In this document: piece by piece, positions 1-64,000 of the stretch | Layout of the letters: each line of letters opens with the position of its first letter | How positions within the stretch are numbered: the stretch's first letter is position 1 | NCBI RefSeq assembly: GCF_040938485.1 | Contig: NW_027271714.1 | Coordinates: 124,001-188,000 of the forward strand | DNA: 64,000 nt | Direction of reading: 5' to 3' | Source of the DNA: Diadema antillarum | Taxonomy: Eukaryota | Program-made: the position numbers and the translations under genes | Notes under the pieces: model-generated | The model's database searches: none | What the model saw: only the letters and a program-made list of their open reading frames with translations | Told to the model about the DNA's origin: nothing

Positions 1-28
1 CTAGAGAAGATTTTTAAAGGTTCCTTAA

Positions 29-598
29 AGGACAAGTTCACCTTCATAAACATAAGGATGGAGAGAATGTAGCAATATTAGCAGAACACATCATTGAAAG
101 TTTGAGGAAAATCAGACAATCCGTTCAAAAGTTATGAATTTTTGAAGTTTTTGTGCAGTACCCGCTGGATGAGAAGACTACTGCAGTGTATGAATAACTT
201 AGATGTCACATGCGTACAACAATATAAGGAAAATATAAAGAGAATTTCACAAAATTCCATCTTTTGAAAAAATTACACATTCCCCTGACTCGTTACCGAT
301 AAATGTTATGGGTAATATTATTCCCCATGCCTTTAGAAAGAGGCAAGTCAATTGCTCTTTTATTATGCGAAAAAGGTGAAAATATGTTGAATTTTCTTTT
401 ATATTTTCTTTATACTGTTGTACGCATATGACTCACAAGCTGTAGTAGTCTCCTCATCCAGCGGTTCCAACACAAAAAATTTAAAAAATTCATAACTTTT
501 GCATCGATTGTCCAATTTTCCTCAAACTTTCACTGATGTGTTCTACTAATATTGTTGCATTTTCTCAATCCTTATGTTTATGAAGGTGAACTTGTCCT
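29..598. mobile_element. MITE with about 30-bp TIRs and TTAA TSD (Kolobok-like termini), nested in a HINE-type repeat
   Basis: aggacaagttcaccttcataaacataagga ... tccttatgtttatgaaggtgaacttgtcct, flanked by TTAA at 25-28 and 599-602. Confidence 0.85.
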
Positions 599-1243
599 TT
601 AATTTTAGAGGGTTTGGGCCCCCTGGGGACCCCTCAGGTGGTGAAAATCGGTCATGGGGTTCTCAAGAAGAAGATGAAAATGTAAAAAGTTTACGCACGA
701 CGGACGACGGACGACAGACGACGCACGACGGACGCCGGACAAAGAGCGATCGCAATAGCTCACTTGAGCCTTTGGCTCAGGTGAGCTAAAAAAAAAAAAA
801 AAAAACCTTCAGGCATTGCATAAATATAAGGAAAGTAGTGATACTTTGAGGAGTTGACCTTAACCATTGACCCCCTGACCTTTGAACCATGACCCCCAAC
901 TTCCCTAGATAATCACTGCCCATTGGAACAAGCATATATACTACGTTCCATGAAGATACCTTGAACCATTTGCGAGATATGGAGAAAAACATAATTTTTC
1001 AACCTTTTTTTTCACAAAATAACCTGTGACCTTTGACCCCGTGACCCTAAAATCCAAACAAAGTATTATCCCCCAGGATATACCCTCATACCAAGTTTGA
1101 TGTAAAACTACCACACGGTTCTTGAGATATCGACAAAAACAAAACGGGACGGACGTACGGACGGACGGACGACCCGAAAACATAATGCCTCCAGCCACTT
1201 TGTTGGCGGAGGCATAATAAGCAAGATCCACAAAACATCTCAC

Positions 1244-4200
1244 CTTTCTTGCGGAGGAATGCCTGCTTCTGAACCAAGGGGCTGGACCGGACTTGAGGGT
1301 TCAGGAGAAATTTTATCGCTGTCTCAATCTTTAAAGAAAACATATTATATGCACACATTATATCTTTTTTAGAAAGAGAGATATACATATCAACAATATC
1401 TTAAAAAGTCATTGTGAACCAAATTTACAAGATACAGTCGCAAATTACTGAACTGATTTAAAAAACAATTAACTTTCAAGAAAAATAGAAAGGCTTAGGA
1501 GTTACGTCATGCAGAGAAAAACAAAGCTCTGGTTCAAGTTGTTGTTGTTGTTTTTCCTCATTGTTAATCTGTGGCATGCTTGTGACTACTGTTCATTGCT
1601 TTCCATTGTAACAAAGGAAAGACACAAAGCTGAATGAAAGACAAAACAGTTGCAATACAATGAACAAGCAAAACTTAATATCGACATCATGTACAGAAAA
1701 TTCACACCAAGCACACTGAACATGCACAATAAAAATACACAAGGCTGTCTTCATTTTGTGCAACACAAATAATCCTATCTTTGCTCTTTGGTCACCGACA
1801 CTAATACATGTACAGGTTACTTGTGCATCACAAATATAAAAACCACCAACTTGTAGTCTAGAATATAAAACCTAAATGATGCTGAACAGCTTATCATCAG
1901 TTTATAATAGTATTCATAATCTCATAAAAACTTTATGGTGTATTAACAATGTACATTGTAATATTGCACATTGTAGTGTTGTGACATGACTATGTCTGAA
2001 AACACTATACAGAAAAGATTCAGACAATCAACAGGATTACTGATGATACGCATGTATATGATTTTTTTTTTCATTACCATTTTCTCTCGTGGTACTTCTG
2101 TGACTGTCTCAACTGTCTCCACACCGCCAGCAGCCCCATCAGCTACTGCAGCAGCAGTGGTCCCAACAGCTGCGGTGTCAGCTGCACCCTACAAGAAAAT
2201 GTGGAGTTAGGTTTTATTGTTTCAATCAACAAGTCACCGCAATGGCTTGTATATAATGTGAAGGCGTCTCAATGAATGTGCTTGTGTTTAGAGACCCTAC
2301 AATCATAACAATCATAGCACTTACTGCAATGTTTTATTTTAACCTGTTGAGGACGGGCTGATTTTGCTACAACATGCATTTCCTATACACACTTGCCTGA
2401 GTATACTCGGGACTCATCCTCAACGGATTAAAAGAATAATTTTTTTCATCTTTAATTCCATTGAGTTATATCTTGGCAGTTTGTATTTCTTTTTTTATTT
2501 TATTTTTGTCAGTGTTACATTTGTAGTTTAGAGGAGAGGTAATCACGGAAAAACAAAGTCCACTATGTTTCTAACGTACTTTTAAAGCTCTACCACAGGG
2601 TTGGCTGAACAACGCCAAGTCTGCAGCTGCAAAACCCAGAAGTGAATGACTGGTCAGAAAAAAGAAAAATATGTAGAAATGAAATTAAATTATTTTGTTG
2701 TTGAGGGCACACACTACTCTTTCCGAATTCCTGAAGCAAAGACATGTTGGTGTTTCCAAGTCAGGGCTTTCGCAAGGGCATTGCATAGTATCGACCTCAA
2801 ACTGCGGCCTGTGTATCGGCCGCAAAGCTCTGTAATTTAAGTATTGTTTAAACCAAGGGCAAGGTCCCAATGTTAAGTATTTAGCCTGAAATGATATATT
2901 ATCTTCTAAGAATCTAGAAAGTATGGTGGGGCACACACACCTCACCAGGGGCCCTACAAGGTTAAATCCACCATCCTACATACAATGGCTACAAAGCGCA
3001 ATGATCAAATACAAGGGGGACTACGTACAGTACGCTTGGAACTTTGCAGGGTTACTACAACCAGCCACGTAAACTGAGACAAAAACAGGCCAGTATTTGA
3101 TGCATCATGCGTTACCCCAGCCAGGGTGCATAACCTCGGGGTACGTTGTGTAGCGCCACCTCACGTCCACTTGAGGACAGCCGCAGAGAAATGCAGGCAC
3201 TGTATGTGCCCAGGTACATAGCCATTGCCATGCCACTGCATGTTATACTATGCATGCATGGTTCGCTGTGCTAGCAATAGTGTGTGCTTCAGTGCAGTGC
3301 AGTGCGGTGCAGCGTGCGCTAGCTCCAGCTAGCTAAAAAACATGACTTATAGAATTTTTTACAAGAACATGGGGCAAACTGAATGTTGAAAAAAATCACA
3401 CCAAAATAATTTTCCACTTTTTGGCAACCTAGGGTACAACATTATATAAAAAAAATAATAATTTAACAAATGGCTGATTTTTATTTGGTACCCCAGAGTA
3501 CCATTTACCAGGTATGTCATCATTTCCTGACATCTTAAATTTGTATACAGAATACGTGTTATTGATCACGGTCCCCCAAACATGTCTTTTACGTGCTTTG
3601 CCTGTGGAGGCGCAGCTGGCGAGGCGCTGACCATTTTTTTTTAATGCACAACTAGACTCTCAGGCCTGAATTCACAAAGATGGTTTAAATTTATGGCACA
3701 ACATTAGACCATAGTCTAAAACAAGCGTGAAATACTTGTAGGCATACATTGTACCTTTGACATGTGTGTATCAATGCTCGTTTGCCACTGGACGTCTATT
3801 GAGTATTGGCATATGCAGTCTGTCAAACATATTTGATGCAGAAGATATTTCATATACAGTATGCATAAAAACCATGGTTTCACTTTAAAGGGACTGTACA
3901 GTACTGGTTGAGGTGAGGATTCAACTTGTTTAATGTTTTGCCAGATATTTAGAAACCACTCTATGAAATGTTAAGAAGCATACAATTCTAAGGGGAATCA
4001 AAAGTTTATTTGATTAAAATCGGTTTTGAAATGACCGAGATCTCTAAAAACAAGGAAAAACAAAGAAATCCTAATAAAAGCTGTGGCTTGTCAATTTCAT
4101 TTGGATCGCTTTTTTCGATATCTCAGCCATTTGAAGGCCATTTTTTTTTATCAAATAAATGTTGAGTCCTTCTTGAAATTACAAGCTCTTTCATATTTCA

Positions 4201-5821
4201 TAAATTATAAGAGGTTTCTCATTTTCTCAAAACCTGAATCCTCACCTCAACCAGTACCGTACAGTCCCTTTAAACCACCTTCATGAATTTCAGGCCTTTG
4301 AGTTCTAAATACAACTGTAAATGACATCATTCTCGTTTCACAACGATAGCTGTAGCCCTTCAAAGTGGGGAACCACAACACAACTACAAAACTTATGAAA
4401 ATTTAAACATTTCTTATAAAAAATGTATACGTTACTCACGTTACGTGCATGCTTGTATTACAGAAGGTTCATACAATGTAAGTCCATAGAGAGCCCTCAC
4501 AATAAGTCCATTGAACAAAAAAATGGCACTTTCTAGCGCAGTAGAACAGCGCAGGAGTCCCCGACCGTCGAGGTTCATCGTTGCAGAATTCAAAATGGCG
4601 AGTTGACTACTCAGCAAATTATGCGTGTGTGCGTGCGTGGCTGGAAGTGCAGCGATCTATTGCGTACGTGCGCTCTTTGGTAGCAGCACGCACGGTCGAC
4701 AGCAAGACCTTTAAAAGTGCATTCAGATTGAGTGAACTGCCAATTATCAGATGTAACGTTCGCACATGCTGCATATAATCATCATTTTCGGTAAGTTGTA
4801 AAATGTGCATTTCAATATTGGTAGCATAGATATGAAGTCTCATTAATGAAGATTTACATTAGATGAGTTTGAGGTGACAAAAAATTATCTAAAGTATCAA
4901 AATTCAAAGCGATCGCAATGCGATCTCTCTTCGTGTCGTGGGTCATGACGGTACAGCCCTGTCGCTACTTTAGCGACTGGGCTGTGTATAGTTAATACAA
5001 TAGCTATGAAATTCGGCATCGATTACTGAACTTTTCATTCCATTGGGAACTTCTAGACACTACTTTGAGCATTTTTCCTTGCGGTGTGTGAGCAGAAGAA
5101 TTTCATAGAATTTCAGTGATGTTGTGTGTAAAAATTAAATCTAGAAGCCTAACTGTTGTTAGACCCTAATAAGTATAACTCTGAAAAAAAACCTTAACTA
5201 ACATTAGTACTACAATAGAAGATTTGTCTATAACTGTTAGAATCTCAGACTCAGTACTGTATGGGCCATGCCATGGTGGTCATGATGGAGATATGCAGCC
5301 AGTGGCAGTGTGCAGCATGCAGGACACTCAACCGTCTGTAGACATGGTAGACTACTGTCTACCTCAAGCCTCCTGCTATTAAAAATATAACCCCTCCTTT
5401 GGCTTGTTTACGCAATGATCGGCCATGCAAATCTAGAATAAGGCAATGACCAAGCCCTAATAAGCAAGGCTAAGGCAATGAAAATCAACACTACGGACAG
5501 TAGAAGCTTGTTAGCTACACAATGGACCACGGAACGAGATTCACATTCTGTGCTGCATGCTGCATCACAAGGTGACTCATGAACAGACACCGCCGGAGTA
5601 GCTGGCGTGGGGAAAACGATAAATCGCTAGCTGGACGGCTGCACCAGCAGCTGCTCAGCTGGCGCGGGAGTCCTCGCCACCCAAGCAACAACATGCACAC
5701 GGTGCCATTTTCTGGCTGATCATGATGGATGCTATCCGCTATCCGCTTACTTATATCACCACACATGTATTATTTTCTGGAAATGATGGCTATTTACCTC
5801 TCCTTGCGATTCCGCAGACAT
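1244..5821 (-). CDS. PEX14: Peroxisomal membrane protein PEX14, 5' coding exons 1-3 (gene continues past window start)
   Basis: Exons 5821-5798 (MSAESQGE, donor gtaaat), 2188-2078 (GAADTAAVG...EVPREKM, donor gtaatg) and 1328-1244 (IETAIKFLLNPQVRSSPLVQKQAFLRKKG, 85 nt, donor gtgaga). The joined sequence PREKMIETAIKFLLNPQVRSSPL...FLRKKG matches the Pex14 N-terminal domain (human, from memory: [23 protein letters not shown]...FLKKKG). Exon 1 assignment is less certain than exons 2-3. Confidence 0.9.
2343..2427. mobile_element. About 85-bp piggyBac-like MITE (TTAA|CC...GG|TTAA); copies at 26494-26578, 27647-27730 and 39131-39215
   Basis: Four dispersed copies with TIR cc(t/c)gttgaggacg / cgtcctcaacgg and a central gagtatactc palindrome. 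Confidence 0.75.
3889..4269. mobile_element. TTAA-flanked 381-bp MITE (Kolobok-like), 35-bp TIRs
   Basis: agggactgtacagtactggttgaggtgaggattca / tgaatcctcacctcaaccagtaccgtacagtccct. The interior is shared with copies at 40514, 43437, 46857 and 60034. Confidence 0.85.
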
Positions 5822-8800
5822 TTTCCTTGATGTCTCCACTTCGTGTACAACACAGCTGTAAGCAAAGAGAAGTGACGCTTAGCGCTTTGGCTGAAAGAAC
5901 CAAAGGGTACAACATAGCAAGACGTGTGCTTTGGCAATACAGAATCAGAGTACAGCAGCATGCAACTGCTTTGCACACAATTCGCTTACATAACACATAG
6001 CTGGCGCTATTTAGAATTCTCAAATGGACTAAATCGTAAAAATGTTACCAACTGGGCTCGAATCCCGCCCCCCCCCCCCCAAAAAAAAAAAAATAAATAA
6101 ATAAAAAATCAATTACCGGTACAATCGGACTTTCAGCAACGATAATTTCAAAGATAGTCAATCAATCAAAATGCAATTTCATCAGGGTATGAAACTGTGA
6201 ACGATTAACTACATCTTATAGAAATCCCCATCCGATTTGCTTCAGTGGTAATTGGGGATTTTTGTAGAGCATGTCAGGAACAACTACCCTCCAAGTTTTG
6301 TGCATTTTTATCAAACGTCACAAATACTCAGTTGTTCATAATTCGCACAAAAATCTCTCTAAATTGAAAAAGTGACTGCTTGTTTCCTTTCATTTTACTA
6401 ACTTTTTCACGTAACGAAATGATTCGTTACTTCAAAAAGGAAGCATTTTGTTATTATCATTTTGCAAGCGTTGGTTAAATATGAAAAGTCGTAATAATTA
6501 ATAATTAAGAAAAGATAGCAAATTATTGGATTGAACTCTTCCTATATCATTTGGGACTTTGGGCTTTTGTTTTCTTTTTGTTTGTTTTGTTTTCTTCAAG
6601 ATAATCATGAACAATGATTATGATATTTACATATCTATAACTTTAATTACCAATCAACAGGCACAGAATTTTAATTCATTGGTCTGTTGTCCTGTCAGTT
6701 GTGAGCAAAAATATTTTCATTAAAGGATGCCAAGAGTATGTCCGAAGCGGTTTGGAAGAAACGGACCCATGACATGCTATATAGCACTTCACATTTCTCT
6801 GTTCGTTTTTGCAAGATGTAGGGAGGAAGTTATACGTGTAGTTTCATACCCTGAAATGGCATTCAGATTGTTTAATCATTTTTTAAAGTTATCAATGCGG
6901 AAATCCGATCGTACCATTTTCTTGGGGGGTGGGGGTGGGGGAGAACATACTGTACAATAACTGATAATCTGAGTCTCACTAACTCGTATTGAGACTTAAA
7001 TTATATAATACACATTTTGTATAGTGAGAATTTACATACATGTAGTGCCTTCTTTAAAGTGGGCAAAGTAATGGAAAATAACACTATAGCCCACTGAGTG
7101 AATTTGATGACTTAGTGTCTGTTGGGTACAACATGAATTGCGTCCTGTTTTCTGGTTTCATTTTTCATTGTTTTGTCCTTTGTCCGCCAAAATGCCGATA
7201 CATCACAACATACTTTCTACGCCTGTTGGTGTGGTCCTCTGTTGACACTTGAGCTGTGCTCTTTTCGCAGTGTATCATTAACTCTTTGTGGTATATTAGA
7301 ATAGTACTTGATCATAACGGTCTTCTAATTAATATTACAATCTATTTTATTACACCCATTGCTTCTCTTCTTTTTTTTTCTTTGCTTATGTAGGGAAGTG
7401 GGCTTCTACGAAAATAATGCAACCAACGATTCAACACCAGACCTATTACGATAAGTTGCTATATCGATTATCCTAATAAGAAGAAAGTCAACTTCATGTA
7501 TAGTGCCCTTCTTAGTTGTAATATGTAAAATGGCCTGTGTGTGATTCATGCCTAAAAGCTGATGAAGTTCATTTTGTATATATGTTTGCTATTTTCATTG
7601 TTATTACCGAAGACAAAATATTATTTGAAATAAAGAATTGACTGTGCATATAATGTTGTCTTGTTTGTTCCATCTGAGATGATGGCTGGATAGCTCATAT
7701 TATTGAGCTGCACTTACTAGCTAGTCTTGCATAGGGTCCATTCTGGATGTGGAATATAAAATGACCACTTCACCTGTCCGGTTTATGCACTCTGCTCTTT
7801 GCGAGGAATGATTGGGGCGGGATCTTTTTCCGTGCGTGGGTTGTGACTCTCTCCATTTTTATGTCCCATCCGAGGGACAGAATGTTTTAACTTTTAATAT
7901 GAGGGGACGGAATGATTTATACACACTATACAATGAGGCCATTCGAAACCGAAGGTAGACGTGCTACTGAACGACTAAACCAAATCACAAAGGTAGCAAT
8001 TTTACTCTTAAATGATTTTGCTTAGCATTGTCTCATATCTAAGCCAATTTTTATTTTGTTTTTGTTTTTTTATATAGTGTCTATCTTATGATCTCCCCAT
8101 GGGTTTGCTTTTACCTTTTTAACCATAATGATAAAAGTCTGTAGGCCCTATTAACTTGTATATATAGGCGACATGCAGGCTCATTATTATAATGAAAATC
8201 TATGAGAGATTGTTTTACAGCCAAAGAGAAACATTCAATTCAATTCATTTCAATTCAGTTCAAATGAAATCTAATTTCCAAAAACACATTTTGTTGTCGA
8301 TACAAATTCAAGGAGAACAAAAACGTGCAATGTATTACAACTATAACGCATATCATACTATGAAACTTATTGTTCAAAATAATTGTGCATTGGAAAAGAG
8401 AGGCCCACGTAAAAGAAAAGCTTTTAGAAACGTTGGCCACTCAATAACTTACAATGTACAATATGACAATATATTTACAAAATATCATATGATTGAAATA
8501 AACCATTTCACAAGAGGCAAAGAAGATGAATGCATTGTATTGTTGCAAATGATAGAGTCGAAAATCGTTGCCAACAGATATGATTCGCAATGATTTCTGC
8601 ATCTTATTTCTTCACACAAACATGAAAAAGCATTCATTTTTCATACATAACAAGAAAAAAGGGAAGTTAGAGGTGAAGAGTTTGAATATATACAAAAACA
8701 GATAAACGCCATTTCAAAGTTTTTTAAAGTAAGGTCATCATCAAAATAGAGAAGAATAAAATCATTCCAATGATACTGCACATGTTTAATGACGAGAAAT

Positions 8801-9876
8801 ACGACTTAGTTTAATATACGTATATCATTACTATTATCACATACGTTAAGATAAATTATTTTCTTTTTTATTAGCAGCCGTAAATCTAAAAATATCTCAC
8901 ATTACAATTGGATGTAAAGGTCCGGGTTTGTTTGTTTTTTAAGATTTAGACTCTTCAATAAGACGCACTTGCATTTTTATTATTTTCATAATCATCTTAT
9001 ATACAAGCCTTGAAGGAAAGATATAGCAGGATTGATTATACATATTGCAAAGACAAACGAGGGAGACAGACAGAAAGACAGACAGGGAGAAAAATAGATA
9101 CTGTTCGTATACCTTGTCCATTATATAAGTGTAAAATGATATTATCCTTCATCCATCTCTCCCTCCCTCCATCTTTCTTCCCATTCCTTTTCATTTTTTT
9201 TCTCTCTCTCGCCTGTTTTTGGTGATCCATGCTTATGTTAATTGATAACGATAATCATAATAACAATGATGAGGAAAATGACAACTTTAACGATTATCGT
9301 CGTCATCATCATCACCATCATCCTCATCATCATCATCATCATCGTGGCAACAAAGTAACAGCAATGGCTATGGTCTTTGTATGACTAAGGTCGACCTCGT
9401 CAAGGAATGAAAAGTTAGAAAGGCGCGATACAACAATAGAGAAAGAGAAGAAATACACATAAAGAGAAAAAGTACGCATAGATAAAGAAGAAGAAAATGA
9501 AGAAGAAGATGAAGTATAAGAACCAAACAGAGAAATACTGGTAATTTCCAGGGGAATGCAACAACGTCATTGTGTCTTTTATTCAGTGATAGACAACAGT
9601 CGGGAGTTGAAGAACCATAATAATCGTGATATGAACCAGATTTTTATTAATCCCTGAGGCTTATTCCGAGAGCGTGTGTGCCATTATGGCCGTTGGACGC
9701 ACGATTCGCGCATTTGCCCTCGACGTTTTCATCGGGTCTACGCAAACAAAAAACAAAAATAAGGAAAGGATCGTGATGATTTCGTCCGATTCCTGACCTG
9801 TTCAGCCAAACATTTATTTAGATTTGCTTCACTGTTGTTGTAAACGCCAAAAAGGACTCTTTTTTTTTTGTTCAAG

Positions 9877-10240
9877 TGACGCAAACACGATATATGACGT
9901 AAACCGTTTGAATGATTTGAAACTATCACTGATTTCCTTTTTTTAAATGTTTTAGAGGAGAGATCGTTTCGGTTATTAAATATGCGATTTTACCACCGAA
10001 ATAGCGTTTCCAATGACACATACAATGCAGGTTTTCTATTATGCTTGCGTTCATAAAGCGAGATATTTCTGATAATATATCTGCGGTGATAAAAAGGGAT
10101 GTCTTATTCCTAACACGCCCATACGCCTTAATTATGAATAACGGCTCCTCCGAATTTTACAGGCAGCAAAAAACAATAATTTTGTTGAATAAAACCAAGT
10201 AGAAAACTATAACAGGGAAAAGATTTCGAGAAGATATAAG
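9877..10240 (+). promoter_or_regulatory. Candidate neuropeptide promoter: CRE-like TGACGCAA (9877) and TGACGTAA (9895), TATA-like TATAAG (10235)
   Basis: Motif matches upstream of exon 1. The TSS is not determinable from sequence. Confidence 0.4.
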
Positions 10241-10493
10241 GCACACATGCACACAATGAAGCATTCATCTCCGAAGATCTTGTTCACTTCGCTTTGTTAC
10301 CAGAAAGTGCCCGCTTGGTGTTGCAAGTCTATCGCTCCAAATTTACAGTCAAGAAACATAATCCTAACAATATTGACATACCTCAGACCTGTCGAACTTG
10401 CCTTTCCTCGTAAGGGCTTCACATTCAGGGACGCTTCTATCTACACCCATCCTTTCGAGTTTCGCCCGTTGAATATTCCTGACTCCTGTCACC

Positions 10494-10619
10494 ATGACAA
10501 CAACGTACCTGTTTGCTCTGGTGTTTATCTCCTGCCTGTGCTCAATGGCGATGCCCTCCCGAGGTCTTCCCTACGACATGTTTCCCGAGGCTTCCGAAGA
10601 AGTCAACCTCCAAGATCAG
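10494..10619 (+). CDS. Neuropeptide precursor exon 1 (signal peptide + start of propeptide)
   Basis: ATG at 10494 in accATGa context, hydrophobic core YLFALVFISCLCSMA, donor cag|gtacgt at 10620. Confidence 0.85.
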
Positions 10620-13600
10620 GTACGTAAAGACCTTTATAAACTCGTCAAATCCAAGACAGCACATCTCTGTGGTTTAATAATTTGGTGCTGTATTTGTCTT
10701 CTTTCAACAAAAAAAAAAATTGTCGAGAAAGAATAAACCTTCTTTTTTTTTCCATTTGAGGCCTCTTTTGGTCACAAGCCATTCTTTAGTATTTTATTGC
10801 TTCATTTTAATAAAAAATAAACCTTCTCCTTCATTTTCTCTGTATGCCACTGTTTATTTGGTTGCTGCGTTATAGCAAAGGCTACTGTCTTATATCGCGA
10901 AATTAGATAATGATAATAATAATGATCCCAAAATGTTGCAACATATCTTTGGAAGATTAAAGATAATCTTTCTCTCTCAAATTGTAAGTTGTTGTTTTGT
11001 TTGTTTGTTTTGTATTTCAATACAGAATACACAGTAAAACGTATATAGAGTGGCTAATTTAGTGAGGATGCGACAATAATTTCTGCAGTAAAGTTAACCC
11101 AGGGCCTGATTAGTTAACCATGTCTATAGACTTTAACTGATAAAGTGAATGGCAGACATTCGGGCTTATATTCTGAAAATGCTTTCCATTTTACACAATA
11201 TTATCGCTCTTTTATTTGGAAAAAAAAAAGATAGTCATGTTAGACCAGCTCATTATATTTATGATCCTCCTGGAATACTCCTTCTGATAGCGATTGTCAT
11301 TGTTTCTTCATTATGTCAGACATAATATTATTACCGATGTCTTTGCTGCATTACGGCATGATAAGAAAAAAAATAGATGCCATGAGAAAAAAAAATAAAA
11401 ATACACGGTACATTAATTCTCGTGTTTTATTTCATGTTTATAAAAATTGATGTTCACATGTTAAAAATGTAGCTTTTATGAGTGTCTCAAAGTATGAATT
11501 ACCTGCTCCACAACTTGTAATATGCCATTTATCTATATTCTTTGTTAATGTAATGTTTATCTACTCTCTTCTTAATAAGTAAGGGTACCATTCACTTAAT
11601 TTCAATCGTTGTCTTCTGTGATGGAAATATTATTTCTTTCCTCACACAAATTGAAAGTGGATTTTTGTCCTATAAAGCTGTAGGAGTTTTTACCTTTTTC
11701 AATGTTTTGTATAGCTTAGTTTTGTTTTCTGACCTTATTACCTGTCTTCTGAATCTTGTAAACATTCACATTCATATACTAATGAAGTAGAATAATCACC
11801 CACGGGAAACTTACATGGCATCACATATCACGTGACTACAATTAAATCTACATTTCAATGCAGCACACACAATGAAAAGAATGAATATGACGAATAGACG
11901 GAGGAAATCATAAACCTTGACAAAGAAGATACATGTATTACGACTTGCATACACATGACCACACACAATCATGTGAAGGAAGGAAAAACAGTATATGGGA
12001 TAATCAAAACTACAAATTATAAAACATTAATTTTGATCTTTTTTCTTTTCGTTGACGCCTAGAACACGCAAAAGCTGATGTTGATGAAGCTGCTCTCGGG
12101 AAGTAATCTCAGCCTGGAAAGTATCGCATCCAGAGTCTCGAACCTACAACCTGACAAACGAGGATCATCCAGTTGTGAGTATCCACTATGGTATAGCCAC
12201 CCGTATACACGTGATCTTCAACCAAACCAATAACACGAAATGTCAATCGATATATTAAAAGTCCGACTGAGGAGGGGGGGGGGGGGGAGGGCGCTCAGGC
12301 CAGGAATTCCGCAAAGGGAGGCACATCACCTATTTTTTCTTTTGATTTATTTTGTCTTAACAAAAAAATAAAAAGGGGCGTGCGCCTGGTGCGCCCCCCT
12401 CTGGATCCGCCACTGTGGCCCCACTTTTTTTGGATGACTTTATTATAGGAATACATAGGATCTAATTACTTGCCCCATCCCCCCCCCCCGTTTTTTTCCC
12501 CAAAAGTGGCACCAGAAAGAAAGAAAGAAGAAAAAAAAACCGTGGTTAAGCTTTATTTGTGGTGTACCAAAGTTGCACTGAGGACCCTTTTTTCCCCTGC
12601 TTGTTAGCTGATGAAACCCGGAAGTGGCACCAGAAATACAATGCATAGAATGGGCCCCACTTTTCAAAAACGTGGGTGCCGGCCATGTTACATCATGACA
12701 CAGTGTCATGCTAATTGAAGGGGTGGTATTCGTCACTATGAGTAAAACTGCACAAATAAAGCAAAATAAGTATTTTTGAATAACCCGGGGTTCTGCTTTG
12801 CCCATGAGCAGAAAAGAAACTGGTAATTTGTACCAACAGCTAGGTGTGTTGGATTTTATTTGCAGAGAAAAACATGAGATGATTATTCAAGGGATCCTTA
12901 CAAATAGTGCTTGCTGGCACATCCGCCTGACAACGAAAGTGGAACAATGACAATATCAATAGAAAACACCCCAACAAAATTAGGCCCTAATGCTAATGCA
13001 TTCCACGTCAAATTATAAAATAGAGGCTTTCCAAATTGTTAAGTGACGGTCCATTCTGGTGACCTGTAGTCTACGCAAGTTCATCCTTTGTTTAAACGTG
13101 ATTGATGAATTCAAAAAATTGTTATGCCGGGCAAGCTTATGCTTTACGGCGCTTTCAAAACGAGTTAAGTGCCTAGCCAAATGAGAGAGAGAGAGAGAGA
13201 GAGAAAAAAAAAAAGAAGGTCATTATGATGATATAATTATTGTTGTCAACATTTTCTTTGCTACCCCAAAATTTCTGCAATGAAAATACCGCTACAGTGG
13301 GGAAAATTACCACGTTAATAAACGATTAAATGAATCCAAAGCCGTAAAGTGAAAGTATTCCGTTTCCTTGTATGATCCATTAAGTATAAGTTTATACTTC
13401 ATGAGTCTTTTACCAGTTTTAATGTAATGTACAGTATGCCCAATGATCGCGAAAACCATCCAAAGTTTTCATATCGTAAATAAAAGAGCATAATATAAAT
13501 TCTACAATATTGTATGTAGCGTATAATAATCATTGGAGGTTGCTACTCTAGTTAGATGGATTCTGCTTGCATGTTTATTCTCATATCTTCTCAAACGATA

Positions 13601-13747
13601 ATCGACGTGAACCTCCATAAATTTCTTGTATATAAACAGGTATCATATATCACATTAATAACCTCTCCCTCTCTTTCTATCTCACTCCCTCTTTCCGGTC
13701 ACATGATTACAGCTAGCGGCTGTCGCTTTTGGAAGATTCTTTGTTGA
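10494..13747 (+). CDS. Somatostatin/urotensin-II/allatostatin-C family neuropeptide precursor (90 aa, 3 coding exons)
   Basis: Exons 10494-10619 (phase 0), 12063-12174 (phase 1) and 13713-13747 splice in frame to MTTTYLFALVFISCLCSMAMPSRGLPYDMFPEASEEVNLQDQ-NTQKLMLMKLLSGSNLSLESIASRVSNLQPDKR-GSSSSSGCRFWKILC*. It has a hydrophobic signal peptide, an acidic spacer, a KR convertase site and a C-terminal two-Cys peptide containing FWK. Confidence 0.85.
12063..12174 (+). CDS. Neuropeptide precursor exon 2 (propeptide + KR site)
   Basis: Polypyrimidine tract + ctag| acceptor, open frame ending DKRGSSS, donor |gtgagt at 12175. Confidence 0.85.
13713..13747 (+). CDS. Neuropeptide precursor exon 3 (cyclic core SSGCRFWKILC*)
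   Basis: First AG after a long CT-rich tract (13662-13697) is at 13711-12. The phase-1 join gives S-S-G-C-R-F-W-K-I-L-C-TGA. Confidence 0.8.
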
Positions 13748-13983
13748 TGAGACGACCAATAGACCAAGGCACCTGTTACCACGACAACGCCGTAATCCTC
13801 TTTGACTCACGGAATATCTCTTCTTTAGCGATTCAAATCTTAGTATCACCACATCAAATTCCATTCGAAGGAAATCATCTAAGCTCTTTAGCTGGAACAT
13901 GGCGTAATCACGTACGGTCCATACTTCAACTAAGTACTAGTATTACTTTACCCCATGCCTACGTGACTTCCAAGGGTGTTATA

Positions 13984-14174
13984 CAGTGGACTCCCGTTAT
14001 AACGAAATCCTCGCGGGACTGGCAGATTTCTTTCGTTTTATCGAAATTTCGTTACAACCGAACAAATAAACAATAAGAATGCATCGACCGGATAATGTTG
14101 AGGTCTGAATGTTTACTTCGTTGTAACCGGAATTTCGTTAACTACAGCGTGCTCATTGAAACGGGAGTGCACTG
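13984..14174. mobile_element. Tc1/mariner-type MITE (TA TSD) downstream of the neuropeptide stop codon
   Basis: ta|cagtggactcccgtt ... aacgggagtgcactg|ta. Confidence 0.8.
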
Positions 14175-17069
14175 TATAAAGTCTAAAAGGGTCTTTAGAA
14201 TCTCGTAACGCATAGGGGCTGTGGAGAGGTTGGGTGTCATTTCTCCATTCCGTAAAATGCAAAAGAATCTTGAATTACATCCATTGGATATAAATGATGT
14301 GATCATGTTTGAATGGGTGAATCGTAAAGGATAATCCCAGCGGGGTACACTATAACTTGTTCTGTAGATAAAGCGTATTTTGGTAGATGCAAGTACGTGT
14401 ACATACATTGTACAAGAATATTGCTCAATGTTTGAAGCGATATTATGGTTGCTATTTCAAGATTCAAGAAATCTGCAATTTTAAATTATATACCTCTAAA
14501 CATCAGCAAAGTCAAATTTATAGCTTAGACTTGAATCCCGCTGGGAATTCATTGTATATCACTAAGATCTATTAAGTCCAATACCGTATACAGTATTACG
14601 TGTAAGAAAGCATGACTAAAATTTGGATTTCGTTTTAATATTTCATTATGTTTTATCTTGGGGTTTCTAAAATCGAGTACAAGAATGATGTGCGAAGATA
14701 TGATATCAATCGAATTCTAAAATCAGCTAATGTACAAGTAATCTAGTAAATACTTAAACAATGTATTCATGACTTCATCTCCCAGAAGTGTGCATTAATT
14801 AATATTTGGGTATAACGGATTATAAAAAAAAAACAACTGAGTAAGAAAAGTTATAAAAAGTGATTTAACAATGAAAAAGTATTGTTCTTTGCTGCAGGCC
14901 TGTCTTATTTCATCCCAGAAAGACCAACTTACTATTTCTTTTTTTGTGTGTGAATGTTGCACACCTAACAATGACAGAGAATTTGAAATTAAGAATCAAA
15001 ATATGAAATTACTTGAAAATGATTGTTACTTTGAGAAAATACAGTATACTCTCTTTGTAAATCCAATGTATGTTCAGAGTACTCTTGTTATCTCAAATGC
15101 CTTCCGACCTGAGAATCATTTTTTCATATTGGCATTGTTATACATGTATTGGGGATTGAAAACAAAGACTTACAAAGAAATGCTCAACTGTGGAGTAAGA
15201 AAGATTATTCTGTTCATATGAAAGTTTGCTATATCAGTGTTCTTTATCAAGAGAGTCCATTCGTATGTCCCCCAACAAAAAATACAATCGGACTTTCCGC
15301 AACACTAACTTTAAAAATAGTGAATCAATCCAGATGCAATTTCAAAGTATGAAACTATAACTTATTATCTGCATCTTACAGAAAACCCCATTCGATTTGG
15401 TGAAGTGGTCAAAGAGAATTGAGGATCTTTGTAGAGCATGTCAGGAATCCCTTCCCTCCAAGTTTTGTTCACTGTGTTCACAGTTCAAAGAGCATCCAAG
15501 CGCTGAACTTGGAAGAAACGGACACATGACATGCTTTATAACGATCCACACTTTTTTCTCTGTGACCACTTAACCAAATCGAACAGGATTTTCTCCAAAA
15601 TGTAGGTAAGAAGTTGTAGTTTCATTCCCTGAAATAGCATTCGAATTGTTTGAGCAGCATTTTGAATGTTATCAATGCAGAAATCCGATTGTAAATTTTT
15701 TGACATACTGTATACTGCCTTGTTTGTTATTGTTATACATAATGTACCTGATTGCCATCAATAGGATCAAAGATGGCAAAATTGACGAAGATGTTTCTAT
15801 GATGACTTTTCAAATGTGTACAATAACAAGAAACAAGCTCTAATTTAGTCAATTGCTATGCAGTGTACAATGTACTTTAAACAAACATGTAGGCAACATG
15901 GATTAGGAAAGCCCATTTGTAAAATACATAAACACATACACATGACATAAAAACAAACACAATCATACACTGTACTCCATAATACTATGACAACAGTAGC
16001 ACTTTTGAGTGACAATAATTTATACACTTGTAGGACATCATTGTCGATTGTAGGATGATGTATTTAATCACACTACATGCCTACATACTACAGTACTTAG
16101 TACACTCGTTACCATCACCCAATCTGTATCTAATACACAATGTGTTGTTTCCAGATGGAACGAAATAAAAAGATGCACTCATTAATCAGTGAGTGCAAAC
16201 ACATAATACGCACAGGCTATCCAAGCATGAGTTGTGATTCTTTTGACACTTACCAAAACTCACACATATGATACATCAAATCTACCTCACAAAAAATTAA
16301 CTATAATTCCATGTTTGAGTAAGAGCAGCATTGATGAGATTATAATACATAATTTGTGTGTTTGTGCGTGTATTGTCAAATAACATGTTTTTTTGAAGGC
16401 ACAATCCATTAATTCTTCAGAAGGAAAGATATGCTGTCAAACAAAACGCATTGAAGCATTGAAGTCATAATCTATCCCCCACTCAAACATCACAAGTTAA
16501 AAACAAAGGGAAAAAAAAGAATGCATTGTAGGCCTACTTTATGCTCTTCTGGATCTAATTCTAATTATTGTAAAAGTGGAAATTTTTGTGGTGTCAAATT
16601 TCTGCACATTTCATGTGACCAAAGATAAAAGTATGCAAACATTTTTGCTTGATACATGTATATGATTCATTAATTACTGCCTTAATTTTGCAGAATAAAA
16701 ATCATGCAAAATTCATCTTAACTGGCCAAGTGCAAAAGATTACTTGCACGAAAATATCCACTTTTACAGTAATTACTGATATTGACTCCTCAAGAGTTCT
16801 TTTCAAAAAGTTATTGTGGCATGCGAGGGTTTGTAAAATAGTACTCAGTAAAATATTTGTAACCTATTACAACAGCCTGATAATGTTAATTGCAAACATC
16901 CAGTATCTGGTTTCAGCACTATTAGAGTCTCCAGAATCTCTGTTTGCCAATGATAGGACTTATATACCTTTTTTCTTCCCTTTGTCCCATTTCCCACTTG
17001 TGAGTTGAGACCATGATAAAATGAAGAAAATGAAGCAAATCTCTGAGGGAAATTGTTTGGCAATTGTAA

Positions 17070-17410
17070 AGGTCCCGCTTTACATCCCTGCTAGATCTCT
17101 ATGCTCATCCCACTCTGGTTCTCTGATAATTCCAAGATTCACTACAATATGGGGCACACGTGCCTTTGGCCATGCTGCTCCCACCTTATGGAATAACTTA
17201 CCTTCAGCCGTAAAAATTTGTTCTTCATCAGACTCCTTTAAAAGCAGTCTAAAAACTCACTTGTTCAAAGCCTCAATTTGACTACTCATTACATGTATTT
17301 GATATTTGTATGTCCTTTATCTCCTTCACTTTCTCTTCCTTCCGCGCCTAGAGCACTCTGCAGAGTGGATTTGGCGCTATATAAATCATATCAATTATTA
17401 TCATTATTAT
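17070..17410 (+). mobile_element. 3' remnant of an L2-like LINE downstream of the SCLY stop codon
   Basis: Translation WGTRAFGHAAPTLWNNLP...FKSSLKTHLFK resembles the C-terminus of the intron-8 LINE. It is followed by gcgcctagagc...ggcgctatataaat and an ATT-rich tail. Boundaries are approximate. Confidence 0.8.
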
Positions 17411-17895
17411 TTACAGTCCTTGCAAATGAATGAACATGCACAATGATGGTTTCTTTCAGCTTGGGATCTTAATACCCTGTGCGTGTAGAGAGCTTCAGCT
17501 TTTCTGCCAGTGGCTATGTACATGGGAATCTTTGTCATTGTATGACTGTAATAGTAGTATGCACCTTTTGTAATATGGCATGTATTTTGGCATTTTTGCA
17601 CTCACAACTGGGCCAATGCGTCATCTATTTTCCACTAAATATTTCAGTATCTCTGTTCTGCCATGTATTTCAGTATCATAATTCCTATTCTATCCAGGGA
17701 CTAAAAAAGACCACCACTGATATAACTGGTCCATCATATTCATAAAAAATAAGATGCTTCAGCATTGAAAATTGATTTTTTTTAAAAAAATAATAAAGTC
17801 ATCTACAAAAGCAGCAGCTGATTAAATAAATATAGGAATCACTTTTACTTGGTTTCCTCTTGACAAGGGGAATTAAAATCAGAGGATTATGATGA

Positions 17896-20800
17896 TCATG
17901 AATTCCCATTTTCAGCATCTATACTCTTCAAGACATCTTTGAGATCACTGACGACCCTGTCGATGTCAGCAAAGGTCGTTCCTCGTCCGACGCTGAGTCT
18001 CAGAGCGTTGGTTGCAATGTCATATGGAACACCAATGGCAAGCAAGATGTGTGACGGTCTAGGAAGAGAGAGAATAGAAGTAAAGATTACGAGACATTTT
18101 TTTCTTCGTCGTACAGTGTGCACAAATATATTGTAGAAAAACATTCATCGCATGTTTAACTACTGCTCTCCTAATAATTAATTATACTGTGCTGTTTCCC
18201 CAAAAGATAAAACAAAAGAAGACACATAATCGCAATGACACCCCCCCCCCAAAAAAAAAAGAGAGAAAATAATAATGATAAAAAGACATGTCACACTAAT
18301 ATTTCACAAGAGACATATACATGTATTACTTTTGTTCCACATAAACCTGAATTATAATTTCATAAGAGACTGTTGAATAATGGACTTGCATCACATCACG
18401 CGCAGAGGGTGTAAACACATTTCTTTTGTGCATGGCTTGTTGATGTTTTTTGACAAACAAGCATGTGCATATACACACATTGACAAGCAAAAATCTTTTC
18501 GACGAACAGGTATACTGTATGGTTCCCCAATCCTCGATAATACCATGAATATACAGTGAAAGGATCATTTGTACAATTAGAAATACCCACGCTTCAAAAC
18601 TTATGGCAGTCATTTTTAATATCATACCAACCAATAAATGGGTAAGACAACAGCAGCTATAGTGCTAGTGAATCACAAAAGTTATTATTTTTCTTTTGCA
18701 CAATATTACATGCCAAAATATACATTGCAACCAATGTTCAAGTAAATGTCCATAGCAATTTCCCCTTTCCCCCTCTTCCAACTTGGCTTTTTCAAAATAT
18801 GTCCCTCGGATAAGACATAAAATGGAAGTCCCATGTGTGAGAGAGTCACAACTCATGCGCATATAAGATCCCACTTCATTTATTCATCGTAAAGAGCAGG
18901 GTGTTTAACCCGGCGAAGTGGTCCCACCTCATATCCAACTGGAAGACCAGCTATTGCAGCTGAATATGGGCCATCCAGCCATTTTTTTAGATGGAAATGA
19001 ACAAGCAAACAAACAAAAACAAGAATAACAAGAGACCCGGGGGTCACACGCTCACCTGAGTATCGCAGTTTCACCTTCCATGCATTCTTGCACACTCTTA
19101 CCTAAGAACATTGGAAACTTAGGTCTGCATATGGATCCCCCCCCCCTAAACTCCAGGGTGGGGGGGGGGGGGGGCAGGCAGCCCTGGATCTGCAATGAAC
19201 AAACTTGGAACTAAAGTCATCAATGTACAAACTCATGGTATTATCTATGCTTTATCATTTCTGGTTCTAGAGTAGATTTTGCAATACTCCTTAATTTGTG
19301 GGGGGGGGGGGGGCCTAAGGATGCTACCTGCTAAGTTTGGTCAAAATACATGAGGTTTTCAAAAAGAAGATGAACATGTACAATTCAGGCCCCATTACAA
19401 CTGTAGGACTTCTCTCCATCCCCTCTCCTGGGTCCCAAGGGGGGGGGGGGGGGGGGGGGGGTACCCCTGATTCCGCCAAGAAACTACAGTCATCAATGTA
19501 CTAACTCATAGTATTATCTAAGCCCTATCACTTCTGGTTCTAGAAGATTTTTAAAGATTCCTTAATTTTAGGGGGTTTGGGCCCTCCTGGGGCCCCCCAG
19601 GTATGCCATGGTGCCCATTTGAACAAATTGAGATCCTATCCCCCTAGGGATGCTACCTGCAAAGTTTGGTGAAAATCGGTCATGGGGTTCTCAAGAAGAA
19701 GATGAAAATTTAAAAAGTTTACGCACGACGGACGACGGACGACGCACGACGCACGACGCACAACGGACGACGGACGCCGGACGCCGGACGCCGGACGAAG
19801 AGCGATCGCAATAGCTCACTTGAAGGCTCAGGTGAGCTAAAAAACCCCTTTCTGTCAGGTATCTCTTTAAAGCCCACAACTCTCTTTAATAGCATTGAAA
19901 TACATTGTACATCAAGTCAGTCACTAACCTTTCACCAGTATGTGAGTGACAAGCTGCTCCTACACTGGCTTGGAGACTGGTTGCCATGGAGAGAAGTTTT
20001 CTTCCTACAGTCGGACAAAAGAAGAAAACAAAAAAGACTCAGCTAAAATCATCACATCATGTCAGAATAATGCATTAGAAATACTCACAGATTTGCGTAG
20101 AGCTGGACGTATAGTCTAGATTGTGAGAGAAGTAGCTGCTTTGTGCTTATCCAACGAGGACATGAAACAACTTTGAGAAGTTTGGATTCATCTTCACTCT
20201 TGTGACCTAAACCAGGGCTCCACACTAACTTTTTTATTTGGTGGCCCGATGGGACCACCAAAATCCTCAATTTCAAATTTTTGGTGGCCCGAGAGAAAAA
20301 TTTGGTGGCCCCGGAAAAAAAAACAATTAAAAACATTAAAAGTCCTGTTTTTTAATGAGTCAAATATCTAAGTTTTATCACAGTAAGAATTGGAAGTTGG
20401 ACACATCTAGAACCTACTCATAAATAAACCTCAACAAACTCGCATCACTCACTCTCAGGCACTCATTCATTCCTTTTCATCCATCCTTTAAACAAATCAT
20501 TTAACTGCTAATTTCCGGCGAAAAAAGTTACGAATTAATTGACACACTCTTCCAAAAATTTTGGTGGCCCAAGGCGGGCCACCAAATTTGCCCTTTTTTT
20601 AAAATTTGGTGGCCCGACTTTCATTTTTGGTGGCCCTGGGCCACCGGGCCACAGTTAGTGTCGAGCCCTGCCTAAACAAAACCTCGGTGACATTTAATGA
20701 TGTAAACTGCTGCATACCTGGGTCTAATAATTTGTGGGACACGATTGTCAACAGTCACTTCTGGCCATTAACCTAACATTGCCACATTTTGTTTGAAAAT

Positions 20801-23800
20801 GAATTCTCTTAAAGGGATGGTAGGTATTGGTGGAGATGAGAATTGGGCGTTAACTTTTTGCGAGATACCAAGAAAACACTTATGATATAGTACAGAACAT
20901 ACCATTTTTTAGAGGAATTCAAAGTTTATTTGATGAAAAAATGTCTGGTTTTACAATTTATAACATTGTAATTGGACAACACAGAGAAACTATACCAATC
21001 TGAGATTGAGATTTTCCTTCCACGAACTTATTACCTTGGCGATTTTTGCCCATGAAAGACACGTTACAGGTGTTTGGAATTCGCCGGCTGCCTTCAAACT
21101 TCCCATTGATGTGAATCATATCACCAAAGGCAGACTACTGGGGACAGAAAATAAGACATAAATAGTTTTGTTTTGTCTATGGTATTGCTGTCTTGGTAAA
21201 TATTAAACTTCAACTTCATATGACAAACAATTACCAAAAATCTGCTGACAAAAAAAAAGCCATTAGCAGAAATGACAGAAAGTTCTTACTGTTCTTTTCA
21301 AATGGCACAACCAAAATCAAATGTTATATACACATAGGAGAGAAAGATAAGCATTGTGTGAAATACTATCATCATTTCATTTCTGCCTTTACACAGGCAT
21401 ATAAACATATATGCATACCAACTTCTTTGTTTTTTAACTCACAGTGTGAATTTAAGTAAACATCTTATCTAGAAACCAATAAATCCCATAAAAGAAAATA
21501 ACACTATCGAAGCGGCATTTAAATGCCCTTCTGACAGTTTAGTTACAATGAAATTCCAGGACATGTTTCCCGAGAGGAGTCCTTTTTTTTTTTTTTTTTC
21601 AACTGGGGACTATAAAACCAATTTTTCAACTGTGCAACAAACAATTTTTTTAAAGGTCATGTATTCTCTTAGACTATATCTATGCTCTTGCTATAATGTG
21701 CATAATATGACCATTAATTGACTAAGATACTATACTGGTAACTATATTATCAAGGTGCAAATTATTCTCACCAAGAGTGACTCCTCAAGATAGTCTCGTA
21801 CTGCTCTCATTCCAGACTCGTATTTGCCAATATTTCCCGTGACAAGCTCTGCAGCCTGTGAGAAAGGGAAGCAGAAATTCCGCGTATGACTCTGAAGTCA
21901 CTTGAAACACTTTGCAAAGAGGCCGTACATGTGTCAAACTATCTTGATAATGCTATATCAAGAAGTTACGTGTACATGACCTTGAGCTAATCCACACTGG
22001 TACAATTGTATTGGAACATGAAGGGCCATTCTGGGTATTTCTGAAATATCAAAACTATTCAAAAATTCCACCACAGAGTCTCAAATTAGCAGTATATTTC
22101 CTTGAATTAGGGTAGGGTCATTAATTCTATGTCTGATATTCTTCTACAGGCAAAGGTAGACTGCTGGAATGAATAATATAAGACTGAAAATTTACACTAC
22201 CATGACTTTGCTTGACCTGAGGCTTTTTTGTGTTTTCATCATAAAAAATAATAATAATAATAATAATAATACATAACATTTATAAAGCGCTTAATATCAT
22301 ATTTCTAAGCGCTGGGGAAAAACAAAGATAGAGAACGAGTGAAGAAGAAAACAATAAGCAATCCACATATAAGTACAGCAACAATCATATATATGACAAC
22401 AATTACAAATACTAGTACACTACCGACACAGATAACACTTCCTAAAGAGATATGTTTTGAGGTTTGACTTAAATGAATCTAGTGTATTGGCTTGTCGGAT
22501 GCTGACGGGAAGATTGTTCCATAGTTTAGGAGCAAGAGAGGAAAAGGCACGATCACCATAACGTGTGTTGGTACGAGGTCCAGAGGATAACTGAAGATTG
22601 GCAGTGGTGGCGGAACGAAGACGTCTGGTTGTGGAGGATGTGGATGCAGAGCGGAGAGAAACAAGATCTTGAAGGTAGGGTGGTGCGAGGTTGTGGTTGA
22701 TTTTGAAAATGAGAAGGAGAACTTTGAAGATGATTCTGTCTTGGATCTGTAGCCAGTGAAGGGACTGTAAGATTGGGCTGATATGATCTGATTTTTTAGT
22801 TCGAGTGACAAGTCTGGCTGCAGTGTTTTGTATTCGTTGAAGGGGTGCAATGTTGGAAGACGGGAGACCAGCAAGGAGACCATTGCAGTAATCCAAATGT
22901 GATGAGATGAAGGCATGGACTAATCGTTCCGTGGATGACTTATCGAGATATCGCCTTATCTTTCCGATTTTGCATACACCTCATGAGGCGGATCGACATA
23001 TACTTTTAATTTGGTGATTAAGAGTCAGGTTCTTGTCAAGAATAACCCCGAGGTCTCGAATACGCTCTGACGAAGAAATGCTTCCAGATTCAAAGTTAAG
23101 AGATGGCAGGCAGTCTGTATTACGGAACTTGGATGACAGATGAAGCATTTCAGTTTTGAGCTCATTAAGCTTCAGCTTATGCTCAAATGACCATCTCTTC
23201 ACATCATTGATGCAGGCGGAGAGTCTGAGCATCGCCCCCTCATGATCTGATGAGCTCATGATGAGGTATATTTGAGTGTCATCAGCGTAGGTTGCATGTT
23301 GCATTCCATGATGAGAGTTGATAAGTCTTCCCAAAGGACCGGTGTACAGGATATACATCAGGGGTCCTACAACTGATCCTTGAGGGACCCCATAAGGAAG
23401 GGAAAAGGGTCTGGAGCGAGTGCCATTAACAAGAATCTCCTGATTGCGTCCCTCCAGATAAGATTCTATCCAATGGAGAACAGTTCCTTTGATACCACAA
23501 TCAGACTCAAGACGATGAAGGAGACTGTGATGATCTAGCGTATCAAACGCAGCGGAGTAGTCTAAAATAATGAGGACAGCTTCCTGACCCTTATCCAGAG
23601 CAAGCAGAAGATTATTAAGGACTCTTACCAGAGCAGTTTCAGTAGAGTGAAAATGACAATAAGCCGATTGATGAGGTGGAAACAAGCTGTTTTCATCCAG
23701 ATAAGTCCTGAGTTGAGCTGCAACAAGTTTCTCAAGGACCTTGCTAAGAAATGGTAAGTTAGTGATAGGCCTGTAGTTCTTTAAATCATTCCGTTCAAGA

Positions 23801-26800
23801 CCAGGTTTCTTTAATAAAGGTACCACATGTGCTGTCTTGAACTGCTCAGGAACCACTCCTGAGGAAAGAGAGAGGTTGATGATTTGTGTCATAAGAGGCA
23901 GAAGTTCATCGAGACATGCCTTTACCAGCCATGTGGGGATTGGATCCAAGCTGGAAGACTTTGAGGATAGCGATTTAATGAGGGATTTCACTCGGCTTTC
24001 GGGAACAGGATCAAACTCTGACAGATTGCAGTCAGGTGAAATCCCAGGTTGTGCAGGCACACAGGAGAATGAAGAAAAATGATCTCAAGAGATCATTTTT
24101 GGTGTTTTCGTCATAAAACTATATGCTACAAATACTTCCTATTACGCCACATCATTATTGTCTGTACAAATAGTACATTCTCAGATACAAGCAAACACAC
24201 TTATTTATCTTCCTCTAGACTAAGTGATATCATGTTTGTATCGTGGTGTGCGACTGAAGAAAAGTCATACCAAACAGCCGTAGTGTACTCCTTTTCTGTG
24301 AAGTATTCAAGCTTTCTCACACTCAAATACAAATTTTCCAATGGTAATATGTAAATCAATCTATCCAGAACAACTATGCACACACAACTACTCTAACAGT
24401 GCAAGATCGTAGACGTGATATCACATACATTTTCCTCCCACACAGGGCAAAATTGAGTCCAGTTGGCCTAAAGCTTTGAAGAAACATCAAAGTTGTCCAC
24501 TTCATTGCAGCTTCTTACCTTTCCCAAGCCTGCAATCATTCCAGTATTCTCTGTCCTACAATTGATACAAAATTTATTATAAAGGAAAACAAAGAGAAGA
24601 TAGAACTGTTAATAGATGAAATTCTAATAAATCATTATAATCTATACCACCACAGGGAACCTTGGGGCTAGCTAGTAGTAAGACAAAACCAAATGTAGAC
24701 TAATCTATAGAGTGGCATACATAAATATGGTTACCCCATGACATTAAACCTAACACATACATATGGCTACAAATTGCCCCCCCCCCCCCCCCCCCCCGGA
24801 AAAAAAAAACCAAAAAAGAAAAAAAACCTAACAAACATTCTTATGCCTTCCATATCTTTAAAAAACAAACAAACAAACAAAAACCTTTATAAAGAATTTG
24901 TTCATACTACAAAGGGTGAAGAACACAATATTAGGTACAAACATTTACTCCAGCAGGTAGCACACCAATTGAATTTACCCACGCGTTTGTAGCTTTATGG
25001 TACCCCCGACACCATTTGTCCTTAACAAAAACCGTGATAAATCTTTTTGCTTGGGCAGTCAATATGTTCTTCTGGGTCTTCTGTTTCTCTTCTGAGAGAT
25101 GGACCATCTCTTCTTAACCTGAGTCGACTGACTAAGTTGTACAAATGTGGCACATAAAGAGTTAATACCTGTGCAACTTTTCTAAGGCACTCTAAAAAGT
25201 GAGATCTGCAACCTTAAAACCATCGATGGAGCCTCTCCTTACTCCAAGGGGGTACATGTGGATCTAAGCTTGCCACTCACCCAGGCCTAAGATTTCTCTC
25301 CTGTCCTCCTCCAAAGAGCATGGGGTAGATGGGTGGGCCTGCCCCACCCCTTTTCACATACAGGGCTCCAATCCTCGGACCATAGAACTGAAATAACACA
25401 AATGAAAGCACCCAATAAAATTGTAACTGCTGACCATTTCAAAGATAACCAACCTGTACACATATCTGAAATGTACATTTTTCCACTCACTGCATTTATT
25501 TTTCTCACCTTTTGATGGTAAGAAGGGCGCAAAGGTGTTATATAAAGCAATATGCAAAAATCTAAATACTTATGCATATGATTATGTACACCCTTTCCTG
25601 AAAATCATGTTTATTGGTGGACTTTTGTGGACATTTAAAAAACAGATTTCATTTAGGAAACAGATTTCATTTAGAAGCTACAAGATGGATTAAAGTTCTC
25701 AAACACATCAAGAAATCAAACAAAGAAAATAACTCATTAATTCATTAGTGGTAGGTTAATTATCATAAACTGCATTAGTTGGTACTAAACACTCTGACCA
25801 CCATCAAAGTCACGAATGATGATAAAAAATTTATATAGATTCAACGAATGAAATAAAAACGACAAATGACTACAATATCAATACTAATGATCGACATAAA
25901 AGTGATCATCATCACCATCATTGCGATTAAAGCTACAAGCACAGCAGCATGTATCATCAAATGATGATGAATAATAAGTGACCCTCTAGATGCATACCTT
26001 GTGACCAACAATTGTCAGGTAGTCTACGTTCAGATCGGAAACATTGACTTCAATCTTGCCGATTGTCTGGGCAGCATCTGTGTGCAAGAGAATCTTCCGC
26101 CCTCTGTGGCTTTTCTGCTCTTCTCTCACACGCTCAAATATCTCCGTCACTGGCTGGAAAAAACCAAAACAAAACAAAGGAATATCAGAATAAAAATGGT
26201 CTTGTTGATCGACCTATTTGACATCCCTGTGTTCATACAGTCCTACTCATCAACACAGAATTATGCACATGTTAGTTTCCCACAGTGTTACAGTGCGTGC
26301 CTCATTTTGATTATATCCCATTTTATACTGCATATGAATTCAGTGTTGTATACACTTTCCCCCATTTCAATTTCCTGAGGAGGGGTTCTGTGATATGTTG
26401 CCAGTTGTGGTTCTCTTGTGCAGACACTAATTGAGTCCCACATATCCATATCCATGTTGGGAGGCTATAGCTGATAGCCAGCTCTCTCATTAACCTGTTG
26501 AGGACGGTTTGACTTTGCTACAACACGCATTTCCCATAGACACCTGCCCGAGTATACTCGGCACTCATTCTGAACGGTTTAACAAATTGTGAGCATTTTC
26601 TTAAATGATCAATGATCCTTACCAATCTGGGAAGTGTAGGAAGTTATGTAAGCAATGTTTTCATATCCAACCATAAACAGATACTGCTTCTCCTGATATG
26701 CTCAGCTCTCATTATGACAACTAAGTGTTTGTCACAAATTACTGTCAATACTTGGTTGCTTCTCTTCTCTATCATACTTTTCATCTTTTGGTTTTAAGAT

Positions 26801-29800
26801 TTCTCCTTCCTACTGTAAGACAGTTAAAAATTCTCAAGGTACTTAACATACCTGTATCACTCCAATCTCATTGTTGGCATGCATGATGGTGATGAGACAA
26901 GTGGCCGGTCTGATGGCATCCATGACTGCCTCCACCTCTACTCTACCGGTCTTGGTGGACGCCGGCACAAAGGTGACATCAGCTGGTGGAAAAAAGAAAG
27001 AGACATTGAAACAAACTAATCTCAATTCCTTCACTTAATCATCTTCTTCATCTACTTTCCTTTGCAATCACATTGGAGTGCCTTAGAACTGACAATGAAA
27101 ATATATGTGAAAGGCAGATGGTGACAGAGAAGTGTACAATGATACATTGCAATTTATCCTTCAATGTGATTTGTTAGTTAAATGTTATGATGGTGAAAAA
27201 TAATGATTTATCGTCAGAAATGTCGGGACAAATGAGTGGACAGTACAGTGCAGCATTGATAACATAAATTGATTATCATATTACACATGTCTCTGACAAT
27301 TATGGTATTGGTGAAGAAACAACAAAATACATTTTACTTCTTCAATGCAATCAAATTCAGTTTANNNNNNNNNNNNNNNNNNNNNNNNNNNNNNNNNNNN
27401 NNNNNNNNNNNNNNNNNNNNNNNNNNNNNNNNNNNNNNNNNNNNNNNNNNNNNNNNNNNNNNNNNNNNNNNNNNNNNNNNNNNNNNNNNNNNNNNNNNNN
27501 NNNNNNNNNNNNNNNNNNNNNNNNNNNNNNNNNNATTGAAAGTCTTTGCTATTAAACCTGAAGACAGACAGGGGTGTGGAAGATCATAGGGGTATTCCTG
27601 AAGAGATAAATAAAAGCTACATGAAAAACTAAAAAACACACATTAACCCGTTGAGGACGAGTCTCGTGTATACTCAGGCAAGGGTCTATGGGAAATACGT
27701 GTTGTAGCAAAATCAGTCCGTCCTCAACGGAGTAAATCATTTCAATATTTATAGGATATTCAAGATAAATCCATCTAATTGCAAGCTATCAAGTCAGACT
27801 TTACTCACCAATCCCTTCTTTGATGAGATGTTCCAGTGGAAGCTTAATAGAATCGTGCTCCAGGTTGGTTGTGATGATGTGGGGCTTGAGAGGGTGCCCT
27901 GCATCTCCATTGGCATTTCCGTCGCCATGGTGACAGGTCTTGAAATGTGTGATTGCTGTGTGTATTACAAGATTGTTTGCCTGAATTGGAAAACACACAC
28001 AAAAACAAATGTAAACAAAACAATATAAAACCATAATGACTGTTTCTCTTTGAAGAAATTATATTGTGCTACACTTTATACTTAATAAAAGTAATAGAGA
28101 GTTTGTGATAAAACCCAGAGTGATCATACTGTTAGGGGTCGCACTTAACTTTTTTTTAAACTAGCCAGGCGGACTACTTAGAATCAATTTTGACACTGAA
28201 GCAACATTTTGGCTAGCCAGATGGACTAGTTACTTCAGAATTTTATGATTTTTAGCTAGTCTGACATGATTTTGGGTGGCCAATGGCCAGCGGACCATCG
28301 CCAATTTCGAACCCTGAATCATGAAGATTGTTTGGTTGTGGGGGCCAAGATCTATATCATTACCTCATCTAATTTGCATATGGTTAGTGTGGTTGCGACT
28401 TTATTATCTTGTGAAAGCAAGTGATACTTTAACATTCTTTTTCCTTCTCATTCTTTACTAACTTTAGTAATAATCTCAATTTGCCATATGTATCGCAACC
28501 CCCCCCCCCCAAAAAAAAAGTGGAATTAAACATGGTTCACATCAGTAAGAGGATGACTTACATAACACTGAAATGGATTACAACATTATGACGTGATTGA
28601 AAAGCATGTGCTGTACTCTTTCATACCCACTGTAAAACTGTCACAACTTTACCAACCACAGGAGCCAAACTAACATAATTTCAATGGAGGGAATCAATCT
28701 TACTGATATATTAAAAAAAAGAGAACATTTTCCTATTTCATATTGTTTCATTCAATCCACTTCGATATCAACTCAAACAAGGAGTGGACTTTCACTTTAA
28801 CCCTTTCTTTTTCAAGGACTTTGGACAGTGTGTACAGCCATATGGCTTTTTCTTTGCCTATCAACACTAAAAGCACACAAAGGTTTAAGGAAAAAAAAAA
28901 ATATATATATAGTTTTTTAGACCTGCACCTCCACCTGTAAGAAAACTCTCTTAGCATTACCTCTGTGCCTCCAGATGTGAAGATGATGTCACCGGGGGAT
29001 GCCCCTATCATGTCTGCTACCTGTGCTCTGGCCTTGTTGATGACCTGCTTGGCAAGCTGACCTTTGACGCAAAGAATAGACAACATTCATGCAACACTAT
29101 TCTGGCAATATAATACAAAGCTTCACAAAGCAGCACAAGTCTTTTTTTGTGTGTGTTTCTTTACATAATTTTGCAAATAAGACCTGATGGAAATACATTA
29201 TAACTGATGCCAGTCAAATTTGGACAAATATTGAATACAGCATTTCTCTTTTGTCTCACTTATTTCTCATTGGATTGGGCACTGTTCTACTCTAGATTAA
29301 GAATTATCCCAATTTTGCTAAACGTTTGTGTATAGTGCAGTGATTTATCAAGATGAATGATTGAAAAAGCAATCTTTACTGCCTGGCATTTGTCAGATCT
29401 ACATCAAAGTTGTGACAATCTGGCTCCTTGTTTTGTTGTTGTTTTACTGCTCCATTTTGCACAGATATTCTCCAAGTTTCATTCAATTTCTCTCCTGTTC
29501 CCATGGGTCCCAATTACCTTGTGGATAAGAGCTGCTGGGGTTCCCCCAGGCTTCGGTCAGGGCATTGGTCACAGCTTCTACCACAGCAGGCTCCAAGGGC
29601 GTTGTGGCATTGTAATCCAGGTACACCCTGTTGAGACAATAATGTCCATTGCACAAGCTCTTCAGAATGAATATGCACAGCAAACAGTCGGTCTATAGTC
29701 TAATATTAAAGGAAAAGCTTGGATTTAAAAAATTTACTTGTAGAGAAACAGTTGTACTGTGGTCTATGTTATGTAACATAGTCATAATACTAATAATAGA

Positions 29801-30358
29801 CACCATGCACCAACTGATAAAACAATTTTGTTGTTGTCTTTCAATTTACATTTAGTGTCATATCAGCAGGTGTCAAGTTGTCAACAAAAAGTGTAAGATC
29901 ATGATTCGCATGAAGACGCCACATTCAACTTTATTAGGGTTCTATATCATAATTAATTTGGCATAGACGTAGTTAGTTTAGGTCCTACGTTCGAATGCTT
30001 TTAATTATAGTCATCCGATCGCTGTTGTGCATAAAATTAAAATTGTTCTTATCTCGTTCCATGATCTCGGAGACCCAGCCCTGGATTTTACTTGCACAGT
30101 CACCATTTTATTGTACATACAACTTTTTCACTGTCACCTACTCTTCTTACACTGTCACCTACTGTCGCACACCCATCCCAGTTTAGCTTATGGACAAGCT
30201 GCCATCGCCCATCGGGATTATATCTTCAAGGTTCAAGCCTGGTTCAAGATGATGACATGACATGATTGATTGACTGTGGTTTTCTGTTTATGTTAATTAT
30301 CAAAATATTAAATTCTGAGTTCTGACACTTACTTTGACTTCGTTGAATCACTAGCCAT
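17896..30358 (-). CDS. SCLY: Selenocysteine lyase (PLP-dependent, class-V aminotransferase fold), 12 exons, 420 aa
   Basis: Exons 30358-30333, 29627-29518, 29061-28961, 27980-27809, 26982-26852, 26153-25998, 25387-25281, 24555-24519, 21855-21772, 21134-21035, 20004-19929, 18058-17896. All phases are consistent and total 1263 nt. Motifs: [22 protein letters not shown] (Asp typical of SCLY rather than NFS1 EHK), HTDAAQ, VGHKFYGP (PLP Lys), GAACHS (catalytic Cys), LRLSVGR. Confidence 0.95.
19021..19843. mobile_element. Helentron-associated (HINE/DINE-1/pearl-like) non-autonomous element; related pieces at 1-28/603-800, 950-1220 and 31080-31320
   Basis: Subterminal inverted repeat gctcacctgag / gctcaggtgagc, internal tandem blocks, a (GACG)n-type microsatellite at about 19726-19797 and a 3' gctcacttg..gctcaggtgagctaaaaa hairpin. 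The superfamily assignment is inferred from architecture. Confidence 0.6.
20213..20670. mobile_element. TIR element (hAT/P-like CAGGG termini, 7-bp direct repeat CCTAAAC)
   Basis: cagggctccacactaac ... gttagtgtcgagccctg, with internal ggtggccc repeats. Confidence 0.75.
22247..24101 (-). mobile_element. 5'-truncated LINE (L2/CR1-group) in SCLY intron 8
   Basis: ORFs 24060-22981 and 22896-22420 are the same frame, interrupted by one TGA. RT motifs include [31 protein letters not shown] and YADDTQIY. The 3' end has an agcgct...aagcgctttataaat stem and a (TAT)n tail. TSD gtgttttc(a/g)tcataaaa at 22230-22246 and 24102-24118. Confidence 0.92.
27365..27534. other. Assembly gap (170 N) in SCLY intron 4
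   Basis: Run of N. The flanking SCLY exons join in frame without missing homologous residues. Confidence 0.99.
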
Positions 30359-30379
30359 ATCCGCGATGTAAAAGCGATG

Positions 30380-30600
30380 GACAACGTAAACGGTAAGAGA
30401 TCCCGCGAGACCGGCTGAGCTGATCAAGATGCCGCTGAACCCCCGAGTTTTATGAGAGCCACGAGAGCTGCGCTGCGTGCAACAATCAGTGGGGACTCGC
30501 GATCACCTGATAATATGTAGAGCTGTCACATGACCACAAATCCAGCAGAACTGTGTACCAGTGCCAGCCAGTCACATGATCGAGTAGGTGAGTATAAAAT
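30380..30600. promoter_or_regulatory. Probable bidirectional promoter SCLY(-)/arylsulfatase(+) with two MiT/TFE-type E-boxes
   Basis: CpG-rich island directly upstream of the SCLY ATG (30358). GTCACATGAC at 30525-30534 and GTCACATGAT at 30571-30580. A + strand donor tag|gtgagt at 30588 could supply the non-coding exon demanded by the acceptor just before the arylsulfatase ATG. Confidence 0.5.
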
Positions 30601-32571
30601 TGACGGGAATATTATCCTATTTGACAGCGCTGCAATAACTTATGGTCAAAGTTTTGTGCTGCTACATAAAAAAAGTCATAGCTTCACCAGCTGTGAAGAA
30701 TTACCCATTAGTGAGTATTCAACATTCATGATTCACGGCATTTTACTCGATCTCGATATCTCGAGTCAACTGCGACGCCGACGGTTCGGTAGATCGCACC
30801 AGCCCTTGACAGGCGAGGCGTTTGCCGCGCCGTTGATCGTCGATCACGTACATAGCTGCGCTAATTTCATGAGTGCATACCGTCATTCCAGCAGGTTAGC
30901 ACTATACCCAGTAATAGCAGTGCAGTGAAGTATAATTATGTCAGTACAATAATAGACCCTGAGTCCTGAGAGATGATGTGGGAATGAAAAAAGACAAATT
31001 AAATTCTAGGTGGCATTGGCATTGCTATAAATTGCACAGATGCCCACAAATTGAAATTAAGTGCATCTGATCTGTGTTTTACCTTCGCCAAGGGAGGAGG
31101 TTATGTTTTCGTTACCGTTGCCACGTTGGTTTGTTGGTTTCATGGTTTGTTTGTTTGTTTGTCCGTGGGCAAAATAACTCAAAAAGTTTTGCACGGATTT
31201 AGATGAATGAAACTCGCAGGAAAGGTTAAGAATGACACAAGGAACAGATGATTGAATTTTGGTAGTGATCTGGAAATTTTTATGGATTTTATGAAGGATT
31301 TTCGATATTTTACCAGGTAGGGTCAATTAAAGAGAATTAACAGATAGAGGTCTAATGAACTTGGAAGTTCAAGCTGTGCATTTCTGAGGTTTTCATTCGC
31401 GTACTAAAGTGCGTGCTCTAGTTTCTGCTGGGACGAGGAGCGCTGCACTGCTGAGGCACTGAGGGTTTATGATGTAACAGAGGCTTCTACATGTGTATAT
31501 TGGGAAATCAGGCGATTTTTCAGTGTGTGATCTCTGTGGAAGAGCAAGATCATCGGTGCAAAGTAGCTGCTTGGCGGAGGTCTGCGCCCTGAGAGTGTTT
31601 TCTAATTTTTTTTTTTTTTTTTTTTTAAAGGTGTCCATATAAAATTGTGCCTCAGCAAGAGAATTTCCAATATCTATTGAACTCATAAAATCAAAATTAT
31701 GTCCACTCTGGTGGAGCAGTAACCTCGGGGCACTATAACGCTTCACGTTTGGGCCGGTGCAGGGGATTTCAAACATGATGATTAACTTGGTAATTATGAC
31801 AAATAAGTGCACTTCCAGCTATCTCAGAGAGCTTTCAAATATTTTGATTTACTTTAAGTAGCGATTCTATTATTGGGAAAAGAATACGGCATGTACCAGT
31901 GCTGTAGATTATCTATTCATTTTGAAAGTGAAAGTAGAAAATTGAGCTTTCATTTGTTGAGCATGTTTAGCCTGTTTAACTCTTTATGTGCCACGTTCGC
32001 ACGTCCGACTCAGTCGACGGCGTGCCAACTTCGCATATTCTGCTCAACAAACAAAGCCGCCAAAACCGATCGATAAATCGCTAATTCCACGGCACAATCA
32101 AAGCGTTTCTCGCGCTTTTGTTCCTCTCACATATGGCTTGCATTCTATGTGGTGAATGACTATCAAGCGATGTTCCCATTCAACTAGATTTTGCATGTAC
32201 ACTTTAAGTTTCTGTTACTATTTTATGTGCAAAAGTCATTCCTTTCCAGTAATGTAGCAACTGGTAATTCGAAAGAAAAATTGAAAATATAATTGTTATA
32301 CATTGTATATAGAAGCAAAGTTTGGCATTCCTCTCTAACTTTGCTCACTATTATGTCCAGCTTAGCAGAAATTTGTAGAAGTTATACAGATTGGAAAAAC
32401 AGAATTCTTTCTCTAAGCATGACTATCTTCCGTGTTTCAGAATAACGTGCCACACAGGGGGTTTCCACCATGGCACATAAAGAGTTCAAGCACACACTTT
32501 ATACAGTCCTGATTGAGGACTGATGTTAATCATTCTGTCTGTCTTTCTGCCAGAACAGGTTTCAGGACACG

Positions 32572-32906
32572 ATGTATTCCATCTCATCCTCATTACTCCT
32601 CTGCTGCTCCGTACTGCTACTATGTCTCGCTTCAATTCATTGCGCACCAACGAGACCGAACATCGTCTTCATCCTGGCAGACGATTATGGTTACCATGAC
32701 ATCGGTTACCATGGCTCAGAGATCAAAACTCCCAATCTGGATAAGCTGGCTGCTGAGGGTGTAAAACTTGAGAACTACTATGTGCAGCCAATTTGCACAC
32801 CAACAAGGAGCCAGTTGATGAGTGGGAAATACCAGGTTTGGGAAAGCCTCATTATCAGTAAAGAAACAAATATGATAACAAAATGTTTAAAAAGCACACA
32901 TACACC

Positions 32907-32939
<33 letters not shown>

Positions 32940-35900
32940 CTAACCTTACTTGTTTCCTTGTGAAATGTCCTCAGTTTAGCTGATGACACATATTGAGGTT
33001 AGTTATTACCACTACCATTTTATTGTGATCCACAGTGCATGCACATTGACTCAATCATGCCATTCTATAACTGGATACTAGATTTGTTCTACATTATTGA
33101 AGAGAAATGCATTGCAAGTTTGAATTCTCTTGATAAACAGGTAAATTAGCCAAAAGTTTAGAAAGGAGATTGGCAACTAATAAGGAAAGAAACAGCCATA
33201 AATTAACATGTAGAATCTCAATTGCAGACTTGTGGCCCAAGTCCCACCTAAAGGAAGATGTGCAAATCCTAAGTAAAGATATGTTTCTTGCTTTCTTTGT
33301 TCTTTTTTTTTATCAGCGAACATATCTTTTGTGTTTCTTAACATGAAATGCCCATAAGAAAGAGTTAGTTGTCTGAGAGTTGTAAAATACTTGTTTGTGC
33401 CATAGATTTTTCAAGTAAATCTGTCTTACAATTGATTTCAACTCAATAAAAAAAGGCTTGTATGGATTAGCTATAATGAGTATGATGTGAATTTGAACTT
33501 TATACTATGATAGATTAATTCTGTCTTGTTTTGCTATTTTGTTTTTACTGATTTCAAATTCAGATTCACACAGGGTTACAGCATAGCATCATATGGTCAC
33601 CCCAGCCAAGCTGCCTTCCTGTGGAGGACCCCACCCTAGCTGACCAGCTCCTGAAGGTAGGGTACGCTACACACATCGTGGGCAAGTGGCATCTTGGCTT
33701 CTACAAGAAGGCCTGCTGGCCCACCAGGAGGGGCTTCCAAACATTCTTTGGTGAGACAAACATCCCCTTGGGTTTCAGGGTTCAAACCCCAAAATATGGC
33801 ACTAGTGTCCCTGAGTAAATTGCTTTTTAACCATTGCCTCCGAATTTCAGTAATTTCCATAGATTCAATGTTTGGCACTTAACTCTGTTGGCATTAGCAA
33901 TGAGTTCATATTATACACAACACTTTAATAAAATTTTGTTGGATATCGGGATTACTTGCCCCCTAAAAACACTCCTATCTTTCTTTAGACTAAGGACTTT
34001 CTGTCTTCCCAGTATGTGAATTTGCCAATCTACATTGCACGTGAGGTTAACCCCAAAAGAGAAATATCACCAAATGGATAGTTATTTGATTTAGTTGTTG
34101 TATTTAGGACTGCTACTAGGATCCATGCTGGCTTTGGGGACACAATAAGAATCCATGAAAATGAAGAAAATTCAAACCTCAAGAATCCATCTACAAGGTA
34201 TTTTTAATAGCGAGGCCACCAAACTGTGCTCTGTCGTAGATCCTGTCTACCAGTAATTCCTAAACTGATCAATGAGCTCAAACACCAGACATGCTCTTTG
34301 TTCACATCCAGGCTACCTCACAGGTTCAGAAGATTACTACAAACACACTCACCCATCCAACGGCTGGAATGGTAAGGACCTCCGAGATGGCGAGACGGAA
34401 GTGGAAGATGAATACAAGGGAAAATATTCTACTCACATCTTTGCCAAGAGAGCGGAGGAAATTATCCACAACCATGATGCTACTCAGGTATACATAAAAG
34501 ATTTAAGCTTACCTTCTGAGTCACTTTCCCCTCTTCTCTTTTGTTTTATTTTATAGCCATTTGGCACTTAGATATCTGCAACTTTCAACCCAGCTTTTCA
34601 ATGTTTGCTTATCATGGGGGTTTGCTTCCCAGTCACTTGCATGTTTCTCTGTTGGTAATCTCATAAATTTAATTGTTGGCGTTGCCTCTCGAACTCATGT
34701 AGGTATGCATTGCATGATCTTGATCAGACTTAACTTAATTTCATTACATGCACAACAAATCCATGATCAATGCAAGTGGTTTTATTGAATTAAGTTGCTT
34801 TTTTTTAATCATGCAATAATATGTAGGCCTATTGCTTCTTATAAGGGCCAAATATTGTTAATGACAGAGCATTGCTTGTTTGACAAAGTAAAAAAAAAAG
34901 ATATCATGTCTGTTGTGTGACATCGATTCCCCATGACCAATTTCAGAGTTATGTTGCACAATTGTAAATGTGCACAAAGCAAATGATATTCAGAGGGCCC
35001 AATGTACATGAATGTGTGACAGACAGTTTAGATCAAAATGAATGACATTTACAACAGGAAATACAAAATTTACAGAAACAGATGTGCACTCCTCCAACCA
35101 CTTGATGGTTAGGTGTGAGTTGCTGCAGAAATGTTATTCTTGTTCTTAGCCAATACTTTATTTTTTTATTTACGTGAGTATTTGTTTTCTTTTCCCTCCA
35201 GCCATTGTTTTTGTACATCCCTTTTCAAGCTGTCCATAGCCCACTCCAAGTCCCTGTCTCGTACACAGAGCAGTACAGCTTCATTCAGAACAAGGCAAGA
35301 CGGCAGTACGCTGGAATGGTGTCCTGCATGGATGAAGCTGTGGGAAATATCACACAAGCCTTGAAAAAGACTAAACTGTGGGATGATACAGTCCTCATAT
35401 TTTCCACAGGTATACCAAATATCAGGCCTTGTCTTTTTTTATGGAGGGAGGGGGATTGTGAATGGAGTGGAAGAACTGTTTCCTTTCAGTTATTCAGTTG
35501 AGGAATCACATCATAGGTCATATATATAAGTTCATTTTCAGTTCATTTCAGTTCAAGCCATTTTGGATAAAGCATCTTAAAAAGCTTCCACAATTGCGCA
35601 CTTTACGGTTAGACAAAGGTATGAAATATGAACATATTGAAGAATAATGAAGCCAAGATATGCTTGAAAGGTGCAAGATTGAGCAGGAATTTACATTTTG
35701 AACATCATTTGCTGTGACAGTAATATGTGGGGGGGTCATCCAACGAGACCCATACCCACAAGTCATATGACCCATGATTTTGACACTTAAAAAAAAGGTC
35801 CATGAGTCATACAGCCCATGAGTTGGACACGAGGCAAATAAGGCCCGTGGGTCGACACTGGGTAAAAACAGCCCAAGAGTTCGAAATGTGTCAGTCTCTT

Positions 35901-38900
35901 GGGCCTTATTTGCGTAGTGTCAATTTCATGGGCTGTATGATTCGTTGGTGTCGGTCTCGTCTAGGCTGATTAGTAATACAAAGTGATCCTTTTTTTTTTA
36001 ATTTGAGTTTTTGATGATCTGCTCTTAGAAATTTCTCTGCTTTCATGAAATGTGATATACATGTAATTATGAGCATTAGGAATTGGCCTATTGTTTTACA
36101 TGCCTACTGTCTTACACACATGGATGCATCTGAATTTCAGAACCGATACTAGTATATTTTTTCAACTACATTGTATGTTTGTCATATGACTGACTGCTTT
36201 AAAATTTCTTTGTTTTCTAGGCTTTGGAAATAGAGTATGTCAAATCATATACAGAAAAGCCTACCATTTCTATGCAAGGTTATTGGAAATAGAACCTTAA
36301 GAATTATGGAATTTTAAAAAGCTTACCATACCTGTTCAGGGATATTGGAAGTAATTTAAGAAAACAAATACGTTATTGGAAAGTCTACTATTCTGTTCAA
36401 GATAATTGTAAATAATAAAATCAAAAAATATATAATATATTATTAGAAAGCCTTTCATTTCTGTGCAAGGTTATTGGGAGTAAAAATGAAAAATTATATA
36501 TTATTGGAAAGTATTCTGTAGAGGAGTATTGCACTTATTATTGGAGAGCTTAGAGGCACTATTTACCAGTTGAAGATGAAACAAGTATAGTCGCCTATGT
36601 CTTAATCTCTATTTCCATGTCTTGATCTCTGTAGTCACCTGTCTTAATCTCTATTTCCATGTCTTCTCCCATTGCATCTCAACCAAGATAATGGAGGACA
36701 AATTCTTTCAGGAGGAAACAACTGGCCCCTTCGGGGTTGGAAGAAATCCCTGTGGGAAGGGGGTGTACATGGGGTGGGGTTCGTCGCCAGCCCCCTCCTG
36801 GACCCATCAGTGAGAGGTACAGTCAGCAAGGAGCTAATCCATGTCAGTGATTGGTATCCCACACTGGTGCAGGGCGTGGCAGGGGGTACAGTCAACAGCT
36901 CCGCCCTAGATGGATACAACGTCTGGAATGCGATCAGGTTGGTATTTCCTGTGTGACAGATTTGAGAAGCAAACTGCCAATATTGTTCCATTCATTACTA
37001 ATCTCTGCCATTCTTTTACTCATACTCATTGTGAAAAAACAAATTATGAAAATGGATGTCCAGGTGTAACCATGGAGTTGATGACTGGTGTAGGATTTGT
37101 GTTTTGTGTCATAAGATGAGTCTAATGCAGATGTTACATTGGGTAAGACATTGTAGCTGCTGTACTTTATACACCAGCCATAACACCATCATGTTTGTGT
37201 CATGTGAGTCTAATGCAGATGTTTTCTTTGGTTTAGAAGTTGTACTACTTAACACCATAACACCTTTGTGTTTCATGTCATATGAGTCTATTTAAATGCA
37301 GATGTTTACATTGGGTAAGAAGTTGCAACTACATAAAATCATAGCACCATAAATTTCCAGTCCATTTCCAAATGACCATGCTATAAAATTAGATGTAAAT
37401 AATGCTCCGTTTCATAGTTTATTTGAAGAATATGTTGTACGACCAACTCAAAGAAAATATCATGTGACCATGCATCACAAAACGAACAAAAAGTCGCACC
37501 CCCTGATTTTACATGAGGACTCAAAAATGGTGAAACTCGTCAACCAAGTCAGTTTTGAGTTTTTCATATTTTCTGAAAGAGCTATTCTTCTTTTACACTA
37601 TTCCTAAGTATGGGATCATAAAATGAATGGGAAAGTGTGTTTTCAGCAGTTTTTCTACAACCTCTTTGTGTAAGATGGTGAGATCAGGTATGTCTTAGAG
37701 GCCCCTTTATATTTCTTAAAAATCCTTTGCACATTCTTCACTTTCAACTCTAATATTTTTTGAAAGAATAATGCTACTGCTTTGAAAGTTGGCAGTAATC
37801 ATGGACAGAATGTGTTAATAGAGCATACTTAATTTCAGCTTAATCCAATAATCCCTTTATTGTTGTTGCTCCAGTGGTTTACATCCTGTTTTTTGTCCCA
37901 TTCATCGCACAGCTAGCACGGTTTGGTGAAGCCTAAGCACTTGAATAGACCATGTACTTCAGAGCCTCTTTTCTCAGTTCACACTTTTCCAGAGTGCATG
38001 CTTTTTTTCCAATATTTAGATAGCTTAGGAGTTGAATGAGAGTCCATATGAATTGAGTTATACAAAATTTTAAAGCTTACAGTCTGTTCTTTCAGAATCT
38101 GCCCTTAACTAAAAATCCATGTCGGGAGACTTTTTGTTGGTTTTGTGATGCAGGGTCACATATACAGGTGAAAGCGATATTTTAATTTAAGACCAACATT
38201 TCATGGCTGTCCATATCTTTTCTTGAATATATCTACACCTATTCTCATTACAAATTACCAAAGCATTGAATTACTATCAACTTGAGTTGATATATTCCAA
38301 GAAAGATGAAAACGACAACAATTGACTACAGAGTACTCTTTATCAAATATCAACAAAGCATGAGCAAGTTATCAACTCGGAAGTTTTTTCCTGCATTTGA
38401 TTTTGTTTTTATTTGTAATTTTTAGCAAAGATTTATTATGTTTCACATTTATAAAACAAGTGTCGTGGATAGGTGGTACGTTAGGGGGCTGTGATGATGT
38501 GGTGATAGACCCCAGGACTCAAATGAATGAGTGGACGCAGGATTGTAGTTCACTTGACTTTATTGGTGTCAGTAAATCGACACACAAAAAAGAAAACCCT
38601 GCAAGAAACAGGAAACAATCATAAGTTTGTATTCAACATCTCATTTCTTAATAAATTGATCCCCCCTCTTTTTGCAATGCAAGAGCACTTCCCAAAATGT
38701 GAAAACTATATGTATATATGGTGCTAAATCTACAAATGTAATTACTTTCTATGCAGATCAAGATATAAGCTATGATGCAATACACAATAAATTGTCTTCA
38801 ACACTCGTGGACTCACTATCCACACAATTACGGGTGTATCTCGAATATCCAAACTTCCCAGGATATCCACAAAACTCTATAACTCGTTCATCGCCCAATA

Positions 38901-41816
38901 CATGAACTAGTATTGTATCAATGAACTCTAATCAGCCACCATCTAAGCTCGCATGTACCATCTAAACATGCACAATAAAACTAGTAGTCTTCAATAAAGT
39001 ATTTTCATCACTTTCTCAATTTCCATTTCCCGTCACAAGCAACCACTTGTTGCCCGATGAATATCAAACTGGACACTTGCTTGACAAATGTTTAATTGGA
39101 AGACATCTACTCATAGAATATTGTCTTTAACCCATTGAGGACGAGTCCTGAGTATACTCGGGTGGGTGTCTATGGGAAATGCATGTTGTAGCAAAATCAA
39201 ACTGTCCTCAGTTGGTTAAAGGAAAGGAAATTTATGTTGGATGACTTCTCTAAGTAAAAGGAGCTACACTGTAAGTTGGATATGAAATATCATTATTTTG
39301 TGTAAAATCCAGACGTTCTAGGTATGAAAACCCATGTACACTTTTGTAGATTTACGTCGAAAGGCAGTACCTCTTTCATATTCTCATTCTGCTTTCTTCC
39401 AGGACTGGGTCTGCATCTCCCCGCCACGAACTCCTACACAACATCGATCCTCTTAGATATTCGCCATCTAATTCTGTCGCAGCATGCAAGGAGGCCAATG
39501 ATGCATCACTAATCCTCCCAAGCAAGTTCAACCAGTCCATCAGGGCGGCCATCCGTTACAAAGACTGGAAGTTGATCACCGGTCAGCCAGGTATGCGGTC
39601 TCTTCTTCACATTCTGTGTCAGGGTGTGTCTTATGGATACCCACATACTGACCATTGCTGGTTACCTTGGATGAACCACAAAGTGCCAACATTATTCTCC
39701 GGCTTCCGGGAGTCAGGAGTGCATGTGCAGGAGTTGAACAAACCCCGTGCTATGTTTTGCACCCTCTTCTCTGCAGAGGGGTGCGGTCGTAATTTGGCAA
39801 AAAGGTGTATGTCTGAAAAATATCATGTTTTTGGTTTTTATCATTTGGGGGTTTTCGATGCCGAAATTTTCATGTGACCAACTTTCGTAAGTCATCAAGC
39901 CTTTGTTTCCGAGGTATTTTGGGCTATCTCTGTATCATTTTGTCAGTTTTCCTGCTTTTGATTTGGCTAAAAGGTGTATCTCTACACATACACCTTTTTG
40001 CCAAATTAAATGCACGATTTCTCACGGTGTATGTGAAGATACACCTTTTTGCCAAAATAGCGTGGGTTGCAGTCCCTGTAAATGTGATTTGGCAAAAATG
40101 TGTAAGTCTCTAAAAGTGCTAATTCTGAAGTATTTTTTAAAATTTGATGCAAGAAAATTATCAGGAAATGAAATTTGAAGTGTATACTAAATCCTGGAAT
40201 TAAATCCCTGAGCACTGCACAGTTTAGATGGCTTCTACGGTCAAGGAAACTGCCAAAACTTTAAAGTCGATTTTCTCAGCTTTGTAGTCGCTGTAAAACG
40301 GCAGACATACACCTTTTTGTCAGAACACGACCGAGTGGGTTCATTGACATCAATACTTTCTGGACATTGCAGCATCACATACTCTTTTCCAACGTATGAT
40401 CTTTGACATGCATGAATTTTTACTCTCTCGATCACATAGGGGGATTCCATTTCATGTCCTATATCATATTCCTTACTCCCTCAACCCATTATGTGCCAAG
40501 ATACGTAACTTAAAGGGAAGGTACAGTATTGGTGGAGATGAGAATTGGGCTTTTAACTTTTTGCGAGATACCAAGAAAACACTTATAATATAGTACAGAG
40601 CATACCACTTTAAGAGGAATTCAAAGTTTATTTGATGAAAATCGGGTTTGGAATGCCTGAAACATCCAAACACAAAGTATAACAAAGTGCTCGTAATAAA
40701 GTGTTGGTCCCACACTTTATTAGAATCGCTCTTTTTGGATATCTCAGCCATTTCAAAACCAATTTTCATCAAATGAACGTTGAATTCCTCATAGAATAAC
40801 ATGCTCTTTCATATTTCACGAGAGGTTTCTCATTATTTCACAGAAAAATGTTAGAAACCTGAAATTAGGTCTCAACCAAAACTGTACGATCCCTTTAACT
40901 TGCCAAACTTTTTTCCAGCAGCATCCAGTTCCTGTGATGTCAACTGATATACGGGAACCTGGTATATCAGGTTCCCAAAATGTAGACAAGAGTGTCTGTA
41001 TTCATGGCCTGAATTCATATGCATGATATGCTGACCAGGAAAATGACTTTGATTGAATGATTAGTATTTCTTCTGTCAATATAAATATGTTCTTTTTCTG
41101 TACCAAACTGTGTGTATTTCTATCTAATTTATCTTTTTCAAACATAGTAGTGCACTTGTTTTGATAGAAAACTTGTATGAAGACGTGTGTAACCATCAAG
41201 GCTGAGCTCGCTACATAATAAATGATGTAGGCTTGACTTTTGCTGACCCCATTTGCGTGCCCTTATGGTGTATAACTAAGAGTTTGTGAGACCACCAGCA
41301 CACACTCTATTCATACCTCGCATTTGATCGATATTTTGCATTGTTCAATTGCAAATGTAGTCGACCTTCGAAAGGGGATACACTTAAAGCTTAACTGCTT
41401 TCGCTAAGGTTTTTCATTTCTGATATATTCATACTGACTAAATACTAGACCTTTCAACAATGCAGAGATTTCATTTCTCACCTAACTTGGTAAGGTCTCT
41501 TCATCTGTTAAAACAATTCTTACATGATATTTCCAACACTTGTCTGGCAGGCAATGGGAGCTGGATTCCAACCCCAGACTCGGGTCTACACCCCTTCCAC
41601 CCAGTCACGCCCCCTGGCAAGGACCTCTGGCTCTTTAACATCAAGGACGACCCCACGGAGAAGACTGACCTGTCCGATCAAAACCACGAGATGGTGGCGT
41701 TCCTCTTGGACCGGCTCCAGGTCTACTACTGGTCTTCCGTTCCCGTTAACTACCCGAAGTGTGACCCCAACGCTAACCCAGCTCTCCATAACGACACATG
41801 GACTAACTGGGAATGA
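32572..41816 (+). CDS. ARSB: Arylsulfatase B-like (ARSB/I/J subfamily) sulfatase, 7 coding exons, 512 aa
   Basis: Exons 32572-32835, 33564-33750, 34312-34487, 35202-35409, 36688-36937, 39403-39590, 41551-41816 (1539 nt, phases consistent). Signal peptide, [10 protein letters not shown], formylglycine motif [23 protein letters not shown]. The multi-exon layout resembles ARSB rather than the 2-exon ARSI/ARSJ. Exact orthology among the expanded paralogs is unproven. Confidence 0.9.
37463..38160. mobile_element. About 690-bp TIR element; inverted copy at 50403-51081
   Basis: tgtgacc.tgca.cacaaaac ... gttttgtgatgcagggtcaca termini. The interior (aagtgtgaactgagaaaagagg) is shared in opposite orientation. 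Confidence 0.8.
40514..40894. mobile_element. TTAA-flanked 381-bp MITE (Kolobok-like family copy)
   Basis: ttaa|aggga.ggtacagt ... actgtacgatccct|ttaa. Homologous copies at 43437-43791, 46857-47250 (inverted), 60034-60420 (inverted) and 20813-20940 (partial). Confidence 0.85.
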
Positions 41817-41819
41817 ATG

Positions 41820-42125
41820 CAGAGACTCCAACTCTCCTGTTTTCAATGGGAGATCTCCCGCCGAAAACCCATTTTTGCAAAATCTCCCGTTCTCCCGCTT
41901 GAGATTTAATTTCTCCCGCCCTGGCTCTGTGTCTCCCGTTGGAAAGGATTTCTTACTTATTGCTATTGTATGTTCAAAAAAATAAGCCTTAGATAGCACC
42001 AGAGAGCATCTAGAACCCTATAGAAACTTCGCGCTTCGCACACATCAACTTGGAGGCTCCCGTTTGCTAGGGGTTTCAGGCGGGAGAATCTCCCGATCAG
42101 AAGGTGCGTTGGGTTGGAGTCTCTG
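41820..42125. mobile_element. 306-bp MITE inserted at the arylsulfatase stop codon
   Basis: 13-bp TIR cagagactccaac / gttggagtctctg, flanked by direct repeat TGAATG at 41814-41819 and 42126-42131. Confidence 0.8.
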
Positions 42126-42358
42126 TGAATGTGAAGTATTTGTACCCTCTAAAAATTGTGTCTTCACCAATATCCTAACTATTCTAACTATTAATGTGAA
42201 GTGATATCAAACTTATGCAGATTGTCAATCAATCTCATTCACTGCCAAGTACGTAGTACGTGTACATATTTTTGCTTTGCTTTAGCCCACCATATAGTCA
42301 TTGTTATTAATGAAATGCAATACTGTGCCATGCTTTCCCATACTTCTACTTCTGTTTT

Positions 42359-42361
<3 letters not shown>

Positions 42362-42397
<36 letters not shown>

Positions 42398-42415
42398 TAT
42401 ATATATATATATATA
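42362..42415. repeat. (AT)n microsatellite; others include (CAT)n ~9300-9342, (AC)n ~32905-32938, (TTTTG)n ~42815-42855 and (CTTT)n ~45549-45585
   Basis: Directly visible simple repeats. Confidence 0.9.
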
Positions 42416-43436
42416 GATTATATACTGCAAGAGGCTGAAAAATAACAGGCAATGAAGTACAGACACTTTGGCATTTCTACTTATTATCTGTTTGTTTATG
42501 TGTTGTTGTTGTTGTTGTTGTTGTTACGTCATGTTTACTGAGCAGAGATCGACACTCACAAGTGATCCTGGCCTTTTAGTCTTTATAATGTGTATGAATT
42601 TTGCAAAAAGTCATAGTTTGCCAGGATGATTCTTCAGGGTGAAATGTCTCAGGATGAGTAATGTGTGCTTTACATTATAAGTTGTCCTACAGTGCTATTA
42701 GAAAGACATAAGACAGAAACACCAAGAAGGTGATGATCACATTATACTTTTTAGTGCTTTCTACAAATTTATGATGATACCACATTCCTACAATGCATCA
42801 AAATTGTTGTGTTGAGTTTTGTTTTGTTTTGTTTTGTTTTGTTTTGTTTTGTTTTTGTTTGGGGCATTGTATTTGTCAGCACATCGTTAGGTCTAGGAGG
42901 TCAAGACTAATATGTATTACAGATTGAAGATGGTGAGAAGGAATGGAAATTAACAACTTACTTATTTACTTAATATAAAGATCTTATTGCTGATGTTAGT
43001 CAATGGGGGAGAAATACTTGCATTAGATAGAGCCCTGCAGGTATAAAATGTTGAGGAAACAATGGCACTTACAATCACTGAACAAAGTTTGTGAATGGTT
43101 GATTTTAGAAAGTTGGATTTAGAAGATAAGAAATGGCAGGAGACACTATGGAGGAAGTCATGAATATTCATCAGTATATACATGTTTAAAATTACATATT
43201 CATGAGATGAATCCTTGATTTTGATTGGTTGAAATTGAGGGCATAAATTAGCAATGACCTTCATCTGTTCAAAAATAGTCCTAAGCTGGCGCCATATAGT
43301 ACCTAATGTGCCCCATAGTACTAAACGGCTTTCATTTTGGTATGTAGCGGTACATATGTACATGCACAGGAAAATGCTAGGCTTCCATAGAACGAGAGGT
43401 GACCTTTGTCCGATGCAAGCACAGTGCAAATATTAA

Positions 43437-43791
43437 AGGAACGGTATAGTATTGGTGGAGATGAGGATTGGGCTTTTAATTTTTTGTGAGATACCAAGAA
43501 ACCACTTATGAAATTATACAGAGCATACCATTCTAAGAGGAATTCAAAGTTTGTCAGATGAGAATCTGCTTTGGAATGGGTGAGACATCCAAAAACAAAG
43601 TAAAATTAAGAAGAATTAGAATTGCTCTGTTTTGGATATTTCAGCCTTTTCAAAACCAATTTTCATCAGATAAATGTAGAATCCCTCTTGGAATTACATG
43701 CTCTTTCATATTTCATAAGAGTTTTCTCATTAACTCACAAAAAAATGTTAGAAACCTGAAGTTATGTCTCTACCAAAAGTGTACGATCCCT
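43437..43791. mobile_element. Kolobok-like MITE family copy
   Basis: Same termini and interior as 40514-40894, TTAA on both sides. Confidence 0.8.
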
Positions 43792-45548
43792 TTAAGGGCA
43801 GCGCAGTTGATATTTTGTTCAGAATGTATTGGTGTGTAAATTGGCCCGCACGGAATCTAACTTCTATGCTATGAACCTTAGAGCAAACTCCTTGTGTCCC
43901 AGCATGGAGGTGATATCCTACAGGGCAACTTATATCAACGATGCCGCAAAAAGCATTTCATATCTTGGCCCTGTTTCCTAAAGCTGTTCACAAAGTTACG
44001 CATGACCTTGCGAACGACTGGACTATGAAGTGCCAGTGTGTGTGCCCATTTTTTTTTCCTTACATTTTAACAAAGTACAACTGTATGTCACTCACCTCCA
44101 TTGGGACAAAACTACACTTTCAACTAAAAATGTGTGTTAAAATGTAGGAATAATCATTATCATCTGCAAATTTCAACTTTAGCTATTGAAATAGACAATG
44201 ATTAGGAAACCCACTCGGCTTGCCATATGTAAGTCATTTGTAAAGTCATGCGCAACTTTACAACAGCTTTATGAAACAGGACCCTGTATACACTGTACAT
44301 GTATTATGTCATTTCCAGTGGTATGCAGGATCTCTGTTTTTTCCTTGACCAAACTTTGACAATCTGATGTAGTCATACTAACTATGTCATAGCAGACAAT
44401 GTTTCTCTTATACCTCGCTACATACTCAGCAATTTTCACTTGATGGGAAGTTCATGTATAAGTTTTATTTTGATGAATACAGAAATAAAGCAAGACAAAG
44501 GTAAATTCATGACGATCAGAGAAAACATGAGAATTTTATATCATTTTGAATTTTTACAATGTTTTTTTTCTTGCAGTAAACTAGTAGTCACAGTTGCATA
44601 TAAAGAGTGTGATCACAAGGCAAGTTAATGAAATGTTTGTGATTAAAGCTGCTAAACAGGAAAAAAAATCATATGAAAATATGGAATATTTCATGCTCTA
44701 ACTTCAACACTATTTCTATTTATGTTACAAATAAGCTATCACTATGATTTTATTTTGCTCTATTTGCATAATGATGAACTTCAAAATGTTCCAAAATTGG
44801 CATTGAACTGTTCTTTTTTTATTGTAATAAAACTCTGGATCATTATGCAGATCTGATGAGCGGAAGAAATCGTGCTGTCACAAATCTCCCAAGTTCTTTC
44901 AGTTTCACGCAAGTTTCATAAACTTTACTACCTGACATGGAATCAAGAAAACAGAACTACATCAGTCTTTCCCATCGATCTAAATCTAAGGTTGTGGCAA
45001 TTCAATGTGATAATTTTGTGTAGGGAGGGGGTTTAAATTTGTGAATCATAAAGATTTCATGATTTATGCCAATCAAGTGGAGAGTTGTGACATGATTTTC
45101 TATTGCCCTGTCCAATTTGTAGATTAATTATTAATTATGCAGCCACACTTTAACTTATGATTGGTTGTGGAAAATTTTGTTTCAGTAGACTTACGAATTC
45201 TATGACTTTGCTTGATATCCGATTGTGAAGAAAATAGAACTGTTGTTTTTTTCTATTGTTCTCATCAAAGTTAAATGACACACTTCAATGCAGTTCCCGC
45301 TGTATAGAGAGACTATTTCACCGTTAAAGTACAGTACTAGATGTACATTTGATTCTAAAATCTTCTAACATCAAGGCTGAAGTTTCACCATTTTCTTTTT
45401 TTTTTTCTTAAACAGCAGAACCATACATGTACCAAGAAGACTGTTTTGAACAGTGTGTGTATGTGTGAAATGTCTTTATATTGGGAGAAAATAAAGAAAT
45501 CCAGATGGATATTTTTATTATATAGTAAATTAAAATGATGTGTCTTTT

Positions 45549-45588
<40 letters not shown>

Positions 45589-46856
45589 TTTTTTTTTTGG
45601 GGGGGGGGGACATGTCTCAATCTTGGTGCAGTACTAGTTCTCTCAAGATCAAGTGGGGAATACGTGTATTTTCTGAATAAAGTTACTTCTACTACACTGG
45701 TACACTGTCAATGACATCAATAAAACTTGATGTGGATGTACGATTGTTTTCTTCACATCCATTTGATGTGACTGACGGTAGATTCAGAGTACGAAAATTT
45801 GGGAAAAAACATTTGAAAGATAAAGGCAAGAACGCCGTATGAGCCTACGTCCACACCATTTGGTTTTCCAGATGGAAATGAAAACGCAAGGTCAATTTAG
45901 GGATGTATTTGTTGTTTTTTTTGTTTTTTTTTGTTTTTTTTTCTTATTCTGAAGTTTGGTACGTTTTCGGTCTTTGTTTATGTGTGTGTGTGGGGGGGGG
46001 GGGTGGGAGGGGTGGGTGAGTGACATTCTACCAAAATTAAGCATCTTCCAATTTTGAGCATACAGTTTTTGTAACGTGTAGATCATGAAACGAAATGCAA
46101 AAGCAGAATAAAAGGTGGAGCTTGAGAGTTATATAGGCCTAGTGAAGAAAGGGGTTGTCACTAACCACAGACAATACTTGCCCTCTTCACATGCAAGATG
46201 AGTGTGCTACGTTTGCATTTTTGCGGATTAATGGCTTTTATCAAGGACAAAAAAGAAACGTTGGCAAGTTTTTTTTTTCAGAATTATTAGTTTTCCCCAC
46301 GTCCCAGATCTCAAAGATTTGAATCCATGATACATGAATGCATGTGGTATGGATGCTGCATGTCTGTGTACAGATTGCTAGGGGTGATGTTCAGTATTGT
46401 GAAGGTTCGTTAATCCGAAAAATTAATGAAAATAAGGGACGTTATTCCGAAGGTACGTTCGTTATTCCGAACGCACAAACTCCCAATACCTAGACGTTCG
46501 TTAATCCAAAAAGAAAGGAAAGTGCTCGAAAACAAACGTTCGGAATTACGAACCTTCTTTCGTTTTTAATTACGAAATGAACCTTCGGAAAAACTTTTTT
46601 TTTTCGTTATTAACGAATCTTCGGAATAACAAACCATATTTCATATTCGGATCAACAAATCTTCGGAATGACGGACTTAATTTGTACATTTTCGAAAATA
46701 TCTGTCAGCTATTATGAATAGATAATTTAACTCTCTCTGACATGCTTATTTCTTTGAGAAAAGAGTCTATGGTTCTATATGTTTCTTATGATATTTAAAA
46801 CCTTTCATTTTTCTTTCCATGAAACTTATCATTCCATTGATCGAGTATTAAGTTAA

Positions 46857-47250
46857 GGGATCGTATAGTTTTGGTTGAGACCAAATTTCAGGTTTCTAAC
46901 ATTTTTCTTTTTTGTGTGGTAATGAGAAACCTATAAAATATGAAAAATCATGCAATTCCAAGAGGAATCCATGGTTTATTTGATGAAAACTGGTTTTGAA
47001 ATGGCCGAGATATCAAAAACAGAGCGCTATCCTTATAAAAGGTTGGACCCAACTTTTAATACGATCGCTTTGTTTTACTTTGCTTTTGGATGTCTTCGCC
47101 ATTCCAGAATCGATTTTCATCAAATATTATTAATGAACTCTAAATTTCTCTTAGATTGGTACACGCTTGCATGCTCTGCACTATTTCATGAGTGGTTTCT
47201 TCAAAAAGTTGAAAACCCAATTCTCATCTCCACCAATACTATACCATCCC
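46857..47250. mobile_element. Kolobok-like MITE family copy (inverted), just downstream of the sulfotransferase stop codon
   Basis: Reverse-complement homolog of 40514-40894. Confidence 0.78.
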
Positions 47251-47329
47251 AACAATATTTTTCCTTTGCAATATATGTCAGTTACTATATTCCTTGTCGT
47301 TTCATGCCTTAATCCCTCGAAGAAAGAGT

Positions 47330-49022
47330 TCAAATATCACCCTTTGTTCCATTTGTCTTCGTGCTCTGACGATGCACCACCTTTTCATTACTCACTCCAT
47401 CGAGATTTTGACAAAATCCAGTTGAATTTGTCACCGAGTAGGCATACACTTTTCTAAACTTTGTCTTTTGGCTCTGCAAACCACACGTTTTCTGATGAAC
47501 AGACAGCATATCGCGAAAATGTATTAGGTCACTCTCAAGCTTGCTGCCATACTCGGCAAGTTTCCGCCACAAGGTCTGGTTGAAGTGCCGGTAGAGTGCG
47601 ACGTCGGCCATATTCCACGCGCTGATCTTGACTCGCTGCTTTTCAGTGATCTCCGATTTAGCGACTCGCTCGTTCGCCCGGATGTACAAGATGTCGGAGA
47701 AGTCCCACCCCATGAGACGTTTTAAAAGCAACAGCGACTCGTCAAAATATTCCAGTAGGAGAACTAGGTCGAGTTCGCGGTCCAAAATGCGCAGAGTGTC
47801 GCTAATCACCATTTTGTTCGTGTGAATCCGGTCGTCGGCACTCAAGTCGTACCACTGACCATTTCGTATGTAATATTTACAATTTCCGCGAAATGATTTC
47901 ACATACGAAGTAGTACTTCGGAAGAATTCGTCGATTTCGGAAGATCCATTTTTCCCTTTGATTTTCGGGTTACACTTGAAAAAGAAGAATGTGGACTCCC
48001 ACTGCTGAACTGGATGGCGGAGAATTGTGATGTACTTCGTGTCCGGTCTCATGACAACTTTAAAGAATTTCAGACTGGGGAGAAACCGGCAGTGTGCAGT
48101 CATAAAGTCGTAATTCCTGTAGTTGGCATAGTCGCCATCTTTGACACCGATTGGTGGAAAAACTTCTCTTAGTCTGGTTGGAATATGTTGAAGAAACTGT
48201 CCAATTTCGAAACGGTCTTTCTTGTACAAAAGGAAGGATAGGTTGCGTGTGTAACCGTATCGGTTTAGAATGTTTCCAACGGTAGTACTTCCAGTCTTGT
48301 GTGTTTTTACGAAGAGTAGAGACGTTCTCGGCTTAAAGGGGGTGCTGGAGTTTGAAGGGGAAAGTTGGCTGATGGCCGTCGTCGCTGGGTCGTTGCGGCG
48401 CGGTACACCTTTTGGTATGCCATAACGAGGAAGATTCATCTGGGACGATTGGTTGTGCAGATGATACGACAACACCAGAACACCGACCACAAGGAGAAAG
48501 AGGAATAATCGCTGATCGATAAAAGAAAGAGAAGGAGAAGACCGAAATGATGCATGATTATTACTAATTTACTGTTTTCCATAAATGCAGCATCAGACTA
48601 TTATTATCGGGAGGGGTACGTATGTTCAAGGAAGGAGGGGTAAATGGCCTTGAAAGAGACCCTTTTTCCTGGTCCGCACCACACACTCATACATGCAACC
48701 AAACTAATTAGTAGACTATCATAGAACCTTCTTGTTATGCGTGCAATCATAATAGAAAAGTTTGCCACACTTCCCGGGCAATGATGATAAAAAAATACTT
48801 ATATACAGTGATCAATTCATTGCTTATTTACGTCGATGTAGGATAATTTGTCAATCAGTTGCAATGAAAACATCTCGAAGGAAGAATTTCATTTCATTTC
48901 ATATACGCATGATAATGTTGACAAAATTTGATTTAAACAATTTCATGACCTGCAAACGGAATAAAATCAAATAAAAGAAGCTATAGTAGAGTCGTTAATA
49001 CCTTCGTTACCGCATTGTCCAT
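47330..49022 (-). CDS. Galactose-3-O-sulfotransferase-like type II Golgi membrane protein (about 400 aa)
   Basis: Large exon 48511-47330 behind a strong acceptor (tctttcttttatcgatcag). Probable start exon 49022-49002 (MDNAVTK, donor gtatta, phase 0). N-terminal TM segment, 5'-PSB KTHKTGSTT, 3'-PB ILRHP..QWES, and LVLLLEYFDESLLLLKRLMGW typical of the GAL3ST family. Confidence 0.88.
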
Positions 49023-51827
49023 CTCGTCATTTCGTTTCCTATGTAAACTGACTGTCCATTCTTAGCAATATTGTTCAATCTGCGCGGGTTCAACGGGCAT
49101 TCATACTGCTTAGCACTCCTGCAAACGTACTATATTATACGTACTTGTCTATTATAGCCAACACCTGTAAAGGTCAACGCTCAAGCTGGTATTTGCATCT
49201 CAATGTGCGGGGATCCATCACGTTTATATTAGGAATAAGTGCTTCTGATAAAGCGTCGTTAGACTTTGTAGTTTCAGCGTGTTTGTTTACCAATCAGTAA
49301 TTGTACAACATGTACAATGTGGACGTCACTACATTACTTCATCATGCTCATGCGTCTAATTATTTGCTCACAGCTACAGCTACAAGAGAAACGTGTTGTG
49401 TACATCATGCAAAAATAGAAATGTAGATTCAATTCCTGTATATCATACTTCTGAAGTGTAATGATCATACTTTATTATCATTTTAGACATGATAGACATA
49501 CAAGAAGGTTACAGTCATAGCCGGTTTATTGCTATCTGCTGGGTCATATTGTGATTAGAATTATAATGACTGAAACGACTTCTGAATTATGTCTACTCTC
49601 GGATCAGGTGTGGTAGAAATGATGTCATTGTGTGAAACTACCTAGGGCACAAGTGGTTTGGGTTGATGAACGTCTTGCATCACAGCAGCGTGCGGATATG
49701 TATCGTGTACAGACACATAATCTGCCAATAAGATGTTATAGTGTATAATGCTGAATCGTCAAAGTGCACATTCCCTCGACTTGCTTCTGACATAATTTCA
49801 GTTGAAGATATACTACCATCCGATCTCCATCGTGTCGTCTGAAGTTTATTCTTATCTTGTTTCGCAGAAAGTGGAATTCCCTTTACATTTATTTTCACTT
49901 ATTCTTTATCTTGCTTCACAGACTATGACATTACGAATCGAAATGCCTTTCCTATTCAGCGATGACCACATACCGAAAGAAACAAATTGCATCGAATTAA
50001 AACATAGAACAGCCTTTCCTAAACTTTCACAAATGTGTCCTTGTATAGCATTTCACTGAATTTACAAAATACACACAATAACAAAAATGTATTCCCCTTA
50101 ATCAAACTGATGTAACTTCTTAACGTAAATGCTTAGAACAACAAAAAAATGTTAGAGTGCATGGTTTTTCGTCTTAAATTCGCTAATTTCTGTTTGAAAT
50201 TTTGAGTGATCTGTTACGACAGGCATGAGTGAGGATAAGTTAAACACAAAAATGGCAACTTTAAAAGATCATCAACAACTGCACTTAAACATACATGAGA
50301 CACAAAATTGGTCAAAATCTAGTTTCACATTAAAAACAAAATGACTTTTGTGTCTTTTGAAAAAAATGACAATTTTGTCTGTGAGCTCACTCACTCTCTA
50401 TATGTGACCCTGCACCACAAAACAAACAAAAAATCGCCAGACATGAAATTTTAGTTAAGAGCATATTCTGAAAGAGCAGACTCTAATCTTTAAAATGATG
50501 TATAACTCAAATCAAATGGACTCTCCTAACCTATCTAAAAATTGAAAAGAAAGCACACACTCAGGAAAAGTGTGAACTGAGAAAAGAGGTTCTGAAGTAC
50601 AGTGTTTACTCAAGCGCTTAATCTTGTCTGTGCGATGAATGGAACAAAAAACATGATGTAAACCACTGGAGTAACAACAATAAAGGGATTATCAGATAAA
50701 ATTGAAATTGAGCATGCCTTATTAACACACTTTGTCCTTAATTAATGCCAACTTTCAAAGCAATGGCATCATTCTTTCAAAAGTTATAGGAGTTGAGAGT
50801 GGAGAGTGAGTACAAGCTTTTTAAGAAATGAAAAGAGGACTCTAAAGACACACTCAATCACACTATTCTGCAAAAAAAAATGTTCGAGATAAACTGCTAG
50901 AAAACACACTTTCCTGCCTGTTTTATGATCCCAAATTTTAGCATAATGTAGAAGAAGACTTGCTCTTCCTGAAAATATGAAAAAGTCAAGATCGGCTCTT
51001 TTGACCTATTTCACCTATTTTCAGTTCTCACACAAAATCAGTGCGTGCGACTTTTTGTTCGTTGTGTGATGCACGGTCACATATACTCAATAGTTCATTC
51101 TTATTTTCACATAGATGCCAGTCAATTTACAGTGTAGATACACCTTTGCCAAATTATTTTGTGCAGAATTTCTCCGTCAAAATTGAATTATTCTGATTAG
51201 GGAAAGAGTGACTTTTTGTTGCTGCGTGTATGATTATTTGGGGCGGCACAAATAGAATACATCCAGTCGCATACCTACACAATCCCTATAGCCGTGAATT
51301 GGGACATTTATTGTATTCATGGACTGAAAACACAATTTGCATTGTCCAATAGCACAGAGCTAAGTCTAGAACAAAATTATTTTGCTTTATATACTACGTG
51401 CAAATTATAAATAAAGATATTCCCTAACGACTTTTCCCGACGACTAAGCATTCTTTCAAAGTCAACTTAGACAATGACCATAACTCCCAACAACAAAAAA
51501 TCGGTCTTCATGAAATGTAAGTTGACGAAATGTGGTCTTGGACTTTGTGGATTAAGTTTAAGTTACACATATTTAATGCGATGTTACATGTTCGTGGCTG
51601 TTACATCAGTGTCGTCGCATTATTGTGATTATTGTGCGATGTTATTGAACTAGGAGTGGATAGCATTATCAAGTCAGACGATAATGATTTGTAACAGATG
51701 TTAGGGTTTCCAAGCCTCAATATTTGGAGCAACCCTTGTTAATTTAATGTTAACCTGGGAGTACATTATCTTTTGCTTGTCAGTCAATTGGCTTAATTCA
51801 CTGCCACTTTTCCCAGACATCTTCTTG

Positions 51828-51843
51828 GATGTGACGTCACATC
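51828..51843. promoter_or_regulatory. 16-bp perfect palindrome containing a canonical CRE (gatgTGACGTCAcatc) about 160 bp upstream of the esterase ATG
   Basis: Sequence directly visible. Function is inferred. Confidence 0.45.
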
Positions 51844-52000
51844 AAAGTCTATTAGCATTGCCACGCAGACAATATCCTATACATCCCTGGATCATCTTGT
51901 GACATTCGACATTCTACCATTAGCTCGACAAGACTCTTCTACGACTAGAAACGCTCTTCATTAATTTCGAGTGCAAGTCAGCAACTTACCTTATGATACG

Positions 52001-61203
<9,203 letters not shown>

Positions 61204-61356
61204 TGCACAGCTCATTTCGTCTCGCCTGCTCCAGAGTGACCCATGAAGCTTAGAAATTATAAAAACATACATGACATAACAACAAACAAATAAATAAAAC
61301 AGACTAACAAAAGCAAACAGCAAACTAAACAATAAACAGCTGCTGCAATAAGTCAG

Positions 61357-63300
61357 TTTCATTTCATTTCATTTCATTTCATTTTATTTCATTCTTCTCC
61401 TTTTTCCAACAGAACATAACACAGAATGAATTAGGAATCATATCACAATCGTATACATACAACTTGCAAATGATATCAAATGATACAATAATAAAGTTAC
61501 CTATATATGCATGTATACTTGCAAAATAATACAAGGTTATGTTTCAGTTGGAAAAAAAAAGAGAACTGAGAGGTCCACTAAAAAGCAAGCTTGTAGATTG
61601 TGAACCACTCAAAAAAATCTAATGAAATACTTATTTGCATATGCGTAGCACAAGTACAATTTAAGACAAGACGGAACAAAATAGGAGACACACAGCAACA
61701 TGACACGACTAGACAGAATAGATGGAAAAATGGAAGGAAGGAAGGAAGGAAGAAAGAGAATGCCCACACGCTGATCAAGGAAACGAAAGAGGGAATTGAC
61801 GAGGTGCTTCAAATAGCTGGTGGCTGCATACAGCCGTGCAGAGATTATGATGGCTATTTCGTTATAATAATAAATTCAGAGATTAATTAATTGATTGATG
61901 GTTGGATGATGAACCCTGTGATTATTGGGACTTGGTTAATAAAAACGAAACATCAGAGAGGGTTTAACAGAAAGGATTTCAACTTCCGCTTAAAAGAATA
62001 CAAAGAAGGAGAATTTTTTATTTCGCAACTTAATGAATTCCAGAATCTAGGGCCTGTGTATATAAATGTATTCTGAGCCGATAATGTTCTCGAAAGGGGT
62101 AAATGAAACTCAGTACATTGCCTGGTGGGATAATTATGAAAAAACTGATTCCATGTAAACATTGAATTGAATATACAGGGAAGTGCATTTGCGTTGAAAT
62201 TAAACATAAACTGTCCAAGTTGAAAAAACAAATCTTTAGTTTTTAAAATCTTAATTTTAGTGAATAATGGATCTGTATGAGAACGTGGCGGGACGCCACA
62301 AATAACACGAAGTGCCTTTTTTTGCAATAACAGTAATCTATCTAATAAAGTTTGATGAGCGCTACCCCATGCTAAAAGACCGTAATTAAGATAAGGTAAA
62401 ATTAAAGAGGAATACAACGTCAGCAAAGAAGACAATGGAATATGAAACTTAAGTCTATTAATGACACCAATATTACGTGAAATTATTGTGCTAATGTTAA
62501 TAATATGTGACCTCCATGAAAGTTTATCGTCTACTGTAATCCCAAGAAATTTTATATGAGATACGTGTTCTAATTGAGTGTCATCAAAAATAATCTCTCT
62601 ACGTAAAACTTCCATAGAATTACGAAATAACATATAATTAGTTTTCAAAAGATTAAGAGATAATTTATTAGCTCTTATCCACTGGGTCACTTTTTTCAAT
62701 TCGAAATTAACAATCTGCACGAGTTTATCAGGATTTTGATGTGAAAAGAAAATATTTGAATCATCAGCAAAAAGTATAAATGACAACACGTCGGATGATC
62801 TGCAAATATCATTAATATAGATGATAAAAAGCAAAGGTCCTAATAAGCTACCCTGTGGGACGCCACACTTAATGATTTCGAGACTTGAAACGTTCTCGTT
62901 CAGAGATACGTATTGTTTGCGGTTTTGCAGGTAGCTCCTGAACCACTCCAAGGCCTACCCCCTTCCTTATTCCGTAATGAGACAACTTGCAAAGTAAAAT
63001 TTCATGATTTATTGTATCGAAGGCCTTGGAAAAATCCAGGAATATACCAATTAGATGAGAATGATTATCAATAGTATGCGCTGCGTGGTCGATAAACTTC
63101 AAAAGGGCATGAATGGTACTGTGTTTCTGATGAAATCCAAATTGAGAATTTGTAAAAACACTATGAAAAGTTAAAAAATTAATTGTTCTTCCAAAATTTT
63201 AGATAAAGATGAAAGCAAAGAAAATGGGCCTGTAATTACTCATATCAGAACCATCTCCTTTTTTAAATAAAGGGAAAACCCCACATGATATAGATCTATT
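61357..63300 (-). mobile_element. Degenerate LINE (RT + 3' UTR + (GAAAT)n tail)
   Basis: Frameshifted RT pieces FLDFSKAFDTINH, GVPQGSLLGPLLF, LFADDSN, FLGITVD, PSLYSFKRKLK. The tail reads (tttca)n at 61357-61392 on the + strand. Confidence 0.88.
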
Positions 63301-63564
63301 AAAAATATGTAAAAGTGGATCATAAAAAATATGTGAGTGGATCATTAAAAATATGTGAAATTGGATCATTAAAAATATGTGAAAGTGGATCATTAAAAAT
63401 ATGTGAAAGTGGATCAATTAAAATTATGTGAAAGTGGATCATTAAAAATATGTGAAAGTGGATCAATTAAAAATATGTGAAAGTGGATCATAAAAATATG
63501 TGAAATTGGATCATTAAAAATATGTGAAAGTGGATCAATTAAAAATATGTGAAAATGGATCACT
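63301..63564. repeat. 24-bp minisatellite (about 11 copies of aaaaatatgtgaaagtggatcatt) derived from LINE ORF2
   Basis: Directly visible tandem units of 23-25 bp. The reverse complement encodes NDPLSHIF and the array abuts ...IFNRSISCGVFP of the adjacent LINE. Confidence 0.9.
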
Positions 63565-64000
63565 TTACAGTTCCACTTTGCGCATGAGCAGGAAAAGGTC
63601 ATTTGTACAATCAGGCATGTTGGTTTTATAATTCACTGAGATAAAGCATTCCGATGTAATGATTATTCATGTAACCCTTGTAAATGGTGCTTACTGGCAC
63701 ATCCACCTGACAACAAGCCTGGTATCTAGCAATGTTGGTAAAAAAAGTTTGTTTATGCATTCAGCATAAAACAATGAAATGAATGCCTGCCGAAGTGTCA
63801 ATTGACAGACCATTCTTGTCACCTGCTCAGCATAGATTTATTCTTTGTTTGAATGTGAACTCCATAAATAATTGTGGGCATGCTTTAATATGCTTCATGC
63901 TGCTTTGAATATGAATGAAGTGCCTAACCAATTGAGAAAGAAGAAAGGTCATTCGTACTAATGTGCCCATGAGCTAACTGTGAACTGGCTTATAAGAATA

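What the first reader, a model, noticed from the sequence alone, without database searches (positions are those of the whole stretch)
1244..13747. The FWK-peptide gene sits head-to-head with PEX14, echoing the vertebrate CORT-DFFA-PEX14 block
Seen: the PEX14 start codon (5821, minus) is about 4.7 kb from the peptide ATG (10494, plus), with no recognisable gene between them. Established: human cortistatin (the SS2-type somatostatin paralog) lies at 1p36.22 in the order KIF1B-PGD-CENPS-CORT-DFFA-PEX14-CASZ1, and UTS2 is on the same chromosome arm. Inference: a somatostatin-family/PEX14 linkage may predate the chordate-ambulacrarian split. That would be independent, sequence-free evidence that this gene is the ortholog of the SST/CORT(/UII) locus and would help resolve SS-versus-ASTC orthology.
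Basis: partly seen in the sequence, partly recalled or inferred. Interest (0 to 1): 0.86.

Follow-up and report, generated by a model that had tools for sequence, protein, structure and literature searches.

The report
Sea-urchin FWK peptide gene beside PEX14
A probable but unannotated cyclic-peptide hormone gene does sit head-to-head with PEX14 in this Diadema sea-urchin DNA, but eight other deuterostome genomes show that this tight pairing arose late and locally, so it is not an inherited copy of the human cortistatin-DFFA-PEX14 block.

Summary
The PEX14 start codon is at 5821 (minus) and the peptide-gene ATG is at 10494 (plus), 4,673 bp apart, with no recognisable gene between them. The window comes from Diadema: 70 of 73 PEX14 N-terminal residues match D. 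antillarum.

PEX14's head-to-head partner is DFFA in amphioxus and in two hemichordates, as in human. It is TMEM222 in a crinoid, a starfish and a brittle star. No FWK- or somatostatin-like exon lies within 10 kb upstream of PEX14 in any of these, nor in a sea cucumber or in S. purpuratus.

A published gene table (Zhang 2022, Dataset S1) places the canonical somatostatin genes next to LIG3. They lie about 1.35 Mb from PEX14 on the same chromosome in both starfish and amphioxus. A loose somatostatin-PEX14 linkage is therefore ancient, but it can already be read from published data. The Diadema adjacency is a later rearrangement inside that block.

The FWK gene looks real. It has a signal peptide, a KR cleavage site, canonical splice sites, matching intron phases and a polyA signal. 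No transcript or protein supports it. Its six-residue ring and phase 0 plus phase 1 introns do not match somatostatin-2-type genes. This scan also noted the gene on the same stretch as s1-208670.

The parts
5798..5821 (-). PEX14 exon 1 (ATG at 5821; MSAESQGE; phase 0 donor)
   Evidence: sequence. Identical to the N-terminus of D. antillarum PEX14 P0035. No mismatches to D. antillarum DNA.
2078..2188 (-).
   Evidence: acceptor ttgtag, donor gtaatg. Spliced translation matches P0035 apart from 3 residues.
1244..1328 (-). PEX14 exon 3, core of the Pex14 N-terminal domain (IETAIKFLLNPQVRSSPLVQKQAFLRKK)
   Evidence: Pfam Pex14_N E=1.8e-9. phmmer hits are PEX14 proteins.
5822..10493 (.). Spacer between the two start codons (4,672 bp) with no recognisable gene
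   Evidence: ORFs without Pfam hits. No Rfam family. No tRNA. 96.5% identical to D. antillarum, with many indels.
10494..10619 (+). FWK-peptide gene exon 1: signal peptide and N-terminal pro-region, phase 0 donor
   Evidence: Five differences from D. antillarum, four of them at third codon positions.
12063..12174 (+). FWK-peptide gene exon 2: pro-region, KR cleavage site, start of the peptide; phase 1 donor
   Evidence: 112 of 112 nt identical to D. antillarum.
13713..13747 (+). FWK-peptide gene exon 3: ...SSGCRFWKILC plus stop
   Evidence: Identical in D. antillarum L002.
14065..14070 (+). AATAAA polyadenylation signal, 318 nt after the stop codon
17899..29692 (-). Right-hand neighbour: class-V aminotransferase gene that looks like selenocysteine lyase. 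It is tail-to-tail with the FWK gene and carries a LINE reverse-transcriptase insertion in an intron.
   Evidence: Exon-like ORFs. Pfam Aminotran_5. Naming it SCLY is inference from the sequence.
32572..41816 (+). Arylsulfatase B-like gene; belongs to the same chromosome block in starfish and scallop
   Evidence: Pfam Sulfatase. ARSB-like on A. rubens chr18 and P. maximus chr16.

Best explanation
The window is Diadema sea-urchin DNA from the chromosome block that corresponds to human 1p36 and 3q27-29. It holds the 5' end of PEX14 and, 4.7 kb away on the other strand, a probably genuine but unannotated three-exon gene. That gene encodes a 90-aa secreted precursor. Cleavage at KR would release GSSSSSGCRFWKILC, presumably closed by a disulphide into a six-residue ring around FWK.

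The adjacency is a derived arrangement of the sea-urchin lineage (shown only for Diadema), made by rearrangement within the chromosome. It is not a relic of a deuterostome SS-DFFA-PEX14 cluster. The ancestral head-to-head partner of PEX14 was DFFA. In the echinoderm stem it became TMEM222.

The canonical somatostatin-type gene sits next to LIG3, about 1.35 Mb from PEX14, in both starfish and amphioxus. The FWK gene is most simply read as an extra, lineage-restricted member or derivative of the somatostatin/allatostatin-C family that arose or landed inside this block.

Shown here: gene anatomy, PEX14 identity, neighbours in nine other genomes, and distances from the published table. Inferred: expression, processing, disulphide, family membership and the duplication origin.
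For: Gene anatomy and PEX14 identity.

DFFA (CIDE-N plus DFF-C) is head-to-head with PEX14 in B. floridae (CASZ1 downstream), Ptychodera and Saccoglossus, as in human (PMC554762).

TMEM222/RTE1 is head-to-head with PEX14 in A. rubens, Anneissia and Amphiura, with gaps of only about 0.2-0.3 kb.

No cyclic WK exon and no tblastn match to the precursor in any upstream flank, including S. purpuratus, whose flank has no gaps. No DFFA or TMEM222 exons in the 64-kb window.

Zhang 2022 Dataset S1: ArSS2 at 8,907,785-8,939,261 beside LIG3, and PEX14 at 7,548,481-7,554,489, both on chr18. Bf SS-like gene at 6,034,599-6,049,961 beside LIG3, and PEX14 at 4,666,923-4,675,215, both on chr14. Orthologs of 1p36 and 3q27-29 genes fill the intervals.

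The window's other genes (SCLY-like, ARSB-like) map to the same starfish chromosome.

Weak signs of coding constraint: 4 of 5 exon-1 differences from D. antillarum are synonymous third-position changes, and exons 2+3 show 0 of 147 differences against 77 of 2,956 in the introns.
Against: Flanks were limited to 10 kb. An FWK-like gene 10-100 kb from PEX14 in S. purpuratus or other species would have been missed, and no whole-genome search was possible.

No protein in the 5.8-billion-sequence collection shares words with exon 1 or with the peptide exon. There is therefore no expression evidence and no ortholog outside Diadema.

The only second copy (D. antillarum, 93-97% identical throughout) is too close to prove selection.

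Family assignment rests on a 3-residue motif, precursor layout and intron phases. The duplication origin is not shown.
Confidence: 0.58

Rival explanations
1. One reading: a somatostatin-family gene lay right beside (DFFA-)PEX14 in the deuterostome ancestor. Only vertebrates (CORT) and Diadema (the FWK gene) keep it there.
For: Human CORT-DFFA-PEX14 order. FWK and PEX14 are 4.7 kb apart. Both genes lie in the same ancient block. SCLY, the FWK gene's other neighbour, is head-to-head with PGD in starfish, and PGD flanks CORT in human.
Against: It needs independent loss or relocation in amphioxus, two hemichordates, a crinoid, a starfish, a brittle star, a sea cucumber and S. purpuratus. Crinoid, starfish and brittle star share TMEM222 directly abutting PEX14, so the echinoderm ancestor had no room for it. 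The canonical SS genes are LIG3-linked about 1.35 Mb away. By my own rough estimate, not a computed result, a post-hoc match of one flanking gene to any neighbour of the four human SS/UII-family genes has about a 5-10% chance inside one shared chromosome.
Confidence: 0.06
2. The FWK gene is the Diadema ortholog of the echinoderm SS2-type (true somatostatin-type) gene. It was moved about a megabase to PEX14 by an inversion and then changed heavily.
For: It is on the same chromosome block as SS2 in starfish. It has the FWK motif, as does ArSS2. It has a phase 0 intron in the N-terminal part, as do SS-type genes.
Against: All described echinoderm SS2 peptides have WKG and rings of 10-15 residues. 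Here the motif is WKI and the ring has 6 residues. SS2-type genes have a single phase 0 intron, whereas this gene has an extra phase 1 intron. An unchecked note from this scan (s1-215064) reports another somatostatin-type exon 1 elsewhere in this genome.
Confidence: 0.12
3. There is no gene. Three short open stretches happen to line up, and the adjacency has no meaning.
For: No annotated gene in the D. antillarum assembly at this place. No matching protein or transcript-derived protein in the collection. No TATA box and no full CRE near the ATG. The divergence from D. antillarum is too small for a strong test.
Against: The model has a signal peptide, a KR site directly before a C-terminal Cys-x6-Cys peptide, and compatible intron phases (0, then 1). 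It also has four canonical splice sites with polypyrimidine tracts and AATAAA 318 nt after the stop. The strict peptide pattern occurs 1 time against 0 in 50 shuffles. The substitution pattern is biased to third codon positions, and exons 2-3 are unchanged.
Confidence: 0.15
4. The FWK gene derives from the echinoderm SS1/allatostatin-C-type lineage, and its FWK motif is convergent.
For: Echinoderm SS1-type genes, and only those, combine a phase 0 intron with a phase 1 intron in the C-terminal part, as this gene does. SS1 peptides carry C-x-G-R-F (ArSS1 KCIGRFQPFSMPC, OvSS1 GKCVGRFVPYMMNC), and here the sequence is G-C-R-F.
Against: There is no FxP motif and the ring is much shorter. ArSS1 lies on another chromosome (chr6) in starfish. 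The exact position of the SS1 phase 1 intron could not be compared.
Confidence: 0.1

Closest known systems
Human 1p36.22 block KIF1B-PGD-APITD1(CENPS)-CORT-DFFA-PEX14-CASZ1
   Same: It contains PEX14 and a cyclic FWK peptide gene of somatostatin style within a few kb to tens of kb. It belongs to the same ancient chromosome block.
   Different: In human, DFFA separates CORT from PEX14 and is PEX14's head-to-head partner. In Diadema there is no DFFA, PGD, KIF1B or TMEM222 in 58 kb, and the peptide gene itself is head-to-head with PEX14. Outgroups keep DFFA-PEX14 without any SS gene beside it.
Echinoderm SS2-type / amphioxus SS-type genes (ArSSP2 LOC117302407; Bf LOC118430974)
   Same: Secreted precursor with one C-terminal disulphide peptide after a dibasic site. 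FWK/IWK core. Phase 0 intron in the N-terminal part. Same chromosome as PEX14.
   Different: Those genes lie beside LIG3, about 1.35 Mb from PEX14. Their rings have 10-15 residues, K is followed by G, and they have a single intron. No sequence similarity to the FWK precursor was detected.
Echinoderm SS1 / allatostatin-C-type genes (ArSSP1, Spnp19)
   Same: Two-intron structure (phase 0, then phase 1). An R-F pair inside the ring. C-terminal peptide after KR.
   Different: SS1 peptides have FxP and a 10-residue ring with no WK. ArSSP1 is on a different chromosome in starfish.
[quoted passage not shown]
   Same: Short ring around an aromatic/aliphatic-W-K core. UTS2 shares 1p36 with CORT and PEX14 (established knowledge, not tested here).
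   Different: Their ring has exactly four residues (CFWKYC). UII/URP genes have a phase 1, not phase 0, first intron and more introns.
DFFA-PEX14 bidirectional gene pair
   Same: PEX14 has a divergently transcribed 5' neighbour.
   Different: The pair is conserved in human, amphioxus and two hemichordates. In echinoderms DFFA is replaced by TMEM222, and in Diadema by the FWK gene across a 4.7-kb spacer that is too long to be a shared promoter.

Membership tests
Conserved SS/CORT-DFFA-PEX14 microsyntenic block | The PEX14 ortholog is present | tested here: met
   Pfam Pex14_N. 70 of 73 residues identical to D. antillarum PEX14. PEX14 orthologs across deuterostomes are the best hits.
Conserved SS/CORT-DFFA-PEX14 microsyntenic block | DFFA lies next to PEX14 | tested here: not met
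   No match in the whole window to the translated DFFA regions of amphioxus and Ptychodera.
Conserved SS/CORT-DFFA-PEX14 microsyntenic block | A somatostatin-family gene lies beside PEX14 in other ambulacrarians and in amphioxus | tested here: not met
   The 10-kb upstream flanks of 8 species have other genes or nothing, and no cyclic WK exon. SS genes are about 1.35 Mb away in starfish and amphioxus.
Conserved SS/CORT-DFFA-PEX14 microsyntenic block | Other block members (PGD, KIF1B, CASZ1) lie on the same stretch | tested here: inconclusive
   None was recognised in the 64 kb. CASZ1 would lie beyond the left edge. The rest of the scaffold was not available.
Somatostatin/cortistatin-type (SS2-type) neuropeptide precursor | Signal peptide and a single C-terminal peptide after a basic cleavage site | tested here: met
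   Hydrophobic core at residues 5-17. KR at residues 74-75, followed by a 15-residue C-terminal peptide.
Somatostatin/cortistatin-type (SS2-type) neuropeptide precursor | Two cysteines enclosing an FWK/IWK core | tested here: met
   GCRFWKILC.
Somatostatin/cortistatin-type (SS2-type) neuropeptide precursor | Ring of 10-15 residues, and WKG in echinoderm members | tested here: not met
   The ring has 6 residues and K is followed by I. The criteria come from PMC9048919 and PMC8851493.
Somatostatin/cortistatin-type (SS2-type) neuropeptide precursor | A single phase 0 intron in the N-terminal part | tested here: inconclusive
   The phase 0 intron is present after residue 42, but there is an additional phase 1 intron after residue 79 (criterion).
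Somatostatin/cortistatin-type (SS2-type) neuropeptide precursor | The peptide activates SS-type receptors | not testable with these tools
   This needs a receptor assay.
Echinoderm SS1 / allatostatin-C type | Phase 0 plus phase 1 introns | tested here: met
   against the description in PMC7536072. The exact intron position in SS1 genes was not compared.
Echinoderm SS1 / allatostatin-C type | FxP motif in the ring | tested here: not met
   The ring is RFWKIL. The motif is described.
Urotensin II / URP | CFWKYC ring of four residues and a phase 1 first intron | tested here: not met
   Six-residue ring and a phase 0 first intron.

The most novel reading that the evidence does not exclude
The FWK gene is a surviving copy of an old second somatostatin/urotensin-like paralog that lay in the PGD-PEX14 interval of the deuterostome ancestor. 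On this reading it is the true positional counterpart of vertebrate CORT (or UII). It would have been lost or overlooked as a tiny unannotated gene in other ambulacrarians and in amphioxus. The SS/UII split would then predate chordates.
Probability: 0.06. Interest if true: 0.8.

Novelty: new variant of a known kind. Interest (0 to 1): 0.34.

Why it matters
Whether echinoderm and protostome cyclic peptides are orthologs of somatostatin, of allatostatin-C or of urotensin II is still argued from 2-3-residue motifs, so positional evidence is valuable.

This check shows that the attractive PEX14 adjacency cannot be used that way. The positional ortholog of chordate somatostatin is the LIG3-linked SS2-type gene. 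The tight FWK-PEX14 pairing is recent.

Three things remain of interest. First, Diadema appears to carry an extra, unannotated FWK peptide gene with a ring size between urotensin II and somatostatin. Second, an SS-LIG3 pair is shared by starfish and amphioxus. Third, a DFFA-PEX14 divergent pair is conserved from hemichordates to human. The last two are cleaner synteny anchors for this family than PEX14 adjacency.

Tried and rejected
1. A look-up of the exact Gal3ST ORF product to name the organism returned nothing on record. The organism was identified through PEX14 instead.

2. phmmer with the 38-aa PEX14 exon stretch gave P0007, which comes only from a 1.3-kb transcript contig and was useless for synteny. 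It served as the query for annotated orthologs.

3. Homolog searches used stop-free references covering exon 1 and the peptide exon. No candidate shared three 5-mers.

4. The spliced 90-aa precursor has no reference. I did not type it into any database tool, so no full-length homology search or ESM Atlas search was done.

5. An IWK cyclic ORF in D. antillarum intron 1 (CSLIWKKKYSC) is not conserved in the window and was rejected as chance.

6. The 114-aa unnamed gene head-to-head with sea-cucumber PEX14 is an LRR-like fragment, not a peptide precursor.

7. MCH-type identity was considered and dropped. Echinoderm MCH peptides are 28 residues long, with no FWK described.

8. Literature searches for the peptide sequence and for PEX14 with somatostatin synteny found nothing relevant.

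9. A search of this scan's notes for PEX14 and LIG3 in the genome was not useful.


Full report
**What is in the window.** Base composition (33-43% GC) and split genes show a eukaryotic genome.

PEX14 lies on the minus strand.
- ATG 5821-5819 opens a 24-nt exon (MSAESQGE) that ends at a gtaaat donor.
- A third exon at 1328-1244 encodes IETAIKFLLNPQVRSSPLVQKQAFLRKK. This is the core of the Pex14 N-terminal domain (Pfam PF04695, E=1.8e-9, 37.6 bits against a cut-off of 23.2).

The spliced 73 residues match the annotated Diadema antillarum PEX14 (P0035) at 70 positions. Window 5000-15000 aligns to the D. antillarum contig at 93-97% nucleotide identity. The window is therefore Diadema, either D. 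antillarum or a very close relative. The rest of PEX14 lies beyond the left edge.

**The peptide gene (plus strand).**
- Exon 1 is 10494-10619: 42 codons, a hydrophobic signal-peptide core, donor CAG|GTACGT, phase 0.
- Exon 2 is 12063-12174: acceptor ...CGCCTAG|, ends ...QPDKRGSSS plus one base, donor GTT|GTGAGT, phase 1.
- Exon 3 is 13713-13747: polypyrimidine tract, ACAG|, then ...SSGCRFWKILC and a stop.
- AATAAA follows 318 nt later.

The product has 90 residues. Cleavage at KR would give GSSSSSGCRFWKILC. This agrees with scan note s1-208670, which I re-derived independently.

The start codons are 4,673 bp apart. The spacer contains no ORF with a Pfam hit, no Rfam family and no tRNA.

**Is the peptide gene real?**

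Evidence for:
- The precursor layout is complete, the intron phases are compatible and all four splice sites are canonical.
- The strict pattern (Cys ring with FWK directly before a stop) occurs once in the window and never in 50 shuffles.
- Against D. antillarum, 4 of the 5 exon-1 differences are silent third-position changes.
- Exons 2 and 3 show 0 of 147 differences, against 77 of 2,956 in the introns.

Evidence against:
- D. antillarum has no gene called there.
- No protein in the 5.8-billion-sequence collection shares three 5-mers with exon 1 or with the peptide exon.
- The only second copy is too similar overall to prove selection.

I put the probability of a real gene at about 0.85.

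**Test of the synteny claim.** I collected PEX14 orthologs and fetched each locus with 10 kb on either side. The 5' neighbour of PEX14 in each species is:

| Species | Group | Head-to-head neighbour of PEX14 |
|---|---|---|
| Human | vertebrate | DFFA (literature, PMC554762) |
| Branchiostoma floridae | amphioxus | DFFA (CIDE-N + DFF-C); CASZ1 downstream |
| Ptychodera flava | hemichordate | DFFA |
| Saccoglossus kowalevskii | hemichordate | DFFA |
| Anneissia japonica | crinoid | TMEM222/RTE1 |
| Asterias rubens | starfish | TMEM222/RTE1 |
| Amphiura filiformis | brittle star | TMEM222/RTE1 |
| Apostichopus japonicus | sea cucumber | small LRR-like fragment |
| Strongylocentrotus purpuratus | sea urchin | no called gene (flank has no gaps) |

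- DFFA-PEX14 is therefore the ancestral deuterostome pair.
- In the three TMEM222 species the gap to PEX14 is only about 0.2-0.3 kb. That makes TMEM222-PEX14 the ancestral echinoderm state.
- Six-frame pattern scans and tblastn with the spliced precursor found no FWK/WK cyclic exon in any of these flanks.
- Only D. antillarum has the three exons.
- Conversely, the 64-kb window has no DFFA or TMEM222 exons.

Because a crinoid and two asterozoans share TMEM222 abutting PEX14, the Diadema arrangement must be secondary.

**Where the canonical somatostatin genes are.** Dataset S1 of Zhang et al. 2022 (PMC8851493) lists gene coordinates.

| Species and chromosome | PEX14 | SS gene | LIG3 | SS to PEX14 |
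|---|---|---|---|---|
| A. rubens chr18 (NC_047079.1) | 7,548,481-7,554,489 | SS2 at 8,907,785-8,939,261 | 8,874,617-8,904,509, directly beside SS2 | about 1.35 Mb |
| B. floridae chr14 (NC_049992.1) | 4,666,923-4,675,215 | SS-like at 6,034,599-6,049,961 | 6,103,501-6,116,133, next listed gene | about 1.36 Mb |

The stretches around these genes are full of orthologs of human 1p36 and 3q27-29 genes, in shuffled order. In starfish they include MTHFR, NPHP4, TP63/73, MASP, RTP4, SKI, CAPZB and EIF4G3. In amphioxus they include MFN2, CAMTA1, TARDBP, CASZ1, NPHP4 and MTHFR.

For two random points on those chromosomes, being this close has a probability of about 0.20 in starfish and 0.12 in amphioxus (my calculation). 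A loose SS-PEX14 linkage is thus plausibly ancestral. It is carried by the SS2-type gene and can be read from published data, although the paper does not single out PEX14.

The window's other genes are a selenocysteine-lyase-like class-V aminotransferase at 17.9-29.7 kb and an arylsulfatase B-like gene at 32.6-41.8 kb. Both also map to starfish chr18. The whole window therefore belongs to this block.

**What the FWK gene is.**
- Echinoderm SS2 peptides have WKG and rings of 10-15 residues (ArSS2 RAKNARCMADFWKGRGLVDC, OvSS2 RRPGCVYDIWKGRGLSRCT). Their genes have a single phase 0 intron.
- SS1/ASTC-type genes have phase 0 plus phase 1 introns and C-x-G-R-F-x-P peptides.
[quoted passage not shown] UII/URP genes start with a phase 1 intron.

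The Diadema gene has FWK, a six-residue ring, and phase 0 then phase 1 introns. It fits none of these cleanly. Its intron pattern is that of the SS/ASTC family and closest to SS1, while its motif is that of SS2 and chordate somatostatin.

An unchecked scan note (s1-215064) reports another somatostatin-type first exon elsewhere in this genome. That argues the FWK gene is an additional gene. No paper in the library contains the peptide.

**Verdict.** The adjacency is real but derived.

By my rough estimate, the resemblance to CORT-DFFA-PEX14 has a post-hoc chance of about 5-10%. This assumes one shared chromosome of several hundred genes, with the neighbours of four human family members as possible targets.

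The best reading (0.58) is a lineage-restricted SS/ASTC-family gene that arose or landed next to PEX14 inside the conserved 1p36-like block. The alternatives are:
- relocated SS2 ortholog (0.12);
- SS1-derived gene (0.10);
- no gene at all (0.15);
- ancient adjacency (0.06).

**Limits.**
- No whole-genome search of any eukaryote was possible.
- Flanks stopped at 10 kb.
- The spliced precursor has no reference, so I left out full-length database searches with it.
- The positions of SS1, SS2, PGD, KIF1B and CASZ1 in Diadema remain unknown.

Noticed in passing
Published table read (A. rubens NC_047079.1 at 8.87-8.94 Mb; B. floridae NC_049992.1 at 6.03-6.12 Mb): The canonical somatostatin-type gene is the immediate or next-listed neighbour of DNA ligase 3 in both starfish and amphioxus. 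This SS-LIG3 pair is a cleaner positional argument for SS2/SS orthology than PEX14. In the parts of the paper that I read, I did not see it pointed out.
   Followed up: partly
L005, L008, L010; L003, L002, L007, L008, L010 downstream flanks: DFFA and PEX14 form a divergent pair from hemichordates and amphioxus to human. A gene of about 413 aa of the LRR_TMOD-LMOD type lies tail-to-tail downstream of PEX14 in both hemichordates, the crinoid and both sea urchins.
   Followed up: partly
The distance from PEX14 to the somatostatin gene is almost the same in starfish (1.353 Mb) and amphioxus (1.359 Mb), although the genes in between are shuffled. This is probably coincidence and remains unexplained.
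   Followed up: no
window 17899-29692 (-); The selenocysteine-lyase-like gene next to the FWK gene is head-to-head with PGD in starfish (chr18, 4.11 Mb). PGD flanks CORT in human, but PGD is not in this window.
   Followed up: partly
window 22984-24084 (-) and 61953-62951 (-): Two LINE-type reverse-transcriptase ORFs (Pfam RVT_1). The first lies inside an intron of the SCLY-like gene.
   Followed up: partly
window 4010-4165 (+), 40473-40802 (-), 43558-43839 (+), 46950-47312 (+): Four copies of a short interspersed repeat whose ORF reads ...[12 protein letters not shown].... One copy lies in PEX14 intron 1.
   Followed up: no
window 51832, 54216, 55025: Three full CRE palindromes (TGACGTCA), all inside the carboxylesterase-family gene region. 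There is none near the FWK gene.
   Followed up: no
window 47330-48490 (-) and 51971-56491 (+): A single-exon galactose-3-O-sulfotransferase (Pfam E=1.6e-55) and a carboxylesterase-family gene. Similarly named genes lie on amphioxus chr14, in the same 2-5 Mb region as PEX14.
   Followed up: partly
window 27365-27534: An assembly gap or masked run of 170 N inside the SCLY-like gene. It was left as it is.
   Followed up: no
L002 about 4117 (-), D. antillarum intron 1 of the FWK gene: An ORF end reading HCSLIWKKKYSC plus a stop. It looks like a somatostatin-style ring but is absent from the window's copy, so I judged it chance.
   Followed up: yes

Follow-up and report, generated by a model that had tools for sequence, protein, structure and literature searches.

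The window, that is, the whole 64-kb stretch of Diadema DNA analysed here, probably holds an unannotated gene for a 90-aa precursor of the somatostatin (SS)/urotensin II (UII)/allatostatin-C (ASTC) superfamily, known from the sequence of two very close genomes and so far found in Diadema only. The best explanation of this gene, seen as it is in Diadema only, is that it is a third one beside the echinoderm genes SS1 (ASTC-type) and SS2 (SS-type). In layout, its nearest match is the protostome somatostatin-related-peptide-like (SSRP-like) genes, cone-snail consomatins included, and its peptide appears to be of a kind unreported in echinoderms. The relationship of somatostatin, urotensin II and allatostatin-C, as orthologues or as ancient paralogues, is debated, and so is the date of the SS-UII split (Zhang 2022; Koch 2022); echinoderms are the key outgroup for both questions.

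A probable three-exon gene and its predicted peptide

Joined at consensus splice sites, three exons form an in-frame CDS of 273 nt that encodes the precursor (Table 1). The ATG of exon 1 is preceded by a Kozak-like cacc, and the exon ends on a phase-0 donor (CAG/gtacgt, where the slash marks the exon border) after codon 42, i.e., 23 residues past the predicted signal cleavage. Exon 2 lies between the acceptor ..ttttcttttcgttgacgcctag and a phase-1 donor (GTT/gtgagt), and ends with GSSS plus one nucleotide after the KR site, i.e., with the first four residues of the mature peptide. Exon 3 follows the acceptor ..ctccctctttccggtcacatgattacag and reads ..SSGCRFWKILC before the TGA. An alternative acceptor at the AG of 13715-16 is considered unlikely: the pyrimidine tract is first followed by an AG 4 nt upstream of it, and the frame that it opens lacks the Cys loop. 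Peaks of GC content (0.46-0.52) coincide with the exons and their flanking UTR-like sequence, the introns being at 0.31-0.40. One dispersed repeat (12790-13190, with about 64% identity to 63570-63941) lies in intron 2, together with G-runs and a (GA)n run; repeats overlap none of the three exons. The Cys-loop motif of the type CRFWKILC occurs only once in the 64-kb window, in exon 3, and neither a second WK-loop exon nor a paralogue was found there. Near the start, we found neither a full CRE palindrome nor a TATA box. The initial annotation had described a three-exon, in-frame, 90-aa secreted precursor ending in KR-GSSSSSGCRFWKILC, and the splice sites, the frame and the motifs bear this out; the ORF list agrees with its remark that no single ORF reveals the precursor.

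Table 1. Features of the peptide gene and of the neighbouring gene PEX14, in window coordinates.
Feature	Positions	Strand	Description
PEX14 coding exon 3	1244..1328	-	Pex14_N domain, IETAIKFLLNPQVRSSP..; Pfam PF04695 E=1.3e-9
PEX14 coding exon 2	2078..2188	-	GAADT..EVPREKM
PEX14 coding exon 1	5798..5821	-	MSAESQGE; matches the N-terminus of D. antillarum PEX14 (P0033)
Exon 1, coding part	10494..10619	+	42 codons; ATG, signal peptide, acidic beginning of proregion
Predicted signal peptide	10494..10550	+	Residues 1-19
Intron 1	10620..12062	+	Phase 0, 1443 nt, AT-rich (GC 0.31)
Exon 2	12063..12174	+	37 codons + 1 nt; remaining proregion (..KLMLMKLLSGSNLS..), KR site, start of mature peptide
KR cleavage site	12156..12161	+	Residues 74-75
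Mature peptide	12162..12174, 13713..13744	+	
Intron 2	12175..13712	+	Phase 1, 1538 nt
Exon 3, coding part	13713..13747	+	Rest of mature peptide, FWK motif, both Cys; TGA 13745-13747
Putative 3' UTR	13748..14070	+	AATAAA at 14065-14070; GC 0.42 vs 0.37 beyond

We infer expression of the gene, processing of its product, a disulfide and a receptor, in the following form. The predicted signal peptide (hydrophobic LFALVFISCLC, predicted cleavage before Met20, with the small residues S at -3 and A at -1) would take the precursor into the secretory pathway. The precursor ends in KR-GSSSSSGCRFWKILC-stop, with a single copy of a 15-residue peptide, and cleavage by a prohormone convertase after Lys74-Arg75 would yield this C-terminal 15-mer in non-amidated form. 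The absence of an amidation signal had been claimed before, and the peptide indeed terminates on Cys, with no C-terminal Gly. A disulfide between Cys8 and Cys15 (calculated monoisotopic mass with disulfide, 1614.73) would close the six-residue loop RFWKIL, the ring size that the initial annotation had likened to allatostatin-C, and would display a Phe-Trp-Lys turn, the core with which somatostatin and urotensin II bind their receptors. The target of the peptide would then be a class-A GPCR from the SSTR/UTS2R/SSRP-like-receptor group.

Such a chain of features can also arise by chance. A random sequence of 64 kb should contain the terminal motif 0.027 times, a suitable acceptor for it occurs with a frequency of 0.08, and an upstream signal-peptide exon plus a KR exon in matching phases were obtained in 2 out of 300 random trials. 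Under this crude null, the combined chance is about 1.5e-5 per window, or about 0.2 per 1-Gb genome. A model produced by chance is unlikely yet possible, and independent evidence is therefore needed.

Conservation, gene neighbourhood and searches for homologues

A second copy of the gene is present in the D. antillarum record, which is 94-95% identical to the window. It occupies the corresponding place upstream of PEX14 (locus L002), where the record has no called gene, and all three exons, the start, the stop and every splice site are intact. The two CDSs differ by 5 substitutions (1.8%) and 0 indels. All five differences fall in exon 1 (four synonymous and one non-synonymous, T2A), exons 2 and 3 being identical, and they give a dN/dS of 0.074 based on 5 changes only (P=0.011 under neutrality). 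The introns differ at 2.6% of sites and by 65 indel columns (intron 1 alone: 3.9% of aligned sites and 49 indel columns), such that the raw substitution rates of CDS and introns show no clear difference in genomes that are 5-6% diverged.

PEX14 is the head-to-head neighbour of the peptide gene, with 4.7 kb between the two ATGs. We used it as a synteny anchor, searching with its exons for PEX14 homologues and extracting the 10-kb flanks from nine genomes (one homologue, P0006, is a 1.3-kb transcript contig only). Among these nine, the peptide gene is present only in D. antillarum: the 10-kb flanks of PEX14 contain no counterpart in S. purpuratus (sea urchin), A. japonicus (sea cucumber), A. rubens (starfish), Amphiura (brittle star), Anneissia (crinoid), Ptychodera and Saccoglossus (two hemichordates) or B. 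floridae (amphioxus). Coding exon 3 of PEX14 is the only tblastx block common to the window and the other eight species. A 114-aa gene upstream of PEX14 in A. japonicus was rejected as a peptide precursor, as it is an LRR fragment.

At a larger scale, A. rubens chr18 carries PEX14 at 7.55 Mb and SS2 at 8.91 Mb, B. floridae chr14 carries PEX14 and an SS-type gene (at 4.67 and 6.03 Mb), and the human order is CORT-DFFA-PEX14; we take human UTS2 to be located on 1p36, as are CORT and PEX14. The head-to-head arrangement of DFFA and PEX14, found in Ptychodera, Saccoglossus, amphioxus and human, is ancestral. An ancestral CORT-DFFA-PEX14 microsynteny is upheld in part only, given that no SS-like exon was found beside DFFA-PEX14 in the two hemichordates or amphioxus and that DFFA, like TMEM222, is absent from the Diadema window. 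The data support linkage-group synteny alone, the peptide gene lying in the linkage group that bears SS-type genes in starfish and amphioxus.

We searched 5.8 billion proteins with exon 1 and with the whole 90-aa product and found no match, a result that is uninformative because Diadema transcripts seem to be barely represented. In the PEX14 look-up, the genome record was the sole Diadema entry found. Neither the whole precursor nor its C-terminal 23 residues matched Pfam. Metagenomes were scanned for DNA encoding CRFWKI[LF]C, and the 26 matches were all rejected as chance, all being out-of-frame stretches of low-GC bacterial genes. A TARA match ('STSSSLGCRFWKILC*') was rejected as an out-of-frame stretch of the bacterial ORF MEQMKSPH..IIDPHHHLWD, presumably an amidohydrolase. 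The peptide was nowhere described in a full-text search of 8.4 million papers (CRFWKILC, its sub-strings, echinoderm urotensin-type, consomatin/ASTC), and the supplements of Zhang 2020, Zhang 2022, Zandawala 2017 and Semmens 2016 contain SS1 and SS2 only.

The novelty that had been put forward as possible has so far survived both the literature search and the protein search, and the noted mismatch with echinoderm SS1 and SS2 holds against the S. purpuratus peptides, GKCMGRFGPYMLNC for SS1 and PARKICINDIWKGRGGGLRCN (..CINDIWKGRGGGLRCN) for SS2. Two other points of the initial annotation stand in part. The proposed SS/UII/ASTC member in an invertebrate deuterostome agrees with the host, the gene layout and the linkage group, conservation having been seen in one close relative. 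Conservation in related species holds for D. antillarum, where the gene is intact and the loop identical, but not beside PEX14 in the eight others.

Alternative readings and implications

It is unlikely, though with an appreciable probability, that there is no gene at all and that an FWK Cys-loop ORF near a good acceptor was chained by chance to two open segments via GT/AG. This reading can draw on the expected frequencies of the terminal motif and of the full chain given above, on the chance occurrence, out of frame, of DNA encoding the motif in bacterial metagenome contigs, and on the lack of any entry at the peptide gene in the protein search and in the D. antillarum annotation. The 10-kb PEX14 flanks of the eight other species and a CDS raw rate that is not clearly lower than that of the introns also point in its direction. 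It accounts poorly for the excess of synonymous differences (4/5) without indels, for the exact coincidence of exons and GC peaks and for the consensus strength of both donors. Nor does it predict a series of family details that were not used to build the model: a phase-1 intron four residues past the KR site, a Gly/Ser-rich N-terminus and an SS1-like proregion. As the SSRP-like layout played no part in finding the model, its fit is independent.

If the gene is real, it could have diverged strongly from the echinoderm SS1/ASTC-type gene, as its paralogue or its orthologue, and not be kin of UII/SSRP-like genes, its WK being secondary. The proregion is weakly similar to that of Ophionotus SS1 (ungapped over 40 residues, score 36, shuffle P=0.015) and shows no similarity to that of SS2 (P=0.41). 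The peptide shares with GKCMGRFGPYMLNC the pattern G..C..RF..(M/I)L.C, and its loop resembles the C-YFNPIS-C of protostome ASTC in having six residues, the second of them F and the fifth I. However, the phase-1 intron of the Diadema gene is at the SSRP-like site, which is reported to differ from that of SS1 (Koch 2022, PMC9048919). SS1 peptides are moreover nearly invariant in all five echinoderm classes (FxP, 10-residue loop), making an orthologue this divergent unlikely, and the whole reading seems to us unlikely. The spines of Diadema are mildly venomous, and it can be envisaged that a real but lineage-restricted gene encodes, instead of an endogenous neuropeptide, a peptide secreted for defence or as a 'doppelganger' that imitates the FWK pharmacophore of chordates, by analogy with cone-snail consomatins; we consider this very improbable. 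Consistent with such a mimic, the gene is seen in Diadema only and is missing at the syntenic site of non-venomous echinoderms, the FWK is of chordate type where sea-urchin SS2 has IWK, the loop is reduced to a minimum, a trait of consomatins and octreotide-like analogues, and consomatins derive from exactly the same gene layout (Koch 2022, PMC9048919). Yet a dN/dS of 0.07, albeit from 5 changes only, is opposite to the strong positive selection that consomatins are reported to show, and the gene is single-copy within the window, with no expansion.

The reading that we prefer, a third gene beside SS1 and SS2, could be made more specific: a gene of the UII/URP-SSRP-like lineage might survive in Diadema, an invertebrate deuterostome, together with SS2 and SS1, in the PEX14-bearing SS linkage group. 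We hold this to be distinctly unlikely. The split between somatostatin and urotensin would be older than chordates, an 'alternative model' that had been set aside on parsimony (Koch 2022, PMC9048919), and the other echinoderms examined would have lost this lineage or carry it elsewhere. The SS1-like proregion and the 'RF' of the loop could then tie echinoderm SS1 to the UII/SSRP-like lineage and not to ASTC. A third echinoderm gene with the FWK core, an SSRP-like/UII layout, a loop of ASTC size and a proregion like that of SS1 would be a concrete intermediate, relevant both to the orthology of the three peptides and to the SS-UII split. If the preferred reading is true, orphan SSTR-related receptors would gain a candidate ligand in this peptide, itself a naturally minimised FWK cyclopeptide. 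It would also aid in testing the puzzle of ArSS1, which has no known receptor. If the gene is instead confined to Diadema, it would exemplify a neuropeptide-like gene that was born recently or has diverged rapidly, and might encode a defensive mimic.

Comparison with known peptide families

The resemblance to echinoderm SS1 lies in the combination of a phase-0 and a phase-1 intron and in the 'RF' of the loop. The second intron is at the SSRP-like site in Diadema and is reported at another site in SS1 (Koch 2022, PMC9048919). The SS1 motif C-x-G-R-F-x-P with its 10-residue loop is not found, the Diadema peptide having no Pro, a six-residue loop and WK, and the precursor is about 40 residues shorter than that of SS1. 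With SS2, it shares the linkage group, as SS2 is linked to PEX14 in starfish. The SS2 peptides (including ArSS2 of A. rubens) have a loop of 12-13 residues, within the 10-15 expected of the type, the signature D-[FI]WKG-R-G and one phase-0 intron, whereas Diadema has six residues in the loop, neither Asp before nor Gly after the motif, and two introns; its FWK is aromatic and chordate-like, in contrast to the IWK of sea-urchin SS2. Protostome allatostatin-C (C-YFNPIS-C-F) has the same loop size, a Phe at position 2, an Ile at position 5 and a phase-0 intron, but the Asn and Pro of its loop are absent in Diadema, which has WK instead, and the second intron is in phase 2 in ecdysozoan ASTC, missing in spiralian ASTC and in phase 1 in Diadema.

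Vertebrate UII/URP (..CFWKYCV) resemble the Diadema peptide in having FWK in a short Cys loop at the precursor C-terminus. Their loop has four residues instead of six, with a Tyr in place of Ile-Leu, and they have a hydrophobic residue after the last Cys where Diadema has none, such that the CFWKYC hexapeptide is not found in Diadema. We know of no UII-type receptor reported from echinoderms. The UII/URP genes also have more introns, the first of which is in phase 1 and not in phase 0 (Zhang 2020).

The general traits of the SSRP superfamily, i.e., a precursor with a signal peptide, a basic cleavage site, a single C-terminal peptide and a WK within a two-Cys loop (the disulfide being predicted), are found in Diadema. 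The place of intron 1, 23 residues past the predicted signal cleavage, also agrees with the superfamily, and by sequence the only link to its members is the weak proregion similarity to Ophionotus SS1. Within this superfamily, protostome SSRP-like precursors cluster with vertebrate UII/URP; examples are Aplysia apUII and Capitella Ct-SSRPL1, pQASSGAQICIWKVCPPTPW (Koch 2022, PMC9048919). In the SSRP-like/consomatin genes, three exons are separated first by a phase-0 and then by a phase-1 intron. Exon 1 encodes the signal, exon 2 extends over the first 1-5 residues of the mature peptide, and exon 3 encodes the WK motif and the Cys loop, the peptide being single-copy, at the precursor C-terminus, with a Gly/Ser-rich N-terminus (Koch 2022, PMC9048919). 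The Diadema gene has this organisation throughout, its exon 2 ending four residues into the mature peptide, and its peptide has in common with theirs an aliphatic residue after WK. The differences are in the peptide and in the host: the loop has six residues and not the four that are invariant in SSRP-like peptides, the residue before WK is the aromatic Phe and not Ile/Leu/Val, and the peptide stops at the second Cys, without the C-terminal Pro/Trp extension. SSRP-like genes have been reported from protostomes and none from deuterostomes, to which Diadema belongs.

A candidate peptide gene and its second copy

The initial annotation had proposed a three-exon gene for a secreted precursor, and its coordinates, splice sites and joined frame all held on inspection of the sequence. 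The 90-residue product has no Pfam domain match and carries an N-terminal hydrophobic signal core (LFALVFISCLC) followed by an acidic stretch; the residues at -3 and -1 relative to Met20 are small. Cleavage after Ala19 would remove the signal peptide, and a convertase cut after Lys74-Arg75 would set free, unamidated, the predicted mature peptide GSSSSSGCRFWKILC, which has six residues between its cysteines and lacks an amidation signal. A Cys8-Cys15 disulfide would close the loop of this 15-mer (calculated monoisotopic mass 1614.73 Da) and may show the FWK turn to a GPCR of the SSTR, UTS2R or SSRP-like-receptor type. GC content peaks at the exons and UTR-like flanks (0.46-0.52; introns 0.31-0.40), the three exons are free of repeats (the one recurring segment is intronic, 12790-13190, and is seen again at 63570-63941), and an AATAAA lies 318 nt downstream of the stop. 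The public D. antillarum record has no called gene at this site.

The terminal motif by itself is insufficiently rare, with 0.027 occurrences expected per 64 kb of first-order Markov sequence of the window's composition. The probability of an acceptor that could serve in the required phase is 0.08, and an upstream signal-peptide-like ATG exon and dibasic-ending exon with matching phases arose in 2 of 300 random trials. Multiplied together, these figures predict about 1.5e-5 chance models in each window and some 0.2 in a 1-Gb genome, and independent support is therefore required.

Over 14 kb the window shares 94-95% identity with the D. antillarum locus L002 (GCA_040938485.1, JBFRCO010000771.1), which makes the window a Diadema, either of another species or a divergent haplotype. 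L002 carries the three exons at the matching position, upstream of and divergent from PEX14, with start, stop and all splice sites intact. Of 2956 aligned intron sites 77 differ, and there are 65 indel columns besides; the coding sequence has no indels, and its five substitutions (four synonymous third-position changes and T2A) all fall within exon 1. Given 61.7 synonymous and 208.3 non-synonymous sites (Nei-Gojobori), these five substitutions yield a dN/dS of 0.074 (P=0.011 under neutrality), while raw divergence (1.8% in the coding sequence, 2.6% in introns) does not clearly differ. We read this as real, if modest, evidence for coding constraint. The peptide gene is probably a real gene; that it is a chance chain of ORFs seems unlikely, the expected number of such models per genome speaking for this explanation and the indel-free, mostly synonymous divergence of the second copy against it.

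Features of the window (positions on the forward strand)
Feature	Position	Strand	Remarks
Peptide gene exon 1	10494-10619	+	ATG in cacc context; 42 residues; donor CAG/gtacgt, phase 0
Peptide gene exon 2	12063-12174	+	Pyrimidine-rich acceptor; 37 residues ..QPDKRGSSS plus one nucleotide; donor GTT/gtgagt, phase 1
Peptide gene exon 3	13713-13747	+	After ..ctccctctttccggtcacatgattacag; finishes Ser codon, then SGCRFWKILC, TGA
PEX14 coding exon 1	5821-5798	-	N-terminus matched to D. antillarum PEX14
PEX14 coding exon 2	2188-2078	-	Product near-identical to D. antillarum PEX14
PEX14 coding exon 3	1328-1244	-	Pex14_N domain, Pfam E=1.3e-9
Class-V aminotransferase, N-terminal exon	28751-29086	-	Aminotran_5, E=6e-6
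Secreted arylsulfatase, first exon	32572-32940	+	Sulfatase domain, E=7e-13; own signal peptide
Galactose-3-O-sulfotransferase	47330-48490	-	Single 386-codon ORF; PF06990, E=1.6e-55
Carboxylesterase/cholinesterase-family exons	51971-52408, 56090-56488	+	COesterase, E=5.5e-19, 1.5e-11
Reverse-transcriptase-like long ORFs	22420-24060, 61953-62951	-	Probably LINE-type retroelements
Run of N	about 27360-27530		Assembly gap or masked stretch

Genomic neighbourhood and searches in other species

The peptide gene and PEX14 stand head-to-head, 4.7 kb apart from ATG to ATG. The PEX14 N-terminus in the window is nearly identical to that of D. antillarum PEX14, and HMMER with the domain exon, followed by a homologue search, returned PEX14 from many deuterostomes. 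The class-V aminotransferase, probably of cysteine desulfurase or selenocysteine lyase type, runs toward the peptide gene's 3' end. An ORF at 41460-41813 (+), which we took for a later sulfatase exon, has no Pfam match; the catalytic domain of the sulfotransferase is apparently intronless. The probable retroelement ORF at 61953-62951 has tblastx matches to an element in an intron of Amphiura PEX14 (L007, about 14.1-14.8 kb).

We searched the 10-kb PEX14 flanks of eight further genomes (S. purpuratus, Apostichopus japonicus, Asterias rubens, Anneissia japonica, Amphiura filiformis, Ptychodera flava, Saccoglossus kowalevskii and Branchiostoma floridae). With the precursor as query, tblastn recovered the intact D. 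antillarum copy and no counterpart in these eight flanks. A loose terminal-exon scan found no WK-loop counterpart exon there, and tblastx of the window against them gave no counterpart of the gene, the PEX14 domain exon being the sole common block. Searches of 5.8 billion proteins with the exon 1 product and with the whole 90-residue product returned no homologue. The gene is thus known only from Diadema; outside this genus the search covered PEX14 flanks, so a move to another site would fit as well as absence. A defensive mimic restricted to this lineage would fit such a distribution; we consider it very improbable.

Metagenome matches to the peptide-coding pattern were all out of frame in bacterial sequence. 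In two TARA Oceans scaffolds (L030, L031), a low-GC bacterial ORF read out of frame spells STSSSLGCRFWKILC-stop; the ORF itself (..IIDPHHHLWD..) is presumably an amidohydrolase. In very large collections, an eight-residue match with a plausible Ser-rich lead-in can thus occur by chance. An open stretch inside a Saccoglossus PEX14 intron (L036, 21895, +) ends ..NCWVCLWFWKQFCQS-stop, which places FWK between two loop cysteines; since a dibasic site is lacking, as is any evident acceptor, we judged it a chance occurrence.

In two species PEX14 shares a chromosome with an SS gene, the distance between them being about 1.4 Mb: A. rubens chr18 (PEX14 7.55 Mb, SS2 8.91 Mb) and B. floridae chr14 (PEX14 4.67 Mb, SS-like 6.03 Mb) (Zhang 2022, Dataset S1). 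This supports placing the peptide gene in the linkage group bearing SS-type genes, a position compatible with an intrachromosomal duplicate or an old paralogue. The human gene order is APITD1-CORT-DFFA-PEX14 (PMC554762). DFFA (CIDE-N and DFF-C) is head-to-head with PEX14 in Ptychodera, amphioxus and Saccoglossus (L008 1-4201, L009 1-9774, L036 2630-6704), and this arrangement is therefore ancestral. TMEM222 (RTE1) occupies the DFFA position in the crinoid, brittle star and starfish (L005 5917-8866 and L006 5718-9667, with L007 3726-9675 in the brittle star Amphiura); neither gene was found in the Diadema window or the S. purpuratus PEX14 flank. Since the window holds no DFFA, and the flanks of Ptychodera, Saccoglossus and amphioxus hold no SS-like exon beside DFFA-PEX14, a tighter echo of CORT-DFFA-PEX14 at the peptide gene is not demonstrated. 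In D. antillarum, S. purpuratus, Anneissia, Ptychodera and Saccoglossus, the gene after PEX14 is an LRR_TMOD-LMOD gene that stands tail-to-tail with it.

Comparison with known SS, UII and ASTC systems

The echinoderm peptides described in the literature fall into two types, SS1/ASTC-type (S. purpuratus GKCMGRFGPYMLNC) and SS2/SS-type (S. purpuratus PARKICINDIWKGRGGGLRCN, A. rubens RAKNARCMADFWKGRGLVDC) (Zhang 2020). Compared with these sequences the Diadema peptide is neither, as the initial annotation had suggested. It is absent from the paper texts searched, and our literature search turned up neither a urotensin-like echinoderm peptide nor a third one of SS type.

Within the superfamily, the gene might instead have its origin in SS1, as a diverged paralogue, and not be a relative of the UII/SSRP-like genes. 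SS1 genes also have a phase-0 and a phase-1 intron, the 'RF' and (M/I)L.C tail are common to both peptides, and the proregion aligns with Ophionotus SS1 over 40 ungapped residues (score 36, shuffle P=0.015), with no similarity to SS2 (P=0.41). The second SS1 intron, however, is reported to lie at a site other than the SSRP-like one (Koch et al. 2022, PMC9048919), and we hold this origin to be rather unlikely. That echinoderms keep a UII/SSRP-like-lineage gene alongside SS2 and SS1 is more doubtful still; if true, the SS/UII duplication would be older than chordates, a model set aside on parsimony (Koch et al. 2022, PMC9048919). The gene is well defined and bears on this open question about the SS/UII family. 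On the basis of two nearly identical genomes, we lean towards a genuine SS/UII/ASTC superfamily member.

The strongest comparison is with the protostome SSRP-like (somatostatin-related-peptide-like) genes for signalling peptides, such as Aplysia apUII and annelid SSRPL, and with the derived cone-snail consomatins. All follow one canonical plan: two introns, of phase 0 and then phase 1, divide the gene into three exons, with the signal sequence on exon 1, an exon 2 that runs 1-5 residues into the mature peptide, the WK motif and disulfide loop on exon 3, and a peptide N-terminus typically of Gly and Ser (Koch et al. 2022, PMC9048919). The Diadema gene, whose exon 2 stops four residues past KR and whose peptide begins GSSSSSG, matches each point of this layout, which played no part in its first spotting. 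It differs in a loop of six residues instead of an invariant four, and no residue follows its second Cys; the six-residue loop, Phe at position 2 and Ile at position 5 recall protostome ASTC. Cluster analysis groups SSRP-like precursors with vertebrate UII/URP, and echinoderm SS2 with SS/CST (Koch et al. 2022, PMC9048919). With its SSRP-like layout, SS1-like traits and ASTC-like loop, the gene would therefore be a mosaic within the SS/UII/ASTC superfamily, which we file nearest the SSRP-like/UII branch on the grounds of its architecture, and as a member of neither UII, SS1 nor SS2.
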